Origin: an uncultured Pseudomonadota bacterium
Lineage (GTDB): Bacteria > Myxococcota_A > Polyangia > Fen-1088
NCBI GenBank assembly: GCA_963847705.1
Contig: CAWKBC010000017.1
Span: 64,001 to 128,000 of the forward strand
DNA: 64,000 bases
Reading direction: 5' to 3'
Each line of letters begins with the position of its first letter. Position 1 is the stretch's first letter. This document shows, piece by piece, positions 1 to 64,000 of the stretch. The notes beneath the pieces are model-generated. The model worked only from the letters and a program-made list of their open reading frames with translations, ran no database searches and was not told where the DNA came from. The translations under genes were made by a program, and so were the position numbers.

Positions 1-2
1 CG

Positions 3-230
3 CGTGCCCAGGATCTGACGCCGGTCATCGACGCCATCGAGCGGGCGGCGACCGCGGCCGACCCACGGCTGCGCTGGCCGGTCGGCCCCACCTCGTTTTC
101 GGCCCGGCTGCGCCCCTTCGTACCGGATCGGCTCTACGAATGGATCATGCGGCTCGCGTTTCGGCCACGTGTCCTTCCGGCCAGCGCCAGAATCGATGAC
201 GGAAACGCCGAGATCGGCGCCGATCCGTAG
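3..230 (+). CDS. C-terminal fragment of a probable short-chain dehydrogenase/reductase (5' end outside the window)
   Basis: Manual translation from nt 3 gives RAQDLTPVIDAIERAATAADPRLRWPVGPTSFSARLRPFVPDRLYEWIMRLAF..., which resembles SDR C-termini (V..AI..A....P.LR.PVG). Stop TAG at 228-230. Confidence 0.55.
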   Translation, partial: RAQDLTPVIDAIERAATAADPRLRWPVGPTSFSARLRPFVPDRLYEWIMRLAFRPRVLPASARIDDGNAEIGADP

Positions 231-267
231 CCGCACAGACCCCTCCTTGCGGCTATAATCGAACGTC

Positions 268-1137
268 GTGTCGGACAAGCTCTCGCGCGCGGAGGTCGAC
301 TTCGTTCTGCGCCGGGCGGCCGAGATTGAAACCCAGTCTCCGACGTCGCCCGATCGGACCAGCGCCGAGTCGCTGAGCGTCGGCGAGCTGGTGCGCCTCG
401 GCGAAGAGGCAGGTCTGCGGCGCCCGGCGGTCGAGCAGGCGCTGGCGGAGATGCGGCGAGGGACTCCGATCGAACCGGAGGAGCAGGGGGCGCTCACCCG
501 CGCGCTCGGCGCGAGCCGGGTGATCGTCAGCCGGGTCGTGGAGGCGCCGATCGAGACGGTGCGGCGGGCCGTCGACCGATTCTTGCGCGAGCAGCTGATG
601 ACCGTGCGCCGCCACCATGGCGATCGCGTCGAGTGGGAGCGCGCGCAGGGGCTCTGGCCCGGGCTGGTTCGCTCCCTCGACTTCTCCAGGCGCTACGCCT
701 TTGCGCTGGTCACGCGGGTGGAGACAATTCTCACGCAGGAGGGGGACGACGGCCGCGAGACCGCGGTCACGTTCAACATCGATCTCTCCGACATGCGCCG
801 CGAGCGGTTCGGACAGATGGGGATGCGCGCGGCGATGGCCTTCCTGCTGTTCGGCGTGGGCGGCGCCCTGATGGCGCCCGGCTCGGCGGTTTACGACATC
901 GTCGCGCTGGCGGGCGGCGGCGTGGCGGCCGGCGGCATCTTCGCGCTCGAGCGCCGCCGCTACCTGGAGAGCCGCAGCCGCGTATCGCTGGCGCCCGAGC
1001 GCTTCCTGGATTTCCTCACCCAGCGCCACCGCCGCGTGGCCCTGCCGTCCACCTCACCGTCGTCCCCGGAGCCGTCGCAGCGTTCGGACTCCTCGTCCTC
1101 CCCTGGCTTCGCGACCTCTTCCGACGACGACGAGTAG
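268..1137 (+). CDS. Hypothetical membrane protein (two C-terminal TM helices, Ser-rich tail)
   Basis: 289-aa ORF with GC-typical codon usage, two hydrophobic segments near the C-terminus, and TATAAT at 254-259 just upstream. Confidence 0.75.
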   Translation: MSDKLSRAEVDFVLRRAAEIETQSPTSPDRTSAESLSVGELVRLGEEAGLRRPAVEQALAEMRRGTPIEPEEQGALTRALGASRVIVSRVVEAPIETVRRAVDRFLREQLMTVRRHHGDRVEWERAQGLWPGLVRSLDFSRRYAFALVTRVETILTQEGDDGRETAVTFNIDLSDMRRERFGQMGMRAAMAFLLFGVGGALMAPGSAVYDIVALAGGGVAAGGIFALERRRYLESRSRVSLAPERFLDFLTQRHRRVALPSTSPSSPEPSQRSDSSSSPGFATSSDDDE

Positions 1138-1187
1138 GACGGCGTCCGCCCTGAACGACGGCGAACGACGCGCGGCCCGAGGCCCCG

Positions 1188-2699
1188 CTAAAACGACGGT
1201 GTCGCGAGACCGTCTTCGTCGACGGGGCTCTTGTGCTTGCCGCCGCTGCCGCCGTGGTGGGCCGACGCGTGGTGCTTGCTGGCTTCGCTGGCCGTGGGCG
1301 CCGGCGCGGCGAGTTTTTCGAGGGAGACGTGCAGGGTCCGGTCGGCGTTCGGCTTCGCGCTGAGCGCGACCTCCCGGTAGCCCGCCAGCCGGAAGAGGTA
1401 GGCGGAAGGCTCGGCTCCTTTGGGGACCTGCAGCTCGACGGGGCTCTCCCCCAGGTCTTTCCCTTCCTTCTTGTCGAAGACGTGGGCACCAGAAGGCTCG
1501 GCCTCGAAGCGCAGCGTGACCGTCTTGGCCACGGGAGGCGCGACCGGCGGAGGCGGCGGCGCCACCGGCAGAGGCGCCGGCGCCGGGAGCGCAGCCTGCG
1601 GGAGGCTGGCCGGCTTGTCGTGGCTCCTCGGCACCGCCAGCAGCGCGACCCCCCCGATGGCGGCGACCACGCCGAGCGCGGCCATCAACTTCCAGTTGCG
1701 GCCGCTCGCCGGCGTGAGGGGGTCGTCGATCTCCGAGGAGGCCGACGACAACGTGGTCGAGGTCTTGGGCGAAAGCGTCTGTGTGGGCGAGATCGCAGAG
1801 GCGCGGACGGCCGTCGCGCGCATGGGCGCGGCGGTCAGTTTGATCTCGCCGACCAGCGCCTTGCGGAATTCGTCCATGCTCTGGAACCGATCGCGCGGCT
1901 CCTTCTGCAGCGACTTCATGACCGCCGCGGCCATGTGGGGCGGGGTGTTGGGCGCGAAATCGGTGAGCTGAGGCGCCTCTTCCAGCATGTGCTTGGCGAA
2001 CAGCTCGCCGACGCCTTCAGCCACGAACGGCGGCCGGCCGGCCAGCATCTCGAACAGCATCACGCCGAGCGAGTAGATGTCCGTGCGGTGATCGAGCGTG
2101 CCGGCCCCCTTGCACTGCTCGGGTGACATGTAGAGCGGCGTCCCCATGAGAGACCCGGTGCGCGTCTTCACCGACTGCGCGCCATCCGGCGAGGCCAGGA
2201 TCTTGGCCACGCCGAAGTCGAGGATCTTCACCAGCGGCCCCGCGCCATCGGGCCGGGGGACCATCTGGACGTTGTGGGGCTTGAGATCGCGGTGGACGAT
2301 CCCCTTGGCGTGCGCCGCCCAGAGCGCCTTGCACATCTGCGTGCCGATCGCCTCGACCTCTTCGGGCGTCATCGGTCCCCGGGCGACGGCGTCGCTCAGC
2401 GCCTCGCCCTCCAGGAATTCCATGATGAAGTAGGGCTGGCCGTCGGTGGTCTGGCCGAAATCGAGGATCTCCACGATGTTCGCGTGCGCGATCATGTGGA
2501 TGGCGCGCGCCTCGTTGAAGAACCGCGACACGATGTCCTGATCGCGCGCCAGCGCCACGTGCAGCAGCTTGATGGCCACCTTGCGCCCGATGACCGGGTG
2601 CTGGGCCAGGTAGACGACGCCCATGCCGCCCTCGCCGAGCAATCGGCTGACCCGGTAGTTACCGATGGTCTGGTTAATCAGGCTCCCTGTCGCGCTCAC
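1188..2699 (-). CDS. Membrane-anchored Ser/Thr protein kinase with C-terminal PEGA-like domain
   Basis: LGEGGMGVVY, VAIK, HRDLKPHN, DFG and GTPLYMSPEQ motifs, then a TM helix, Pro-rich linker and EAEPSGAHV...LGESP PEGA-like segment. Confidence 0.95.
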   Translation of the reverse strand: MSATGSLINQTIGNYRVSRLLGEGGMGVVYLAQHPVIGRKVAIKLLHVALARDQDIVSRFFNEARAIHMIAHANIVEILDFGQTTDGQPYFIMEFLEGEALSDAVARGPMTPEEVEAIGTQMCKALWAAHAKGIVHRDLKPHNVQMVPRPDGAGPLVKILDFGVAKILASPDGAQSVKTRTGSLMGTPLYMSPEQCKGAGTLDHRTDIYSLGVMLFEMLAGRPPFVAEGVGELFAKHMLEEAPQLTDFAPNTPPHMAAAVMKSLQKEPRDRFQSMDEFRKALVGEIKLTAAPMRATAVRASAISPTQTLSPKTSTTLSSASSEIDDPLTPASGRNWKLMAALGVVAAIGGVALLAVPRSHDKPASLPQAALPAPAPLPVAPPPPPVAPPVAKTVTLRFEAEPSGAHVFDKKEGKDLGESPVELQVPKGAEPSAYLFRLAGYREVALSAKPNADRTLHVSLEKLAAPAPTASEASKHHASAHHGGSGGKHKSPVDEDGLATPSF

Positions 2700-2761
2700 A
2701 CTCTGGTTCCCCTCAACAAGCTAGACGCACCAAGGCGGCCCCAATTGTAAAACGAACGGGG

Positions 2762-3988
2762 CTAAAAATCGAACTCGGCGGCGATCCCCTGGGCGGTCGC
2801 GGTCGCGGTGGGGAAGATTCGAAGCCCGTGATTTGACGCACTCTGGCTGCCGCCCTGGCTTCCATCAGCCGCCAGGTAGCCCTTGTAAAGGAGGTATCCA
2901 CCGGCCGCCGCGAAGAACCCTCCGACCCCCACGAAGACCCACTGCAGGGCCTCGTCCTTGTTCCCTTGATCGGTCAGGTTGCTGACGGAGCTCTTCTGGG
3001 CTGCGGTGAGCGGTTGCGAGGGGTTCCCCTGGTTGTCGCAGACACCCGTGCTGCAGGTGAAGCGGCGGTACTGGTCGAGCTGGTTGTTGACGTCCCGCAC
3101 GTTCAGGCCGTACTTCACCGCCAGCCCCGCCGAGGCCGCCGTTCCGACCACCGCCACCCAGAACCCGGCGCGGGCCGCCTGATGGCCGTTGCCAGCGCCC
3201 CCGTCGCCTTCGCTGGACGGTCCGCCCTCCAGCTGTGCTCCCGGCACCTCGGCTTGGCCTTGCGGCTTGGGGACCTCGACCGAGACCGGGCTCAGATCCA
3301 GCGTCAGGGGCAAGCTCTGGCCAGCCGCCAGCGTGAACTCCTGCTTGGTGGTCGTGTAGCCACTCTTCTCGACGGAGACCTCGTGTCTTCCCGGCGAGAC
3401 GTCGGAGACGACGACCGGGGCCGTCCCGGTGATGCCGACGCGGGTGCCATCCAGGCTGACCGCGGCGCCCACGAAGTTGGCGCGCACCGTGATCGTCCCG
3501 TTCCCTTTCCCGCTCAGCTTGGCCAGCCAGATCGGCGCCAGCTGCCGCAGCGCGGTCGCGTTGGCGCGCCCGCCGGGGACGGTGTCGGTCGTGAAGCTCT
3601 CGACGACCGCGCGGCTGACGTCCAGCAACTTGAGCGTGACCATGAAGTCGCTGCCGGTCTTCTTGACGTTGCCGAATATCAGCTTGGCCGCCCCCAGGCT
3701 CTTGCCGGCCTGGGAGAGGCAGGCGGGGGCCTCGTCCGAGCAGGCGAAGATCAGCTTCACCTCGACCAGGTCCTTGCCCTGGAGCAGCTGATATTCCTTG
3801 GTGGCGGCCACCCGCTGGCGCAGTGCATCGGTGATGTCGGCCGCCAGCGTGTCAGGCACGCCTTCGAGGGGCTCGAACCCCAGGACTGCCGTGGGGGAGG
3901 CACCTTCGGCCGCGGCCGCGCGGGAGGCTGGCCAAGCCCACGATGAGGCCAGCAGAACAAAGACAGTGCCCAGGCCCCGTGAGCTCAT
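2762..3988 (-). CDS. Exported PEGA-domain protein
   Basis: Signal peptide; PEGA motif (GAAVSLDG..VG.T...VSPGRHEVSVEKSGY); C-terminal hydrophobic segments. Confidence 0.85.
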   Translation of the reverse strand: MSSRGLGTVFVLLASSWAWPASRAAAAEGASPTAVLGFEPLEGVPDTLAADITDALRQRVAATKEYQLLQGKDLVEVKLIFACSDEAPACLSQAGKSLGAAKLIFGNVKKTGSDFMVTLKLLDVSRAVVESFTTDTVPGGRANATALRQLAPIWLAKLSGKGNGTITVRANFVGAAVSLDGTRVGITGTAPVVVSDVSPGRHEVSVEKSGYTTTKQEFTLAAGQSLPLTLDLSPVSVEVPKPQGQAEVPGAQLEGGPSSEGDGGAGNGHQAARAGFWVAVVGTAASAGLAVKYGLNVRDVNNQLDQYRRFTCSTGVCDNQGNPSQPLTAAQKSSVSNLTDQGNKDEALQWVFVGVGGFFAAAGGYLLYKGYLAADGSQGGSQSASNHGLRIFPTATATAQGIAAEFDF

Positions 3989-4114
3989 GCGGGCGCCATT
4001 TTTTCCGCATGCTTACGCGCTGTCAATTGCCGACCGCCACATTTCGGCGCGACCCGGCGGTGATCGCCCTCGCCGAATTTCAGCCGGGGCTGGGGCGTGC
4101 TAGCGTGAATTGGC

Positions 4115-5755
4115 ATGCGGCTGGGCGTTTTCGGCAAGATCGGTCTCGCCTTCGGCGTCCTGCTGCTGGCGTTCGCCGGCTACGCCACCTTCACGCTGCT
4201 CTCGGTGCACCGGGCGCGTCAGGGGGTCGTGGCCAACGAGGCCTACCTGGAGCTGCAAGGGGCGGTCGACGCCGCCTGGAAGTCGGTCAACGACTTCGCC
4301 CCCTCGCTCGGGCGGGCGGGCGACCGGCTCGACCCCAACCTCCCGCTGGCGCTCCGGACCGCCCGCAAGCACATCGACGATGCCGTGGGGGCGATCGATC
4401 GCTACCTGGAGAAGGCCCCCAGCTCCACCCTTCGCGCGGACTTCGATCTGCGCCGGCGCCAGATCGCGGCTCTCGGGCGGCAGCTCGATGCCCTGGCCGT
4501 CGAGCTGGGCGGGGCCGAGGCGTCGGTCGAGCCGCGCGCCCGCTCGGACTTCGAGAGCCACTTCGCGACGCTGGTTCACGGCCTCAACCGGATGCGCCAG
4601 CCGCTGCGCGGTGCCAGCGGGCAGATCGCCCAGCGGCTCTCCGACGACGAGGAGACGGCGCTCTCGGTGGCGATCATGCTGGGGGCGGCCGGGCTGGCGG
4701 TGGCGCTGGCGGTCTTCCTCTTCACGCTCCGGACGCTGCGCCCGCTCGGCGTGTTGCGGCGGCGGGCCCGGCAGGTGGCGGAGGGGGAGTACACCCAGCG
4801 GACCGGCGTGACCTCGCACGACGAGATCGGGGATCTGGCGCGCGAGTTCGACGCCATGGCCGACGCCATTCAAGAGCGCGAGCATCGGTTGATCCGCTCG
4901 GAGCGGCTGGCGACGGTGGGGCGGATGGCGGCGCAGATCGCGCACGAGGTGCGCAACCCGCTGTCGTCGATCGGCCTCAACGCGGAGCTCCTCGGCGACG
5001 AGCTGTCGGCGGACGCCCAGGAGGCGCGCCGGATGGTCGCCTCGATCATCGGCGAGGTGGATCGGCTGACGGAGATCACCGAGACCTATCTGCGGTTCAC
5101 CCGCCTGCCGCGCCCGAAGTTGGAGCGCGAGGATCTGGGGGCCCTGGTCGCCTCGGTCGTGGCGATGGGGCGGGGGGAGATCGTGCAGGAGGGGATCACG
5201 CTCGACGTCGACATCGCGCCGGAGCTGCCGGAGCTGCCCGCCGACGAGGCGCAGCTGCGGCAGGCGCTCATCAACCTGGTGCGCAACGCGCGCGAGGCGC
5301 TGACCTCGGCGCCGACCAAACGGCTCGGGATCTTCGTGGCCAACGACCGTCCGTCGGGGTGCCTCCTGGTCCGGATCTCCGATTCGGGCGCCGGGATCGA
5401 TCAGCATGACCTGGGCAAGATCTTCGATCCGTTCTTCTCGACCAAGGCGCAGGGGACGGGGCTGGGGCTGGCGCTGGTGCAGCAGATCGTCGTCGACCAT
5501 GGCGGTCGGATCGACGTCGACAGCGTGCCGGGACGGGGGACCACCTTCACGCTGGCGTTCCCGGTTCCGGGGGCGTCGTCAGCGGCGGGCGGCGTCGCGG
5601 TGGGCGGCGGCGCGGCTCCGCTCCCCGAGGGTGTCGTAGAGGGAGGCCAGCGTCAGGTGCAGGGCGGCCGGATCGGCCGGCTGGAAGACGAGCGCGTGCT
5701 CGAAGGCCACGGCGGCGGCGGCGCTCTTGCCGGTCGCGGCCAGGGCGCGGCCTAG
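4115..5755 (+). CDS. HAMP-domain sensor histidine kinase
   Basis: Two TM helices, HAMP (DEIGDLAREFDAM), H-box AHEVRNPL, N-box NLVRNA, G-boxes DSGAGI / FFSTK / GTGLGL. The C-terminal tail overlaps the convergent gene. Confidence 0.93.
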   Translation: MRLGVFGKIGLAFGVLLLAFAGYATFTLLSVHRARQGVVANEAYLELQGAVDAAWKSVNDFAPSLGRAGDRLDPNLPLALRTARKHIDDAVGAIDRYLEKAPSSTLRADFDLRRRQIAALGRQLDALAVELGGAEASVEPRARSDFESHFATLVHGLNRMRQPLRGASGQIAQRLSDDEETALSVAIMLGAAGLAVALAVFLFTLRTLRPLGVLRRRARQVAEGEYTQRTGVTSHDEIGDLAREFDAMADAIQEREHRLIRSERLATVGRMAAQIAHEVRNPLSSIGLNAELLGDELSADAQEARRMVASIIGEVDRLTEITETYLRFTRLPRPKLEREDLGALVASVVAMGRGEIVQEGITLDVDIAPELPELPADEAQLRQALINLVRNAREALTSAPTKRLGIFVANDRPSGCLLVRISDSGAGIDQHDLGKIFDPFFSTKAQGTGLGLALVQQIVVDHGGRIDVDSVPGRGTTFTLAFPVPGASSAAGGVAVGGGAAPLPEGVVEGGQRQVQGGRIGRLEDERVLEGHGGGGALAGRGQGAA

Positions 5756-8239
5756 CGCCGCGTGCAGATCGGCGTCGGCCGGGTCGATGAAGATGGCGAT
5801 GGGCCCATACGCGACGACCCGGTCCGGATGCCCGGCCCTGGCCTCACCGAGGACGACCTCCTTGGCGACCGCGTCGTTCATGGGATCGAGCTCGAGCGCC
5901 CCTGCCAGCGCGGCCAGCCGATCGGGCTTGCGCTGCTGGTCGCCGTAGAGCTCGGCCAGGAGGGCGCGAGGTTCGACCCGGGTCGGGACGAAGTCGACCG
6001 CGTGCCGCAGGTGCGCCTCCGCGGCGAGCAGATCCTTGCGGTGGATCTCGGCCAGACCCAACCGGACCTGGACGTCGTAGCCGTCCCGCGGTGTGGGTCC
6101 GAGGCTGAGGAGCCCCTGGAGCGCGGCGATGGCCGCGTCGGCGTCGCGGCGGGCCAGCGCGACCTCGGCGGCCAGAAACAGCGTGTCGGCCTGACCGTCG
6201 ACCGACGGGCGGGGGAGGGCGCGGGCGCGCCCCAGCGCCCGGCGGGCCGCATCGAGATCGCCCGCCGCCAGCGCGGCCATCCCGCGCACGGCCTCGTCGT
6301 GGGCGCCGCCCTGCGCCGCGGTGGCCGGCGTCCCGCGCAGCGACTCGGTCGGAAGGTACTGCGCGTCGTAGCGCGCCAGCTTCTGCGCCAGGTCGGCGCG
6401 GAAGGCGGCGTCGAGGGCCGAGGCCGGCATCCCGGTCACCTCCTCCAGCACCACCGCCCCGCGCTCGCCGCGCCCGTAGGCGACGAGCGCCTTCCGGATG
6501 GCCGCGAAGCCGAACCGCCGCTCGAGAAAATCGACCGCCAGGGCCGCCTGCGCGTAGGCGCGCGTGGCTTCGTCGCCGTTGCGGGCGTTGACGAAGGCGT
6601 TCGACAGATCGGCCAGCGGCGGCAGATCGCCCCGCTTCAGCGCGCCGTAGAGCGGGACGTCGTCGTGCCGGGTCCACTCGGGCCGCAGGCGCGCCGTCTC
6701 GACCTCCGAGAGCCCTTCGGTGAACCAGCGCGGCACCCGCTGGTGCGACAGCTCGATGGCGAACACGTGCGCCAGCTCGTGGGTCAACACCATTCCCCAG
6801 TTGAAGGCATGGTTGGTCGGCGCCTGCGAGGTGATGATCCGCCCGAAGCAGACGCCGGAGACGCCGATGGCCGGCAGGCCCACCGTGCGCACGGCAAAGT
6901 GGCGCGGATCGCCGTAGAGCTCGAAGGTGATCGGCCCCTTCGGCTCGAAGCCGTAGCGGGCCACGTCGGCGCGGTAGCGCTCCTCGAGGAAGGGCGCCAC
7001 CACCTCGGTGATGGCGGTGCGCGCCGCCGGCTCGACCCGGAAGTGGAGGTGCGCGCTCTGCACCGTCACGTAACGGGCGGGGATCACCTTCTCGTAGAGG
7101 TCGAGCAGGTTGTAGGTCCGCAGGTTGTAGGGATCGCGCTTCCAGGCCCGCTGGAGGGTTTCGAGCCCGGCGCTCTCGTCCCCGAGCCGCAGCAAGGTCG
7201 TGGCCAGGACCGAGAGGCAGCCGGCGTCGTCGGGATCGGCGCTGACCCCCTCTGCGGCCACCAGGCGCGCCTCCTCGTAACGCCGCTGGCGCGACAGCGC
7301 GTCCGCCACGAAGGCGAAGAATCCGCCGTCGTGCGGATGCACCGCCAGATCGATCTCGCGGGCGCGCGCGAAGGCCTCCCGATCGTCGAGCAGGAGGGCC
7401 GCGGCCGCCTCGATCCGGGCGGCCCCGGGATCGCGCGGGTTGCTGCGACGGATGGCCTCGACGTCGGCGCGCGCCGCCGCGAAGTCCTCGGCGTCGAGCG
7501 CCAGCTCGGCGCGCAGCGCCAGCCCGCCGGCATGCGCCGGGTTCACCGCCAGCGCCCGCGCGAGCTGGTCGCGCGCCGCCGGCGCGTCGTAGCGATCGTC
7601 GAGCGCGGCCCGCGCCAGCCCGACATGCGCGTCGGGATTGTCGGGATCGACCTTGAGCACCTCGCGGAACGAGGTCTCTGCGTCGGCGGCGTTGTGCTTC
7701 TCGAGCAGCAGCGTCCCCCAGTCGAGGTTGGCACCCACCTCCTTGCGGTCGACGCGGACGGCGTCGCGCAGGACGTCGTTGGCGTCCTTCCAATTTTCGT
7801 CGAGGCGGACGGCGGTGGCGATCGCCCTCAGATCGGCCGGCCTGGTCCGATCGACCTGCCCGCCATTCCAGTCGAGGTAGCTGGCGTCGACGAGCGGCTT
7901 CCAGCCGGCGCGATCGCCGGTCGCTTCGTAGAGGCGCATGAGCGCGTCGCGCAGTGGAAGATCGCCCGGGTGGGCGGCGGCGGCGGTCTCCAGCCGCCGG
8001 CGTGCCTGGGGATAGAGTCCGGTCGCCGATTCGGCGCGCGCACACCGCACCGTCTCGACGAGATCGCCGGGCGCGCGCGCCAGGTGCAGCTGACAGAGGC
8101 GGAGCGCGTCCTGGTAGCGGCCGGCGCGCAGGGCAGCTTCGGTGCCGGCCAGTTCCGGGATCGCGGGGCGTCGCGCCCCGGCCGCGGGGGCCGGCCCGAA
8201 CGCGAGCCCCAGCGCGAGCGCGCATGCCGCCGCCTTCAT
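5579..8239 (-). CDS. Exported TPR-repeat protein with a peptidase MA-like (gluzincin) domain
   Basis: Signal peptide from ATG 8239 (MKAAACALALG), multiple TPR-like repeats, THELAH...PRWFTEGLSE zinc motif. Confidence 0.85.
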   Translation of the reverse strand: MKAAACALALGLAFGPAPAAGARRPAIPELAGTEAALRAGRYQDALRLCQLHLARAPGDLVETVRCARAESATGLYPQARRRLETAAAAHPGDLPLRDALMRLYEATGDRAGWKPLVDASYLDWNGGQVDRTRPADLRAIATAVRLDENWKDANDVLRDAVRVDRKEVGANLDWGTLLLEKHNAADAETSFREVLKVDPDNPDAHVGLARAALDDRYDAPAARDQLARALAVNPAHAGGLALRAELALDAEDFAAARADVEAIRRSNPRDPGAARIEAAAALLLDDREAFARAREIDLAVHPHDGGFFAFVADALSRQRRYEEARLVAAEGVSADPDDAGCLSVLATTLLRLGDESAGLETLQRAWKRDPYNLRTYNLLDLYEKVIPARYVTVQSAHLHFRVEPAARTAITEVVAPFLEERYRADVARYGFEPKGPITFELYGDPRHFAVRTVGLPAIGVSGVCFGRIITSQAPTNHAFNWGMVLTHELAHVFAIELSHQRVPRWFTEGLSEVETARLRPEWTRHDDVPLYGALKRGDLPPLADLSNAFVNARNGDEATRAYAQAALAVDFLERRFGFAAIRKALVAYGRGERGAVVLEEVTGMPASALDAAFRADLAQKLARYDAQYLPTESLRGTPATAAQGGAHDEAVRGMAALAAGDLDAARRALGRARALPRPSVDGQADTLFLAAEVALARRDADAAIAALQGLLSLGPTPRDGYDVQVRLGLAEIHRKDLLAAEAHLRHAVDFVPTRVEPRALLAELYGDQQRKPDRLAALAGALELDPMNDAVAKEVVLGEARAGHPDRVVAYGPIAIFIDPADADLHAALGRALAATGKSAAAAVAFEHALVFQPADPAALHLTLASLYDTLGERSRAAAHRDAARR

Positions 8240-8300
8240 CTGGCGTAGTCTCCCCCACGAGCATGGTACGATCCACAGACACCCACCGACGGAGGCGCCA

Positions 8301-8822
8301 ATGGCGACCGAGGCTGAAGGCAAGACCAAGCAGGTGGACCTCGGCCCCGAGGTCTTCGACGACTACGACGCGTTTCTCAAGCAGGTCATCAAGGACTACT
8401 ACGACCGCGGCTGGAAGAGCCGCCGGGGGACCTTCATCGCGCTGGTGATCGCCTCCGGACAGGCGACGTCGATGGCGGCCGATTCGATCCGCGACGGCAG
8501 CGGTCTCAAGAAGGCCGCGCTGGGGGCCGCCGGCGTGGTCGCGCTGCGGCTCGGCTTGCGCTACGCGCTCTCCGGTCCGCTGGGCGTGATTCTGACCGGC
8601 GCGGCGGCCATGTCGCTCGGCGGCTATCTCCTGAAGAACCGCAAGGAGATCACCGACAAGGTCGGGCTCTGCAAGACGCTCATCGCGGAGACGCGCACCA
8701 AGTTCGAGGAGACCCAGGGCGGCTACCGCGCCGGCCGCTACGACGGGGCCAGCCGCAACCTCATGGTCGACGGCCTGCTCAAGCGCTTCCTGGAAGAGCT
8801 CGACGCCCTCGGCGGAAGTTGA
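8301..8822 (+). CDS. Hypothetical protein with a glycine-rich hydrophobic segment
   Basis: GGAGG at 8291-8295 before ATG 8301; coherent ORF MATEAEGKTKQVDLG... Confidence 0.75.
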   Translation: MATEAEGKTKQVDLGPEVFDDYDAFLKQVIKDYYDRGWKSRRGTFIALVIASGQATSMAADSIRDGSGLKKAALGAAGVVALRLGLRYALSGPLGVILTGAAAMSLGGYLLKNRKEITDKVGLCKTLIAETRTKFEETQGGYRAGRYDGASRNLMVDGLLKRFLEELDALGGS

Positions 8823-8838
8823 TCGACGCGATCTGCTC

Positions 8839-9642
8839 TTATCTGAGCATCAGCGACTTGAGGCCGCCGACTGAAAACCGGACCAGCAGGCTCGAGCGCA
8901 GGACGTTCTGGATCTTGCCGCGGCCGTACTCGGGGTGGGAGATGATCTCCCCGGCCTTGTAACGCTCTCTCGGGTCGAAGAGGCGCACCTCGGTCGAGGC
9001 GGCGACCTCTTCGCCGAGCGCCCGCAGCTCGGCCGCCTTGCGCTTGGCCTCGGGATCGACGGGGCGTCCCCCGCGATCGTCCGTGTCGCCACCGGCGCCG
9101 GTCGCGCTCGCGCCGGTCGCCGTGCGGCGGGCAGCGACGGTTCGATGGGTATGGCGCGAGCCGCAGACCTGGCAGAGAACCTGCTTGGGCTCGTTGCCCA
9201 CCATCGCCACGATGCTGTGGGTGGTGAGCTCGCCGCACCGGCCGCACCAAGATTCGACGTCGGCGCCGACCCCCAGCGCCGCCTTGGGCGCGCCCCGCTC
9301 GTGCGTCCAGGAGACGCCGGTGATCCGGCGGCCCTCCGGAGCGCCGCCGCCGGCCGCCCGATCTGGCGTGCTCCCGGTAGAGGCCCCGGGGACCTTGGGG
9401 AGCAGGGACGCCAGCCGCTTGAGATCGACGACGCGTCGTCCGAGCGCGCGCTCCACGCTCAGCTGCTCTCCCGGCGAGAGAGAGGCGATGAGCGCGCGAT
9501 AGCGCTGCGACAGTCGCTCCACGCCGGCGTGCGCTGCGGCCACCAGATCGCGCTCGTCTTTGCGCTCCTCCGCCAGGTGGACCTGCAACGAGACGTCGGT
9601 GAGCTCGACCTTGAGTTGCTCCAGGGTGGGGGTGTCGTCCAC
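8839..9642 (-). CDS. Hypothetical zinc-ribbon protein (CxxC...CxxC)
   Basis: WCGRC...LCQVC pair and C-terminal HPEYGRG segment. Start uncertain (GTG 9642 chosen; ORF is open to 9720). Confidence 0.7.
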   Translation of the reverse strand: MDDTPTLEQLKVELTDVSLQVHLAEERKDERDLVAAAHAGVERLSQRYRALIASLSPGEQLSVERALGRRVVDLKRLASLLPKVPGASTGSTPDRAAGGGAPEGRRITGVSWTHERGAPKAALGVGADVESWCGRCGELTTHSIVAMVGNEPKQVLCQVCGSRHTHRTVAARRTATGASATGAGGDTDDRGGRPVDPEAKRKAAELRALGEEVAASTEVRLFDPRERYKAGEIISHPEYGRGKIQNVLRSSLLVRFSVGGLKSLMLR

Positions 9643-9728
9643 GGTCGGTCTATTTCTCACGCCCGGAGGCAGACTGCAATGGGGTCCTCCACAGGGTCCC
9701 GGGAACCCGTCGGTGGTCACCGGTGGAC

Positions 9729-9763
9729 GGGGCCGGAGGGGGGGCCGGTGGGGGGGCCGGGGG
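9729..9763 (+). repeat. G-rich tract, GGGG(GGG)CCGG x3, G-quadruplex-capable
   Basis: Four G runs (4, 7, 7, 5 nt) between divergent genes. Confidence 0.6.
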
Positions 9764-9819
9764 AACCCCCTGCCGGGCCGCCTGATGCGAAACTCTCATC
9801 TCGTCGTTATAATAAGGCC

Positions 9820-10602
9820 ATGCCTTTGAATCTGTCGTCCGGGGTCGGGGCACTTTCCGAGAAGTTGGGGGCGCTGGGGTACGAGCGCGTCAGGCGGGCC
9901 GTCGCGGCCCTGTCGCTCAGCTTCTTCGCGATCGTCTTCCTTTTCATCGCCTTCAGCGTGCCGGCTCCGGGATGGCAGGCGCCGTTCGTGGCGCTGGCCG
10001 CCTGCTACCTGGTCGCCTTCTTCGCCGTGGTGGCCGAGTGGTTCTGGGGGCGCTGGTTCGCCACCGGCCTCGGTTGGTCCGGGATCATGGTGGCCATCAT
10101 CGCGATCTCGAACCTCGGGTGGGACCCCGGTCTCGCGATCTACGGCCTCTTGCACGCGGCCGTCGTCGTGCCGCTGGCCGGGAAGTCGATGGCCGCGCGC
10201 TATGACCTTCAGGAGGGTTGGCGCCAGCGGTACAAGATGGACGACTTCGGCGTCGCCCGGCTGCGCAAGACGATCACCCGCTCGGCCGCGTCGCTGCCGA
10301 GCGTGATCCTCTGGGCGCTGGCTCCCAAGGAGCCGGGGCAGGGGACGCTGCTGTCGCTGGTGGCGCTGGCGCTGGTGGTCACGGGCCTCGGCGGCCTCGT
10401 GCGGCTGCGGACCTGGGGATGGCTGGCGGTCGGCATGTCCGCCGTGGTCGCGCTGTTCGGCGGCGGTCTGCTGGCATCCGCCACCTTCCATTCTTTGGCG
10501 TTTCCCGATTTCGCGGGGCCGGACCTGGCGATCTGCTTCCTGGTGGCCGCCGCGGTCCCGTTCGTACTGCCCGCGCTCCGGTTCGTGCGAGCCCGGGCCT
10601 GA
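9820..10602 (+). CDS. Hypothetical polytopic membrane protein
   Basis: About 7-8 hydrophobic segments from ATG 9820; TATAAT at 9808-9813. Confidence 0.8.
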   Translation: MPLNLSSGVGALSEKLGALGYERVRRAVAALSLSFFAIVFLFIAFSVPAPGWQAPFVALAACYLVAFFAVVAEWFWGRWFATGLGWSGIMVAIIAISNLGWDPGLAIYGLLHAAVVVPLAGKSMAARYDLQEGWRQRYKMDDFGVARLRKTITRSAASLPSVILWALAPKEPGQGTLLSLVALALVVTGLGGLVRLRTWGWLAVGMSAVVALFGGGLLASATFHSLAFPDFAGPDLAICFLVAAAVPFVLPALRFVRARA

Positions 10603-10702
10603 CAGCCGGGGCAGTTCGCCCGGGCCCCGCTCGACGGCCCGGCCCATGGTTCAATCGGTCGGCGCCCTCATGTCGTTGGAGCGGCGCCCGTCGGTGTCGG
10701 AC

Positions 10703-10775
10703 GCCTTCGCCGACGCCTTCGCCCTCGTGTGATCAGGCGGCAGGGGCCTTCGCCGACGCCTTCGCCTTCGTGTGA

Positions 10776-10788
<13 letters not shown>
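10703..10788. repeat. 43-bp tandem duplication spanning the hppA stop codon
   Basis: 10703-10745 and 10746-10788 differ by one base. Confidence 0.9.
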
Positions 10789-13238
<2,450 letters not shown>

Positions 13239-13433
13239 CGCGCGGGCTGTTTAAACCATCCCCCCCGCGAAGTCCAGAGCGCCAAAGGATGGTTTCCGGA
13301 GGTCCTCGACGTCACCTACGGAGTGGGCCGCGCGCCGCCGGGACGTCCCCGGTCGGCCGGGTGCCCGTCCTCACAGGTCCGCTCAGATCCGCGCACGCAG
13401 AACCGAAGATGGGCGCGCGTCTCGACCGCCCCA

Positions 13434-13540
13434 GGATCGAAGGCCGGCTTCGCCCGCCGGACACCTGAGTGGATCGAAGGCCGGCTTCGCCCGCCGGAGA
13501 CCTGAGTGGATCGAAGGCGGGCTTTGCCCGCCGGAGACTT
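13434..13540. repeat. 37-bp tandem repeat x~3 with internal palindrome (REP-like)
   Basis: GGATCGAAGGCCGGCTTCGCCCGCCGGASACCTGAGT at 13434 and 13471, plus a variant at 13508 containing the hairpin GGCGGGC-TTT-GCCCGCC. Confidence 0.85.
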
Positions 13541-13638
13541 ACAGGCCGAGCAAGATCCGGGTACGACTCTCGTCGCGATCCGACGGGGAGGGCCCGCGGG
13601 AGGGGCGAAGCCCCTTCCGCGAGCGAGCGAAGCGAGCG

Positions 13639-14196
13639 TCAGTCGCCCTTGGCTTTGAGGACCAGCAGCCGGTAGTTGGCGTAGCCGGCCTGGCCGCACG
13701 AATAGATGATCTCCGTGAGCAGCCGGTACGGCGTGGTCTGGTCGGCGACGATCATGAGCTGCGCCTCGAACTTCTGGCCGGTCAGCTCGGCGACCCGCTT
13801 CTCGCGCTTGGCGTGCTTCTCGAGCAGATCGACGAGCGGCGTGATGTAGTAGCCGTTCTCGCCGTCGCGCTTCATCGCCGGATCGATGCGCCCCTGGTTG
13901 ATCGGGGCGACACCGTCGCCTTCGACCAGGAGCACCTTCTTGGTGACCGTCACCGTGACCGCCAGCTTGGGCTTGAGCTGGGTGATCGACTTGGGGATCT
14001 GCAGGTTCTGGTCGAAGTTGATGGTCGACGTCGACGAGGAGAACGACTTCAACAAGAACACCAGGATGATGGTCATCATGTCCATCATCGGAGTGATGTT
14101 GAGGTCTTTGATGACCTCCGGCTCGGAGAGCTTGCGGGCGTAGGACCGGATGGCCTTCTTCCCCTCCAGCCGGGAGATCTCGTTGGGCATCGGCAT
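13639..14196 (-). CDS. ExbD/TolR family protein (AglS-like)
   Basis: LNITPMMDMMTIILVFLL TM motif and ADQTTPY. Confidence 0.9.
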   Translation of the reverse strand: MPMPNEISRLEGKKAIRSYARKLSEPEVIKDLNITPMMDMMTIILVFLLKSFSSSTSTINFDQNLQIPKSITQLKPKLAVTVTVTKKVLLVEGDGVAPINQGRIDPAMKRDGENGYYITPLVDLLEKHAKREKRVAELTGQKFEAQLMIVADQTTPYRLLTEIIYSCGQAGYANYRLLVLKAKGD

Positions 14197-14729
14197 TAGA
14201 GGATCCCCGCGGCAAAGGAGACGTCAGGGAACAGGATCTTGAGGCCGGTTTCGTCCGTTCTCATGGCATCGAGCGTGGCGATGACGACGTCGTACGGCGT
14301 GCTGGCGTCGGCATTGAAGTTGGCCTTGGTCTCGTCCGCGTTGTCCGGATTCGACTTGATCTCTTTCAGTTTGGTCGTCAGCCCGGCGTAATCGTACTGG
14401 CCGTTGGGCAGCTTCGGGATGATGGGCAACACACCGCCCGAAGCCGCCACGGTGAAGCCGGTGGCGCCGACGGAGACCGTCAGATTGAGCGGCGGCTTCT
14501 CGGGAGGCGGCTGGTCGGCAGACGAGCCGCTGCCGGAGGAGATGGTCGGAACGGTGACGTTGATGTTCCCGAGCGCGACCTGATTCACGACCGAAGCGAG
14601 CAAGAAGATGATGATGTTGGTGACGATGTCCATGTAAGGGACGAGGTTGAGCTCTCCTGCCTCTTCCTCGATCTCCTCGACATGGTCACGCATCCGGCGG
14701 CATGCCGCCCGGACCTGGCTTCTGGTCAT
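14196..14729 (-). CDS. ExbD/TolR family protein (AglQ-like)
   Basis: EEEAGELNLVPYMDIVTNIIIFLL and ADASTPYDVVIATLDAMR. Confidence 0.9.
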   Translation of the reverse strand: MTRSQVRAACRRMRDHVEEIEEEAGELNLVPYMDIVTNIIIFLLASVVNQVALGNINVTVPTISSGSGSSADQPPPEKPPLNLTVSVGATGFTVAASGGVLPIIPKLPNGQYDYAGLTTKLKEIKSNPDNADETKANFNADASTPYDVVIATLDAMRTDETGLKILFPDVSFAAGIL

Positions 14730-14799
14730 GGAACGCTTGGCCCTTTCATCCGTGAGTCAGGTGAGACTTTGTCGATCCCCCTTGCCCCCTCGATTCGGA

Positions 14800-15438
14800 T
14801 TAGGCCTTCGCTCCGCCCTGGGCTGACTCGGCCAGCAGGTTCTCCAGCTTCAGCGCGAAGCCTTCCAGATCGCCGACCTGCTTCTTCGAGGCCGACGAGA
14901 GGATGGCGTGGGCGATGATGCAAGTGACCGCGATGCTGAGACCCATGGCGGTGTTGTTGAGCGCCTCGGAGATACCCTTGGCGAGCAGGGCCGACCGCTC
15001 TTCCGGCTTGGCGGCCGCGACGGCGCCGAACGCCCGGATGAGGCCGATAACCGTCCCGAGGAGGCCGACGAGGGTCGCGATGTTGGCGATCGACCAGAGG
15101 ATCTGGACGCGCTTCTTCAGCAGCGGCGTCACGTCGACCAGCGTCTCTTCGATCGCCTGGGCGATGGCGATCTCGCCGCGGTGAACGCGCTGGAGACCGG
15201 CGCGGGCCACCTGGGCCACCGGGGCCTCGGTCGCCGAGCAGAGCTTGACCGCGCGGTCGATGTTGTTGGCCAGAACCAGCTTCCGAATCTGCTCGAGGAA
15301 CGCCTTGGCGTTCACGGACCCCTTGCCGAGGAAGAAGATGGTTCGATCAACGATGAACGCCAAGGTGATGATAGACACCACCAGGTTGACGTACATCAGC
15401 GTGCCACCTTGCTCTAAGAACTGGGCGAGTCCTTGCAT
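14800..15438 (-). CDS. MotA/TolQ/ExbB proton-channel protein (AglR-like)
   Basis: ATLVGLLGTVIGLIRAF and GISEALNNTAMGL motifs; AGGAG RBS before ATG 15438. Confidence 0.92.
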   Translation of the reverse strand: MQGLAQFLEQGGTLMYVNLVVSIITLAFIVDRTIFFLGKGSVNAKAFLEQIRKLVLANNIDRAVKLCSATEAPVAQVARAGLQRVHRGEIAIAQAIEETLVDVTPLLKKRVQILWSIANIATLVGLLGTVIGLIRAFGAVAAAKPEERSALLAKGISEALNNTAMGLSIAVTCIIAHAILSSASKKQVGDLEGFALKLENLLAESAQGGAKA

Positions 15439-15571
15439 CTCGTGTCTCCTCGCGCGCGCGCATTGGATGCGCGGCATTCGACTCTCGGGTCTGGTTGGGG
15501 GAAGCGGTTTTGTGAAGAATGAGGCCCTGTGAGGGGCTTTGCTGCTGGGAGCGTAAAGTAACGCGGTCGCT

Positions 15572-15599
15572 ATCTTATCGGTATGTCCTGGGGTGTCAA
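15572..15599 (-). promoter_or_regulatory. sigma70-type promoter for the TolQ/TolR/TolR operon
   Basis: Minus strand TTGACA-N16-TAAGAT in an AT-richer intergenic region. Confidence 0.6.
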
Positions 15600-15840
15600 G
15601 CTCGTGACCGCGGCTGCAACGTGGATGATTACGTCGGAAACTTCAGGAAACTTTACCCCTCACGTCACGCTCTCTTTTCTTTGAATGGTCTTTGAACGAT
15701 TCCTGGAGCGATTCCTTGAGCGATTCGTGGATCGACACGGAGCCATTCATGCGCCCCGACAACGCTCAGCTCGGAGGCACTGGCGATTCGGAGTCGGTCC
15801 ACCGGCCGCTTCTCGTGCCGTGGGGGAGCGCCGTCGATGG

Positions 15841-17436
15841 TCACGGCCCGGGGTGGGCCTGGCCATTCGCGGGGTGACTGTCCGCCGCGCCGGCCGTGAC
15901 CGGCTCGCCGTCGAGATCGCGGAGCTCCACCGGCGCCAGCTTGGCCAGCGGCCCCTCGATCGACTTGCGGTCGCCGACCACGATGATGGCCAGATGCGAC
16001 GGGTCGAGGTACTTGCGCGCGACGCGCCGGACGTCGTCCTTGGTGACGGCGGCGATCTTGCGGGTGTATTCGGCGAGGTAGCTGTCCGGAAAACCGTAAA
16101 CCGACAGCTCGGCGAGCTGGGCGGCGACGGCGGCCCGGGTGGCGAAGCGGGAGGGGAACGACTTGATGATCTGGTCCTTGGCGCGTGCGAGCTCGGCGTC
16201 GGTGACGTCGCCGTCGCGGATGGCGTTCAGCTCCTTCAAGATCTCGGCGACCGAGTCGGCGCTGTGGGGGGCGACGAACTCGCCGCCGGCCGAGAACGGT
16301 CCAGGCGTCTTGCGGCTGTCGAAGCTGGAACGGGCGCCGTAGGTCCAGCCTTTCCCCTCGCGGAGGTTGAGATCCAGGCGGTAAAAGCCGCCGCCCAGGA
16401 TCAGATTCATCACGGTGACCGGAAAGTAGTCCGGGCTCTGGCGGTCGATGCCGACCAGCCCCACCCGGATCGAGGACTGCGGCGCCCCGGCCTTGTCGAT
16501 GAGGAAGATCTTGGTCTCGGGCGCGGCGCCCCCCGGCGCCGGCAGCCGACGCGCCGCCACGTGCTTGCTGCGCCAGCCCTTGAACGCCGCCTCCAGCTTC
16601 CCCCGCAGCGCCGCCTCGGTGGTGTCGCCGGCGACGATCAACGCCGCGTTGTTGGGGTGATAGTAGGCGTCGTAGAAGGCGCGCAGGTCGGCGGGGGTCA
16701 GCTTCTTGATGGATGCCTCCGTGCCGCTCATCGGCCACCCGTAGGGGTGCTTGGCGCCGTAGAGGAGATGACTGAGCGCCAGCCCGGCGACCGTCGGCGG
16801 GCTGTCCTTGCGGCGGGTGATGGCGGTGAGGAGGTTGTCGCGGACGCGCGTGAACTCCTTTTCGTCGAAAGCCGGGTGCTGGACGACGTCGGAGAAAATA
16901 TCCAGCGCCGGGTCCAGGTTGCGGCTCAGCGTCGAGAGGCTGACGCTGGAGGCGTCCCAGGTGCCGCCGGTCGACAGCGTGGCGCCGAGCGCGGCGATCT
17001 GGTCGGCGATCTCAATCGCGCCGCGGGTCTTGGTCCCCTCGTCCAGCATGCGCGCCGTCAGGTCGGCCAGGCCGGCCTTGTCGGCCGGGTTGGCCGCGCT
17101 CCCGGTCTTCACCATCAGGTTGAAGTCGATGAGCGGAAGGTCGTGAAATTCGACGAGGAAAACGTCGAGGCCGTTCTTCAACTTGAACCGCTTCCAGTGC
17201 GGCGGGGTGAAGGTCGGCTCGGTCCCGGCCCCGGGCGCCTGCTGGCGGAAGGGGGCGTCGGGGGTCTGCCGCGCGGGAACGGGGGGGAGCGGCGCGGGCG
17301 CGGCCGAGACCACGACGGTCGGGGAAACGGGGGGAACACCGGAGACCGCGGGCTTTGGCGAGGCCGGCGTGGCACAGGCGGCGCCCAACCCGGCCAGCAT
17401 CGCCGCCGTCAGCAATCGCGTGCGAGAGGTGGTCAT
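15841..17436 (-). CDS. M16B family peptidase, non-catalytic subunit (lipoprotein)
   Basis: Lipobox LGAAC; KLKNGL...GLADLTARMLDEGT with no HxxEH; RL..NLRE.KGWTYG. Confidence 0.9.
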   Translation of the reverse strand: MTTSRTRLLTAAMLAGLGAACATPASPKPAVSGVPPVSPTVVVSAAPAPLPPVPARQTPDAPFRQQAPGAGTEPTFTPPHWKRFKLKNGLDVFLVEFHDLPLIDFNLMVKTGSAANPADKAGLADLTARMLDEGTKTRGAIEIADQIAALGATLSTGGTWDASSVSLSTLSRNLDPALDIFSDVVQHPAFDEKEFTRVRDNLLTAITRRKDSPPTVAGLALSHLLYGAKHPYGWPMSGTEASIKKLTPADLRAFYDAYYHPNNAALIVAGDTTEAALRGKLEAAFKGWRSKHVAARRLPAPGGAAPETKIFLIDKAGAPQSSIRVGLVGIDRQSPDYFPVTVMNLILGGGFYRLDLNLREGKGWTYGARSSFDSRKTPGPFSAGGEFVAPHSADSVAEILKELNAIRDGDVTDAELARAKDQIIKSFPSRFATRAAVAAQLAELSVYGFPDSYLAEYTRKIAAVTKDDVRRVARKYLDPSHLAIIVVGDRKSIEGPLAKLAPVELRDLDGEPVTAGAADSHPANGQAHPGP

Positions 17437-18801
17437 TTCTTCACCCGCCCCATGATCGGCGCGTCGGGATTGGGATCGATCGTCACCACCACCCGTCCGT
17501 CTTTGTTGAGGACCTCCTGGGCAGCCCGCTGGACCGCGGCGGCGTCGACCGCCCGGTAGCGGCGGAGGTCCTCGGTCAGATACCCCGGGTCGTTGAGGAG
17601 ATAGTTGTAGGACTGCAGCCGCTCGGCGCGGGCCAGCAGCGGCTCGAGGCTGCGCACCGCCTCCGATTCGATCTGGTTCTTGGCCCGGTTGAGCTCGGCG
17701 TCGTCGACCGGCTTGGCCTTGAGCGCGGCGATCTCCTGGTCGATGACAGCCAGGATCTCGTCCAGCGTGTGCCCCGGCATCGGCGAGGCGGTGATCTCGA
17801 AGGTGCTGGACAGGAGCTGGCTCTGCTGGGACGCGGTCACCGACTGGGCGATCTTGAGGTCATAGACGAGGCGCTTGTAGAGGCGCGACGACTTGCCGTT
17901 GCCGAGGATGTTGGCCAGAACGTCGAGCTCCCGGTCGCCGGGGGCGAAGTTGGCGGGCGAGGGGTAGTCGACGTAGAGCTGCGGCTGCTGGATCTTGGCC
18001 TCCATGGCGATCCGCTGGGGCGCCGACAGGCGGACCTCGCCCCCCGCCCGGCGCACGACCGGCGGGCCGGCCGGGATTGCCCCGAAGTAGCGCTCGACCA
18101 GCTCCTTGGCCCTGGCGCGATCGAAGTCGCCCGCGATGGTCAAGGTGGCGTTCCCGGGCGCGTAGTAGGAGCGGAAGAAGCCCTGAACGTCGCCGACCGA
18201 GGCGGCGGAGAGATCCTCCATCGAGCCGATCACCTCGTGGTGGTAGGGGTGGTCGGGGGGGTAGAGCGCCTCGGCCAGGACGTGCGAGATGAGGCCGGCC
18301 GGCCGGTTCTCGTAGCGCTGGCGCTTCTCGTTCTTGACCACGTCGCGCTGGTTGTCGAGCGTCTCCTTGAACGATGGCCGCTCGAGCAGGAAGCCCATCC
18401 GGTCGCTCTCCAGCCAGAGCGCCAGCTCGAGCTGATTGGCCGGGACGACCTCGAAGTAGTTGGTGCGGTCGGCGGCGGTCGACCCGTTCACGTTGGAGGC
18501 CCCGGCCTTCTGGAGAAACTCGAAGTACTTGTCCTCGGGGATGTGCTTGGTCCCCTGGAACATGATGTGCTCGAACAGGTGCGCGAAGCCGGTGTGGCCG
18601 GGCGCCTCGTCGCGCGAGCCGACCTTGTACCAGACGTCGACCGCCACCTCCGGCATCCGGTGGTCCTCGTGAAGGATCACCTCCAGGCCATTCGGAAGGG
18701 TGTACTTTTCGAAGGAGATCTCGTGGCAAATCCGCCGACGGTGACGGCGGAGCCGTCGTGCCGGCCAGGACCGCCAAAGCCGCCGCGGCTCGTGCGTGCA
18801 T
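17433..18801 (-). CDS. M16B family zinc peptidase, catalytic subunit (apparent frameshift near 18725 separates the signal peptide)
   Basis: GFAHLFEHIMF (HxxEH), NGST..DRTNY, LWLESDRM. The signal-like MHARAAAALAVLAG from ATG 18801 is in a different frame from EISFEKYTLPNG. Confidence 0.88.
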
Positions 18802-18864
18802 GCGCGAAGTCTTACCACGCTATCGGCGGAGGGAATTATCTGGGAGAATTCGAATCCGCTTCTG

Positions 18865-19494
18865 ATGTCGACCCCCCCCCACACTCCGCCCGAACCGAAT
18901 GCCCCCGCCGTCGTGACCGACGAGGACCTCGTCGCGCGCGCGCGAACCAAGGACTTCGCGGCCTTCGAGGAACTGGTCGATCGTTACGAGGACAAGATCT
19001 TTCGCCTGGCCTTCCGTTTCGTCCGCAACGAGACGGAGGCCAAGGAGATCGTGCAGGACACCTTCCTCTTGGTGTGGCGGAAGCTCGACACGTTCAAGGG
19101 GGATTCCCAGTTCGGCAGTTGGCTCTACCGGGTCGCCACCAACACGGCGCTCATGCGGCTGCGGGCGCAGCGGCGGCACCCCGAGATCTCGACCGAAGAG
19201 CTTCCGGTCGACTACCTCGACAACTATGGTCAGATCCCCTCCGCCGGGGAGAACTGGGCCAAGCGCCCCGATGACGAGCTGCAGTCGGATGAGCTGCGGC
19301 GCCGAATTCAAAAGGCGGTCGACGAGCTGCCCGAGATTTACCGGACGGTGTTCCTCATCCGCGACGTCGAGGGGCTCTCGACCGAGGAGACGGCCGAGGT
19401 GCTCGAGATCTCCATCCCGACCGTGAAGACCCGGCTGCACCGGGCGCGTCTGGCCCTGCGTGACGCGATCACGCGCTACTTCGATCAGAAGTAA
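18865..19494 (+). CDS. ECF RNA polymerase sigma factor
   Basis: AFEELVDRY, EIVQDTFL, SWLYRVATN, and region 4 EGLSTEETAEVL.ISIPTVKTRLHRAR. Confidence 0.95.
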   Translation: MSTPPHTPPEPNAPAVVTDEDLVARARTKDFAAFEELVDRYEDKIFRLAFRFVRNETEAKEIVQDTFLLVWRKLDTFKGDSQFGSWLYRVATNTALMRLRAQRRHPEISTEELPVDYLDNYGQIPSAGENWAKRPDDELQSDELRRRIQKAVDELPEIYRTVFLIRDVEGLSTEETAEVLEISIPTVKTRLHRARLALRDAITRYFDQK

Positions 19495-19529
19495 AAGTCT
19501 CGATTTTCCGGCTATAATCGCGCCGGCCC

Positions 19530-22500
19530 ATGGTGAAGATTCGGGCAGCGGCGGCGCTGGTGGTTTGCGTCGTCGTGGCCAGCGCAGCTCGCGCCGGGGC
19601 CCAATCGGCGACGGCGACCGCCTACGACGAGGTGCTGGCGCGGGCGGGCGCGCGGCTGGCCGCGGAGGCCAGCAAGCCGCAGGCGATCTCCGCGCTGGCG
19701 GAGCTGGCGGCGCTCGATGAGGCGGTCTCGCCGGCGGCGCTGGAGGCCGCGGTCCGCGGGGGGCTGGTCGCCGGGGCGCATCCGCTGGTCGCCGCGCAGG
19801 CGGCCTTTCTCCTGGCGCACCTCTGCGACGAGCGCGGCGCCAGCGAGGAAGCGACCTCGCTGCGCAGCGGCCTCGGCTTTCTCGCGCACCCGTACGTGAT
19901 CGGCCCGTTCGGCGAGGGGCGCGCCAGCTTCCGGACGGTGTTCCCGCCGGAGGCCGAACACGCGCCGCCCGAGCTCGCCCGCACCTATCCTGGAAAGACC
20001 CACGACGTCGCCTGGCGCGCGGGGGACGCCGCCGTGCGCGAGGGGGCGCTGTATCTCGACGGCCTGCTCCGCCCGGACGATCAAGCGGTCGCTTACGTGG
20101 CGGCGTTCGTTCACAGCGATCGCCAGCGCGCGGCGGCGCTCCGGATCGGCTCCCCGGGTCCGGTCAAGATCTGGGTCAACGGCGCCCTGGTGTTCGCCGA
20201 GGACGTGGTCCGGCCGGCCGGGCTCGATCAGGACGCCGCCCCCGTGCAGCTCGGACGCGGTTGGAACCGAATTCTGATCAAGACGGTGGTGGTGGACGGC
20301 GCCTGGCGGCTCTACGCGCGGCTGACCGCTCCGTCGGGAGCGCCGCTGCACCTCGGCGGTCCGGCGGAGGTCCCGCCGCCGGACGCCAGGTGGGTGACGG
20401 CGACGGTGACCGCGACGACAGCCGCGCAGGTGCGTTCTGCCGGGAAGGCGGCGGTCGCTTCGCTCGACGCGCTGCTCGAGCAGCGGGCCAGGGGGGCGAC
20501 GGGCGAGGCGGCCGCCGGGGCGTGGCTCGACCTGGCGCGCGCCCTCGCCTGGATCGCCCCGCGCGATCGCGACGCGCACGCCGCCGCGGACGCCGTCCAA
20601 CGCTCGCTGACCGCGGGCCCCACGCTGGGCGCCTATCTGGTGGCGGCCGAGGTCGCCGACACCGACGACGAGCGCCGCCGCGATCTCGAGCGGGCCGGTG
20701 AGCTGCCGATCTCGTCGCCCTGGCGCGCGCTGCTGCTGGCACGCCTGGGGGAGCTGGCGCGGACCGAGCGGCGCGAGGCGCGCGCGACCGAGTCCTTCCG
20801 CAGCGCGCTGGTCCTCGACGCCGGCTGCTGGCCGGCGGCGCTGGCGCTGGCCGACCAGGAGTCGGAGGCGGCGCTGCCGCTGGCGGCGCTGGCGCGGGTC
20901 GAAGCGTTGCCGCCCGCGGTGCAGGCGCTGCCGCGCGTCCGCCGGGCGGCGGCTCGGCTCTATGAAGCCGCCGGGCGTCGAAACGCGAGCGATCGGCTGC
21001 TGGCGTCCCTGTCGGACGAGCGGCGGATCGAGGTCGATCTGCTGCACCAGCTCGCCACGCGGGCGCGGGCCCGGGGCGACGGCGCGGAGGCCCGCCTGCG
21101 TCTGGCCGCCGCCGCAGCGCTGCGGCCCGATCTGCCGTCGCTGCAGATCGAGCTGGCGCGGCTGGACGAGGGGGCGGGGGAGGGGGCGCGGGCGCTGGCG
21201 GGGCTCACCGCGCTCGCGGGGCGGCTGCCCGACGATCCCTCGGCGCTGATCGCGCTGGGCAAGCTGCTTCACCGGCTCGGGCGGACCGACGAGGCGTTGC
21301 TCCGGCTGCGGGGCGCGCTGGCGCTGCGTCCCCAGGATCCCGAGCTCAAACGGTACGTCGATGGGCTGGTCGCCGGCGACCACGGCGATCCGGCGGCGGC
21401 CGACGAGCTGGCGCGTCGCTTCGCGGAAGAGGCGAGCAGCCTGGTGCCGCTCCACCCGCCCACGCTGGCGGCGACCGGTGACACCGCGGTGGTGCTGCTC
21501 GACCGGCGGGTCGTGCGCGTGCACAAGAACGGCCTCTCCCGGACCTTCGCGCAGAGGGTGGTCGAGGTGCTCACCGAGCGCGGCGCCGAGGACAACAAGG
21601 AGTTCGAGGTCCACTACACGCCGGGCAGCGAGGAGGTCGACATCCGCCAGGCCCGCATCTACCGGCGTGACGCGCGCGGCGGGCTGGAGGTGCTGGAGGC
21701 GACCGACCGCAGCGACGAAGATCTCTCCGAGCCCTGGTACGGCCTCTACTACGACAACCGCGCCGAGGTCGTCCGCTTCGAGGGGCTGCGCCCCGGTGAC
21801 GTGGTGGAGATCCAGTATCTGGTCGACGACGTCAGCAACGAGAACCAGATGTCCGACTACTTCGGCGATCTGCAGTACGTCGCCGAGACGATCCCCAAGC
21901 GGCGCTGGGACTACACGCTCATCGCGCCGCAAAGCCGGCCGATCCACGCCAATGTCCCGCGCGTCGCCCGGCTCGAACAGAAGACCACGGTCGACGGCGA
22001 CGATCGGGTCTATCACTTTGCCGCCACCGACATCCCCAAGGTCGACGCCGAGCCGGCCATGCCGGGGACGGCGGAGACGGCGCCTTACCTGCACGTCAGC
22101 ACCTACGCGACCTGGGCCGAGGTCGGGGCCTGGTACTGGCACCTGGTCGAAGATCAGCTCACCGCCGACGACGACGTCCGCCAGACGGCGCGCGGCCTGG
22201 TGACACCGTCGATGAGCGACGAGGCGCGGGTGCGCGCGGTCTACAACTTCGTCGTCGAGAACACCCGCTACGTCGGGCTGGAGTTCGGCATCCACGGCTA
22301 CAAGCCCTACAAGGTGACCCAGGTGCTGGCGCGCCGCTTCGGTGACTGCAAGGACAAGGCCTCGCTGCTGCTGGCGCTCCTGCGGGAGGTCGGCATCGAC
22401 GCCGAGCTGGTCTTGGTGCGCACCCGCCGCGGGGGCCGGCTCGATCCGCAGCCGGCCTCGCTGGCCGTGTTCGATCACGCCATCGTCTACGTGCCGAAGC

Positions 22501-23294
22501 TCGATCGGTACCTCGATGGCACGGCGGAGTTCTCCGGCCTGTCCGAGCTGCCGACGGAGGACCAGGGGGTGATGGTGCTGCGGGTCGGGCCGCACGGGGG
22601 CCTCCTGACCGAGACGCCGGTGCTCCCTTCGGGCGCCAGCCGGGTCGAGCGGCGCTGGCAGGTCGCCGTCGATCTCTCGGGCGACGCGCACATCGACGAA
22701 TCGCTCTCGATCCGCGGCGCGGCGGCGGCCAACTGGCGCGAGCACTACCAGACGCCCGGCCAGCGGGCGGAGCGCTACGGGCGGGTGTGGGACGGCCGCT
22801 TCCCCGGCGCGCGGCTCGCCTCTGTCGAGATGCCGGCGATGGGCAACCGCGACGCCCCGGTGACGGTGCGCGCGGCGATCAACGTGCCGCGCTTCGGCCA
22901 GCTGTCGTCCCGAAAGTCGCTCGAGCTGCCGGTGAGCGGGCGCGATCCCGATTTCGTGCGGACCTACGCTCGCCTCTCGGCCCGGCGGCAGGACCTGGTG
23001 CTCGCCTATCCCTGGCAGCACGACGAGGAGGTGACCTATCACCTGCCGGCGGGCTGGCGGATCCTGGACGGCGGGCTCGGCGGCGAAGGCGGCCGCGAGG
23101 TCCAGAGCGCGTTCGGGCGATTCCACCTCGAGGTGAGCGCCGACGGCGACGTGGTGCGGGTGAAGTCGTTCCTGGACGTGGCGCGCGCGCGGATCGCGCC
23201 CGACGAGTACGCGCGCTTCCGCGCCTTCCTGGGGGAGATCGACGAGGCTCTCCAGACCAGGCTGGTGGTTGGCCCGGGCGAGGCGGGCTCGTGA
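19530..23294 (+). CDS. Exported TPR / DUF3857 / transglutaminase-like protein with intact Cys-His-Asp triad
   Basis: Signal peptide, TPR-like repeats, AVVLLDRRVVRV (DUF3857-like), RYVGLEFG, GDCKDKA, FDHAI, YLDGT. Confidence 0.88.
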   Translation: MVKIRAAAALVVCVVVASAARAGAQSATATAYDEVLARAGARLAAEASKPQAISALAELAALDEAVSPAALEAAVRGGLVAGAHPLVAAQAAFLLAHLCDERGASEEATSLRSGLGFLAHPYVIGPFGEGRASFRTVFPPEAEHAPPELARTYPGKTHDVAWRAGDAAVREGALYLDGLLRPDDQAVAYVAAFVHSDRQRAAALRIGSPGPVKIWVNGALVFAEDVVRPAGLDQDAAPVQLGRGWNRILIKTVVVDGAWRLYARLTAPSGAPLHLGGPAEVPPPDARWVTATVTATTAAQVRSAGKAAVASLDALLEQRARGATGEAAAGAWLDLARALAWIAPRDRDAHAAADAVQRSLTAGPTLGAYLVAAEVADTDDERRRDLERAGELPISSPWRALLLARLGELARTERREARATESFRSALVLDAGCWPAALALADQESEAALPLAALARVEALPPAVQALPRVRRAAARLYEAAGRRNASDRLLASLSDERRIEVDLLHQLATRARARGDGAEARLRLAAAAALRPDLPSLQIELARLDEGAGEGARALAGLTALAGRLPDDPSALIALGKLLHRLGRTDEALLRLRGALALRPQDPELKRYVDGLVAGDHGDPAAADELARRFAEEASSLVPLHPPTLAATGDTAVVLLDRRVVRVHKNGLSRTFAQRVVEVLTERGAEDNKEFEVHYTPGSEEVDIRQARIYRRDARGGLEVLEATDRSDEDLSEPWYGLYYDNRAEVVRFEGLRPGDVVEIQYLVDDVSNENQMSDYFGDLQYVAETIPKRRWDYTLIAPQSRPIHANVPRVARLEQKTTVDGDDRVYHFAATDIPKVDAEPAMPGTAETAPYLHVSTYATWAEVGAWYWHLVEDQLTADDDVRQTARGLVTPSMSDEARVRAVYNFVVENTRYVGLEFGIHGYKPYKVTQVLARRFGDCKDKASLLLALLREVGIDAELVLVRTRRGGRLDPQPASLAVFDHAIVYVPKLDRYLDGTAEFSGLSELPTEDQGVMVLRVGPHGGLLTETPVLPSGASRVERRWQVAVDLSGDAHIDESLSIRGAAAANWREHYQTPGQRAERYGRVWDGRFPGARLASVEMPAMGNRDAPVTVRAAINVPRFGQLSSRKSLELPVSGRDPDFVRTYARLSARRQDLVLAYPWQHDEEVTYHLPAGWRILDGGLGGEGGREVQSAFGRFHLEVSADGDVVRVKSFLDVARARIAPDEYARFRAFLGEIDEALQTRLVVGPGEAGS

Positions 23295-26200
23295 GGCGCG
23301 GCGCGCGCGCACCCGTGCGGAGGGCGACCGGCGCTGTCGAGCCGATGTTGCCGATGTTGCCGGGTTTGGCGATCTTGCCGGCGTTGGCGACCTTGGCCGG
23401 CCTGCTCACGATTTCAGGGTGCGCCACGTTGCCGCGGCGGCCGGCGCCCCTGCCCAATCCGTCGGTCGCCGGTTGGGATGCGCTGGCCGACGGCCGTCGC
23501 GCCGACGCCGCGCGGCTCTTCGCGGCCCGCCTGGCCGGGTCGCCCGGAGATCCCGTGGCGCTCCTGGGCCGCGCCACCATCGCCTACGAGCGGGGCGAGA
23601 GCCTGGCCGCGCTCGCCGACGATGTCGCGCTGTTGACCGCGCTCGCCGCCACGCCGGACGCAGCCTCCGCCCCCCTGGCCGAGGTGGCGGCGGGCCGGGT
23701 GCGCGATCTGTGGGATGAGCTCGCACCGGCCGACCGCACCCGGATCGCCTCGATGTTGCGCCCGGTCGAGCTGGCGCGCGCACCCGCGCTCCCCTGGTTG
23801 GCGCGCGTCGAGCTGGCCCGCCTCGGGGATGAGATCGCCCGCCAGGCCGACGACGCCGAGGCGCTCGCTCGGGCGGCGCGCAAGGACGGCTGCGCGCGGT
23901 TGGCGTTCGAGGTCGGATCGCTCGGCCCGTTCGCGCACCTCGACCTCGATCGCGGGGCGGTGGCCGCGGCGCGCGCGCCCGGGGCCTGGCGGGCGCTCAC
24001 CGCGTCGGGCTGTCACCTCGACATCCCCCTGTCGGCGGACGGGCGACCGGACGCGCGCCTCCTGCGTGCGGCCATCGAGGTGCCCGCAGGCGACTATGAG
24101 ATCGCCCTCGAATTTTCAGACGAGGCGCGACTGGAGATCGACGGCGTCGCGGTGTCCGCTCCTGGATCGGCGCGACGCTACAGCCCCCATCTCTCTGCGG
24201 CGCGCGTCTCGCTGGCGGCCGGGCGACACGAGCTGACCCTGCGGATCGCCACAGCTGCGGGCGAAACGCGGCTGGGACTGTTCGTGTTGCCGCTCGCTGG
24301 CGACGGGGGGGCCGAGGGGAATGGCGCCGGCCCGGTCGCCTTCGTCGATCCGCGCGTGGCGAGATCGCCGTCGGACAGGGCCGCGCCGGCGGTGCTCCGG
24401 CCGGAGCTGGCGGCGCCGCGGCCGGCCAGCGCGCCCGGGGACGAACGCGGAAGAGATGCGTTGCGCGACTACTGTGACGCCTTCGCCGCCGCCCGGCGCG
24501 GCGCGATCGACGACGTGGCGACGGGGCTCGAACGTCTGGCGGCGCGGCCTCGCTTCGCGGTCGGGCTGGCGCTGGCCGGGGAGATCGCACGCGACGATCC
24601 CACCCGCCCAGCGCCGTTCGCGCGCGATGCCGCTCGCCGCTGCCTGCACCAGGCCGTGGCCGTCGATCCCCAGCTCGGGCGCGCCTGGCAGACGCTGGCC
24701 GCGCTGGAGATGGACGACGATCGTTCGCGCGAAGCCATGGCCGACGCGCGCCGGGCGGGCAGCGCAGCCCCCGGCTGGTGGGCGCCCCAGCTCCTGCTGG
24801 CCCGACTGCTCGGGGCGCGCGGCCTCGACTTCGACGCCGCCGGCGCGCTGGCGCAGGCCGCCGCCAAGAGTCCCGGCGCGGCGACCCCTTGCCCCGTGCT
24901 CGAGGCGCAGCGACGCGAAGCGGAGGAGCGTCGGCAGCTGTCGCGCGAGGAGTCTTTGAGCGCCGCGCTGGTTCAGTGCGGGGGCGACATCGATGCCCGC
25001 GTCGACCGCCATCGCGCGCGCGGCCAGACCGCGGAGGCGATCGCGCTTCTGCGGCGCGCGCTCCGGCTCGATCCCGAGCGCGACGATCTGACCGGGGAGC
25101 TGGCGCTTCTTCTCTCGGAGGACGGACGCGCGGCGGAGGCCGTCGCCGAGCTGACCGCGCTGGTGGCGCGCGATCCCCAGGACCCCACCCGCCGGGTGCG
25201 GCTGGCGGATGCACAGGTGGCAGCCGGTCAGCTCGAGGCGGCGCGCCGCACCATCGCCGACGTGCTGGCCGTGCGGCCCGACGTGCCCGAGGTGCGCCGG
25301 TCGGCGCGCGCGCTGGGCCTCCCGCTGCCGCTCGACGGTTTCCGGGTCGACGGGCGCGCCGCCATTCGCAGGTTCGAGGCGGCGGGTGGGCAGTACGCCG
25401 CGCCGGCGGTGATGGTGCTCGATCGCGCGGTCACCCGCGTGTTCGGCAGCGGCGCCACCATGAGCCTCACCCACGAGATCGTGCGCGTCGACAGCAAGGA
25501 CGCCATCGATCGCTGGGGCGAGATCGAGGTCCCCGCGGGGGCCGAGATCTTGACCCTGCGCACCCACAAGTCCGACGGGACCACGCGCGAGCCTGAGGAG
25601 ATCGCCGGCAAGGAGAGCGTCTCCGCGGCAGATCTGGCGATCGGCGACTACGTGGAGTGGGAGCTGCTGGAGACGCACGGGCCGTCGGAGGCGTTCGCGC
25701 CGGGGTTTCTCGCCGAGCGCTTCTTCTTCCAGTCGTTCGACGCCCCGATCGCGCGCAGCGAGCTCGAGCTGGTGACCCCGGCCGGGCTCCCCCTGGCCTT
25801 CGATGCGCGGGCGGGGGCGCCCAAGCCGGAGAAGCGTCTGTCGGCGGACGGCGCGCAGCTCACCACCTTCGTGGCCACCAACGTTCCACAGCTCTTCGCC
25901 GAGAGCTCGGCCGTCCCGGCGATCGAATACGTCCCCTCCGTCCGCGCGTCGAGCGGGGTGGGCTGGGACGCCTGGGCCCGCTACCTGACCGAGGAGCTGC
26001 ACGACGCGATCCGCGTCTCGCCCGAGGTGGCCGCGCTGGCCAGGAGAATCGGGGCCCCGGCGGGCGGCGATCGCGCGCGCCTGGCCGCCGCCATCGTCGA
26101 CTGGGTCACGGAGAACATCGAGGCGACCGACGAGCTGGCGGAGCCCGCCGGCTACACGCTGGCGCGGGGCCGCGGCAGCCGGGTGACCCTGACGCTGGCC

Positions 26201-27202
26201 CTGGCCGCGGAGCTGGGCCTTCCGGCCGAGGTGGTGCTGGCCCGGTCGCGCCTGGTGGCCGACGCAGGGGCCGCGACGCCGCCGCAGGAGCTGGACGACT
26301 TCGCCGACACACTGGTGGCGTTCGACCTGGCGCCGAAGCCGGTCTACAGCGATCTCCGCCTGCGCCACGCGGCGTTCGGCTACGTCCCTCCCGGGCTCGA
26401 CGGCGCCCGCACGCTCAGCCTGCGCGACGGTTCTTTCGGCGTGGCCCGCAGCTCCGCCGGCGAGGATCGACGGACCATCGACATGACCATCCGCCTCGAC
26501 GAACGGGGCGGCGGATCGGCGGTGGCGACAGAGGAGCTGGCCGGGTGGCCGGCGCTCGAGTGGGCCGATCTGGTGGACAGGTTCGGCGCCGATCGCGTTC
26601 GCCTGCGCGAGGACTTCGAGCAGCGGTGGCTGGGGGTGCAGTTTCCGGGCGCGCGGCTGCGCGACCTGGAGGTCGATCTGCCGCGTGACGCCTCCGGCCG
26701 GGTCGGCACCGCGCGCGTGCGCTACTCGTTCGTCAGCGCGCACCTCGCGGTCGCGGTCTCCGGCGGCGGAGCAAGTGGCCCCGATCGCGGGGCGGGCTCC
26801 CGCGAGATGCGCATCGCGCCCACCTTCTTCCGCTCGCAGCCGGGGCGCCGGTTCGCCGCCGAGCCCCAGCGCTCGACGGCGTTGATGCTCGGCTTCGACG
26901 TCCCGATCCGGATGACCGCCACGGTGGAGCTGCCGGGCGCCGCGCGGCTCGACGCGCCCGGGACGCCGGGCGATCTGGTGGTCTCCCGCGCGGGCGGCTA
27001 TCGCTTCGTCGAGGCGCGCGACGTCGAGCCCGGGCGCCCCAACGTGATCGTGCTCCGCCGTGAATCCACATTGCCGATCATGCGCGTCGCCCCCGGCGAG
27101 TACGCTGGGGTGGCCGCCGATCTGCGGCGCGTCGACGGGGCCGAGCAGGCGGAGATCCGGATCCGGCTCGGCGCCGTCGGTCACGGGACCGGTGGGCATT
27201 GA
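23291..27202 (+). CDS. Second TPR / DUF3857-like lipoprotein with degenerate transglutaminase site
   Basis: GTGA overlap with the upstream stop (alternative ATG 23345); lipobox TISGC; AVMVLDRAVTRV; the Cys position reads GSRV. Confidence 0.8.
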   Translation: MRRGARAPVRRATGAVEPMLPMLPGLAILPALATLAGLLTISGCATLPRRPAPLPNPSVAGWDALADGRRADAARLFAARLAGSPGDPVALLGRATIAYERGESLAALADDVALLTALAATPDAASAPLAEVAAGRVRDLWDELAPADRTRIASMLRPVELARAPALPWLARVELARLGDEIARQADDAEALARAARKDGCARLAFEVGSLGPFAHLDLDRGAVAAARAPGAWRALTASGCHLDIPLSADGRPDARLLRAAIEVPAGDYEIALEFSDEARLEIDGVAVSAPGSARRYSPHLSAARVSLAAGRHELTLRIATAAGETRLGLFVLPLAGDGGAEGNGAGPVAFVDPRVARSPSDRAAPAVLRPELAAPRPASAPGDERGRDALRDYCDAFAAARRGAIDDVATGLERLAARPRFAVGLALAGEIARDDPTRPAPFARDAARRCLHQAVAVDPQLGRAWQTLAALEMDDDRSREAMADARRAGSAAPGWWAPQLLLARLLGARGLDFDAAGALAQAAAKSPGAATPCPVLEAQRREAEERRQLSREESLSAALVQCGGDIDARVDRHRARGQTAEAIALLRRALRLDPERDDLTGELALLLSEDGRAAEAVAELTALVARDPQDPTRRVRLADAQVAAGQLEAARRTIADVLAVRPDVPEVRRSARALGLPLPLDGFRVDGRAAIRRFEAAGGQYAAPAVMVLDRAVTRVFGSGATMSLTHEIVRVDSKDAIDRWGEIEVPAGAEILTLRTHKSDGTTREPEEIAGKESVSAADLAIGDYVEWELLETHGPSEAFAPGFLAERFFFQSFDAPIARSELELVTPAGLPLAFDARAGAPKPEKRLSADGAQLTTFVATNVPQLFAESSAVPAIEYVPSVRASSGVGWDAWARYLTEELHDAIRVSPEVAALARRIGAPAGGDRARLAAAIVDWVTENIEATDELAEPAGYTLARGRGSRVTLTLALAAELGLPAEVVLARSRLVADAGAATPPQELDDFADTLVAFDLAPKPVYSDLRLRHAAFGYVPPGLDGARTLSLRDGSFGVARSSAGEDRRTIDMTIRLDERGGGSAVATEELAGWPALEWADLVDRFGADRVRLREDFEQRWLGVQFPGARLRDLEVDLPRDASGRVGTARVRYSFVSAHLAVAVSGGGASGPDRGAGSREMRIAPTFFRSQPGRRFAAEPQRSTALMLGFDVPIRMTATVELPGAARLDAPGTPGDLVVSRAGGYRFVEARDVEPGRPNVIVLRRESTLPIMRVAPGEYAGVAADLRRVDGAEQAEIRIRLGAVGHGTGGH

Positions 27203-28773
27203 GAGCGGCGTCGCGACTGGGGGGACTCACGCTCGTCTGCCTGCTCGGCGCCTGCAAGAGCACCCAGCCGCTGCCGGGCGGCCCCGCCGATCGGCTGGTG
27301 GTGGCCCGCTCGACCGACGCGGTCAGCCTGGATCCGGCGCGGACCAACGATCTCGAGTCGCTGGAGGTGGCCGAGCAGGTCTATGGACGGCTGGTCCGAT
27401 TCTCACCGGGGCGGCTCGAGCCAGAGCCCGATCTGGCCACCAGCTGGTCGGTCAGCGCCGACGGCACCGTCTGGACCTTCGAGCTGCGCCCCGACATGCA
27501 CTTTCAGGACGGGACCCCGGTCGACGCCGAGGCGGTGGTGTTCTCGTTCGAGCGGCAGATCGTCCCCGAGCATCCGCACCACGAGCCCGACTTCGTCTGG
27601 ACCCGCGCCTATCACAACATCCGGCGCGTGCGCGCCGACGGCCCGCTGCGGGTGCAGTTCGAGATCGATCGCCCCTACGCACCGTTCCTGGCCAACCTGG
27701 CGATGGGCCCGGCGGCGATCGTCTCGCCGACGGCGGTGAAGAAGTGGGGGCACGACTTCGGGCGCCACCCGGTCGGCTCGGGACCCTACCGCTTCGTCGA
27801 GTGGATCCCCGGCGACCGCATCACGCTCGAGCGCAACCCGACCTACTGGGATCAGCCGGCCCGCACGCGCTACCTGGTCCTCCTGGCGATGCCCGATTCC
27901 AAGCAGCGGCTGCAGGCGCTGGAGTCGGGCGCCGCCGACGTGATCCAGCAGCTGGCGCCCGATGATCTGCCGCTCGTGCGCCTGCATCCGGATCTGCGGC
28001 TGGCGATGGCGCCGGCGGCGCTGGTCTCCTACCTGGCGATGAACACACAGCGGCGGCCGCTCAACGATCCGCGCATTCGTCGGGCGATCGCCCACGCCAT
28101 CCGCACCGAGGCGCTGGTGAAGCTCATCTACCAGGGGCTCGGCATCCCGGCGATCGGCCCGCTGCCGCCCAACGTCTGGGGGGCGCGCTCCGACGTGGTG
28201 ACCTATCCGTACAATCCGGCCAAGGCGCGCGCTCTCCTGGCCGAGGCCGGCTGGCAGGGGGATCGGGAGGCGCCGCTCAAGCTGTTCGCCCCCTCGGCGC
28301 CCAGCCAGTTCATGCCGGCCCCGGCGCGGGTGGCCGACATCATCAAGCACTGTCTGGCCGAGGTGGGGATCAAGGTCGACGTCATCCTCAGCGATCCGGC
28401 CGACCACCAGCGGGCGCTCTGGGCCGGCGAGCACGATCTGGCGCTGCACGGCTGGTTCAACGACAACGGCGATCCGGACAGTTTTCTCTACACCCTGCTC
28501 GACTCGGACAACACCACCGGCACCCGGCCGTCGAACATCGCGTTCTACAGCAACGGGTGGTTTCACGACGTCATCGGCATGGCGCAACGAACGACCGATC
28601 GCACCGAGCGCGAGCGGCTCTACTCGCAGGCGCAGGCGATCCTGGCCATCGACGTCCCCTGGGTGCCGCTGGCGCACTCGAAGGTGGTGTTCGCCGAGCG
28701 GACCAACATCCGGGGCCTGGTGGTGCAGCCGTCGGCGATGGGTCTCTACCGCTTCGCGGAGCACGTGCAGTGA
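27199..28773 (+). CDS. Family 5 (DppA/OppA-like) solute-binding lipoprotein, no cognate permease nearby
   Basis: Lipobox LGAC; LDPA, LATSWSVSADG..WTFELR, PVGSGPYRF, LERNPTYW. Confidence 0.92.
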   Translation: MRAASRLGGLTLVCLLGACKSTQPLPGGPADRLVVARSTDAVSLDPARTNDLESLEVAEQVYGRLVRFSPGRLEPEPDLATSWSVSADGTVWTFELRPDMHFQDGTPVDAEAVVFSFERQIVPEHPHHEPDFVWTRAYHNIRRVRADGPLRVQFEIDRPYAPFLANLAMGPAAIVSPTAVKKWGHDFGRHPVGSGPYRFVEWIPGDRITLERNPTYWDQPARTRYLVLLAMPDSKQRLQALESGAADVIQQLAPDDLPLVRLHPDLRLAMAPAALVSYLAMNTQRRPLNDPRIRRAIAHAIRTEALVKLIYQGLGIPAIGPLPPNVWGARSDVVTYPYNPAKARALLAEAGWQGDREAPLKLFAPSAPSQFMPAPARVADIIKHCLAEVGIKVDVILSDPADHQRALWAGEHDLALHGWFNDNGDPDSFLYTLLDSDNTTGTRPSNIAFYSNGWFHDVIGMAQRTTDRTERERLYSQAQAILAIDVPWVPLAHSKVVFAERTNIRGLVVQPSAMGLYRFAEHVQ

Positions 28774-31748
28774 AGCCGGGACGGTCGTACTGGGGCGGCG
28801 GAAAGGGCTCGGCCAAGGCCTCCGGTCCGACACCGGCCGGCGATTCGCGCCGCTACAAATCCTCCAGCGGGAACCTTCGCGCCTCGGCGATGTACCGCCC
28901 GCCCGAGTGGCTGGGGCGCGGCAGCTCGAACTGGACGCTGCAGTCGGTGGCGCAGCCGCTGCACCGCCAGGGCCTGCGCCGACGCCTCCGCTCCGCCCTC
29001 ATCGTCGCGGCGCTCGCGCCGGTCATCGTCGTCTCGGTCGTCGCGGTGGCGCTCATCTTTTCCAGCGTCGAGCAGGGGATCAGGTTCGAGGCCGAGCGCG
29101 GGCTGCAGGTCGCGCGCGGCCTCTTCCTGGGGCAGGTGCAGGAGGTGGCGGCGGGGGCGGCGGCGCTGGGGGCCGACGCCGAGCTGCTGGCGGCCAGCGC
29201 CGCCTCCGACCGAAGCAGGATTCGCACCCGGCTGGGCGCGCTGTCGGCGGCGACGCCAGGGTCGCTGTTCGAGATCACCGACGCGAGCGGGCGGATCGTG
29301 GCCCGTTGCTCGCGCGGGGCTTGCGACGAGCTGCTCACCGGCGCGGGGCGCGCCGGGCTGGAGCCGGCCGCGCGCTCGCCGGTCATCCTGCGCGCGCTCG
29401 ACTACGAGCGGACCGTCTCCATCGAGAGCGCCCACGATCGCCTGGTGGTGCGCGCCGCGCTGCCGCTCACCGACCCGGCGCTGCGCCTCCTCGGCGCGGT
29501 GGTGGTGACGGTGCCGATCGACTGGACGGTGGTCGATCGCCTGAAGGCGGCGCTGGGCGCCGGGCGCGAGGTGGTGGTCTACGTCGGCCGCGATCCCAAC
29601 TCGTCGACGTTCATGGCGGCCACGGGCGCGCGGCTGGTCGGCCCCACGCTGCCGCACGGGTTTCGTGTCTCGGGGCCGGGGAGCGCCACCTCGGTCGCGC
29701 CGATGGAGGTCGACGGGCACGAGTACTCGGTGGCCTTCGGCCAGCTTCAGGACGTCAACGCCGTTTCGGTCGGTCTGCTCGGGGTGGCCGTCGATCGCGA
29801 ACCGCTGCTGCTGGGGTTCCGGCGCGCCATCGCCACGCTGGTCTCGGGCGTGCTGGCCACGCTGCTGCTGGCCATCGTCCTGTCGAACCTGCTGACGCGG
29901 CGGATGACCCGGCCGCTGCAGGATCTGCACGCCGGCGCGCTGGCCATCGCGCGCGGGGATCTCGACACCAGCATCTCGGTCGACACTCTCGACGAGATCG
30001 GCGATCTGGCCGAGGCGTTCCGGATCATGACCCGCAGCCTCAAGGAGAACCAGGAGGGGCTGGCGGCGCGCGTGCGCGAGCTGGTCACGGTTCACCAGGT
30101 CGGGCGCGCGGTCAGCACGGTCGTCGATCTCGGGCAGGTGCTCCGCTCCGTCGCCACCGAGGTGCTCAACGTCCTCGGCGGCAAGACCGCGGCCATCGCG
30201 CTGGCGATCGGTGCCGATCCACCGGAGTTCGTGGTGCGCGCGGTGGCGGGCGACGAGGTCGGCGGCCGGCTCGCCAGGTTGGCCGCCGCGGTCTCCGCGC
30301 TGGGGCGTCCGCGCCGCACGCCGGCCGTGGAGGCCGATCCGCAGCTGATGGAAGCCGCGCTCTCCGCCGGGCTGACCGGGCCGGTGATCGCGGCGCCGCT
30401 GACGCTCAAGGAACGTCTGGTCGGCGTGATCGTGATCGGGCGGCTCGGCGAATCACCGTTCGGCGAGGCCGACCTGCGCCTGCTGGTCACCTTCGCCGAT
30501 CAGACCGCCACCGCCATCGAGAACGCCCGTCTCTACACCGAGGTGCGCGCCTTCTCCGAGGTGCTGGAGGCGCGGGTGCGGGCCCGCACCGCCGAGCTCG
30601 AGAAGGCCAACACCGAGATCGAACGGACGCTGCACGAGCTCGGCGAGGCGCAAGGGCAGCTCATCCATTCAGAGAAGATGGCCGGCCTGGGGATGCTGGT
30701 GGCCGGCATCGCGCACGAGGTGAACTCTCCGGCCGCCGCCGTGCAGGGGCTGGTCGACGCGCTGGCCGAGACCGTCCGCCGGCTGGGCCACAGCGCGCAG
30801 GCCATCAGCGCGCTGGAGCTCCCGCCGCCCTCCATCAACCGCTTCTTCGAGCTCATGGACAGCCTCTTGCCCGAGATGATCGCGGCGCCGCTGATGACGT
30901 CGATCGAGGCGCGCCAGCAGGCGCGCCGGCTGCGCACCGTCTTCTCGGGCGTCGACGGTGCCGCGGAGGCGGCCGCCATGCTGGCCGAGGTGGGCACCAT
31001 CGGCGAGCGCGTCGCTCCCGAGCTGCGCGCGCTGGTCGGCGACAAGAGTCTGGCGCCGCTGGCCGGTTACCTGCGCGAGGTTGCCTTTTTGGCGCGCACC
31101 GCCGGCACGATCCGGACCGCCATCGGCTCCATCCGACGGATCGTCGGCGCGCTCAAGAGATACTCCCGATTGGACGAAGCACCTCTCGAGCGCGTCGATG
31201 TCCATGCGGGAATCGAGGACACCCTGGTGATCCTCTCGCATCAGTTGAAGTACGGAGAAAATGGCGTTAATGTGAGGAGATCATTTGGGTCGTTGCCAGC
31301 AATATCGGCATATGTAGGTGAGCTAAACCAGGTGTGGACGAACCTGATCCACAACGCGATACAGGCCATGGACGGGCGGGGCGAGATTCTCATTGAGACC
31401 AAGGCGGAGAACCGGGACGTGATCGTCGGGATCGAGGACACGGGTCCCGGGATTCCAGCGGACGTCGCGGAGCGGATCTTCGAGCCGTTCTTCACCACCA
31501 AGGCGAAGGGCGAGGGGACCGGTCTCGGTCTCAGCATCTGCGCGCGCATCGTCGAGAAGCACGGCGGCACGATCCGGGTCGACAGCAAGCCTGGGCGGAC
31601 GCGGTTCGAGGTCCGCCTGCCGGTCGAGGGGCCAGCCCCCGCGCCGGTGCCGGTGAAGGAGGCCGCGGTCGGCGCCTGGCCGTCGTGGTCGGATGATTCC
31701 AGGCAGTCAGATTCCAAGCAGTCAGATTCCAAGAAGGAGCGCGCGTGA
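28770..31748 (+). CDS. Sensor histidine kinase (extracytoplasmic Cache-like region, HAMP, GAF, HisKA, HATPase)
   Basis: Two TMs, HAMP DEIGDLAEAF, GAF (APLT..ERLVGVI...F.EADLRLL.TFADQ.A.AIENARL), AHEVNSP, NQVWTNLIHNA, GTGLGL. Start GTG 28770 or ATG 28890. Confidence 0.92.
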   Translation: MKPGRSYWGGGKGSAKASGPTPAGDSRRYKSSSGNLRASAMYRPPEWLGRGSSNWTLQSVAQPLHRQGLRRRLRSALIVAALAPVIVVSVVAVALIFSSVEQGIRFEAERGLQVARGLFLGQVQEVAAGAAALGADAELLAASAASDRSRIRTRLGALSAATPGSLFEITDASGRIVARCSRGACDELLTGAGRAGLEPAARSPVILRALDYERTVSIESAHDRLVVRAALPLTDPALRLLGAVVVTVPIDWTVVDRLKAALGAGREVVVYVGRDPNSSTFMAATGARLVGPTLPHGFRVSGPGSATSVAPMEVDGHEYSVAFGQLQDVNAVSVGLLGVAVDREPLLLGFRRAIATLVSGVLATLLLAIVLSNLLTRRMTRPLQDLHAGALAIARGDLDTSISVDTLDEIGDLAEAFRIMTRSLKENQEGLAARVRELVTVHQVGRAVSTVVDLGQVLRSVATEVLNVLGGKTAAIALAIGADPPEFVVRAVAGDEVGGRLARLAAAVSALGRPRRTPAVEADPQLMEAALSAGLTGPVIAAPLTLKERLVGVIVIGRLGESPFGEADLRLLVTFADQTATAIENARLYTEVRAFSEVLEARVRARTAELEKANTEIERTLHELGEAQGQLIHSEKMAGLGMLVAGIAHEVNSPAAAVQGLVDALAETVRRLGHSAQAISALELPPPSINRFFELMDSLLPEMIAAPLMTSIEARQQARRLRTVFSGVDGAAEAAAMLAEVGTIGERVAPELRALVGDKSLAPLAGYLREVAFLARTAGTIRTAIGSIRRIVGALKRYSRLDEAPLERVDVHAGIEDTLVILSHQLKYGENGVNVRRSFGSLPAISAYVGELNQVWTNLIHNAIQAMDGRGEILIETKAENRDVIVGIEDTGPGIPADVAERIFEPFFTTKAKGEGTGLGLSICARIVEKHGGTIRVDSKPGRTRFEVRLPVEGPAPAPVPVKEAAVGAWPSWSDDSRQSDSKQSDSKKERA

Positions 31749-32806
31749 CCCCGGCCGGCGTCTCGGCGCGCGAGCACATCGTCTGCGTCGACGACGAGGA
31801 GGGGATTCTGGCGGCGTTGCGCCAGCAGCTCTCCGCCCGCTTCGGCAACGAGTGCGACATCGCCGTCGCTAAGAACGCGCGCGAGGCGCTGGAGCTCATC
31901 GAAGATCTGCAGCAGGACGGCGAGCAGATCGCGGTGGTGATCGCCGATCAGATCATGCCGGGCATGAAGGGCGTCGAGCTGCTCGAGGAGGTCCACCGGC
32001 GCAGCCCCAAGACGGTGAAGATCCTGCTGACCGGCCAGGCCGGCCTCGACGCGGTCGTCTACGCCATCAACAAGGCGGGGCTCGATCAGTACATCCCCAA
32101 ACCCTGGGACGAGCCCGACCTGCGCCTCACCATCCAGAGCCTGCTGTCGCGCTTTCGCCTGGAGCGTGAGCGCGTCGAGCTCCTGGCCGAGCTGCGCGAG
32201 AAGAACGCCGAGCTGGCCACGCTCAACACCTCGCTGGAAGAGAAGGTCATCGAGCGCACCAAGGAGCTCGAGAACCTGAACACGCGGCTAGCCGAGCTGG
32301 CGATCACCGACGGGCTCACCGGCCTTTACAACCACCGCCACTTCCGCGAGCGGCTGTCGCTGGAGATGGAGCGCAGCAACCGGACCGGGCTGCCGCTGTC
32401 GATCCTGATGATCGACGTCGATCACTTCAAGGGCTACAACGACCGCCACGGCCACCTGGCCGGTGACAATGCCCTGCGCGGCGTCTCCAAGATCCTGCAG
32501 CACGGGCGGCGCGCCAACGATCTGGTCGCGCGCTACGGCGGCGAGGAGTTCGCCATCATCCTGCTCGACGTGGGCAAGGCGGCGGCCAAGGAGGTGGCGG
32601 AGCGGATCTGCGCCCAGATCGCCGAGTTCCCCTTCGAGTTCGGCAGCACGCAGCCGATGGGCAAGCTGACGATCTCGCTGGGCGTCGCCGCGTTTCCCGA
32701 CGACGGCGCCGAGCCGGCGCTGGTGCTGGCGGCGGCCGACCGGGCGCTGTTCTCCGCCAAGAACCACGGCCGCAACCGGGTCCGCGTCGCCGGCGCGCCC
32801 GAGTAG
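31745..32806 (+). CDS. Response regulator diguanylate cyclase (REC-coiled coil-GGDEF)
   Basis: VDDE...ADQIMPG...KPWD receiver; DGLTGLYN, DVDHFK, RAND I-site, GGEEF. Confidence 0.95.
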   Translation: MTPAGVSAREHIVCVDDEEGILAALRQQLSARFGNECDIAVAKNAREALELIEDLQQDGEQIAVVIADQIMPGMKGVELLEEVHRRSPKTVKILLTGQAGLDAVVYAINKAGLDQYIPKPWDEPDLRLTIQSLLSRFRLERERVELLAELREKNAELATLNTSLEEKVIERTKELENLNTRLAELAITDGLTGLYNHRHFRERLSLEMERSNRTGLPLSILMIDVDHFKGYNDRHGHLAGDNALRGVSKILQHGRRANDLVARYGGEEFAIILLDVGKAAAKEVAERICAQIAEFPFEFGSTQPMGKLTISLGVAAFPDDGAEPALVLAAADRALFSAKNHGRNRVRVAGAPE

Positions 32807-32824
32807 GCGAAGGAGCAGGGCGAG

Positions 32825-33817
32825 GTGAAGGTCGCCGTCCTCGGTGGCGGCGCCTGGGGCGGGGTGCTGGCGGCGGTGGCCTCGGCGCGCGGCCACGACG
32901 TTGCGCTCTGGGAGGCCGATCCGACGTCGGCCCTGGCGTTGGGGCGAGAGCGCCAGAGCCCGCGCTCGGTCCCCGGCTTCCGCCTCCCCGCGGCGGTGGC
33001 CGTGTCGGGGGACGCCGACGGGGCGGTCGCCGGTCGGGAGATGCTGGTCGTCGCCATTCCGTCGGAGCGGGTGCGCGCGACGCTGCGGCGCGCGGCACCG
33101 AAGATCGACCGTGGGACCATCGTCGTCTGCGCCTCCAAGGGTCTCGAGCCCGACAGCGGCGACACGATGATCGAGGTCCTGGGCGCCGCGTTGCCGGAGC
33201 GCCGCCCGGTCGTGCTGTCGGGTCCGAGCTTCGCGCAGGAGGTGGCGGCCGGGCTGCCGGCCGCGCTGGTGGCGGCGTCAGCCGACGCGGCCGCCGCCGC
33301 CGCCGTGCAGGCGGCGCTGGGCGGCGAGCGGCTGCGCGTCTACACCAGCGACGACGCGATCGGCGTCTGCGTGGGCGGCGCGCTCAAGAACGTCGTCGCC
33401 ATCGCGGCCGGCTGCTGCGACGGGTTCGGTCTCGGCGCCAGCGCGCGCGCCGCGCTCATCACGCGCGGCCTCGCCGAGATGGGGCGGTTGGCGGATCGCA
33501 AGGGTGGCCAGCCGCTGACGCTGGCTGGCCTGGCCGGTCTCGGGGATCTGGTGCTCACCTGCACCGGCGATCTCTCGCGCAACCGCCAGGTCGGCCTGGC
33601 GCTGGCGCGCGGCGAATCGACGGTCCAGATCGTCGCCAAGCTTGGGCACGTCGCCGAGGGGGTGGAGACCGCGCGCACCGCCCAGGCCCTGGCGGAGCGC
33701 CTCGGCGTCGACATGCCGATCACCCGGGAGGTGGCGGCGGTCCTCTTCGCCGGCAAGCCGGCGCGGGCGGCGCTGACCGATCTGCTGGCCCGCGACGTGC
33801 GACCCGAGCGGGCCTGA
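32825..33817 (+). CDS. gpsA: NAD(P)H-dependent glycerol-3-phosphate dehydrogenase
   Basis: GGGAWG, SKGLE, SGPSFA, GGALKNVVAIAAG, GLGDLVLTC, SRN. Confidence 0.96.
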   Translation: MKVAVLGGGAWGGVLAAVASARGHDVALWEADPTSALALGRERQSPRSVPGFRLPAAVAVSGDADGAVAGREMLVVAIPSERVRATLRRAAPKIDRGTIVVCASKGLEPDSGDTMIEVLGAALPERRPVVLSGPSFAQEVAAGLPAALVAASADAAAAAAVQAALGGERLRVYTSDDAIGVCVGGALKNVVAIAAGCCDGFGLGASARAALITRGLAEMGRLADRKGGQPLTLAGLAGLGDLVLTCTGDLSRNRQVGLALARGESTVQIVAKLGHVAEGVETARTAQALAERLGVDMPITREVAAVLFAGKPARAALTDLLARDVRPERA

Positions 33818-33918
33818 GGGGCCGCCCGGCTGGCACCTGGGCCCGTCCCGGCTGCTCCTCATGTTTGTTTGTAACGCCCGGCGGACTCGCCGTACGTCTT
33901 CCCCAAAGGAGGTCAAGA

Positions 33919-34659
33919 ATGACCACAGTCCACGCCGAGTCCGGTACGAACGTCCACGAGATCGCCGCCGGGATCTTTCGCATCAGTGTCCCCGTGCCGC
34001 CCAGCGCGATGCCGGGGGGATTCACCTTCAATCAGTTCCTGCTGGTCGACGACGAGCCGCTGCTCTTTCACACCGGTCCGCACAAGATGTTTCCGCTGGT
34101 GCGGCAGGCGGTCGCGCACGTCCTGGGCGACGTGACGAAGCTGAAGTGGGTCGGCTTCTCGCACGTCGAGGCTGACGAATGCGGCGCGCTCAACGAGTGG
34201 CTGGAGGCCGCGCCCCAGGCGACGCCGGTCTGCAGCCAGGTCGCGGCGATGGTCTCGGTGAGCGACTTCGCCATCCGGCCGGCGCGGGCGCTCGGGGACG
34301 GTGAGGAGCTGTCGCTGGGGGGCAAGCGCGTGCGCTGGTTCAATGCGCCGCACCTTCCGCACAACTGGGAGTGCGGCTACCTCAACGAATCGACGACGCG
34401 GACGCTCCTCTGCGGCGATCTCTTCACCCACGGTGGCGCCGACCTCCCGCCGATCACCGAGTCGGAGGTGCTGGGCCCGTCCGAGGCGTTCCGCCAGGCG
34501 ATGCCGCCCGGCAGCGTGGCGATCGAGCGGGGGAGCCGCGCCATCCTCGAGAAGCTGGCGGCAACCGAGCCGAGGACCCTCGCCTTGATGCACGGCAGCT
34601 CCTTTCGGGGCGACGGCGCGAAGCTCCTGCGCGGGATGGCCGACGCGCTCGACGCCTGA
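33919..34659 (+). CDS. MBL-fold (FprA/ODP-like) di-iron protein
   Basis: GGAGG RBS; FNQFL, SHVEADE, PHLPHNW, GDLF, MHG motifs. Confidence 0.85.
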   Translation: MTTVHAESGTNVHEIAAGIFRISVPVPPSAMPGGFTFNQFLLVDDEPLLFHTGPHKMFPLVRQAVAHVLGDVTKLKWVGFSHVEADECGALNEWLEAAPQATPVCSQVAAMVSVSDFAIRPARALGDGEELSLGGKRVRWFNAPHLPHNWECGYLNESTTRTLLCGDLFTHGGADLPPITESEVLGPSEAFRQAMPPGSVAIERGSRAILEKLAATEPRTLALMHGSSFRGDGAKLLRGMADALDA

Positions 34660-34751
34660 GGGCGGCCGGGATGTCGGGCTCCGGGCCGGCCGACTCTGGC
34701 GGCGACTGCGAACGACAGAGCCGACAGCTGCTACTATCGTCTCGCCTCTTC

Positions 34752-35342
34752 GTGAGCCCTGCAGTCAATCTTGAGACGCTCGAGATGCTCGAGGCGTCGA
34801 CCGACGCCGACCTCGTGCGGCGCGCCGCCGTCCGTGACGACGGCTGGCGCGCCGTCGAGACGGAGCTCTGTCGCCGCTTCGCCCGGCGGGTGCGGCTCTA
34901 TGGCCTCCGCCATCTGCGGGACGGGGACCGCGCGCGCGATCTGGTGCAAGCGGTCCTGCTCGCGCTGGTCGAGGCGGTCCGCGCGGAGCGCATCGAGGAG
35001 CCCGAGCACCTCGATCGCTTCGTGCTCGGAGCTTGTCGCAACGTCGTGGCGCGCATGCGCGACGGAGCGTCCCGCGCCATCCCCTTCGACCCCGCCGAGA
35101 TGGAGGTCGCCGGGGCGATGCCCACGTTCGAGCGGCTCGACACGCCGGGGCTGCTCCGGTGCATGCTGAAGCTCGATCTGCGCTCCCAGGTGGTCGTCCA
35201 GATGTGCTTTCACGACGACGCGTCGGCTGAAGAGATCGGCGCGCACCTCGGCACCAGCGCCGGCAACGTTCGGGTCCTGCGCCATCGGGCGATCGCCCAG
35301 CTCCGGAGCTGCCTCGACCGTGGCCAGGAGGCCGAAGCGTGA
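34752..35342 (+). CDS. ECF sigma factor
   Basis: DLVQAVLL region 2; SAEEIGAHLGTSAGNVRVLRHRA region 4. Start GTG 34752 or ATG 34785. Confidence 0.85.
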   Translation: MSPAVNLETLEMLEASTDADLVRRAAVRDDGWRAVETELCRRFARRVRLYGLRHLRDGDRARDLVQAVLLALVEAVRAERIEEPEHLDRFVLGACRNVVARMRDGASRAIPFDPAEMEVAGAMPTFERLDTPGLLRCMLKLDLRSQVVVQMCFHDDASAEEIGAHLGTSAGNVRVLRHRAIAQLRSCLDRGQEAEA

Positions 35343-35896
35343 GCGCGCCGTGCCCCACTCGATTGTCGTTCGAGACGCTCGTCGCCTACTGGGCCGGCGA
35401 TCTGCCGCAGACCGAGACCGACGCGGTCGATGCTCACCTCATGGGGTGCGCGAGCTGCGCGCGCGCGTCGGAGAGGATCGCCCACATCACGGAAGGGATC
35501 CGCGCCGTGATCTCCCCCTTTATCTCTGCGCGCGAGCTCGACGCCCTGCGCGCGCGGGGCCTTCGCGTCGAGGAGAACCCCGTGCGGCCCGGGGAGCGCG
35601 CGCCGGTGCTGTTCCGGCGCGACGTCGATTTGCTGATCCATCGACTCGGGGAGCTCGACCTGTCGCGAGCCGAGCGCGTGCAGGTCAGGGTCCTCTCGGA
35701 GGGAACGGGCGACCTCATGATGGAGAGTCCGGCCGTCCCTTTCGACGCCGCCGCCGGCGAGGTGTTGATCGCCTGCCAGCGTCACTTCAGCGAGCTGCCG
35801 CCCGACGTGGTCTTCGAGGTCTCGGTGATCGAGGCGGGCATCGCGACGTCCTCGGCCAGCTACATCATTCCGCACGTCTTCGAGCCCGCCCGCTAG
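35339..35896 (+). CDS. Soluble zinc-binding (ZAS, HxxxCxxC) anti-sigma factor
   Basis: AHLMGCASC motif; GTGA overlap with the sigma gene. Confidence 0.8.
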   Translation: MSAPCPTRLSFETLVAYWAGDLPQTETDAVDAHLMGCASCARASERIAHITEGIRAVISPFISARELDALRARGLRVEENPVRPGERAPVLFRRDVDLLIHRLGELDLSRAERVQVRVLSEGTGDLMMESPAVPFDAAAGEVLIACQRHFSELPPDVVFEVSVIEAGIATSSASYIIPHVFEPAR

Positions 35897-36874
<978 letters not shown>

Positions 36875-36926
36875 GGGCCCAACGATAGCAGGCGATCGCC
36901 CGCCTGCGGGGCCGTGGCTCGGCGCT

Positions 36927-37700
36927 TCAGGCCCGGCGGCGGCAGAGCGCGACGGCGGCGGCCAGCGCCGCCAGGGCGACCAGCGCCAGCAGCGCGAGGT
37001 CCATCGTCGCGGAGCCGCCAGCGGGCACCAGCGCCGCGGGCAGGGCGTCGCCGTGGAAGCCGCGCCGGATCGCCGAGACGGTGTAGGTCATCGGGTCGAG
37101 GGCCATCAACGTCCCGATCCAGTGGCTGTCGCCCGACGGCGGGAACATCGCGCCCGACAGCATCCAGAGGGGGATGAGCGCGCCCATCATGACCGCGTGA
37201 TAGCCCTGGGTCGAATCGATCCACCAGGCCATCGCGAAGCCGAGCGCGGTGAACCCGAGCGCCGACAGGGGGAGCGCCAGGGCCAAGAGCGGCCAGTTCA
37301 TGCTGGCGGCGTGAAAGCCGGCCAGCGGCGCCAGGGCCAGCAGGATCGCCGCCTGCATCGAGGCGATGGCCACGCCGCCCAGCGTCTTGCCCAGCACCAG
37401 CGCCGCGCGCGAGACCGGCGCCGCCAGCACCGCCTGCAAGAAGCCGTGGTGGCGATCCTCGATGACCGAGATGGTCGAGAAGATCGCGCTGAAGAGCAGG
37501 GTGAGCACCACGACGCCCGGGTAGAAGTAGCGGAGGTAGTCGACGCCGCTGCCGCCGGCCGGGCGGAAGCTGCCGCCGAGGCCGGCGCCCAGCACCGCCC
37601 AGAGGATCAGCGGCTGCGCGGCCGAGCCGACGATCCGGCTCGGCTGCCGGAAGAATCGCCGAAGGTCGCGCCCCGCCAGCGCGGCGACGGTGCCGATCAC
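36927..37700 (-). CDS. ABC-2 type transporter permease
   Basis: Six TMs; [29 protein letters not shown]. Confidence 0.9.
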
Positions 37701-38677
37701 GAGGCCAGCCCCCGGCCGGTCAGCTTGGCGAAGACGTCGGCCAGCGTGGGGCGAGACGTCGCCAGGCTGGCCAGCCGCCCGCTGGGGAAGAGCTCAGCGA
37801 TGCGCGGGACCACCTCGGCGCCGCGCGGCGCTTCGAGCACCACGTCTCCGTCGAGAACACGGCCGGGGAGGTTCAAGCGCGCGGCGATGGTGTCGCGGAG
37901 CTCCTCGGGGCGCTCGCCGCGGACGCGAATGACGTCGCCGGCCACGCGCGCGCGCAGCTCGTCGGGCGTGCCGACGGCGGTCAGCTTGCCCCCGTCGAGG
38001 ATGGCGATCCGGTGGCAGCGCTCGGCCTCCTCGGGCTGGTGCGTGGTGACGATGACCGAGAGGCCGCGCGTCGCCACCAGCGAGACCAGCTGATCCCAGA
38101 TGCGGCGCAGCGCCTCGGGATCGACGCCGCGCCCGGGCTCGTCGAGCAGCAACAGCGACGGATCGTGCAGGAGGACGCGCGCGATCTCGATCCGCCGCCG
38201 CATCCCGCCCGAGTACTTGGCCGCCGCCTCGTCGGCGCGATCGCCGAGCTCCATGAGCGCCAGCGCGGCCTCGATCCGCTGGGCCGCCAGGGTGCGCGGC
38301 AGACCGTAGAGCGCGGCGCCGAGCCGGAGGTTCTCCCGGCCGGTCAGCTTGAGGTCGAGGCTCGGCTCTTGAAACACCACGCCGAGCCGCGCGCGGTAGC
38401 GGGCGTCGCCGCCGTCGGTTGGCTGGCCGTCGAGCGCCAGCGTTCCGGCGTGGGGCGGGATGAGGCCCGCCAGCAGACGAAAGGCGGTGGTCTTGCCGGC
38501 GCCGTTCGGACCGAGGAGGCCGAAGATCTCGCCAGGGGCAACGTCGAAGCTGAGGCCGTCGAGGGCGGTGCGCTCCTTGAACCGCCGGGTGAGGCCGGTC
38601 GCCCGAAGCCGAGGCACCCCGTCGATGGCCAAGCGCTGGGGCGCGCCCTGCGGCGCCGAAACGGCGACCGCGGTCAT
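37697..38677 (-). CDS. ABC transporter ATP-binding protein (DrrA-like)
   Basis: GPNGAGKTT, YSGGMRRR, LLLDEP; ATG at 38677. Confidence 0.93.
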   Translation of the reverse strand: MTAVAVSAPQGAPQRLAIDGVPRLRATGLTRRFKERTALDGLSFDVAPGEIFGLLGPNGAGKTTAFRLLAGLIPPHAGTLALDGQPTDGGDARYRARLGVVFQEPSLDLKLTGRENLRLGAALYGLPRTLAAQRIEAALALMELGDRADEAAAKYSGGMRRRIEIARVLLHDPSLLLLDEPGRGVDPEALRRIWDQLVSLVATRGLSVIVTTHQPEEAERCHRIAILDGGKLTAVGTPDELRARVAGDVIRVRGERPEELRDTIAARLNLPGRVLDGDVVLEAPRGAEVVPRIAELFPSGRLASLATSRPTLADVFAKLTGRGLAS

Positions 38678-40506
38678 GCGATCGTCCTGTCGATCACCAG
38701 CGCCACGAACAGCAGGGTCAGGTAGACGATCGAGTAGAGAAACAACGATCGCGCCCAGGCGTTGGCCGCCGCGCGACGGAACCCCGCCGCCGCCCAGGCG
38801 ATGAACACCGCGCCCAGCAACGCCGCGCAGGCCAGGTAGCCAAGTCCCGCCACCCGCAGGGGCTCGAGGGCGATCGTCGCCGCCACCAGGCCGACGGAGA
38901 AGAGCACGATGGTGGCGCGCGTGGCGCGCGTGGAGATCGCCAGCGGGAGCACCTTGAAGCCGGCGCGCGCGTAGTCGGCCGCGCGGTAGGTGGCGATCGC
39001 CAGGAAGTGGGGGATCTGCCAGAGGAACAGGATCGAGAAGAGCGCCAGCCCCGGCGCGTCGAGGCGACCGGTGACCGCCGTCCAGCCCATGAGCGGCGGC
39101 AGCGCGCCCGGCACCGCGCCCACGAAGAGCGCGATCGCGGAGTGGCGCTTGAGCGGCGTGTAGACGACCACGTAGCTGCCGAGCGCGGCCAGGCCCAGGA
39201 TCCCGGTCAAGAGGTTGCCGCCCAGAAAAACCAGCGGCACCGCGGTGCAGGCGCAGAGGGTGCCGAACGCCAGCGCCGTCTCGGGCGAGAGCGTCGCGCG
39301 CGGCAGGGGGCGGTCGCGCGTCCGCTCCATCAGCGGATCGACGTCTCGCTCGAGGTACATGTTGAAGGTGTTCGAGGCGGCGACCAGGAGCGCGGTGCCG
39401 ATGAGGGTCATGATCGCGCGCCAGCCGGCGATCTGCCCGGGCGCCAGCCAGAGGCCGCCGGCGAAGGTGATGATCACCATCCCGGTGATGCGCGGCTTGG
39501 CCAGCGTCACCACCGCGCGGAACCAGGCCAGGCCCGGGAAGCTGGGGAGGCCGTCGGGGCGCGCCGCGAGCACGGTGAGCACCATCGCGGCGAGCAGCGC
39601 GGTCGCCACCGCCAGGTGACTCTCGACGGTGAGGAGGTCGAGGAACGACTGCACCGAGCGAATCCCCAGCCAGATCTGGACGCCGACGAGGACCGGCGCG
39701 AGGACCGCCAGCAGCCGGAGGGCGGGCCGCGTCGCCCGCCGCAGCGTCACGATCGACGAGGCGAGGACCAGGCAGGCGACCGTGACGGCGTTCAGGCGGT
39801 GCAGCGCCTGGATGAGGACCGTCGGGTGCGCGTGCGGCCAGAGCGAGCCCCGGCAGAGCGGCACGTCGGTGCAGGCCAGCGCCGCGCCCGAGTGGCGAAC
39901 CAGGCCGCCCAGCACCATCTGGACGTAGACCGCGACGGCGGTGATGAGCGCCAGCCGACCGACGACCGGCGGGGCCGCCGCGCGCGCCACCGCGGGCCGC
40001 GATCGGACCGCGATGTAGAGCACCGTCATGAAGAACAGCAGCGACGTCGCCGTGTGCGCCGTCGATATCGGCGTGGGAAGCCGCAGGAGCACGGTGATCC
40101 CGCCGAGCAGCGCCTGCGCGAACACCAGCCCGACCGCCAGCCACCCGAAGGGACGCAGGCGGCGCAGCCCCGCGTCGCGCGTCCCGGTCAGCAAGCCAGC
40201 CAGGACCAGGGTCAGGATCACCACCGTGCCCGCCGCCAGACGGTGGCTGTGCTCGACCAGCACGCCGCCCTCCATCTTGGGCATGAACGTCCCGTAGCAG
40301 GTCGGCCAGTCGGGGCAGGCCAGGCTGGAGCCGGTGCCGTGGACCAGGCCACCGATCAGGATCAGCAGATAGGTGGCGACGGCCGTGGCCACGGCGAACC
40401 GGTGAATCCACGGCCGACCAGCCTGCTGCGGTGCCGGCGCCGGTGGCGTCGGCGGTACCGCTGGCTCTGCGCCTGAAAGCTGCGCAGCGCTACCTTCACT
40501 TGGCAT
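38674..40506 (-). CDS. ctaB: Fused heme A synthase (CtaA/COX15) and heme O synthase (CtaB/CyoE)
   Basis: N-half: GLVHGTGSSLACPDWPTC, EHSHR. C-half: KPRI, NMYLERDVD..MERT..RPLP, YTPLKR, WQIPHF. Confidence 0.92.
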   Translation of the reverse strand: MPSEGSAAQLSGAEPAVPPTPPAPAPQQAGRPWIHRFAVATAVATYLLILIGGLVHGTGSSLACPDWPTCYGTFMPKMEGGVLVEHSHRLAAGTVVILTLVLAGLLTGTRDAGLRRLRPFGWLAVGLVFAQALLGGITVLLRLPTPISTAHTATSLLFFMTVLYIAVRSRPAVARAAAPPVVGRLALITAVAVYVQMVLGGLVRHSGAALACTDVPLCRGSLWPHAHPTVLIQALHRLNAVTVACLVLASSIVTLRRATRPALRLLAVLAPVLVGVQIWLGIRSVQSFLDLLTVESHLAVATALLAAMVLTVLAARPDGLPSFPGLAWFRAVVTLAKPRITGMVIITFAGGLWLAPGQIAGWRAIMTLIGTALLVAASNTFNMYLERDVDPLMERTRDRPLPRATLSPETALAFGTLCACTAVPLVFLGGNLLTGILGLAALGSYVVVYTPLKRHSAIALFVGAVPGALPPLMGWTAVTGRLDAPGLALFSILFLWQIPHFLAIATYRAADYARAGFKVLPLAISTRATRATIVLFSVGLVAATIALEPLRVAGLGYLACAALLGAVFIAWAAAGFRRAAANAWARSLFLYSIVYLTLLFVALVIDRTIA

Positions 40507-41281
40507 CGTAAGCGAAGCTCACCTCGGTCGGTTTGTCGGCGGCCACGGTCGCCTCGGCGGTCTTGGCGCCGTAGCGCTCCTGCCAGGCGGTCAGGGTGTA
40601 CTTGCCGGCCGGCACGCCGGTGATCTTGAAGTGGCCGTCCGGACCGGTGACGGCGAAGAAGGGATTGGCGTTGACCACCACGTAGCCGGTCATCCAGGGG
40701 TGCACGTCGCACTTGAACTTGAGGATGTCGCCGGCGTCGCCGATCTTGCGCGCGATCGGCGGCAAGCCCGGGATCTCCGCCTGGTTGAACAGCGTCGAGG
40801 GCCCCTTGTAACCGTGCACGTTGTGCAGCGTCTGATCGCCGTTGCGGATGGAGATCATCTGTCCGGCCACGATCGCCTGGACGCGCGGGCGGTACATGCA
40901 GGCGCTCTGATCGAGCGCGGCGGGCGTCGCCGGCGGCTCGTAGTGGCCGGTCGCTCCGTCGGTGATGCGGACGACGACGTTGGCCAGGCCACCGGCCGGG
41001 CCCACGACGACCTCTTCTTCCCGTGTCGGCGTCTTGGCGCAGAACGGATCGGCGTCGCGCTTGGTCATCGCCATCTCGGGCGGCGTGCCGCTCAGCTTCA
41101 CCGTCCCCTCGATGACGCCGTTTCCAGCCGGAGGCGCCGCGGCGGCCGCCGGGACGGTCGCGGCGGTGGCGCCCGGCGCGACCGGCGCGGGGGCCGGGGC
41201 CGGCGGGGCCTCCGTCTTCTGGCAGGCGCCCGCCATCGTCGACACGGCGAGCGCAAAAATGGCCAGGCCCCGCTTGATCAT
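40496..41281 (-). CDS. Lipoprotein with cupredoxin-like and carboxypeptidase-regulatory-like domains
   Basis: Lipobox MAGAC; LDQSACMY.P, HNVH, CDVHPWM, VPAGKYTLTAW; TTGACG-N17-TAGCAC ends 7 nt before ATG 41281. Confidence 0.85.
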   Translation of the reverse strand: MIKRGLAIFALAVSTMAGACQKTEAPPAPAPAPVAPGATAATVPAAAAAPPAGNGVIEGTVKLSGTPPEMAMTKRDADPFCAKTPTREEEVVVGPAGGLANVVVRITDGATGHYEPPATPAALDQSACMYRPRVQAIVAGQMISIRNGDQTLHNVHGYKGPSTLFNQAEIPGLPPIARKIGDAGDILKFKCDVHPWMTGYVVVNANPFFAVTGPDGHFKITGVPAGKYTLTAWQERYGAKTAEATVAADKPTEVSFAYDAK

Positions 41282-41342
41282 GGTCGTCGTGCTAACAGGC
41301 GCCCGCCGACCCGTCAAGCACCGCAATGGCTGGGCCGGCGAG

Positions 41343-42056
41343 TCAGGCTCCGTTCGCCACCCGACCGGCCGCGGCGAGCAGCAGGTCGATCCCTTCGGGG
41401 GTGGCGGAAAAGTAGCCTCGGATGCGGAGCTGGCGGTCGATCAAGACCAGGTTCTCGCCGTGGAAGATCTGCCAGAAGTCGCCCGTGCCGTCGCCCCCGG
41501 TGTTCACCTTCTCCTTGCCCATGCCGACCTTGAAGCCGCCCACCACGGCGGCCTCGATGGCCTCGGCGGGGCCGGTCAGGAACGACCAGGCGAGCGGGTT
41601 CGCGCCGTAACGGGCCCCGTACTCGGCCAGTCGCGCCGGGGTGTCTCGCGCCGGATCGACGGAGATCGACACCAGGTGAAAATCGGGCCCCAGCTTGCGC
41701 GCCCGGCGGCCCACCTCGGCCATCTTCTGGCTGAGCAGCGGGCAGGCCTCCTGGCAGGAGGTGAAGATGAAGTCGGCGACCCAGACCCTCCCCGTGAGGT
41801 CGCGGGTGCCGAACGGCTGCCCGCGCTGATCGGTCAGCGTGAAGGCGGGCAGGGTGCCCAGGATCGCGGGCGAGGCCCCGAGGCGCCGGGTGACGGAGCG
41901 GAAGATCGGCACCCCGAACAGCAGCCCCAAGAGCGCCGCCCAGATGAGGGGATTGCCCGCCAGGCGCGCGGCGGCCGGTTGCCGGCGCGGGCGAAACCCG
42001 ACAGAGATTTCCGGGGAAGAACGTTCGGCGCGATCCGCTGAGGCGGGGGTGCTCAC
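41343..42056 (-). CDS. SCO1/SenC copper chaperone
   Basis: FIFTSCQEACP (CxxxC), SISVDP..DTP, WSFLTG, distal His in IFHG. Confidence 0.93.
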   Translation of the reverse strand: MSTPASADRAERSSPEISVGFRPRRQPAAARLAGNPLIWAALLGLLFGVPIFRSVTRRLGASPAILGTLPAFTLTDQRGQPFGTRDLTGRVWVADFIFTSCQEACPLLSQKMAEVGRRARKLGPDFHLVSISVDPARDTPARLAEYGARYGANPLAWSFLTGPAEAIEAAVVGGFKVGMGKEKVNTGGDGTGDFWQIFHGENLVLIDRQLRIRGYFSATPEGIDLLLAAAGRVANGA

Positions 42057-42144
42057 GCGTTGGTCTTCCGCCGCGTTCGGGCTTCTGTCAAGCGTCCGTC
42101 CTTGACCGGCGAGCTCTGCTCGTTTACCTCATTGAAGGTCGCTC

Positions 42145-42570
42145 ATGCGTCTGCGTGCTGGAAATCACGGGGCTTCGGCCGCCGCCAAGTCGCTCACCGT
42201 CGCGGTGATGGCGGCAGCGATGGCCGCCCAGCTGCTGTCGATCTCGCACGAGATGACGGTGCGCCACTTCCGCTGCGCCGAGCACGGCGAGCTGACGCAC
42301 GTCGCGGCGCTCACCGCGCCGGCCGCGGAGCTGCCCGCGCCGCGCGCGAATGACGCGTTCCGCGCGGGCGACGCCGAAGCGGCCGACGCGCACGAGCACT
42401 GCGGCGTCACCTTCACCGTCGAAGGGAGCTCCTGCACGCCCTCGATGGGGAGCGTGACCAGCGCGGCACCTCCGGCGGCGGCGCCTCGTCCGGCGCCCTC
42501 GGCCGTCTCCTGGCACGAGCGGTCGTTCGTCCTGGCGAGCGCCCCCAAGACCTCACCTCCCTCGGCGTAG
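42145..42570 (+). CDS. His/Cys-rich leader protein 1 ending in APKTSPP (putative metal-sensing arrest peptide)
   Basis: Hydrophobic N-segment, SHE.TVRHFRCAEHGELTH, HEHC, FVLASAPKTSPPSA; close paralog at 46262. Confidence 0.8.
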   Translation: MRLRAGNHGASAAAKSLTVAVMAAAMAAQLLSISHEMTVRHFRCAEHGELTHVAALTAPAAELPAPRANDAFRAGDAEAADAHEHCGVTFTVEGSSCTPSMGSVTSAAPPAAAPRPAPSAVSWHERSFVLASAPKTSPPSA

Positions 42571-42607
42571 CGACAGATCGTCCTCGCGCGCGGCAGAGGC
42601 GAAGATC

Positions 42608-42654
42608 GGGCTCGCCTTCGGGGCTCGCCTTCGGGGCTCGCCTTCGGGCTCGCC
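42608..42654. repeat. 13-bp tandem repeat GGGCTCGCCTTCG x3 plus partial, in the leader-to-receptor spacer
   Basis: Copies start at 42608, 42621 and 42634. Confidence 0.9.
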
Positions 42655-42698
42655 GTGCGTTTCCCAGATCCATTGCCGTCGGAGGCGTCGAGGTCCCA

Positions 42699-45303
42699 GT
42701 GCTTTGTTCTGTCCGGTCCCGCACAATTCTGCCCATCGTTCTGGCGCTCGCGCTGGACGTCGGTGCGCCTGCCGTGACGCGCGCGGAGGCGCCGGCGCCG
42801 CGGCTGCAGCCGCCAGTGGTGATTGAGGAGAACCGTCCGGCGTATCCCGCCGAGGCGCTACCCACCCGACCGACCGGCGAGGTCTCGGTGACGGCGACGG
42901 TCAATGTCGCCGGCGAGGTGAGCGGCGTCGAGCTGGCCCAGGGGGTGGCACCCCCGCTCGATCGTGCGGCGCTGGACGCGGCCACCCGGTGGCGGTTTCG
43001 GCCCGCCACCCGCGACGGAGTCCCCGTCGCCAGCCGCGTCCAGCTGCTGTTTCACTTCGAGCCACCACCAGTCGTCGCTCCGACAGTGACTCCGGCGGCG
43101 TCGGCAGCCGCCCCGCCGCCCGGGGCGGTGTCGACCACCTTACCCACGTCGAACCCCGGCGTGCCGGCGCTTCCCGAGATCGCTCCCGTGCCGGCATCGA
43201 AACCGGGAGAAGCCGCGGCGATTGACGTCGACGTGCGAGGCCGCCGACAACAGGAGCCGAACCGCGGCGCCTCCGATTCTCGAGATCCAGGTCGGGCAGC
43301 TGGCGGTCATCGCCAATCAGAAGGCCTCGGACATCCTGCAGCTGGCGCCGGGGATCTTCATCGCCAACGAAGGAGGCTCCGGCCACGCCGATCAGGTCTT
43401 CCTGCGCGGGTTCGACGCCGAGCAGGGGCAGGCGATCGAGTTCACCGTCAATGGTGTCCCGATCAACGAGGTCGACAACACCGACGGCCACGGCTACGCC
43501 GACACGCACTTCATCATTCCCGAGCTGGTGAAGAACCTGCGGGTCATCGAGGGGCCGTTCAGCCCGCGCCAGGGGGACTTCGCCGAGGCCGGGAGCGCCG
43601 ACTACCAGCTGGGGGTGCCGGACCGACGGCTCGAGCTCAGCGCCAGTTACGGCTCGTTCAACACGCGCCGCACCCTGGCGCTCTGGGCGCCCGAGAACGA
43701 GCGCGAGGGGACCTTCGCGGCGGCGCAGTTCTTCCAGAGCGACGGGTTCGGCACCAACCGGGCCAGCACCAACGGGAGCGCGATGGCCGAGTACGAAGGA
43801 GATCTGGGGGCGCGCGGCTCGTGGCGGCTGCTCGGCACCGCTTACGGCACCCATTACCAGAGCGCCGGCGTCGTGCGGGCGGACGACGTGGCCTCCGGCC
43901 GGATCGGCTATTACGGCACCGAGGACGCCGCCCAGGGGGGCGACGCCCAGCGCTACACGCTCTCCTTCGATCTGCAGAGCCCGAGCGACAAGGACTTCCT
44001 GGCCCAGCAGGTGTTCCTCACCTGGCGCTCGCTCCGCATCGACGAGGACTTCACCGGCTTCCTGCTCGACAACCAGGAGCTCGGCCAGAGCTATCACCCC
44101 CAGCGCGGCGACATGATCGAGCAGGACTACACCGCGTTCACCGCCGGCGCGCGCGGCAGCGACAAGCGGACCGGCTTTTTCTTGGGGCGGCCTCAGTCCC
44201 TCGAGGTCGGTTACTACGCCCGCTACGATCACACCACCCCGGAGATCCAGCGTCTGCGCTTCGGGACCCAGAAACCCTACGCCGTCGACGAAGACCTCAC
44301 CACGGACATCATGAACCTGGCGCTCTATGCCGATCTCGACCTGCGACCGACGCGCTGGCTGACCGTGCGCGGCGGGATCCGGCAGGAGTACTTCGACTAC
44401 AACGTTCTCAACGCCTGCGCGACCGGAGCCGACGGGTTCATCCAGAACACCCCACTCAACCCGATCTGCCCCTCGTACGACAGCACCGGGCCCCGGCTGC
44501 CGACCGAGCGCGACACCGCCACCGCCCTGGTGACCGAGCCGAAGGTCACGGTGCTGGCCCAGGTGGCGCGGCCGCTGACCCTGACGGCCAGCTACGGCCA
44601 GGGGGCGCAGTCCCTCGACGCCGTCTACATCACCCAGAACGAGCAGGCGCCATTTTCGAGCATCAGTGCGGCCGAGGGGGGCGCCATCTACCACCAGCGC
44701 TTCATTCCGGTCGATCTGACCGCGCGCGCCGTGGGGTTCTACACCCACGTCAGCCGCGATCTGATCTTCAACCCGACCTTGGGCCGTTTGACGACCTCGA
44801 CCGGCACCACCCGGGACGGCGGGCTGGTCTCGCTGCGCGCGACCGGTCGTTGGTTCGACGAGCTCGCTTCGGCCACCTACGCGCATGCCACCTACGACGT
44901 CGACGGCACGCTGGTCCCCTATGTGCCGTCGGTGATCGCGCGCTCCGACACCGCGGTGTTCGGACCGCTCGGCCGGCGTCGCTTCTTTGATCATGGGTTG
45001 ACCGGGACGGCCGGCTTCGCCGTCAACTTCGTGGGGCCGCGGGCCTTGCCGTTCAGCCAGACCGCGGCGTCGACGCTGGAGCTCGACGCCTCGGCCAGCG
45101 TGCGGTGGAGCTTCCTGCGCCTCGGCCTCCTGGCCCAGAACCTCACCGACGCGCGCTATCCACTGACCGAGCTCTACTACGCCTCGAACTTCAACAGCCG
45201 CGCGGAACCGACGCTGGTTCCGACCGAGCACTTCAGCGCGGCGCCGCCGTTCTCGCTGCTGGCGACGGTGTCGCTGCTCTTCGACGCGGGGAACGAGCGA
45301 TGA
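42699..45303 (+). CDS. TonB-C-domain / TonB-dependent receptor fusion (one extra base near 43277 splits the frame)
   Basis: N-terminal TonB_C (PAYPAEA...AALDAATRWRFRPA..DG.PV), plug (GHADQVFLRGFDAEQG...NGVPIN...GHGYADTHFIIPE) and beta-barrel. Removing one T from CCGATTCTC joins the two ORFs. Confidence 0.88.
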
Positions 45304-46265
45304 GGCTCGGCACCTGGGGGCTGGCGCTGCTGGCGCTGGGCGCGGTGGAGTGCGGCGGAACGACCGGCGGCAACTTGATCCAGATGCCGCTCCTGGTGGG
45401 CGGGATCGCGCGGGACGCCTCGCAGCCTTTCACCTTCGTCACCGGGCAGGGCTGGAACGTCACGCTCACCCAGGCCGAGGTGGTGTTGGGGCCACTCTAT
45501 TTCAACATCGATGCGCCCTCGACGGCCTCGTTTCGGAGCGGCGTGGTGATCGTCCAGGCCACCCAGCAGTTCATCGTCGACATGCTCGATCCGACGCTCC
45601 AGAACGTTCCGGGCGGCGCCGACGGCGAGACGGGAACCGCCGTCTCGGTGGAGGTCGGATTTTATACGACGGTCAATCAGTACAACGACATGGCCCTGGT
45701 GGGCGCCGACGGAGGCGCCATGAAAACGCTGCCCGCGCCGCTGGCGGCCGACGGTCAGCAGGGGACGGCCTACCTGGCCGGGGAAGCGACCAAGCAGGGG
45801 GCGGTCGTCCATTTTGCCGGCCGGGTTCAGATCACCGGCGCGCTCGTCACGCAGGGCACGCCCATCGACTTTCTGGCGACGCTCACCGGCGCCTGCGCCG
45901 GCATCACGCCCCCCGCCTGTGGCCTGAAATTCACCACCACCAGCGGTCCGCTGCAGCTGCGGGTGAATCCCGCGGACTGGTTCAACCAGGCTGACTTTTG
46001 CAACGTGGTGCGGCCGCCACCGGTGCAGGCCGTCGGCGACGGCGGCCTGGGCGACGCAGGCGCTGGCGACGCGGGGCCAAGCGTCGTCTCCACTGGCCAA
46101 ACTGGCGACGCCGGCGTCGATGCGGGCACCCCTGCCGGCGCTCCCTGCGCCCCCACCGCGGGGACGGTTTACGACTGGACCGACACCAATCCGTTCAACT
46201 CGGCGGTGCTGCAGGGAATGAAGGGGAGCGCCGGGGTCTATCGCTTCAGCCTCGGTGGTCAATGA
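45300..46265 (+). CDS. Receptor-associated putative lipoprotein
   Basis: ATGA overlap; MRLGTWGLALLALGAVEC signal; GWNVTLTQA motif; DAG low-complexity repeats. Confidence 0.8.
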   Translation: MRLGTWGLALLALGAVECGGTTGGNLIQMPLLVGGIARDASQPFTFVTGQGWNVTLTQAEVVLGPLYFNIDAPSTASFRSGVVIVQATQQFIVDMLDPTLQNVPGGADGETGTAVSVEVGFYTTVNQYNDMALVGADGGAMKTLPAPLAADGQQGTAYLAGEATKQGAVVHFAGRVQITGALVTQGTPIDFLATLTGACAGITPPACGLKFTTTSGPLQLRVNPADWFNQADFCNVVRPPPVQAVGDGGLGDAGAGDAGPSVVSTGQTGDAGVDAGTPAGAPCAPTAGTVYDWTDTNPFNSAVLQGMKGSAGVYRFSLGGQ

Positions 46266-46684
46266 AGTGGCGCAGAAACCAGCGGTTTTCGTCCTCGGCG
46301 AAGTCGTTCGCCGTCGCGATGACGCTGATCGCGACGGTCGCGCAGTTCTTTGCGCTCTCGCACGAGGTCACGGTCCGGCACTTCCGCTGCGCCGAGCACG
46401 GCGAGCTGACGCACGTCGCAGCCACCTCGGGCGACTCCCCGCTGCCGGTCCCGCCGCCCACGGACGCGCTCCGGCGCGGAGAGGCCGCCGCGCCCGACGC
46501 GCACGAGCACTGCGCCGCGGCGTTCACCCTCGAGGGCGGTTCGTCGTCGCCGTTTGTCGGCGGCGCGGCTCGCCTCGCTCCGCCGCCGCAGGACTGTCCG
46601 CCGCCTCTCTTCCCTCTGGTCCGGGATCGCACCTTCGTCCTGGCCAGCGCGCCCAAGACCTCGCCTCCCGCCGTCCGCGCCTGA
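46262..46684 (+). CDS. His/Cys-rich leader protein 2 ending in APKTSPP
   Basis: ATGA-coupled to the upstream gene; same motifs as 42145-42570; 41 bp identical core (42265-42305 = 46379-46419). Confidence 0.8.
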   Translation: MKWRRNQRFSSSAKSFAVAMTLIATVAQFFALSHEVTVRHFRCAEHGELTHVAATSGDSPLPVPPPTDALRRGEAAAPDAHEHCAAAFTLEGGSSSPFVGGAARLAPPPQDCPPPLFPLVRDRTFVLASAPKTSPPAVRA

Positions 46685-46784
46685 CCGCGATCGCGTGCGC
46701 TCCCGGAGAGCCCGGACGGGAGGCGCACTCCAGTTCCCTTTACACCGGGCGAGACGGCGACCTGTGAATCGAATGGAGAGAGTG

Positions 46785-48053
46785 ATGAAGAACAAGACGA
46801 AAATGATGATGCTCGGGTCTGTGCTGGGTCCGCTGGCGGCGGCCGGTTGCGGGGGAAGCAGCAGCAGCTCCAACGGCAACGACCCCCAGAGCCCTCCGGC
46901 CGGAACCATGCTGACGGCGCCCACCATCAACTTCTCGATGACCTCGCCCAACACCCCGCTGTCGGTCCAGGTCACGTTCTCGGGAGAGACCTTGGGAATC
47001 AATGGCCTGCCATTTCAGCCGGTCAGTCAGGGAGATCCCTACTTCGTGGATGGCTGGAACATGACGATCGACGAAGACATCGTGGTGGTTGGCAACATCA
47101 CGCTCAATGCCATGCCGACCGAGGACCAGACCTGGTACGACATGGGTCCGCAAGTGGCCCACAAGGTGGGTCCCTACGTCTTTGATGCCCACCAGGCGGC
47201 CGGGTTCATCGGCAAGGACGGCATCGAGCCGGCCAGCCCGATGTTCGTCTTCAACAATGAGGACGACGGGTCGTCGTTCGATTCGAACCAGCGCTACGCC
47301 TTCTCTTACGACACGGTCGTGGCCGCTTATCCGGCCTGGAACCTGAACCTGACGTCGCAAGGGGAGGCCGACTACGACACGATGGTTTCGAACGGCTGGA
47401 ACAAATTCATCCGCGCCACCGCCACCTACGTCGGGACCGGGACCTACCCCGACCCCTCCGTGCAGGCGAAGTTCGCCGCTCTTCCGACCACCGTCAACTT
47501 CACGATGGGCTGGAACGACGCCACCTCCAACACCAACTGCGTCAACGCGGATCTCGGCCCCGAGGACGATCTGATGAACAGGGGCGTCGTCATCTTTCCC
47601 AACCAGGCCTCGGTCGCTCAGATCACGATGCACGTCGATCACCTCTTCTGGGACAAGCTGAAACAGGAGGGGGCGGCGCTGCGCTTCGATCCGATCGCGG
47701 CCTTCGCGCCGGCGGACACCAGCACCACGTCGTTCAGCCTCAACAGCTTCCACGCCCAACACCTGCTGGCGACCTTCGCCGATGGATCGCCCCTCCCGGA
47801 CCGGGCGCCCGACCAGCCGAATCCCTCGCCCAACGCTGGAGCGAACACCCCCGACGACGTCCAACCGAATCCGCTTCAGATCACCTTCAACCTCAACGGC
47901 GTCACCGCGCCGGACGGATCGGCCTTCCCCGACGACCTGGTGCAGTTCATGGCCTTCAGCGCGCAATCGCAGATGCACCTGAACGCCCAGGGGCTCTGTT
48001 ACATCAAGGGACAAAATCCCGCCGACCCCTATTACGCCCCGAGCGTTCAGTAG
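46785..48053 (+). CDS. Acidic, Asn/Gln-rich lipoprotein, possible metal-scavenging surface protein
   Basis: GGAGAG RBS; lipobox AAGC; HVDHLF and QMHLN...C motifs. Confidence 0.8.
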   Translation: MKNKTKMMMLGSVLGPLAAAGCGGSSSSSNGNDPQSPPAGTMLTAPTINFSMTSPNTPLSVQVTFSGETLGINGLPFQPVSQGDPYFVDGWNMTIDEDIVVVGNITLNAMPTEDQTWYDMGPQVAHKVGPYVFDAHQAAGFIGKDGIEPASPMFVFNNEDDGSSFDSNQRYAFSYDTVVAAYPAWNLNLTSQGEADYDTMVSNGWNKFIRATATYVGTGTYPDPSVQAKFAALPTTVNFTMGWNDATSNTNCVNADLGPEDDLMNRGVVIFPNQASVAQITMHVDHLFWDKLKQEGAALRFDPIAAFAPADTSTTSFSLNSFHAQHLLATFADGSPLPDRAPDQPNPSPNAGANTPDDVQPNPLQITFNLNGVTAPDGSAFPDDLVQFMAFSAQSQMHLNAQGLCYIKGQNPADPYYAPSVQ

Positions 48054-48062
48054 GACCACGAC

Positions 48063-49187
48063 ATGAGCGCGATGGAATCGGTCAAGGAGGTCCTGCTGGC
48101 CTCGGGCGCCGGGTGGGTGCTCTGGTTTTTGGGGGCGCTGTCCATGTCCAGCCTGGCGCTGGCGATGGAGCGCTGGCTCTACCTGCGCAAGCGCGGCGGC
48201 GATCTGGAAGCGCTGGCGCGGATGCTGGACGAGCAGCTGCGGGCCGGGGACTTCGCGCGCGCCCGCCAGTTGCTGGAGGCGAGCCCCGCGGTGGCGGCGC
48301 GCGTGGCGGACGCCGGGCTGCGGCTCGCCGAGCGCGGGACCGAGGCGGCGGAGAAGGCGATGGACAGCGCGGCGGCGCTGGAGCGCGGGCGGCTCGAGCG
48401 GGGGCTGGCGTTCCTGGCCACCATCGGAAACAACGCGCCCTTCGTCGGCCTGTTCGGGACGGTGGTCGGCGTCATCCACGCCTTCGAGGAGCTGGGGCAC
48501 GCCGCCCCGGGCCACGGCGCGACCTCGGCGGGGCAGGTGGCCTCGCAGGCGGTGATGGCGGGGATCGCCGAGGCGCTGGTGGCGACCGCGGTCGGCATCG
48601 CCGTCGCGCTGCCGGCGGTGGCCACCTACAACTATCTGCAGCGGCGGGTGACGTCGCTGCTCTCCGGGACCGACGTGCTGTCGAGCCTGGTGCTGGCCTA
48701 CGTCGCCGACGACAGCGCGCGGACCGCGCGCGGCGCCGGTGCTGCGGGAGGTGTCAGGTGGCGGGCAGCTAGCGGCGGCGACAACGGCGGGCTCATCCAG
48801 GGCATCAACGTCACGCCGCTGGTCGACGTGATGCTGGTGCTGCTGGTGATCTTCGTGGTGACCGCCAAGATCATCGTGACGCCGGCGGTGCCGCTCGATC
48901 TGCCGCACGCCGCCCACGGCGAGGAGGTGCAGGTGGTCCTGTCGATCATCCTGCCGGTGCGCGGCCCCATGCTGGTCAACGGCGCGGCGGTGACCGACGA
49001 CGCCGGATTCGAGGGGCTCGCCCGCGCGGCCTTCGCCGGGAACCCCGAGCTGCGCGCGGTCATCCAGGCCGACGGCGAGGTGCCCCACCGCAAGGTGGTC
49101 CACCTGCTCGACGAGCTGAAGGGGGTGGGCATCACCCGCGTCGCCTTCGGCGCGCTCCCCGACGCTCCGGCGTCGCCCCGGCCGTGA
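48063..49187 (+). CDS. exbB: ExbB and ExbD in a single reading frame (true fusion or indel-joined genes)
   Basis: ExbB motifs (ATIGNNAPFVGLFGTV, GIAEALVATAVG) followed by ExbD motifs (INVTPLVDVMLVLLVIF, IQADGEV). Confidence 0.85.
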   Translation: MSAMESVKEVLLASGAGWVLWFLGALSMSSLALAMERWLYLRKRGGDLEALARMLDEQLRAGDFARARQLLEASPAVAARVADAGLRLAERGTEAAEKAMDSAAALERGRLERGLAFLATIGNNAPFVGLFGTVVGVIHAFEELGHAAPGHGATSAGQVASQAVMAGIAEALVATAVGIAVALPAVATYNYLQRRVTSLLSGTDVLSSLVLAYVADDSARTARGAGAAGGVRWRAASGGDNGGLIQGINVTPLVDVMLVLLVIFVVTAKIIVTPAVPLDLPHAAHGEEVQVVLSIILPVRGPMLVNGAAVTDDAGFEGLARAAFAGNPELRAVIQADGEVPHRKVVHLLDELKGVGITRVAFGALPDAPASPRP

Positions 49188-49191
49188 CGGC

Positions 49192-50052
49192 ATGAGCGAG
49201 CGCGAGCCGACGTCCGAGATCGACGAAGCCCCGGGCCAGGTGCAAGGGAAGGAACAGGGGAGAGAACCGGGGGAGCTCCGCATCGTCGACCTGGTGTTCG
49301 CGGGCGAGCCGGGCGGACGGGTGCGTCGCCTCGCCATCGGTGGCGCCTGCGTCGTCGCGCTCTACGCCGGTGCGATCCTGGTGGTGGGGCACTTCGGGCG
49401 ATCAGGCGCGTCGATCTGCGCGGAGATGGCGGCCCGCGTGCACGACGCGATCGCGGCCGAGCGCGCCGTCGACGTCACGCCGCCGCCCAAACCCCCGCCG
49501 CCGGCCGAGTCGCCGCCCACGCCGCACGTGGCGGAGCCGGCGCTCCGGGAGCACGTCCACACGGCGGCCGCGCACCACGCGCCAGCCGCGCCGGCGCAGG
49601 CGGGCCAGATTGCCGCCGCCACCACCTCACCCGTCGACTTCACCGGCTCGGCGTTCGTGGTCGGGTCGGGGCCGTCGTACGCCGGGGGCGCCACCACCAG
49701 CGCGGGGACGAACCGCAAGCCGGCCACCGGCGCCGTCGCGCCCAACGGCACCGGCGACGGCGCGGCGCGCAGCCGGGCGCGCCCCGTGTCGCTGGATCAG
49801 GCCGCCTGGAACTGCCCCTGGCCGGCCGAGGCCGACGCGCGTCAGGTCGATCAGGAGACGGTGGTCATCCGGGTGGCGGTCGGGACGGACGGGCGCGCCG
49901 ATCGGGTCGATGTCTTGCAGGATCCGGGATTCGGCTTTGGGCCGGCGGCGCGGCAGTGCGCGCTGGCCACGCGGTTCGGCGCGGCTCGCAACCCGGCCGG
50001 CGATCCGATCGCCGCGCTCTCACCGCCCATTCGGGTTCACTTCTTTCGATGA
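49192..50052 (+). CDS. tonB: TonB family energy transducer
   Basis: TM, Pro-rich linker, C-terminal WPAEA...VIRVAV..DG.A..V.V..DPGFGFG.AA. Confidence 0.8.
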   Translation: MSEREPTSEIDEAPGQVQGKEQGREPGELRIVDLVFAGEPGGRVRRLAIGGACVVALYAGAILVVGHFGRSGASICAEMAARVHDAIAAERAVDVTPPPKPPPPAESPPTPHVAEPALREHVHTAAAHHAPAAPAQAGQIAAATTSPVDFTGSAFVVGSGPSYAGGATTSAGTNRKPATGAVAPNGTGDGAARSRARPVSLDQAAWNCPWPAEADARQVDQETVVIRVAVGTDGRADRVDVLQDPGFGFGPAARQCALATRFGAARNPAGDPIAALSPPIRVHFFR

Positions 50053-50363
50053 GGCGCGCGCCGAACATTGGCCGGATCCTGGCGTCGGCGGCGCTCGCCG
50101 GCCTGGCCACGCTCGGCGGCTGCCACCGGCACACCGCCAGCGCCGCCGACTGCCGCGCCATCCTCGACCGCCTGGTCGCGCTGGAGCTGCAGGAGCAGGG
50201 GTTCCATGATCCGGCGCTGGTGCCGCGCTGGCAGGAGGAGCTGGCGCGCCGCTTCGACGACGATCTGCGCCGTTGCCGCGCCGTCCGTGTCGGCGACGAT
50301 CTCGCGGTCTGTCTGCGGGCCGCTCAGAACCCCGAGGAGATCGCGCACCATTGCGTGAAGTGA
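50049..50363 (+). CDS. Small Cys-rich lipoprotein
   Basis: ATGA overlap; lipobox LGGC plus four more Cys. Confidence 0.7.
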   Translation: MRRAPNIGRILASAALAGLATLGGCHRHTASAADCRAILDRLVALELQEQGFHDPALVPRWQEELARRFDDDLRRCRAVRVGDDLAVCLRAAQNPEEIAHHCVK

Positions 50364-50408
50364 TCCATCTCATAAATTGACGGGCGACCGGCGCCGAGCG
50401 ACGCCTCA

Positions 50409-50434
50409 CATCGCGACACTGGCGATGGTATGGT
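50409..50434 (+). promoter_or_regulatory. Inverted repeat CATCGC-N7-GCGATG next to a -10-like TATGGT upstream of the metal ABC operon (putative operator)
   Basis: Palindrome at 50409-50427, TATGGT at 50429-50434, start TTG at 50444. Confidence 0.4.
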
Positions 50435-50443
50435 CGCCGCGAT

Positions 50444-51263
50444 TTGTCGACGGTGAGCAGCTCTCCCACAACGTCCCCCACCGCGCCACGCCTCCCTGCG
50501 GGGGAGGGCCTCCTGCACGCGCGGGCGCTCACCGTCGGGTACGACGGCGTCCCGATCTTGCCCCCGCTCACGCTCACGGTCGGCGCGGGGGAGCTGTGGG
50601 CCGTCATCGGGCCGAACGGCGCCGGCAAGTCGACCTTCGTCCGCACGGCCCTCGGGCTCTCTCATCCCGTCGGCGGCACCATCGAGCGCCGGCCGGGCCT
50701 CCGCCTGGCTTACGTTCCGCAGCAGTCGGCCCTCGACGCCATCTTCCCGATCTCGGTCCTGGACTTCGTGCTCATGGGCCTGCAGGGGACCGACAATGTG
50801 ACGCTGGCGAACCCGCGGGCGTACTTCGGCCGCGCCCGCGCCGCGCTGGCGGAGGCGGGCGTCGAGGCGCTGGCGCGGCGGCAGCTTCGCGATCTCTCGG
50901 GCGGGCAACGACAGCGTGTGCTCATGGCGCGGGCGCTGGCGACCGACGCCGATTCTCATCTTCCTCGACGAGCCGACCGCCGCGCTCGACGCATCCTCCG
51001 AACAGGAGGTGCTCGATCTCATTCAGCGTCTCCGCCAGGTGCGGGGCGCCGCGGTCGTGATGGTGACCCACCTCGTCGAGGACGGCCTCGAGCGGGCCGA
51101 CCACGCGCTCCTGCTCGATCGCGATCACCGGGTGGCGTTCGCGGCCACCGCCGCGGCGATGCGCTCCGCGCCCGACTTCGAGAACATCTACGCCCGCTTC
51201 GTCGGACGCCGGGCCCAGGACCGGACCCAAGAAGAGATGCAAAACAAACGGGAAACGCCGTGA
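50444..51263 (+). CDS. znuC: Zn/Mn-type ABC transporter ATP-binding subunit (frameshift near 50953)
   Basis: GPNGAGKST, AYVPQ, LSGGQRQRV, then LIFLDEPT..LD and MVTH in the next frame; restored by removing one T in CCGATTCTC. Confidence 0.82.
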
Positions 51264-52267
51264 GCGACACCGCCGCCACCTGGCACGACCTCTTCGCCAA
51301 CATTGGAATCTTCAGGGACGCCATCCTGGCGGGCGGCCTGGCCGGGGCCCTGCTCGGTTTCCTCGGGGTGCACGTGGTGTTGCGGCGGATGGTGTTCGCG
51401 TCGTCGGCCATCGCCCAGGCCGCCGCCCTCGGCGTCGCGCTCTCGTTCTGGGTGCCGGCCGTCATCGATCCGCTCGGCCACGCCGCCGGTCACGTGGCCG
51501 GCCCGGGCGGGCACGTCATCACGTCACCCCTCTTTCAGCCCGTGTTGTGGGCGATCGCCGCCTCCCTGCTCGCCACCCTGGTGTTCATCGCCAACCCGGT
51601 GCGCCTGCACCTGACGCGCGAGAGCATGCTGGGATTCGTCTTTCTGGCCAGCGGCGCCGGCGCGGTGATCATCGGAGATCGGATCACCCAGGACGCCCAC
51701 GATCTGACCACCATCCTCTTCGGCAGCGCGGTGGTGGTGCAGACCAGCGACCTCTACTGGGTCGGGGCGGCGACCGTGCTCCTGCTGGGCGGCCATCTGG
51801 TGCTCTGGCGGGCGCTGCTGTTCGTCGGCTACGATCCGCTCGGCGCCGAGGTGCAGGGGATGCCCGTGCGTGCGCTCAACGGGTTTCTCTTCGTGTCGGT
51901 CGGGCTGGCCGTCGCGCTTTGCACGCGGGCGCTGGGGGCGCTGCCGGTGTTCGCGTTCAGCGTGCTGCCCGCGATGACCGCGCTGGCGCTGACCTCGCGC
52001 ATCGGCCTCTGCTTTGTCCTGGCGACGGTGTTCGGCGCTTTCTCGGGCCTGGCGGGCTACGCCGTCTCGTTCCGGGCCGAGCTGCCGGTGGGCGCAACCG
52101 AGACGGCGATGGCGGCGGCGCTGCTGGCGGCGGCGCTCGCCTGGCGTTACGTCGGCGCCGAGCGCGATCGCCGGCGGGCGCGCCAGGGCGCCTCCCAGGC
52201 TGCCGCGACGGGCGGCTCGAAGAGCGCCCCCGAGACGGTCTCGGTGAAAGGCGGACCCCATGCTTAG
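51260..52267 (+). CDS. znuB: Zn/Mn-type ABC transporter permease
   Basis: LGVHVVLRRMVF, ILFGS, YDPLGA..QG; His-containing loop; many TMs. Confidence 0.85.
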   Translation: MSDTAATWHDLFANIGIFRDAILAGGLAGALLGFLGVHVVLRRMVFASSAIAQAAALGVALSFWVPAVIDPLGHAAGHVAGPGGHVITSPLFQPVLWAIAASLLATLVFIANPVRLHLTRESMLGFVFLASGAGAVIIGDRITQDAHDLTTILFGSAVVVQTSDLYWVGAATVLLLGGHLVLWRALLFVGYDPLGAEVQGMPVRALNGFLFVSVGLAVALCTRALGALPVFAFSVLPAMTALALTSRIGLCFVLATVFGAFSGLAGYAVSFRAELPVGATETAMAAALLAAALAWRYVGAERDRRRARQGASQAAATGGSKSAPETVSVKGGPHA

Positions 52268-53567
52268 CGCGGTGATCGTCTGTCTGTTGGCGCAGCAGAT
52301 CGATCAAAGCGCGCTCGAAAAGGCCATGGCCGCGGACGCCGCCGCCAAGGCGGCCACGGGGCCGGCTGCGACGTCGACGTCGACGCCCGCCGGGCCGCCG
52401 GTCCCGGGCCTGACGCCGGCACCCGAGGGCGTCGCGGTGGATGTCACGCCGGGCGGCGGAAGCTGGGCCGCCCAGCAAGGCGCTCGCGCTCCCGGCGGCA
52501 GCCTCCTCAACCCGGCCCTCTCGTTCATCTTCGACGGCAGCTTCGGGTACTACGGCGCGCACACCGGTGACTTCGCCGCGCTCGGGTTGCCCGCGGCGGG
52601 CGACGATCCGTCCGTGACCCGGCAAGGGTTCGGCGTCCAGGAGATCGAGCTCGCCGCCCAGTCGGCGATCGATCCCTACTTCGAGGGGGCGATCTTCCTC
52701 ACCATCCCCAACCTCGACGGTCTGGAGGTCGAGGAGGCGTACCTCGTCACCACCTCGCTCCCGTTCAACCTGCAGATCAAGGCGGGGACCTTCCGCTCGA
52801 AGTTCGGACGCAACAACGGCCAGCACCTGCACGTGCAGTTCTTCACCCGGCGCCCGCTCATGACCGCGCTCCTCTTCGGTGAGGACGGATTGCGCGGGCC
52901 GGGCGCGCAGGCCTCGGTCCTGCTGCCGCTGCCCTGGTTCGCCACGCTCTACGTGGAGTCGTTCAGCATCACGCCACCCGACGATCTGACGGGTGTCGCG
53001 ACGTTTGGCGGGGGCGTGCGGCTCACCCCCAACAACCTGACCTACACGGCGGAGCTCGAGCAGTTCTTCGAGCTCGCCGAGTCGCACTCGCTGCTGGTGG
53101 GTCTCGACTTTGCGACCGGCCGCTCGGTCGACTGCACGATGGCCGCCCCCTGTGTCCCCCTCACCTTGGACGGTCCGCGCAGCTTTCTCTATGGCGCCGA
53201 CCTCTATTACAAATGGAAGCCGGCCAACGTCGCCCAGAGCTACGCCAGCTTTCAGTGGACCACCGAGTTCTACGCCCGCACCCTGGCCGACGGGGGGCCC
53301 ACCGAGGGGGCCGGCTACAGCGAGGCGGTCGTGCAGATCGACCGGCGCTTCTTCCTGGGGGGACGATTCGATCTGACCGGCTTGCCGAGCGGCCCCGACA
53401 TCCCGCGGCGCTACGGCGGCTCCGCCTCGCTCACCTTCACGCCGAGCGAGTTCTCGCGGCTGCGCCTCTACGTCCAGGAGCTCGGCGGCCCCGGCGTGGC
53501 CGCGACCACCGTCGGGTTCTTGCAGGCCGAGTACGCAATGGGCGCGCACGGCGCTCACCCCTTCTGA
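52260..53567 (+). CDS. Outer-membrane beta-barrel protein of the type found with zinc ABC operons
   Basis: NPALSFI, QEIEL...IDPYF, EEAY, FGRNNGQHLH, SEFSRLRL, C-terminal GAHGAHPF. Confidence 0.8.
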   Translation: MLSAVIVCLLAQQIDQSALEKAMAADAAAKAATGPAATSTSTPAGPPVPGLTPAPEGVAVDVTPGGGSWAAQQGARAPGGSLLNPALSFIFDGSFGYYGAHTGDFAALGLPAAGDDPSVTRQGFGVQEIELAAQSAIDPYFEGAIFLTIPNLDGLEVEEAYLVTTSLPFNLQIKAGTFRSKFGRNNGQHLHVQFFTRRPLMTALLFGEDGLRGPGAQASVLLPLPWFATLYVESFSITPPDDLTGVATFGGGVRLTPNNLTYTAELEQFFELAESHSLLVGLDFATGRSVDCTMAAPCVPLTLDGPRSFLYGADLYYKWKPANVAQSYASFQWTTEFYARTLADGGPTEGAGYSEAVVQIDRRFFLGGRFDLTGLPSGPDIPRRYGGSASLTFTPSEFSRLRLYVQELGGPGVAATTVGFLQAEYAMGAHGAHPF

Positions 53568-53581
53568 TAGGAGATCTGCCC

Positions 53582-54502
53582 ATGCGCCTCGGATCCAAGC
53601 TCACCGCTCTCTTCCTGGCGGGCGCGATGCTGCTCGGCGCGCGGAGCGCCTCGGCCAAGCTGCGGGTGGTCGCCACCATCGAGACGCTGGCCGATCTCTG
53701 CCGCCAGGTCGGCGGCGATCGGGTCGAGGTCACCTCGCTCTCGCACGGTTACCAGGATCCGCACTTCGTGGAGGCCAAGCCCTCGCTGGTGCTCACCCTC
53801 AACCGCGCCGACGCGCTGGTCTACGTCGGGCTCGACCTCGAGATCGGCTGGCTCCCGCCGCTGGTGCAGCAGTCGCGGAACCCGCACATCCAGCGCGGGC
53901 AGCCGGGGAACATCGACGCCTCGACCGGCATCAAGGTCGAGGACGTGCCGAACATCCCCGCCGATCAGCTGCGCGCCCTCGGCGACATCCACCCGCTCGG
54001 CAACCCGCACTACTGGATCCCGCCCAAGAACGCCCGGGGGATCGCGCGCGTCCTGGCGCAACGATTCAGCGAGCTCGACGTCGCGGGGACGGCGGCCTAC
54101 CAGGCCGGCCTGGCCGCGTTCGAGCAGCGCCTCGACAGCAAGGAGAAGGAGTGGGACAGGGCCGCGGCGCCGCTGCACGGCCTCAATATCGTCACCTATC
54201 ACAAGAGCTGGTCGTACGTGGCCGAGTGGCTCAAGATGCAGGAGGTCGGCTACATCGAGCCGAAGCCGGGGATTCCGCCCACCGCCAACCACACCGCGCA
54301 GCTCATCGAGCTCATGCGCAAGTCGAACGTGAAGCTGGTGATCGTCGAATCCTTTTACCCGAGCAGCCTGGCCCGCTTCGTCGCCGAAAACGGGCACGCC
54401 CGCCTGGTGAGCGCCCCCTCCGACGTCGGCGCGGCCCCAGGCATCAAGACCTACTTCGAGCTGGTCGACGCGGTGATCGCCGCGTTCGTGGGCGGCAGGT
54501 AA
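53582..54502 (+). CDS. znuA: Cluster A-I metal-binding protein
   Basis: QDPHFVE, GNPHYW, TYHKSWSY, IEPKPGIPPT. Confidence 0.9.
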   Translation: MRLGSKLTALFLAGAMLLGARSASAKLRVVATIETLADLCRQVGGDRVEVTSLSHGYQDPHFVEAKPSLVLTLNRADALVYVGLDLEIGWLPPLVQQSRNPHIQRGQPGNIDASTGIKVEDVPNIPADQLRALGDIHPLGNPHYWIPPKNARGIARVLAQRFSELDVAGTAAYQAGLAAFEQRLDSKEKEWDRAAAPLHGLNIVTYHKSWSYVAEWLKMQEVGYIEPKPGIPPTANHTAQLIELMRKSNVKLVIVESFYPSSLARFVAENGHARLVSAPSDVGAAPGIKTYFELVDAVIAAFVGGR

Positions 54503-54551
54503 GCTCGAGCGACGACCGACCCGAAGCTACCCACGAGAGCGATCCTCGACG

Positions 54552-55130
54552 ATGAGTCAAACCGCCACAGACGCCTTGCCCGCCCCGACCGTTCACGGGC
54601 CGCATCGGGTGGGCGTGGCCGGAATGTGGACCTTCCTGGCCACCGACGCGATGGGGTTCGCCGGCCTCTTCGTCGCCTACGGCGTGCTGCGCGTGCGCGC
54701 CGACGCCTGGCCCGACCCGCGCGCCCACCTCGGGCTGGGGCTGGGGGCGGCAATGACCTTTGGGCTGCTGGCCTCGGCGTTCACCATGACCCAGGCCACC
54801 CGTGCGACGGCGGCCCGGGCGCGCCTCGGCTGGCTGGTCGTGACCGCCGGCCTGGGGCTGGCATTTCTCGGGGCCGAGCTCGCCGAGTACCGGCGGCTGT
54901 GGACGGCCGCCGATCCGGTGCGGCTCGGCAGCGGCCTCTACGCGGGCACCTTCTACGCGCTCACCGGCTACCATGGACTACACGTCCTGGCGGGCATTGT
55001 TTCTCTGGTCGCGGTCGCGCTCCGTGGCGCGCGGCCGCGGAGCCTCGAGGTGGTGGCGATCTACTGGCACTTCGTCGATCTGGCCTGGATGCCGATCTTC
55101 ACCTTCCTCTACCTGATGCCCGCCCGATGA
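54552..55130 (+). CDS. ctaE: Heme-copper oxidase subunit III
   Basis: GMWTFLATD...F, FYALTGYHGLHV, YWHFVDLAW. Confidence 0.9.
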   Translation: MSQTATDALPAPTVHGPHRVGVAGMWTFLATDAMGFAGLFVAYGVLRVRADAWPDPRAHLGLGLGAAMTFGLLASAFTMTQATRATAARARLGWLVVTAGLGLAFLGAELAEYRRLWTAADPVRLGSGLYAGTFYALTGYHGLHVLAGIVSLVAVALRGARPRSLEVVAIYWHFVDLAWMPIFTFLYLMPAR

Positions 55131-55447
55131 CGACGACGACAACGGCAACGGCGCCCCATCGATCGCGGAGCGAACGACCGGTCGCCACCGCGCTGACGTT
55201 CGTGACGCTGGCACTGCTCACGGTCGCCGAGCTGAGGGTGGCCAGCGGCGCGGGCGCGGGGCCGGGGCGGGCCACGACGCTCGCTGGGCTGCTCATGCTC
55301 AAGGTTGGCCTGGTGCTGATGCTCTGCCTGCGCGCCGATTTTCGCCGCCGCTCAGCGTCGCGGCTGGTCATGATCGCGCTGATCTTCGCCGCTGGCGCCG
55401 CCGCCGTGCTGATGCTGGAGGCCGCTTTTCAGGCGCGCCTGCGATGA
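55127..55447 (+). CDS. Cytochrome c oxidase subunit IV-like protein
   Basis: ATGA overlap; L.LLTVAE...K..LV motif; three TMs. Confidence 0.7.
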   Translation: MTTTTTATAPHRSRSERPVATALTFVTLALLTVAELRVASGAGAGPGRATTLAGLLMLKVGLVLMLCLRADFRRRSASRLVMIALIFAAGAAAVLMLEAAFQARLR

Positions 55448-55665
55448 AACGGGACGGCAGCAGGAAGGGCAGGGCGAGCGCGGCCGTTTTGGCCGTGGGG
55501 CTGGCGCTGCTGGCCCGGCCCGCCGCTGCGCTCTGTCCCAACTGCCTCGGCCAGTCGTCGACGCTCGGCGCGGCGCTGCGGCTGGTCGGGATCTTCCTGC
55601 TGGTCCCGCCGGCGATCTTCTTCGCGGTGGCGATCGCCATCCGCAAGCTGTCGCGCGCGAGGTAG
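55444..55665 (+). CDS. Small membrane protein with CxxC (ALCPNC)
   Basis: ATGA overlap; signal, CPNC, one TM. Confidence 0.7.
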   Translation: MKRDGSRKGRASAAVLAVGLALLARPAAALCPNCLGQSSTLGAALRLVGIFLLVPPAIFFAVAIAIRKLSRAR

Positions 55666-55681
55666 TCACGATCGGCGCTGG

Positions 55682-56635
55682 CTACGGAGCGGCGTCTGCC
55701 CCGGCGTCGGGCGCGGGCAGGGGCGGCGGCACCCAGGCGGGCTGATCGCGCAGGTGCTGCTCCAGCGCGCCGGCCGCCGGGGTGTCGCGCAGCATCGCCA
55801 GCGAGCGGACGAAGTGGGCCATGGCCCACAGGTCGGCCTCGGGCAGGACGTTCTTCCAGGTCGGCATGGCGGTGCCGCCGATGCCCGAGGCGATGGCGCG
55901 GTAGATGTCGGCCAGCGCGTCGCCGCCACGCAGGTCGTTGAAGGTGAAGTCGGGCGGCAGGATCTTCACGCCGTAGTCGCTGTCCTTGGCGACCGCGAAG
56001 TAGAGGTCGGGGCGGAACTCGCGCACCTCGTTGCCGGTCAGCTCCTTGGTGAACGTGTAGATCTCCGGCTTGGTGGCGTAGGCGGGGTGGCAGGCGACCG
56101 CGCACTGGGCCAGGCCGTGATAGACGCGCGTGCCACGGGCGAGCGCCTCGGCCTCGCGTCCGACCCAGGGATCGGGCGAAGCAACCAGCGGTTCGCCGGA
56201 GGTTTCCGTGCGCCACCTTGGAGAGAAAGACTTCAAGTATTGGATGAGATCATCGAGCTCCGCCTCGGGGACGTCCCAGGCCAGCATGGCGGTGCCATGC
56301 AGGCCGTGGCGGATGGTGCGGACGAAGTCGGCGTCGTTGGGGAGCTGGCCGGCGGCCACGGCCGCGAACTTGTAGACGCCGAGGCGCAGATCGCGCGGCG
56401 GCGGCGAGAGGCCCGCGGCCGCCGTCCCCTTGCCGTCGCCGGCGTCGCCGTGGCAGGGGCGGCAGAAATGAGTGAAGACCTCGCGCCCGTGCTCGAGCGC
56501 GGCCGGCGCCACCAGGCGCCCCCCCAGCGTCACCGGCGCCGTGAAGGGCGGGGGCGCGCCGGGCAACCTCACCGTCCGCGTGCAGGCCGGCGCGGCCAAC
56601 AGCAAGAGGACGGCGGCGGTTCTCACAGCAGACAC
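55682..56635 (-). CDS. Cytochrome c lipoprotein, probably di-heme (CxxCH plus CxxxCH)
   Basis: CRPCHG..GDG.G, PRDL, GTAM (twice), CAVACH. Confidence 0.88.
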   Translation of the reverse strand: MSAVRTAAVLLLLAAPACTRTVRLPGAPPPFTAPVTLGGRLVAPAALEHGREVFTHFCRPCHGDAGDGKGTAAAGLSPPPRDLRLGVYKFAAVAAGQLPNDADFVRTIRHGLHGTAMLAWDVPEAELDDLIQYLKSFSPRWRTETSGEPLVASPDPWVGREAEALARGTRVYHGLAQCAVACHPAYATKPEIYTFTKELTGNEVREFRPDLYFAVAKDSDYGVKILPPDFTFNDLRGGDALADIYRAIASGIGGTAMPTWKNVLPEADLWAMAHFVRSLAMLRDTPAAGALEQHLRDQPAWVPPPLPAPDAGADAAP

Positions 56636-57126
56636 ACGGCCACGTAGACCACGATCCAGACGGCCAGCACGAAGTCCCAGTAGATGGTCAGGAGGCGCAG
56701 CCGGCGCGCCCCCGTCAGGGCCAGCGCGAGCAGGCCGCCGAGGACGTGGAGCGCGTGGAGGGCCGAGAGCGCGAAGAAGACCTCGCCCAGCGCACCAGCC
56801 GCCGGGCCGAGGTGGATCGCCACCAGGTGCCGCCAGAGCAGCGCCTGGGCGGCCAGAAACGCGGTGCCGAACGCGAAGGCCGCGCCTGCCCGGCCCCGCC
56901 GCAACGCCAGGCTGGCGGCGACCAGGGCGAGGGTGTTGGCGGCCGCGGCGCCCCGCGGGAACGGCGGCGCGCCGGTCGGGGGCCAGCTCGGCGCCTCCGA
57001 CCGCACGATCGCGTACGCCAGCAGCAACGCCGCGAACAGCATGGCCGTCGCGCCGAGGAAGATCAGCAGGCCGACCTGGGCGTCGATCTCGCGCCGGCGC
57101 GACGTCGCGGCAGGTGCCGTCGTCAC
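56623..57126 (-). CDS. Second heme-copper oxidase subunit III-like protein
   Basis: GLLIFLGA..MLFA, ANT..L..AS, LHALHV.GG, YWDFV; GTGA overlap with the coxA stop. Confidence 0.82.
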   Translation of the reverse strand: MTTAPAATSRRREIDAQVGLLIFLGATAMLFAALLLAYAIVRSEAPSWPPTGAPPFPRGAAAANTLALVAASLALRRGRAGAAFAFGTAFLAAQALLWRHLVAIHLGPAAGALGEVFFALSALHALHVLGGLLALALTGARRLRLLTIYWDFVLAVWIVVYVAVCLL

Positions 57127-58940
57127 GCCGGCTCCGTCGACGTCGGGGCGGCCCCGGTCGGTTGCGTCGGCCCCGGCGCCGCCTCGATCGGCTCGGCCTG
57201 GCCCAGCCAGTCGCGCCCCAGCGCGCGGGCAGCCGGGTGACTGAGCTCGTGGGGGCCGCGCACGACGATCGGGATCCGATCGAAGTTGTGGTGCGGCGGG
57301 GGGGAGGCGACCGTCCACTCGAGCGTGCCGACCTCCCAGGGGTTCGCCCCGGCGCGCACGCCGCGGGCCAGGCTCCAGAAGAAGTTCAGCACGAAGATGA
57401 GCTGGGCCGCGCCCAGCAGATAGGCCGCGTGCGAGATCCCTCGGTTCAGCGGCAGGAGCGGCTTCAGGAAGTCGTAGACCGACGGGTCGTAGAGCCGTCG
57501 CTGCATCCCCTGGTACCCGATCACCAGCTGCCCCATGAAGACCAGGTTGAGCGGGACGAAGGTCAGCCAGAAGTGCAGCTTGCCGAGCCCCTCGCTCATC
57601 ATCCGCCCGAACATCTTGGGGAACCAGAAGTAGACGGCCGCGAACAGCGACATCAGAAGTGCGGACGCCATGATCAGATGGAAATGCCCGACCACGAAGT
57701 AGGTGTCGTGCAGGTACATGTCCGCCGTGATGTCGGCCAGGTAGAGCCCGGTCAGCCCCCCGACGCCGAAGGTGAAGACCATCCCCAGGCAGAACAGCAT
57801 CGGCGTCGCCGTCCGGATCGCGCCGCGCCAGAGCGTCCCCAGCCAGCTGAGCACGAGGAGCGAGGTCGGCACCGAGATGATCATGGTCAGCAGCATGAAG
57901 CTCTCGCCGAGCAGCGGGCTCATGCCGGTGGTGAACATGTGGTGGCCGTAAACAACGGTGGAAAGGACCACCACGCCGACGAGCGACCCCACGGTCACGC
58001 GGTAGCCGAAGACCGGCTTCCGCGCGAAAAATGCCAGCAGGTCGCCCACGATCCCCCAGGCCGGCAGGATCAGGATGTAGACCTCCGGGTGGCCGAACAG
58101 CCAGAAGAGGTGCTGGTAGAGGATCGGATCGCCCCCCGCGCCCGGCGTCGTCCCGGCGATGAAGAACTGCGTGCCGAGCACGCGGTCGAAGAAGAGCAGG
58201 ACCATCGCCGCCCCCAGCACCGGCACGAACAGCGCGTTCAGGATCGAGGTCAGGAAGAAGCCCCAGACGGTGAGCGGCATCCGCAGATAGGTCATCCCCG
58301 GCGCGCGCATCCGCAGCACCGTGGTGATGTAGTTGACCGCCCCCATCACCGACGAGGCGCCGTTGAGGTAGATCGCCACCACCCACAGCGTCTGGCCGGG
58401 ACCAGGCGCGCCGATGGTGGTGGAGAGCGTGGCGTAGGCGGTCCAGCCGGCCTCGGGCGGACCGAGCGGGACGAAGAACGACGCGGTCAGGACGGCCGTC
58501 GCGGCGAACATGGTCCAGAACGACGCCAGGTTGAGCCGCGGGAACGCCATGTCGCGCGCCCCCAGCATGAGCGGCAGCAGGAAGTTGCCGAAGCCGCCGA
58601 TCAGGATCGGCGTCACCGCGAAGAAGATCATGATCGTCCCGTGCATCGTGAAGAGCGCGGTGTAGGCGACGGGGGAGATCACGCCGCCCGACGGTCCGAA
58701 CAGCAGCTTGCCGACCAGCGGCACCGGCGCGCCCGGGCGAGCCAGCTGCCAGCGGATGAGCATCGCCATCACCCCGCCGATGGCCAGGAACGCCAGGCCC
58801 AGAAAGAGAAACTGCCGCCCGATCACCTTGTGATCGACGGAGAAGACGAAGCGGCGGAGAAATCCGGTGGGCGCGGGGGGGATCACGTCCTGCGCGTCGG
58901 CCTGCCCCTCGGCGGTGGCGGCGCTCCCCTGCGCGATCAC
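57123..58940 (-). CDS. ctaD: Cytochrome c oxidase subunit I (A-family, GHPEVY)
   Basis: DHK.IG, TMHGTIM, GWTAY, QHLFWLFGHPEVY, GHHM, HDTYFVVGHFH, GMQRR. Start GTG 58940. Confidence 0.96.
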   Translation of the reverse strand: MIAQGSAATAEGQADAQDVIPPAPTGFLRRFVFSVDHKVIGRQFLFLGLAFLAIGGVMAMLIRWQLARPGAPVPLVGKLLFGPSGGVISPVAYTALFTMHGTIMIFFAVTPILIGGFGNFLLPLMLGARDMAFPRLNLASFWTMFAATAVLTASFFVPLGPPEAGWTAYATLSTTIGAPGPGQTLWVVAIYLNGASSVMGAVNYITTVLRMRAPGMTYLRMPLTVWGFFLTSILNALFVPVLGAAMVLLFFDRVLGTQFFIAGTTPGAGGDPILYQHLFWLFGHPEVYILILPAWGIVGDLLAFFARKPVFGYRVTVGSLVGVVVLSTVVYGHHMFTTGMSPLLGESFMLLTMIISVPTSLLVLSWLGTLWRGAIRTATPMLFCLGMVFTFGVGGLTGLYLADITADMYLHDTYFVVGHFHLIMASALLMSLFAAVYFWFPKMFGRMMSEGLGKLHFWLTFVPLNLVFMGQLVIGYQGMQRRLYDPSVYDFLKPLLPLNRGISHAAYLLGAAQLIFVLNFFWSLARGVRAGANPWEVGTLEWTVASPPPHHNFDRIPIVVRGPHELSHPAARALGRDWLGQAEPIEAAPGPTQPTGAAPTSTEPA

Positions 58941-59764
58941 TTCCCGGTCTCCCAGTCCCACGCATCCGTGAAGACCGCGCTCGCCTGGACGGAGCCGGGC
59001 TCCGCCGGGCGCAGTCCGTCGCGGGAGGGTTCGGGAGCCCCCTGGGGGTTCCCGAGAGCAGTTGCCTCGTTGCGGAGGCGGCTGTCGGTCTCGGCGCGCG
59101 CCAGCCAGTCCCGGTAGTCGGCCTGCGGGCGGGCGATCAGGAGCCCACGCATCTTGTAGTGGTTGACGCCACAGTGCTGCGCGCAGGCGATCTCGAACCG
59201 TCCGGGCTCGGTCGCCTGGAACCAGAGGCGCGTGGTCATTCCCGGGATGGCGTCGATCTTGGTGCGGAAGTTCGGCAGGTAGAGCGCATGCACCACGTCG
59301 CGCGAGCGGAGCTTCAGGTAAATGGGGCGCCCGACCGGGATGTCCAGCTCGTTCAGGGTCACCACGTCGTCGGCTGTCCCGAAGTGGCCGTCGGGGCCGG
59401 CGGTCCGGAACGTCCAGGCCCACTGCCGCGCCGTCACCTCGACCCGCAGCGCGTTCGGATCTGCGTCCGGGTAGCGCCAGAAACGTGACTCGAGGTCGCG
59501 GGAGGTCCGCAGCGCCAGCGTCACGTCGATCGCCACGAACATGACGAGCGCCACGGTGAACATGAGCGCCCGGTCGCGTGGCCGCGTCCCGTGGGTGTGG
59601 TGCCCCCGGGTCCGCCTGGCGCGGGCGCGGTGGAGCACGAGCGTCACCAACAGGAAGCCGAGCGCGGCCGCGAAGGCGATCCCGGTCGTCAGCGTCAGGT
59701 AGCCGATCGCGCCGTCGACGAGGTGCCCGTCGAGCGAGGCGTCGCGAGGCAGGACGATGTGCAC
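58937..59764 (-). CDS. ctaC: Cytochrome c oxidase subunit II (CuA)
   Basis: ARQWAW, SRDVVH, K.DAIPG, CAQHCGVNHYKM. Confidence 0.93.
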   Translation of the reverse strand: MHIVLPRDASLDGHLVDGAIGYLTLTTGIAFAAALGFLLVTLVLHRARARRTRGHHTHGTRPRDRALMFTVALVMFVAIDVTLALRTSRDLESRFWRYPDADPNALRVEVTARQWAWTFRTAGPDGHFGTADDVVTLNELDIPVGRPIYLKLRSRDVVHALYLPNFRTKIDAIPGMTTRLWFQATEPGRFEIACAQHCGVNHYKMRGLLIARPQADYRDWLARAETDSRLRNEATALGNPQGAPEPSRDGLRPAEPGSVQASAVFTDAWDWETGK

Positions 59765-59857
59765 GGCCGGGTCATTCCTAACGCGCGCCCGAAGCGGAAA
59801 GCAATCACCACAAAATCAAACGCCGGCCGGACGTTTTATGGATAGGATTCGCGCCCG

Positions 59858-61105
59858 ATGGCGAATCCCGGCGATCTGGTCGGCCGACAGGTCGGACGTT
59901 ACGCCGTGGTCCGTCACCTCGCCTCGGGGGGGATGGCCGAGCTCTACATCGCGCGCCAGGAATCCGTGGGGGGGTTCGAGAAGCAGGTGGTCCTCAAGAT
60001 CCTGCAGCCGCGCTACGCCAAGAACCCGCGCGTGGTGACCATGTTCCTCGATGAGGCGCGGCTGGCGGCCAAGCTGAATCACCCGGCGATCGTGCACGTC
60101 TACGACGTCGCCGACGAGGGGGGCCTCAAGTACATCGCCATGGAGTACATCCACGGCGAGACGATCGCGGACATCGTCAAGCGCGGGCTGGCGGTCGATC
60201 GCTACCTGCCGCTGGAGTACGCCATCCACATCGTCCGGCAGACCGCCACCGGGTTGGCTTACGCCCACGAGCGGAAGGAGGCCGACGGCAAGGTGGTGCG
60301 CATCGTCCACCGCGACATCTCGCCGACCAACATACTGGTCAGTTACGAGGGGCAGACGGAGATCGTCGACTTCGGCATCGCCCGCGCGCAGGACGAGCTG
60401 CGCGAGGAGGCGGGGATTCTCCCCGGCAAAGCCTCCTACATGTCGCCCGAGCAGGTGCGGGGTGAGACGGTCGACCACCGGTCGGACATCTTTGCCCTGG
60501 GGATCATTCTCTACGAGCTCACGCTCTGCCAGCGTCTCTACCGGGGGCCGGCCGACGCCGTCATGAAGCGGATCGTGAGCGAGCGGGTGCAGCCGCCGAC
60601 GGCGATCCGGCGCGACTACCCGCCCGCGCTGGAGCTGATCGTCATGCGGGCGCTGGAGAAGCGCCCTGCGGACCGCTACCAGACGGCGCAGGAGATGCAC
60701 GATGATCTGGAGGAGTTCCTGAGCGAGAGCGGCCTGCGCAGCGGGAATCGGCGCGTCGCGATCTACATGAGCGAGCTTTTCGCGCCCGACGCGGCGGTCG
60801 CAGGGGGGGAGGGGGCGGGCGACGATCAGGAGGCGCTCGATTTCGACCGCCGCGCGCCGCTCAGCATGCGCATGGAGCCGGCGGCTGAGCCCGAGCGAGA
60901 GCGGCGCCCGCCTCAACCGTCCGCGGCCCAAGCTCCGCGCCTCTCGCCACCGGCCGCGCTTCCCTCCGGCCGCGCGCTGGCGGCCGAGGGGGTCCCCCGG
61001 CCGGACCCAGCCCCGGCCGGGAGGCGCCTCCGAGGAAGCTGGATCGTCGTCGCCGCCTTCATAGTTTTGGGGATTGGGGCGATGGTATTCCTCACTCTTC
61101 GATGA
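59858..61105 (+). CDS. Ser/Thr protein kinase with C-terminal membrane anchor
   Basis: LASGGMAELY, HRDISPTN, DFGIA, GKASYMSPEQ. Confidence 0.93.
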   Translation: MANPGDLVGRQVGRYAVVRHLASGGMAELYIARQESVGGFEKQVVLKILQPRYAKNPRVVTMFLDEARLAAKLNHPAIVHVYDVADEGGLKYIAMEYIHGETIADIVKRGLAVDRYLPLEYAIHIVRQTATGLAYAHERKEADGKVVRIVHRDISPTNILVSYEGQTEIVDFGIARAQDELREEAGILPGKASYMSPEQVRGETVDHRSDIFALGIILYELTLCQRLYRGPADAVMKRIVSERVQPPTAIRRDYPPALELIVMRALEKRPADRYQTAQEMHDDLEEFLSESGLRSGNRRVAIYMSELFAPDAAVAGGEGAGDDQEALDFDRRAPLSMRMEPAAEPERERRPPQPSAAQAPRLSPPAALPSGRALAAEGVPRPDPAPAGRRLRGSWIVVAAFIVLGIGAMVFLTLR

Positions 61106-61163
61106 TAATTTCGCGCGACGTTTCCGAGCACGGTTGGCTGCGGAGCCGGGAAGCTCTAACTGC

Positions 61164-62940
61164 ATGAAATTCGTCTGCGATCGCTGCCAGACCAAGTATT
61201 CAATCGCGGACGAAAAGGTCCGCGGGAAGATTCTCAAGGTCCGCTGCAAAGCCTGCACGAACATCATCACCGTGCGGGAAGAGGGTGCGGCCGCCGGTGC
61301 TGCGGCCGTCCGCAAGCCGTCCGCGCCCGTGGCGCCGGTCGGGTCGCCGGGTGGGGCGCCGGCTGGATCTTCGGGCGCCGCGCCCCCGGCCCGTCCCCCC
61401 ACGCCGGCCGCGCCGCGCACGCCGCTCGGGCCGCCGGCCACGGCGCCGATTCGAGCGCCGGGCCGCGCCGCGACCGGAGCCACCCGCTGACGACGGCATC
61501 GCCTGGTACATGGCGCTTGACGGCAACCGCACCGGACCGTTCTCGCGCAAGCAGCTCATCGACAGGGTCGCGCCGCTCCCCAAGGACGCCGATCTGCACG
61601 TCTGGAACGAGAAGCTGGGGAGCTGGAAGCCGCCCACCGAGGTGCCGGCGCTGGCGCACGATCTGGCCGCGCGGCGCCGCCCGCCGACACCGGTGCCTAT
61701 GCCGCCTCCGCCGCCGCCATTTCCGGGCGCTCCCCGGCGCCCGACCGCGCCGCCTGTTCCCGTTCCGGTTGCGGCGGCCTCGGCACCGGCGCCCGCGCGC
61801 CAGACGGGCGCCCACCCCGTCGTCGGCCATGCCATCGGTCCCGGCGTCGGGCTGAAGCTGCCCCCGCCCGTCGCGCCGCCGGGGGGCCGTCGCCCGACCG
61901 GACCGGTCGCGCGGCCGGTGGGTCTGTTCGGGGCGGAGCCGGCACCGGTGCCCGCTTCCAGCTCCGAGGGCGGCCTCGACATCGATCCCTCCTCCATGCT
62001 CGAGACCCCGGCGCCGCAGCTGCACATGCTGCAGGGGCTGGGCACGAATGGCGTCGCGCACGCCGAGCAGCCGGCGTCGGCCTCGAACGGCACCTCCACC
62101 TCGGCCGACAAGTCCGACGTCCTCAACACGTTGAACCTCGCCTCGGCCTCCGGGGCGGGGCCGGCGCCGCGGCTGCTCTCGTCGGAGGCGGTCGTCGGCT
62201 GGCAGCCGAGCGCCGGCGAAGCCCCGGGCGCGCGCCTGCGCACCACCCGCATCCTCCTGGCGCTCCTCGGCGTCATCGCGCTCGTCTGCGTCGTCCTCTT
62301 CCTCAACGTCGCGAAGAAGCCGAAACAGGCGGCTTCGTTGCCGTCGAAGACGGTCACCGACCCGCTGGCCGGCGTGGTCGACAATCCGCCGCCCCCGTCG
62401 CCGCCCACGCCCTCCCAGCCGCCGCCGTCCGTCGCTCCGACGCCGGAAGCTGCGCCGGAAGCGCGCGGTCACGCGAAGGCCCGTCCGTTGGCGCGCGGCA
62501 AAGCCGCGGCGCCCACCTCCCCGACCTCCCCGCCGCCGGTCGGCGCGCCGGCGACGCCGCCGCCGCCGGCGGAGGCGGACAACTCGGCCAACGCCCGCTA
62601 CCGCGACGGCCACAACCTGAACATCAGCGGGGGGAGCGGCATCCAGCGTCCCGCGCCGTCGCAGTCCGACATCTCGCGCGTCATCAACAACAACCGGGGC
62701 GGGATCAAGAACTGCTACCAGCGCGCGCTGCTGCGCGACAACAGCCTCACCCACGGCAAGATCAGCGTGAAGGTCACGATCGGGATCTCCGGACGGGTCA
62801 AGCACACCGGGATCGACGGGCCGCCGCAGTTCCGTTCGCTCGAGCCCTGCATCAAGGAGGTCGTCGGGCGCTGGGCCTTCCCGCAGGCCAGCGACGAGTA
62901 CGGCACCGAGTTCGTCTACGTCTTCCAGGGGAACGAGTAG
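61164..62940 (+). CDS. Zinc-ribbon / GYF / TM / TonB-like C-terminal protein (AgmX/GltJ-like), frameshift near 61450
   Basis: MKFVCDRCQTKYSIADEKVRGK..KVRCKAC; WYMALDG..TGPF...VWNE (GYF_2-like); IKNCYQRAL...GKI.V...I..SGRV...WAFP. Removing one T in CCGATTCG joins the frames. Confidence 0.85.
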
Positions 62941-62982
62941 GCGCGTGGCCCGGCGTGCTAGCTTGAGTCGAGGCCCAGCAAC

Positions 62983-64000
62983 TTGTTCAAGCACCCGTAC
63001 GCCGCGTTTCTGAGTAAGGTCGAAAAGCCGTCGCGCTACGTGGGCGGCGAGTACCAGGAGGCGCGCAAGGATCCGGCGGCGGTGACCGCCCGCATCTGCC
63101 TGGCCTTCCCCGACGTCTACGAGATCGGGATGTCGCACCTGGGGACGAAGATCCTCTACGGCGTCCTCAACAAGACCGATGGGATCGCCTGCGAGCGGGT
63201 GTTCTCGCCCTGGCTCGACTGCGAGGCCGAGCTGCGCGCGCGTGGGTTACCCCTGGTGACGCTGGAGACGGCGACGCCGGTGGGCGAGTTCGACGTGGTC
63301 GGCTTCTCGCTGCAGTACGAGCTCACCTATACGAATGTCCTGACCATCATGGACCTGGCCGGGATCCCGCTGCGCGCAGCGGACCGCGACGATCGGGCGC
63401 CGCTGGTCATCGCCGGCGGCCCGACCGCCACCCACCCCGAGCCGCTGGCGCCGTTCATCGACGCCTTCTTCATCGGTGAGGCGGAGGAGGCGCTGCCGCC
63501 GCTCGTGCGTGAGGCGGCCGAGCTGCGGCGCGCGGGCGTCTCGCGGCGGGAGCGGCTCTGCCGGCTGGCCGAGAAGTATCCGCTCTACGTCCCCGAGCTC
63601 TACGCCACGGAGCTCGACGAGGAGAGCGGCCTCCTGGTTGTGGGCACTCCGCTCGATCCGCGCGTGCCGGCCCGGCCGCGCCGCGTGCTGGTGGCGGACA
63701 TCAACAAGTTTCCCTTCCCCGACGACTCGCCGCTGCCCTACGCCGAGGCGATCTTCGATCGCATGGCGGTCGAGGTGGCGCGCGGCTGCACCGAAGGGTG
63801 CCGCTTCTGCCAGGCGGGGATGATCTACCGCCCGGTGCGCGAGCGCGATCCGGTGGCGGTGATCGACGCGCTGGTCGAGGGGGTGAAGAAGGGCGGCTAC
63901 GACGAGACGGCGCTGACCTCGCTGTCGATGGCCGACTACTCCTGCGTGACGCCGCTGGTGAAGGCGGCCATGGCCAAGCTGGCGCCCGAGAAGGTCTCGC
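62983..64000 (+). CDS. B12-binding-type radical SAM protein (TIGR03960-like), 3' end outside the window
   Basis: Manual translation: VEKPSRYVGGE, LAFPDVYEIGMSHLG, GFSLQYEL, RGCTEGCRFCQAG (CxxxCxxC). Confidence 0.9.
   Translation, partial: MFKHPYAAFLSKVEKPSRYVGGEYQEARKDPAAVTARICLAFPDVYEIGMSHLGTKILYGVLNKTDGIACERVFSPWLDCEAELRARGLPLVTLETATPVGEFDVVGFSLQYELTYTNVLTIMDLAGIPLRAADRDDRAPLVIAGGPTATHPEPLAPFIDAFFIGEAEEALPPLVREAAELRRAGVSRRERLCRLAEKYPLYVPELYATELDEESGLLVVGTPLDPRVPARPRRVLVADINKFPFPDDSPLPYAEAIFDRMAVEVARGCTEGCRFCQAGMIYRPVRERDPVAVIDALVEGVKKGGYDETALTSLSMADYSCVTPLVKAAMAKLAPEKVS

Follow-up and report, generated by a model that had tools for sequence, protein, structure and literature searches.

In the available text of PMC9426467 and bioRxiv 10.1101/2025.02.05.636593, two arrest leaders have a demonstrated response to a metal, CruR and CutF, and for both that metal is copper. 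CruR (Bp2923 of Bordetella pertussis, PF11162) is about 140 aa long with an export-like N-terminus, an upstream Cys about 40 residues before its second site, a distance of 50 from first Cys to PP and a long spacer behind it, and it is the first gene of an uptake operon that includes a TonB-dependent receptor (PMC9426467); it carries CxxC and RAPP, its arrest is shown in PMC12992588 and its output is shown to be Rho termination (PMC9426467). CutF of Rhodobacter capsulatus and the CutF-like class are likewise small exported leaders with a Cys/His site and a Pro-rich tail without RAPP, and mRNA structure over the next Shine-Dalgarno (SD) sequence gives control; CutF itself has CxxxC, stalls when copper is present and switches detoxification on (PMC9973294, bioRxiv 10.1101/2025.02.05.636593). 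The RAPP/RGPP (RQH) arrest peptides, SecM and ApdA/P are also small proteins with a localisation signal and a C-terminal xxPP, and xxPP arrest ORFs have been reported ahead of TonB-dependent receptors; Arg is generally required for RAPP-type arrest, and the RAPP-like motifs that occur in ordinary proteins mostly cause no stall (PMC10987492, PMC12992588).

The two leaders described here resemble CruR in length, export-like N-terminus, upstream Cys, Cys-to-PP distance, long spacer and uptake-operon setting but carry HxHC plus CxEHG where CruR has CxxC and PxxSPP where it has RAPP, precede zinc-type targets with predicted SD masking in place of Rho termination, and occur as two copies within one operon. 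They differ from CutF in that the predicted anti-SD is formed by the tail codons themselves and, as the targets here are mostly importers, a response of opposite sign would be expected. Unlike the RAPP/RGPP peptides, SecM and ApdA/P, most members of the leader family begin xxPP with a residue other than Arg, Gln or His, and their targets are not sec or yidC. TSPP and KxSPP are absent from the RAPP/RGPP-type motifs described in the available text of PMC10987492 and PMC12992588, and the missing Arg of TSPP counts against stalling.

The two leaders and their island

Within the window, the whole stretch of 64,000 nucleotides that was analysed, leader 1 (42145..42570, 141 aa) and leader 2 (46262..46684, 140 aa) lie on the + strand, as do all features located below. 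As the sequence-only reading had claimed, they are paralogues (54% identity) that share SHE.TVRHFRCAEHGELTH, HEHC and the tail, each with a hydrophobic, export-like N-terminal segment (best 17-residue Kyte-Doolittle means 1.99 and 2.05; a helix at residues 11-37 in the structure model), and they precede the receptor and the lipoprotein-exbBD-tonB block at spacers of 128 and 100 nt, respectively. Both ORFs are real genes and not chance ORFs, given 385 homologues among 552 candidates and synonymous variation in the tail codons. The predicted metal-site codons of leader 1, H35 to C86, span 42247..42402 and correspond to invariant His/Cys columns that would bind the metal. Its APKTSPP codons and stop (42541..42570) are the candidate arrest site and candidate anti-SD strand; the APKTSPP codons of leader 2 lie at 46649..46669. 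The C-termini read RSFVLASAPKTSPP-SA-stop and RTFVLASAPKTSPP-AVRA-stop, with PP separated from the stop by 2 and 4 residues, and Cys-to-PP in leader 2 is 50 residues. Neither leader is named by any Pfam or NCBIfam family, Foldseek of the leader model against the PDB gave no match at E<=0.001, and the two are the sole significant tblastn matches in the 6.1 Mb assembly.

Leader 1 is preceded by a divergent gene and by a promoter-like element, TTGACC-N17-TACCTC (42102..42130), with a weak -10 below the scan threshold; relatives have TTGAC-N17-TA, and no site in the sigma-70 scan passed threshold. A TonB-dependent receptor with fused TonB_C and plug domains (42699..45303, +1 insertion near 43280) is followed by lipoprotein 1 (45300..46265, no family), on whose stop codon leader 2 begins (ATGA); leader 1 thus stands first in the operon and leader 2 is internal to it. 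The order 3' of leader 2 is lipoprotein 2 (46785..48053, no family, start inferred from relatives); exbB, exbD, tonB and a 104-aa ORF (48063..50363, with two +1 insertions in an apparent exbB/exbD fusion); a Znu/Azt-type ABC ATPase (+1 insertion near 50953) and ABC-3 permease (50444..52267); an outer-membrane protein (52260..53567) whose nearest Atlas clusters bear the automatic name zinc-regulated TonB-dependent outer membrane receptor; and a ZnuA-family solute-binding protein (53573..54502; PF01297, 2.7e-50). Where the receptor, exbB/exbD and ATPase genes seem broken, they carry single-base insertions that relatives lack, likely assembly errors; these insertions explain both the exbB-exbD fusion and the split receptor, which we reject as genuine features. 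An Rfam search of window positions 38,000-60,000 gave no match. A common palindrome upstream of leaders was not found (top candidate 17/171), and AT-rich palindromes there numbered 9/265 against 14 in one shuffle. The island lies within a cytochrome oxidase cluster that includes a SCO1 gene, and in this genus it is flanked by sco/cox15-ctaB and cox genes.

A probable divergent DUF2946 branch in the myxobacteria

The leaders belong to a family of 1,701 clusters, present in 105 of 301 sampled genomes of the phylum. Among 142 representatives, APKTSPP occurs in 108, the tail ends 1-3 residues ahead of the stop in 122, HxHC is found in 133 and CxxC in 2, and Cys-to-PP spacing is 48-54 in 131; these motif frequencies are partly circular, as members were selected with the tail. 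A further set of spacing values, for which the Cys nearest to 50 had been chosen, was left out. The control is selection by the N-terminal half alone, with a profile itself trained on tail-bearing loci, and 65 of its 67 matches end in xxPP, one of them (L385) in RGPP. By comparison, the leader architecture, conserved non-RAPP tail and non-CxxC site ascribed to the two proteins hold for the family, although the tail called invariant is so only among close relatives and is P-x-x-S-P-P family-wide, mostly APK[TNSQA]SPP. The His/Cys columns, up to eight, are as invariant as the tail, and the distance between the two His/Cys clusters is freer than the fixed Cys-to-PP distance. Of 124 members, 94% have a hydrophobic 17-mer above 1.6, the n-region has a median charge of +3, and the median spacer behind the leader is 137 nt.

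These proteins look, from sequence comparison, like a large, unnamed and divergent myxobacterial branch of DUF2946 (CruR/CutF), homologous rather than merely analogous as first supposed. Pfam DUF2946 matches neither window leader at E<=1, but it weakly matches 28 of 130 members of the leader family (best 2.7e-5), any other family matching once at most, and two family loci pass its gathering cut-off in a genome search. The profile-profile match is weak (probability 8%, E 0.004); in the hhalign alignment the HEHC Cys falls on the first of the two CxxC cysteines. Furthermore, of 25 DUF2946 proteins measured, 22 have a Cys-to-PP spacing of 48-52 (mode 50), and it is likewise about 50 in the family, with Arg-less PxxSPP replacing the RAPP tail and HxHC replacing CxxC. 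The predicted metal site is indeed of a non-CxxC type, but His/Cys or His-only CutF-like clusters are already published in PMC9973294. Both leaders show those CutF-like filters of that paper that could be tested, namely fewer than 150 aa, PP in the last 15 residues and a same-strand neighbour within 1,000 nt, and its 5,334 CutF-like entries may include members of the family. A literature search found no paper on this family and no matches for APKTSPP, APKQSPP or PKxSPP, and by title only unrelated ones for KTSPP/KQSPP. Taken as a whole, the sequence-only reading is partly supported.

Proposed gating of the uptake operon

We propose, with moderate confidence, that the leaders are cis-acting nascent-chain zinc sensors of a zinc-type uptake operon that would stall the ribosome translating them at their last Ser-Pro-Pro. 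The hydrophobic N-terminus would thread the nascent chain through SecY and, as the last ligand (the Cys of HxHC) lies 50 residues behind a ribosome on the Pro-Pro codons, the His/Cys site would be placed just in the periplasm. When zinc is absent the site would stay unfolded and the pause persist, the paused ribosome masking tail codons that otherwise pair with the receptor SD, so that the uptake genes would be translated. Once zinc binds, the site would fold and the pause be released, allowing the tail-SD pairing to close. Since leader 2 starts on the lipoprotein 1 stop codon, it would be read only with the first gate open and may act as a second checkpoint ahead of lipoprotein 2, exbBD-tonB and znu.

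In predicted folds the leader 1 tail codons pair with the receptor start region (42675..42701; GGAGG, GAGG, GTG) with probability 0.73, in the top 3.3% of 1,200 start regions. Predicted pairing joins the SD and the tail window in 38/69 and 23/44 loci of two sets, as against 0-4 for flanking windows, 12/220 ordinary gene pairs and 18/150 transplants (5-12%), and in 43 of the 60 loci of a thinned set the own tail pairs better than foreign tails matched for GC. Against this reading, pairing persists in 23/69 and 15/44 loci when the tail is recoded or swapped, a background that follows from the C-rich nature of Ser-Pro-Pro codons; just 4 pairs of the consensus helix are invariant and it shows no covariation, and a duplex test over the whole spacer is weak (cognate better in 55%). 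For leader 2, spacer 2 (46685..46784) is structured, no conserved tail-to-SD pairing was found and the SD opening cost is unchanged (4.7 vs 4.9 kcal/mol). The tail codons are predicted to pair with the next ribosome-binding site in about half of the loci, including that of leader 1 and not that of leader 2.

The lack of pairing at leader 2 would suit an arrest leader with a CruR-like transcriptional output, in which the paused ribosome blocks Rho and its release leads to termination in the spacer, an alternative that we regard as unlikely. It would fit the long spacers, the absence of an intrinsic terminator from both of those in the window, an excess of C over G in the region between roughly -180 and +30 of the stop, similar to that of 28 DUF2946 loci, and the unusually AT-rich third positions of the Ser-Pro-Pro codons (GC3 0.52-0.57 vs 0.84). 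The C excess, however, is attributable to Pro/Ala codons, the spacers are highly structured in folds, and tail-to-SD pairing exceeds all controls. Rho termination and SD masking could also act together.

The serial arrangement of two leaders that had been claimed holds in the window's clade, to which the layout is limited in the sequences compared; some relatives have a promoter-like element of their own before leader 2, or no leader 2.

Target genes and the sensed metal

The link to metal transport suggested by the window extends through the family: the next gene is for metal uptake in 91 of 102 scorable loci (zinc-type outer-membrane protein 65, TonB-dependent receptor 24, Znu 2) and for uptake or efflux in 95. 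As efflux genes are headed in 4/102 loci, the sign of the response may vary. The leaders' targets are of the same gene class as the predicted deltaproteobacterial regulon of Zur, a DNA-binding repressor, whose predicted site ATGCAACNNNGTTGCAT has the core TGCAA-N5-TTGCA; zinc-uptake operons without a Zur box were already noted there (PMC545781). Box and leader are mostly alternatives. A perfect core precedes the outer-membrane gene in 18/50 leaderless and 0/81 leader-bearing loci, and the receptor in 12/37 leaderless homologues and 0/23 leader-bearing loci, counts that include kin and are not independent, so that P values on them overstate. This island has no perfect core, and 239 leader loci together hold 1 perfect and 8 near-perfect ones; against our reading, 29/50 leaderless outer-membrane loci lack a core even at 9/10 matches. 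The metal, first left open among Zn, Cu, Ni and Co, is narrowed by targets and box distribution to zinc, which is likely the signal of leaders that would replace the usual zinc repressor.

That the arrest leader senses copper, nickel or cobalt instead is rather improbable. The two tested relatives, CruR and CutF, both sense copper, to which the sco/cox15-ctaB, cox and SCO1 surroundings of the island also point, His-only CutF-like clusters precede HupE/UreJ genes (PMC9973294), and Cys/His ligands do not fix the metal. Weighing against this are targets that comprise ZnuA/B/C, the zinc-named outer-membrane protein and one COG0523-type GTPase, the Zur-type boxes of their leaderless versions, the absence of CxxC, and leaderless receptor loci with a NikR-type box in 0/40 and an Rfam riboswitch in 0/20.

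The conserved His/Cys residues, together with a modelled short helix (H124-128) immediately ahead of the tail, could instead describe a small exported or membrane-anchored metal-binding chaperone whose tail acts as a signal for folding, sorting or proteolysis and which has no regulatory role in cis. We find this distinctly improbable, as the gene heads its block, Cys-to-PP is the fixed distance, and the middle of the protein (residues 71-100) is poorly conserved and modelled at low confidence (pLDDT 54-58; pTM 0.40); furthermore, the leader interchanges before the same outer-membrane target gene with Zur-type boxes and with canonical RAPP/RGPP leaders, which head that gene in 9 of 66 other loci. 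An arrest leader for which export or EF-P activity is the monitored signal and the metal site is secondary would recall the need of CutF pausing for EF-P and a signal sequence (bioRxiv 10.1101/2025.02.05.636593) and the possible EF-P sensitivity of an Arg-less PP motif, but is very improbable given invariant His/Cys columns and no sec or yidC among identified downstream genes.

If the zinc-sensing reading is true, it would carry the arrest-leader mechanism, of which the principle and protein class are already published, over from copper to zinc. It would also supply an arrest motif that lacks the Arg regarded as central to RAPP-type stalling, and account for the control of zinc-uptake operons without a Zur box. 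More tentatively, and with some doubt, nascent chains with a His/Cys zinc site, a new Arg-less PxxSPP arrest motif and tail codons as anti-SD may constitute a phylum-wide, transcription-factor-free form of zinc sensing that repeatedly replaced Zur boxes ahead of the same uptake genes in Myxococcota, two of the chains being linked in series here through the stop-start overlap. The family is directly testable, as its carriers include the cultured Myxococcus eversor, Archangium gephyra and Hyalangium versicolor.

Proposed action of the leaders

We propose, from comparison of sequences, that the two small proteins of the window, leader 1 (42145-42570, + strand, 141 aa) and leader 2 (46262-46684, + strand, 140 aa), are zinc-sensing arrest leaders. 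This reading, together with the pause and the unmasking set out next, we judge slightly more probable than not; that they are cis-acting arrest leaders of some kind is highly probable. Under zinc shortage a ribosome would pause on the leader, and the paused ribosome would unmask the start site of the next gene. A tether of 50 residues is long enough to span the tunnel and the translocon, and folding of a chain can pull the nascent chain out of arrest. The main risk to the arrest reading is the Arg-less motif, because RAPP-type arrest is relieved by Arg substitutions, according to the available text of PMC12992588.

The tail codons of leader 1 are predicted to pair with the receptor start region with a probability of 0.73, and imposing the ribosome footprint in RNA folding lowers the cost of opening the Shine-Dalgarno sequence (SD) from 10.3 to 6.8 kcal/mol. 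Across the two family-wide sets, which keep only loci with a called SD and a spacer no longer than 200 nt (69 out of 113 in one, 44 out of 80 in the other), the SD is predicted to pair with the tail window in 38/69 and 23/44 loci and with neighbouring windows in 0-4. Among the controls, ordinary gene pairs gave 12 of 220 and transplanted tails 18 of 150. A recoded or swapped tail pairs less, yet still frequently (23/69 and 15/44), and in a thinned, GC-matched test the own tail was better in 43/60 and the control window in 34/60. Three points weigh against this pairing: the translation starts were picked by SD strength, all four pairs of the consensus tail-SD helix are invariant, and for leader 2 no such pairing appears in either the window sequence or the consensus, although 4 of 11 related second copies show it in single folds. 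Output through Rho is a less probable reading, with which the C>G bias at leader loci, resembling that at DUF2946 loci, is compatible.

The operon and its twin leaders

Both ORFs and their motifs, as described in the sequence-only reading, were confirmed by sequence, translation and comparison, and they are the sole significant matches within the assembly. The labels carried by near homologues and by Atlas clusters indicate Polyangia, Myxococcota. Leader 1 is followed by a TonB_C-fused receptor, lipoprotein 1, leader 2, lipoprotein 2, exbB, exbD, tonB, a small ORF, an ABC ATPase, an ABC-3 permease, an outer-membrane (OM) protein and ZnuA; the receptor, exbBD and ATPase frames are broken because of four single-base insertions relative to related sequences. 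Divergent sco and cox15-ctaB genes flank the operon on one side and a cytochrome oxidase cluster on the other, the uptake island splitting a cytochrome oxidase/assembly cluster (38674-42056 and 54552-59764); in many relatives znuA is followed, in the same orientation, by a cox3-like gene and one for a small membrane protein. The lipoproteins (45300-46265 and 46785-48053), conserved behind the receptor family of the window and matching no Pfam or NCBIfam family, are candidate zinc-capture partners. In spacer 1 a unit of 12-13 nt (GGGCTCGCCTTC-like) is repeated four times in tandem (42609-42655); L254 and L222 have fewer repeats.

The proposed gating in series by the two leaders would be, we infer, the state of one clade, because the starts and the presence of the second copy vary among relatives. 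A second leader lies between two lipoprotein genes at ten other loci (L222-224, L227, L229, L280, L301-304) and is absent from L236 and L291 of the same receptor clade. Of 13 second copies compared, window included, six have their start, in frame, on the stop codon of the preceding gene (the window counted, and two near-identical), three have their own TTGAC-N17-TA element and four have neither by the patterns used. Comparison of the spacers of these copies suggests that the overlap may have come from deletion of the element.

The leader family and its relation to DUF2946

A profile of 48 sequences retrieved 1,701 clusters at 50% identity, and the 130-sequence alignment, in which H40, C43, H46, H83, C84, A130, P131, K132, P135 and P136 are invariant and H34, G47, E48, H81 and S134 nearly so, found a match in 105 of 301 sampled genomes of the phylum. 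A pattern scan of species genomes, from which 21 of 120 loci were dropped for want of a profile match, gave mainly Myxococcota records, some of them from cultured Myxococcus, Archangium, Hyalangium and Pyxidicoccus; two were from Planctomycetota. To limit the circularity of tail conservation, the N-terminal half alone was used as query, with 101 matches in 91 of the 301 genomes; 68 were newly fetched, one ran off its contig end, and 65 of the 67 scored have a terminal xxPP no more than 15 residues before the stop, the others being one truncated and one spurious. The conserved APKTSPP-type ending thus stands as a terminal xxPP but not to the letter, since ten of the 65 are variants (e.g. SPINSPP, SPGLSPP, APSHSPP, one RGPP) and the core, on these sequences, is P-x-x-S-P-P. 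A canonical RAPP or RGPP lies a few residues ahead of APKxSPP in 11 of 276 unique tails (L341, L360, L363, L369, L373, L401 and others), against 1 of 276 for the AAPP/AGPP control, and in only 1 of 148 cluster representatives; it is possibly a double arrest site or an evolutionary intermediate.

Neither window protein matches PF11162 (DUF2946, the CruR-type leaders with CxxC and a RAPP tail). Weak matches occur in 28 of 130 family members, where no other Pfam family recurs; two family loci pass the cut-off, and eight of 30 neighbours in the Atlas are clusters carrying 15% DUF2946. In 131/142 leaders the first Pro of PP comes 48-54 residues after the Cys of HxHC; in DUF2946 proteins, counted from the first Cys of CxxC, the spacing to PP is 48-52 in 22 of the 25 measured (31 fetched). 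Profile-profile comparison is weak (8%), yet aligns the same Cys. We therefore read the leaders not as an independent analogue, but as a probable divergent DUF2946 branch minus the second Cys and the Arg. The family also passes those CutF-like filters of PMC9973294 that could be applied, and His/Cys and His-only clusters in CutF-like proteins are already in print there. Literature searches, supplementary lists aside, found no description of the family.

Downstream genes and Zur-type boxes

Of 107 unique loci taken from the phylum sample, five were too short to score. At the other 102 the leader is followed by a gene for the OM protein (65 loci), a TonB-dependent receptor (24), Znu (2), an efflux OEP (4) or other lipoproteins (5), with no assignment at two, which bears out the expected position ahead of receptor and metal genes. 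The OM family carries the automatic Atlas name zinc-regulated and is present in 161/301 genomes. Its 66 loci without an adjacent profile match, assigned by visual reading of the HMM and pattern results, with a few cut by contig ends, comprise 9 with a RAPP/RGPP leader, 7 with a missed PxxSPP-type leader and 50 leaderless.

A perfect TGCAA-N5-TTGCA, the core of the predicted Zur site of Desulfovibrio in the available text of PMC545781, lies upstream of 18 of the 50 leaderless OM loci and at 0/16 and 0/65 leader-bearing ones, the consensus itself being a prediction and the genomes related, not independent. Both states occur within families f7, f26, f29, f42, f47 and f68. Among 40 loci with homologues of the window's receptor, fetched from a longer set, three have a leader and 12 of the other 37 a perfect core; none of the 40 has a NikR-type box and none of 20 scanned an Rfam match. 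Over 239 loci a core just upstream of the leader is perfect in one and near-perfect in eight; leader and Zur-type box exclude each other, though not absolutely. The uptake island of the window has no TGCAA-N5-TTGCA-type site, and the sole Fur-family gene found in the 85% complete assembly scores as Fur, not Zur; two perfect cores lie elsewhere in this genome (G000:C30:144817 and C47:161315). The gene upstream of one leaderless OM locus (L442), which we take from its motifs to be Fur-family-like, is a candidate Myxococcota Zur.

An efflux (OEP) gene follows the leader at L131, L355, L361, L367 and L401, with the tail APKIGPP in two, and the sign of the response may be inverted there. At L069:2856-4792 two back-to-back leaders directly precede a COG0523/CobW-type GTPase. 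In Myxococcaceae (L071, L082, L111, L119, L124, L125, L138) the leader is followed by a nameless His-rich lipoprotein gene, which also stands ahead of the OM gene at leaderless, Zur-type-boxed loci (L411).

Follow-up and report, generated by a model that had tools for sequence, protein, structure and literature searches.

Codons at the end of a small leader gene are predicted to sequester the Shine-Dalgarno sequence of a TonB-dependent receptor gene

The last codons of a small leader gene are complementary to the Shine-Dalgarno (SD) region of the receptor gene that follows it, and are predicted to lock that SD in a helix. The reading that we consider probable is that a Zn/Mn-type uptake operon is controlled by CutF/SecM-like translational attenuation, in which a stall on APKTSPP at metal scarcity (most likely of zinc) would melt the helix held by the leader end. 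In the computed folds, the helix sequesters the downstream SD and its 5′ arm would lie under the stalled ribosome, as in attenuation of the CutF/SecM type.

The leader end, the receptor start, and their predicted fold

The features below are numbered within the window, the whole 64,000-nt stretch of DNA that was analyzed.

42102–42130, + strand: sigma70-like promoter candidate (TTGACC-N17-TACCTC), 14 nt ahead of the leader ATG
42145–42570, + strand: leader 1 ORF, 141 aa, with an N-terminal hydrophobic helix and the tail APKTSPP-SA-stop
42400–42402, + strand: Cys86 codon in an HxHC motif, 52 residues ahead of the first Pro of PP
42541–42561, + strand: APKTSPP codons, candidate arrest motif (first Pro codon, 42556–42558)
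42549–42554, + strand: predicted anti-SD arm GACCUC in the Lys-Thr-Ser codons; partner 42690–42695; consensus helix in a nine-member clade
42556–42567, + strand: inner 5′ arm in the Pro-Pro-Ser-Ala codons; partner 42675–42685, in two competing registers
42571–42698, + strand: 128-nt intergenic region (clade range 89–128 nt), closed off by the leader-end/RBS helix
42608–42648, + strand: a 13-nt unit, present as three tandem copies, within the apical region of the fold; relatives have fewer or none
42675–42685, + strand: inner 3′ arm, including an upstream GGAGG that is probably not the working SD
42690–42701, + strand: likely SD GAGGU, spacer, and GTG start of the receptor; the canonical 16S tail CACCUCCUUU is present in the genome
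42699–45303, + strand: TonB-dependent receptor with an N-terminal TonB-C domain (Pfam TonB_C and Plug)
46262–46684, + strand: leader 2, a 52% identical paralog ending in APKTSPP-AVRA, ahead of a lipoprotein gene
48063–54502, + strand: rest of the operon (ExbB-ExbD, TonB, ABC ATPase/permease, outer-membrane protein, ZnuA-family binding protein)

The initial annotation had described three nested complementarities ahead of GTG 42699: GACCTC (42549–42554) with GAGGTC (42690–42695), CCTCC (42556–42560) with GGAGG (42681–42685), and CGGC (42563–42566) with GCCG (42675–42678). A sequence check found these motifs, their nesting, the GTG, and the CCT CCC that encodes Pro-Pro in both leaders just as described. 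CCT is indeed disfavored: in the crudely called genes of the source genome, it accounts for 4.0% of Pro codons and for 91 of the 1323 Pro codons that come first in a PP pair. The folding ensemble bears out the proposed pairing in part: GACCUC:GAGGUC dominates, with a pair probability of about 0.99 (0.98–1.00 in three folding windows of 191–401 nt) that falls to 0.50 in a fold of the full 656-nt leader region, but CCUCC:GGAGG (0.31–0.33) and CGGC:GCCG (0.24) are minor registers. A shifted inner register, 42564–42567 with 42677–42680, has a probability of 0.72–0.76.

The receptor start at GTG 42699 is the first start codon after an in-frame stop, aligns with the starts of eight close homologs, and lies 5 nt from GAGG, the commonest such spacing in the genome (41 ATG genes). 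The upstream GGAGG lies 13 nt from the GTG, a spacing found in three genes of the genome; it has been lost in two of the nine clade members, and pairing in the clade survives synonymous recoding undiminished (L042, 7.5 native versus 8.3 recoded). On these grounds, together with its low probability, CCUCC:GGAGG was rejected as the working anti-SD at this locus, a role that falls to GACCUC, and the suggestion that CCTCC is preserved for it is not supported here. In the assembly, the receptor gene is frameshifted at ~43278, and intact homologs of 870–875 aa match it in two frames at 70–97% identity. This site and a second one at 50954 may be either assembly errors or genuine breaks.

A consensus promoter scanner found no promoter at the leader locus; a TTGAC-N16-19-TA pattern occurs in 35 of 76 upstream regions. 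No conserved operator-like palindrome was seen by eye in close relatives, and one Fur-family gene was found in the source genome. Rfam covariance models gave no meaningful match across 41900–47000, so a riboswitch or other known RNA was rejected. Whole-region stability was also rejected as evidence (z +0.48; 135 of 200 shuffles were as stable).

Recurrence and co-adaptation among homologous loci

We analyzed three sets of homologous loci: set 1, the window's close, order-level relatives (44 loci); set 2 (34 loci); and set 3 (26 loci), for which start codons were assigned by an automatic rule fixed beforehand. With pairing defined as at least 4 of 12 RBS nucleotides paired with the leader end, the leader end and SD paired in 31 of 44, 29 of 34, and 25 of 26 loci, respectively, versus 44 of 356 same-strand gene pairs in the source genome. 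The SD is closed by the leader end in each of five clade alignments, in differing registers that move with codon changes across clades.

Leader ends fit their own RBSs better than permuted ones in set 2 (duplex −16.7 versus −13.9) and set 3 (−16.7 versus −13.6), and the difference persisted with one locus per genus (−16.3 versus −13.0; n = 36, p < 5e-5) or per family (n = 21, p = 1.5e-4). Shuffled-RBS, coding-window, and upstream-arm controls of this test were null. Native arms paired in 32 of the 36 genera, compared with 53% of trials for recoded and 56% for swapped arms (p ~ 1e-6). Within one genus, a 13-pair closing helix was 89.9% paired (slid helix, 32%–52%) and carried 13 two-sided changes versus 6.0 when shuffled (0/500). 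Phylogenetically independent pairs on the tree gave one to three supported cases, too few for a test.

Set 1 showed no cognate advantage, either for the leader end (p = 0.087; arm swap 5.5 versus 5.6, p = 0.62) or for the 18 nt past PP (p = 0.74), and its cognate RBSs showed no pairing advantage over 376 other starts that bear GAGG. Shuffling the intergenic interior lowered pairing from 70% to 62% only. In this set, Thr-Ser-Pro-Pro codons provide an anti-SD almost for free. Covariation, which the initial annotation proposed as a check, was found in distant homologs as cognate fit and compensatory changes; the test of cognate fit was negative among the window's close relatives (p 0.09–0.62).

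Masking a ribosome footprint on Pro-Pro at the window locus cut the predicted opening energy from 9.4 to 5.6 kcal/mol (control, 9.3), as the annotation had expected of a stalled ribosome. Masking lowered it from 12.6 to 7.9 in set 2, with a drop of >1 kcal in 27 of 34 loci versus 7 of 34 for the control; the set 3 counts were 20 of 26 versus 9 of 26. In set 1, the mean gain was 1.3 kcal and exceeded 1 kcal in 19 of 44 loci (control, 4 of 44). The effect was largest for masks placed at −15 to 0 nt relative to the first Pro. Masking raised the opening cost in two of the nine clade members, and the masked window RNA is able to refold over the SD. Leader 2 showed weak pairing (2.9 nt) and no opening upon masking; the two leader copies are paralogs and not independent evidence.

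A candidate metal-gated arrest peptide and its alternatives

Leader 1 belongs to a Myxococcota-wide family that combines His/Cys residues (His35, His41, Cys44, His47, His83, and Cys86 in leader 1) with an APKxSPP tail ~52 residues past the last Cys. H35, H41, C44, H47, G48, H83, and C86 are invariant in the family, and a CxxC metal motif is not among the invariant residues. The A, P, K, P, and P of the tail are invariant in 40 diverse members, at 21%–29% overall identity, and xPKTSPP occurs in 118 of the 120 top homologs of leader 1; among the tails inspected, RAPP was absent, with APKxSPP in its place. The Cys-to-PP spacing is 51–53 in 45 of 46 set-1 representatives, and 49–55 in 29 of 34 and 48–54 in 35 of 39 members; it stays fixed while the Cys44–Cys86 spacing varies (39–47). 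The hydrophobic stretch of leader 1 has a 15-residue Kyte-Doolittle mean of 2.05, and 96 of the 100 homologs scored reach at least 1.6. Structure prediction (pLDDT 63.8) gave an N-terminal helix (predicted 8–38) and a small hairpin alone.

Pfam gave no DUF2946 (PF11162) match for the window leaders at the gathering cut-off of 23.7 bits. Eleven of the 40 diverse members match this model weakly and below threshold (top scores of 23.2 and 22.9 bits, covering most of the model), an atlas neighbor of the leader at 0.92 has DUF2946 in 15% of its members, and DUF2946 proper was not found above the cut-off in the source genome. Leader 1 (141 aa, PP two residues from the end, 128-nt spacer) passes the size, motif, and distance filters for CutF-like proteins of Ozturk 2023 (<150 aa, PP in the last 15 residues, same-strand neighbor within 1000 nt).

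The analogy with CruR, CutF, and SecM suggests that the nascent leader would be exported or membrane anchored through its N-terminal helix. At low metal, most likely zinc, the ribosome would probably stall on the APKTSPP tail, and the helix would melt to allow translation of the uptake genes; with the first Pro in the P site, the footprint would span ~42541–42572 and cover all three 5′ arms. Metal bound at the His/Cys site ~52 residues upstream would cause the chain to fold, which would pull the stalled ribosome loose, whereupon the leader would terminate, the helix would re-form, and the receptor would go untranslated; Rho polarity may then add transcriptional shut-off. Folding, recurrence, distant co-adaptation, and masking all agree with the core of the original proposal, that the leader end sequesters the RBS and a ribosome on Pro-Pro covers the 5′ arm, the CCUCC detail excepted. 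The stall at KTSPP is putative: Arg is essential in RAPP arrest peptides, according to the available part of PMC12992588, and its absence from this tail leaves arrest at APKxSPP a hypothesis.

ZnuA and/or ABC-3 genes lie downstream in 13 of 20 extended loci, and the ABC ATPase and permease of the operon have AztA/AztB as their best matches, below the cut-off. RND efflux genes lie downstream of three family members, so either the polarity differs among members or the direction given above is wrong. A wider proposal, possible and put forward tentatively, is that of a phylum-wide zinc-sensing arrest peptide with the Arg-free code APKxSPP, whose stall codons double as anti-SD. It would form a portable leader-helix-RBS module ahead of TonB receptors, ZnuA/ABC importers, and RND efflux pumps and give ribosome-level zinc control, with the polarity set by the peptide's metal site.

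Stalling could instead serve mainly to shield a C-rich rut site from Rho, making transcription termination the control and the helix secondary. The importer-linked prototype CruR, whose intergenic region is 162 nt long, operates by this mechanism (PMC9426467, available sections). In the interval from −30 to +30 nt about the first Pro, C is more frequent than G (0.40–0.44 versus 0.27–0.28), C/U-rich codons would equally suit a rut site or an anti-SD, spacers in set 1 are in many cases 200–420 nt long, and a scanner found no intrinsic terminator at the leader locus. We nevertheless consider this unlikely, because a rut site should be unstructured, whereas this stretch (~60 nt around PP) is predicted to be paired; because it leaves the cognate-specific fit and the compensatory RBS changes unexplained; and because spacers in many members are only 43–60 nt.

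Quite unlikely, in our judgment, is a helix that is real and selected for unregulated translational coupling, in which any ribosome reaching the leader stop briefly melts it and there is no metal-gated stall. Such coupling would suit a 5′ arm that covers the last codons and the stop, a cognate signal that in distant homologs is equally strong in the 18 nt past PP and in PKxSPP, and a putative stall argued by analogy for a tail that lacks the Arg of RAPP, but it accounts neither for APKxSPP invariance at such low identity nor for invariant His/Cys residues at a fixed spacing. That the complementarity is incidental here, with C/U-rich Thr-Ser-Pro-Pro codons pairing with any SD and the small protein being a secreted metal chaperone or acting by another route, is in keeping with the whole-region z of +0.48, the null cognate tests in set 1, and recoded set-1 arms that still pair in 50% of trials, but is very improbable given that native codons outperform their recoded counterparts both in set 1 (5.5 versus 4.2 nt, p = 1.5e-4) and in the 36 genera, that distant members covary, and that registers track codon changes across clades.

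Relation to known leader peptides

To our knowledge, metal-gated leader peptides have been characterized for copper only. The two copper prototypes differ in output: Rho termination for the importer-linked CruR versus SD release for the detoxification-linked CutF. If the attenuation reading is true, the present family would extend SD release to the control of an importer, probably one for zinc, and would do so with a tail that lacks the Arg regarded as essential for RAPP-type arrest. In MifM-yidC2, arrest near the leader C terminus opens an mRNA helix that covers the downstream SD. The same is described for SecM-secA in the available part of bioRxiv 10.1101/2025.02.05.636593; both leaders sense protein export by pulling force, not metal, and are likened to the present family by mechanism alone.

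As far as the accessible portions of PMC9973294 and bioRxiv 10.1101/2025.02.05.636593 describe it, CutF-cutO of Rhodobacter capsulatus has a DUF2946-like small exported leader whose stall melts a stem-loop hiding the SD of the next gene. The present family shares the small leader, metal-binding residues, C-terminal proline motif, and SD-hiding helix, with export and stalling proposed by analogy. CutF, as described there, carries CxxxC and PPP, senses Cu, turns on a detoxifying oxidase, and has a stem-loop described as intergenic, whereas the present leaders are His-rich (HxxCxEHG ... HxHC), end in APKxSPP, have the anti-SD inside the tail codons, and precede mostly importers. Literature searches found no paper on an APKxSPP leader; the available part of the supplement to PMC9973294 contains no myxobacterial names, and the full protein list of that study may include members.

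CruR (Bp2923)-bfrG of Bordetella pertussis is a DUF2946/PF11162 system (PMC9426467) for which arrest and a toeprint with the first Pro in the P site are reported (PMC12992588; both sources available in part). It resembles the present leaders in being a ~140-aa uORF ahead of a TonB-dependent receptor, with a fixed spacing from Cys motif to C-terminal xxPP and a long GC-rich spacer (PMC9426467). It has an export signal, and its stall presumably turns the importer on, as would be the case for our family by analogy. CruR has CxxC and RAPP 45 residues apart and acts via Rho termination (PMC9426467); our family, judged against these sections, differs in having no CxxC, no Arg at −2, a spacing of ~52, a Zn/Mn-type neighborhood, and a covarying anti-SD helix. 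RAPP/RGPP uORFs ahead of TonB-dependent receptors are described as small and secretory, with a C-terminal di-proline and a position upstream of metal-homeostasis genes; the survey, in the part of PMC12992588 available, is defined by those motifs and would miss APKxSPP leaders. Family members with short spacers (~57 nt), which have a clean three-way junction and compensatory changes, would make compact constructs that allow the arrest motif, the metal site, and the helix to be examined separately.

Predicted pairing at the receptor start

The initial annotation proposed that the end of leader 1 base-pairs with the ribosome-binding site (RBS) of the downstream receptor gene, with CCUCC of the tail Pro-Pro codons covering the Shine-Dalgarno (SD) sequence.

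42145-42570: leader 1, 141 aa
From GTG 42699: TonB-dependent receptor gene
46262-46684: leader 2, a paralog of leader 1

A sequence check located all three proposed complementarities together with GTG 42699, which is the first start past an in-frame stop and can be aligned with eight close homologs, and both leaders do use CCT CCC for Pro-Pro. When 42530-42720 was folded, the minimum free energy structure closed the 128-nt spacer by a helix between the leader end and the RBS of the receptor; the stability of this fold is not above that of shuffled sequences (z +0.48). The pair probability of GACCUC:GAGGUC is 0.98-1.00 when 191-401 nt are folded and 0.50 when 656 nt are folded. Further in, CCUCC:GGAGG reaches 0.31-0.33, CGGC:GCCG 0.24, and a shifted inner register 0.72-0.76. 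The 16S tail of the genome is canonical. GAGG 42690-93 lies 5 nt from the start, the commonest spacing in the genome (41 genes), whereas the upstream GGAGG has a spacing of 13, which is used by 3 genes, and is changed in the homologous loci L046 and L014. The working anti-SD is therefore most likely formed by the Lys-Thr-Ser codons rather than by Pro-Pro; the proposed pairing of leader end and RBS is supported, but the anti-SD role given to CCUCC is not at this locus. A 13-nt unit is repeated three times in tandem at 42608-42648, and relatives carry fewer or no copies (spacer 89-128 nt); the copies are always apical in the fold and leave the closing helix intact.

A leader family with a conserved His/Cys site

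Leader 1 has 345 homologs at E ≤ 0.001, and 118 of the best 120 of these end in xPKTSPP plus 0-4 residues; the records that bear names are Polyangia/Myxococcales MAGs. A wider profile matched 2221 proteins; when 301 genomes from across the phylum were sampled, 102 contained a match. Across 40 members with identity down to 21%, only H35, H41, C44, H47, G48, H83, C86, and A-P-K-x-x-P-P are invariant, and a hydrophobic N-terminal helix is general. The last Cys and first Pro are 51-53 residues apart in 45 of 46 representatives of the window's close relatives (set 1), in which the Cys44-Cys86 spacing varies from 39 to 47; in distant members the former distance is 49-55 (29/34) or 48-54 (35/39).

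A Pfam scan of the window's two leader copies gave no match, and DUF2946 (PF11162) matched 11 of 40 diverse members weakly (best 23.2 bits, below the 23.7 cut-off); a neighbouring atlas cluster, at 0.92, carries DUF2946 in 15% of its members. The APKxSPP leader resembles CruR of Bordetella pertussis in architecture and would resemble CutF of Rhodobacter capsulatus and SecM in its mode of working. Because it has neither CxxC nor RAPP and falls below the Pfam cut-off, we would class it with distant relatives resembling DUF2946 and not as a DUF2946 member. In the literature covered, which included part of PMC9973294, we found no APKxSPP leader described; the full protein list of that paper may include such leaders.

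Pairing and co-adaptation among relatives

Set 1 was drawn from 120 loci plus the window, which gave 119 leader rows. Of these, 76 were kept once duplicates and members of the leader-2 class had been excluded, along with three whose starts were doubtful and any locus that had no start call or no DNA downstream. They clustered into 46 representatives, and folding covered the 44 whose spacers are ≤300 nt long. In 31/44 loci the leader end paired with at least 4 of 12 RBS nucleotides, versus 44/356 same-strand gene pairs of the window's genome (crude gene calls). In each of four clade alignments the leader end closes the SD, and the register differs: the window's clade and clade E share GACCUC:GAGGUY, clade B has CCUCC:GGAGG, and clade C has CCUUCGGC:GCCGAAGG. 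Native codons paired better than synonymous recodings over set 1 (5.5 versus 4.2 nt, p 1.5e-4), with no native advantage in the window's clade (7.5 versus 8.3 nt), and the first Pro is CCT in 19/46 tails versus 10/87 Pro-Pro pairs within leader bodies. Cognate leader ends had no advantage over swapped ones in set 1 (p 0.62; second test p 0.087), the cognate RBSs did not outperform 376 other starts as pairing partners, and shuffling of the spacer interior lowered the paired share only from 70% to 62%. Set-1 pairing is supplied mostly by the peptide motif alone. The called downstream starts are TTG (29), GTG (14), and ATG (3), and many of them follow a C/T-rich spacer for which CAAGA in the Pro-Lys codons is a potential pairing partner; 18 of 34 distant members start with ATG.

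Two sets of distant relatives were analyzed. Set 2 comprised 39 loci, 38 with the motif; pairing was found in 29 of the 34 whose starts were picked by eye, with folds already known for about half. Cognate duplexes were stronger than permuted ones (-16.7 versus -13.9 kcal/mol, p<5e-5), also without a 14-member short-spacer group (n=20, p 0.0009), and shuffled RBSs or coding windows gave no cognate effect. For set 3 (40 new loci, 39 with the motif) the start rule was fixed in advance and dropped 13; pairing was found in 25 of the 26 retained, two of which are near-identical, the cognate advantage recurred (-16.7 versus -13.6, p<5e-5), and all four controls were null. It persisted with one locus per genus (n=36, -16.3 versus -13.0, p<5e-5) or per family (n=21, p 1.5e-4). 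Kin are not independent, and the p-values for sets 2 and 3 and for these subsets therefore overstate the significance. With one locus per genus, native ends paired in 32/36, recoded ends in 53% of trials, and swapped ends in 56%.

One genus with spacers of about 57 nt folds as a three-way junction, a structure derived from the same sequences on which it was scored and with too few tree-independent pairs for a test. Across 22 sequences, pairing in its closing helix of 13 pairs reaches 89.9% (32-52% when slid), and the helix has 13 two-sided changes versus 6.0 in shuffles (0/500). The changes lie where the third position of the Asn/Thr codon meets the first of the start codon (C:G in 9, U:A in 6, no pair in 6) and at the third positions of the Ser codon (A:U 13, G:U 5, G:C 3) and the Pro codon (U:A 13, C:G 4, unpaired 5). 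The two count-of-types measures showed no excess over shuffles in these 22 sequences.

Ribosome masking, proposed mechanism, and operon context

In the stalled CruR ribosome, the P site and the A site are each occupied by one of the two Pro codons (PMC12992588). We forced 32 nt around the first Pro to be unpaired and calculated the cost of opening the SD and GTG, which fell from 9.4 to 5.6 kcal/mol in the window (9.3 with an upstream control mask). The mean cost fell from 9.7 to 8.4 in set 1 (drops of >1 kcal in 19/44 versus 4/44 with the control), from 12.6 to 7.9 in set 2 (27/34 versus 7/34), and from 11.3 to 8.4 in set 3 (20/26 versus 9/26). Within the window's clade it falls in 7/9 and rises in 2/9, and a sliding mask confined the effect to -15 to +15 nt.

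The leader-end/SD helix and its co-adaptation are supported computationally. By analogy with CruR (PMC9426467) and CutF (PMC9973294; bioRxiv 10.1101/2025.02.05.636593), we infer arrest, metal dependence, polarity, and export. The locus probably acts by translational attenuation that combines the helix with an APKTSPP arrest gated by the His/Cys metal site. The helix would hold the receptor off; arrest at APKTSPP would last while the His/Cys site ~52 residues upstream is metal-free; the arrested ribosome would occupy the 5' arm (the pairing leader-end codons) and free the SD; and metal-driven folding would release the ribosome. Rho-type control, for which a bias of C over G near Pro-Pro speaks, is unlikely, and unregulated coupling of leader and receptor is slightly less probable. 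That the pairing is incidental is highly improbable.

In the leader-2 class, at least 4 nt paired in 7/13, weaker than for leader 1; the window's leader 2 has 2.9 nt paired and gains nothing from masking. Its start codon and the stop codon of the lipoprotein gene just upstream overlap in ATGA, and therefore translational coupling inside the operon would be expected. Its spacer has two alternative folds, and SD pairing is weak.

The downstream genes in the window encode the receptor, lipoproteins, leader 2, ExbBD-TonB, an ABC ATPase/permease, and a ZnuA-family protein; the best NCBIfam matches are AztA/B/C and Mnt models, all below cut-off. In 20 extended distant loci, with 58 of 113 called proteins scanned, ZnuA and/or ABC-3 genes lie downstream in 13, TonB receptors in 4 (2 by Pfam Plug, 2 by likeness to the window's receptor), and RND efflux genes in 3. 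From the gene neighbourhood and the His/Cys site, zinc is our best guess for the sensed metal; Mn, Ni, or Co could be sensed instead, and copper stays in view given the divergent SCO1/SenC gene, which shares an 88-nt gap with the leader promoter. This gene and the apparent heme A/heme O synthase fusion that comes after it lie at 38674-42056 on the minus strand.

In L001, L002, L006, L058, and L088, the leader, spacer, and RBS adjoin the ABC ATPase directly, with receptor-like first few codons in those of clade B, as if the leader module had outlived deletion of the receptor block. L244, L245, and L246 lie upstream of outer-membrane efflux/HlyD/AcrB genes (pairing 4.2, 0.1, and 7.7 nt); two have an APKIGPP tail and a changed His/Cys site, and the three are possible opposite-polarity versions. 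Upstream of the leader in L133, L142, and L155, TGATAAT-N-GTTNTCA/TGA-like palindromes, which we take to resemble Fur-family boxes, overlap the promoter region; none was seen in the window, and one Fur-family gene was found in genome G000 (84.7% complete).

One frameshift, near 43278, splits the receptor gene; another, near 50954, splits the ABC ATPase and joins it to the permease frame. A GATTCTC stretch occurs at both breaks. Because close homologs are intact at both sites and comparable breaks occur in other MAG loci, assembly error is likely. ExbB and ExbD share a single frame at 48063-49187, probably through an assembly indel, and occupy two frames in L013 and L016.
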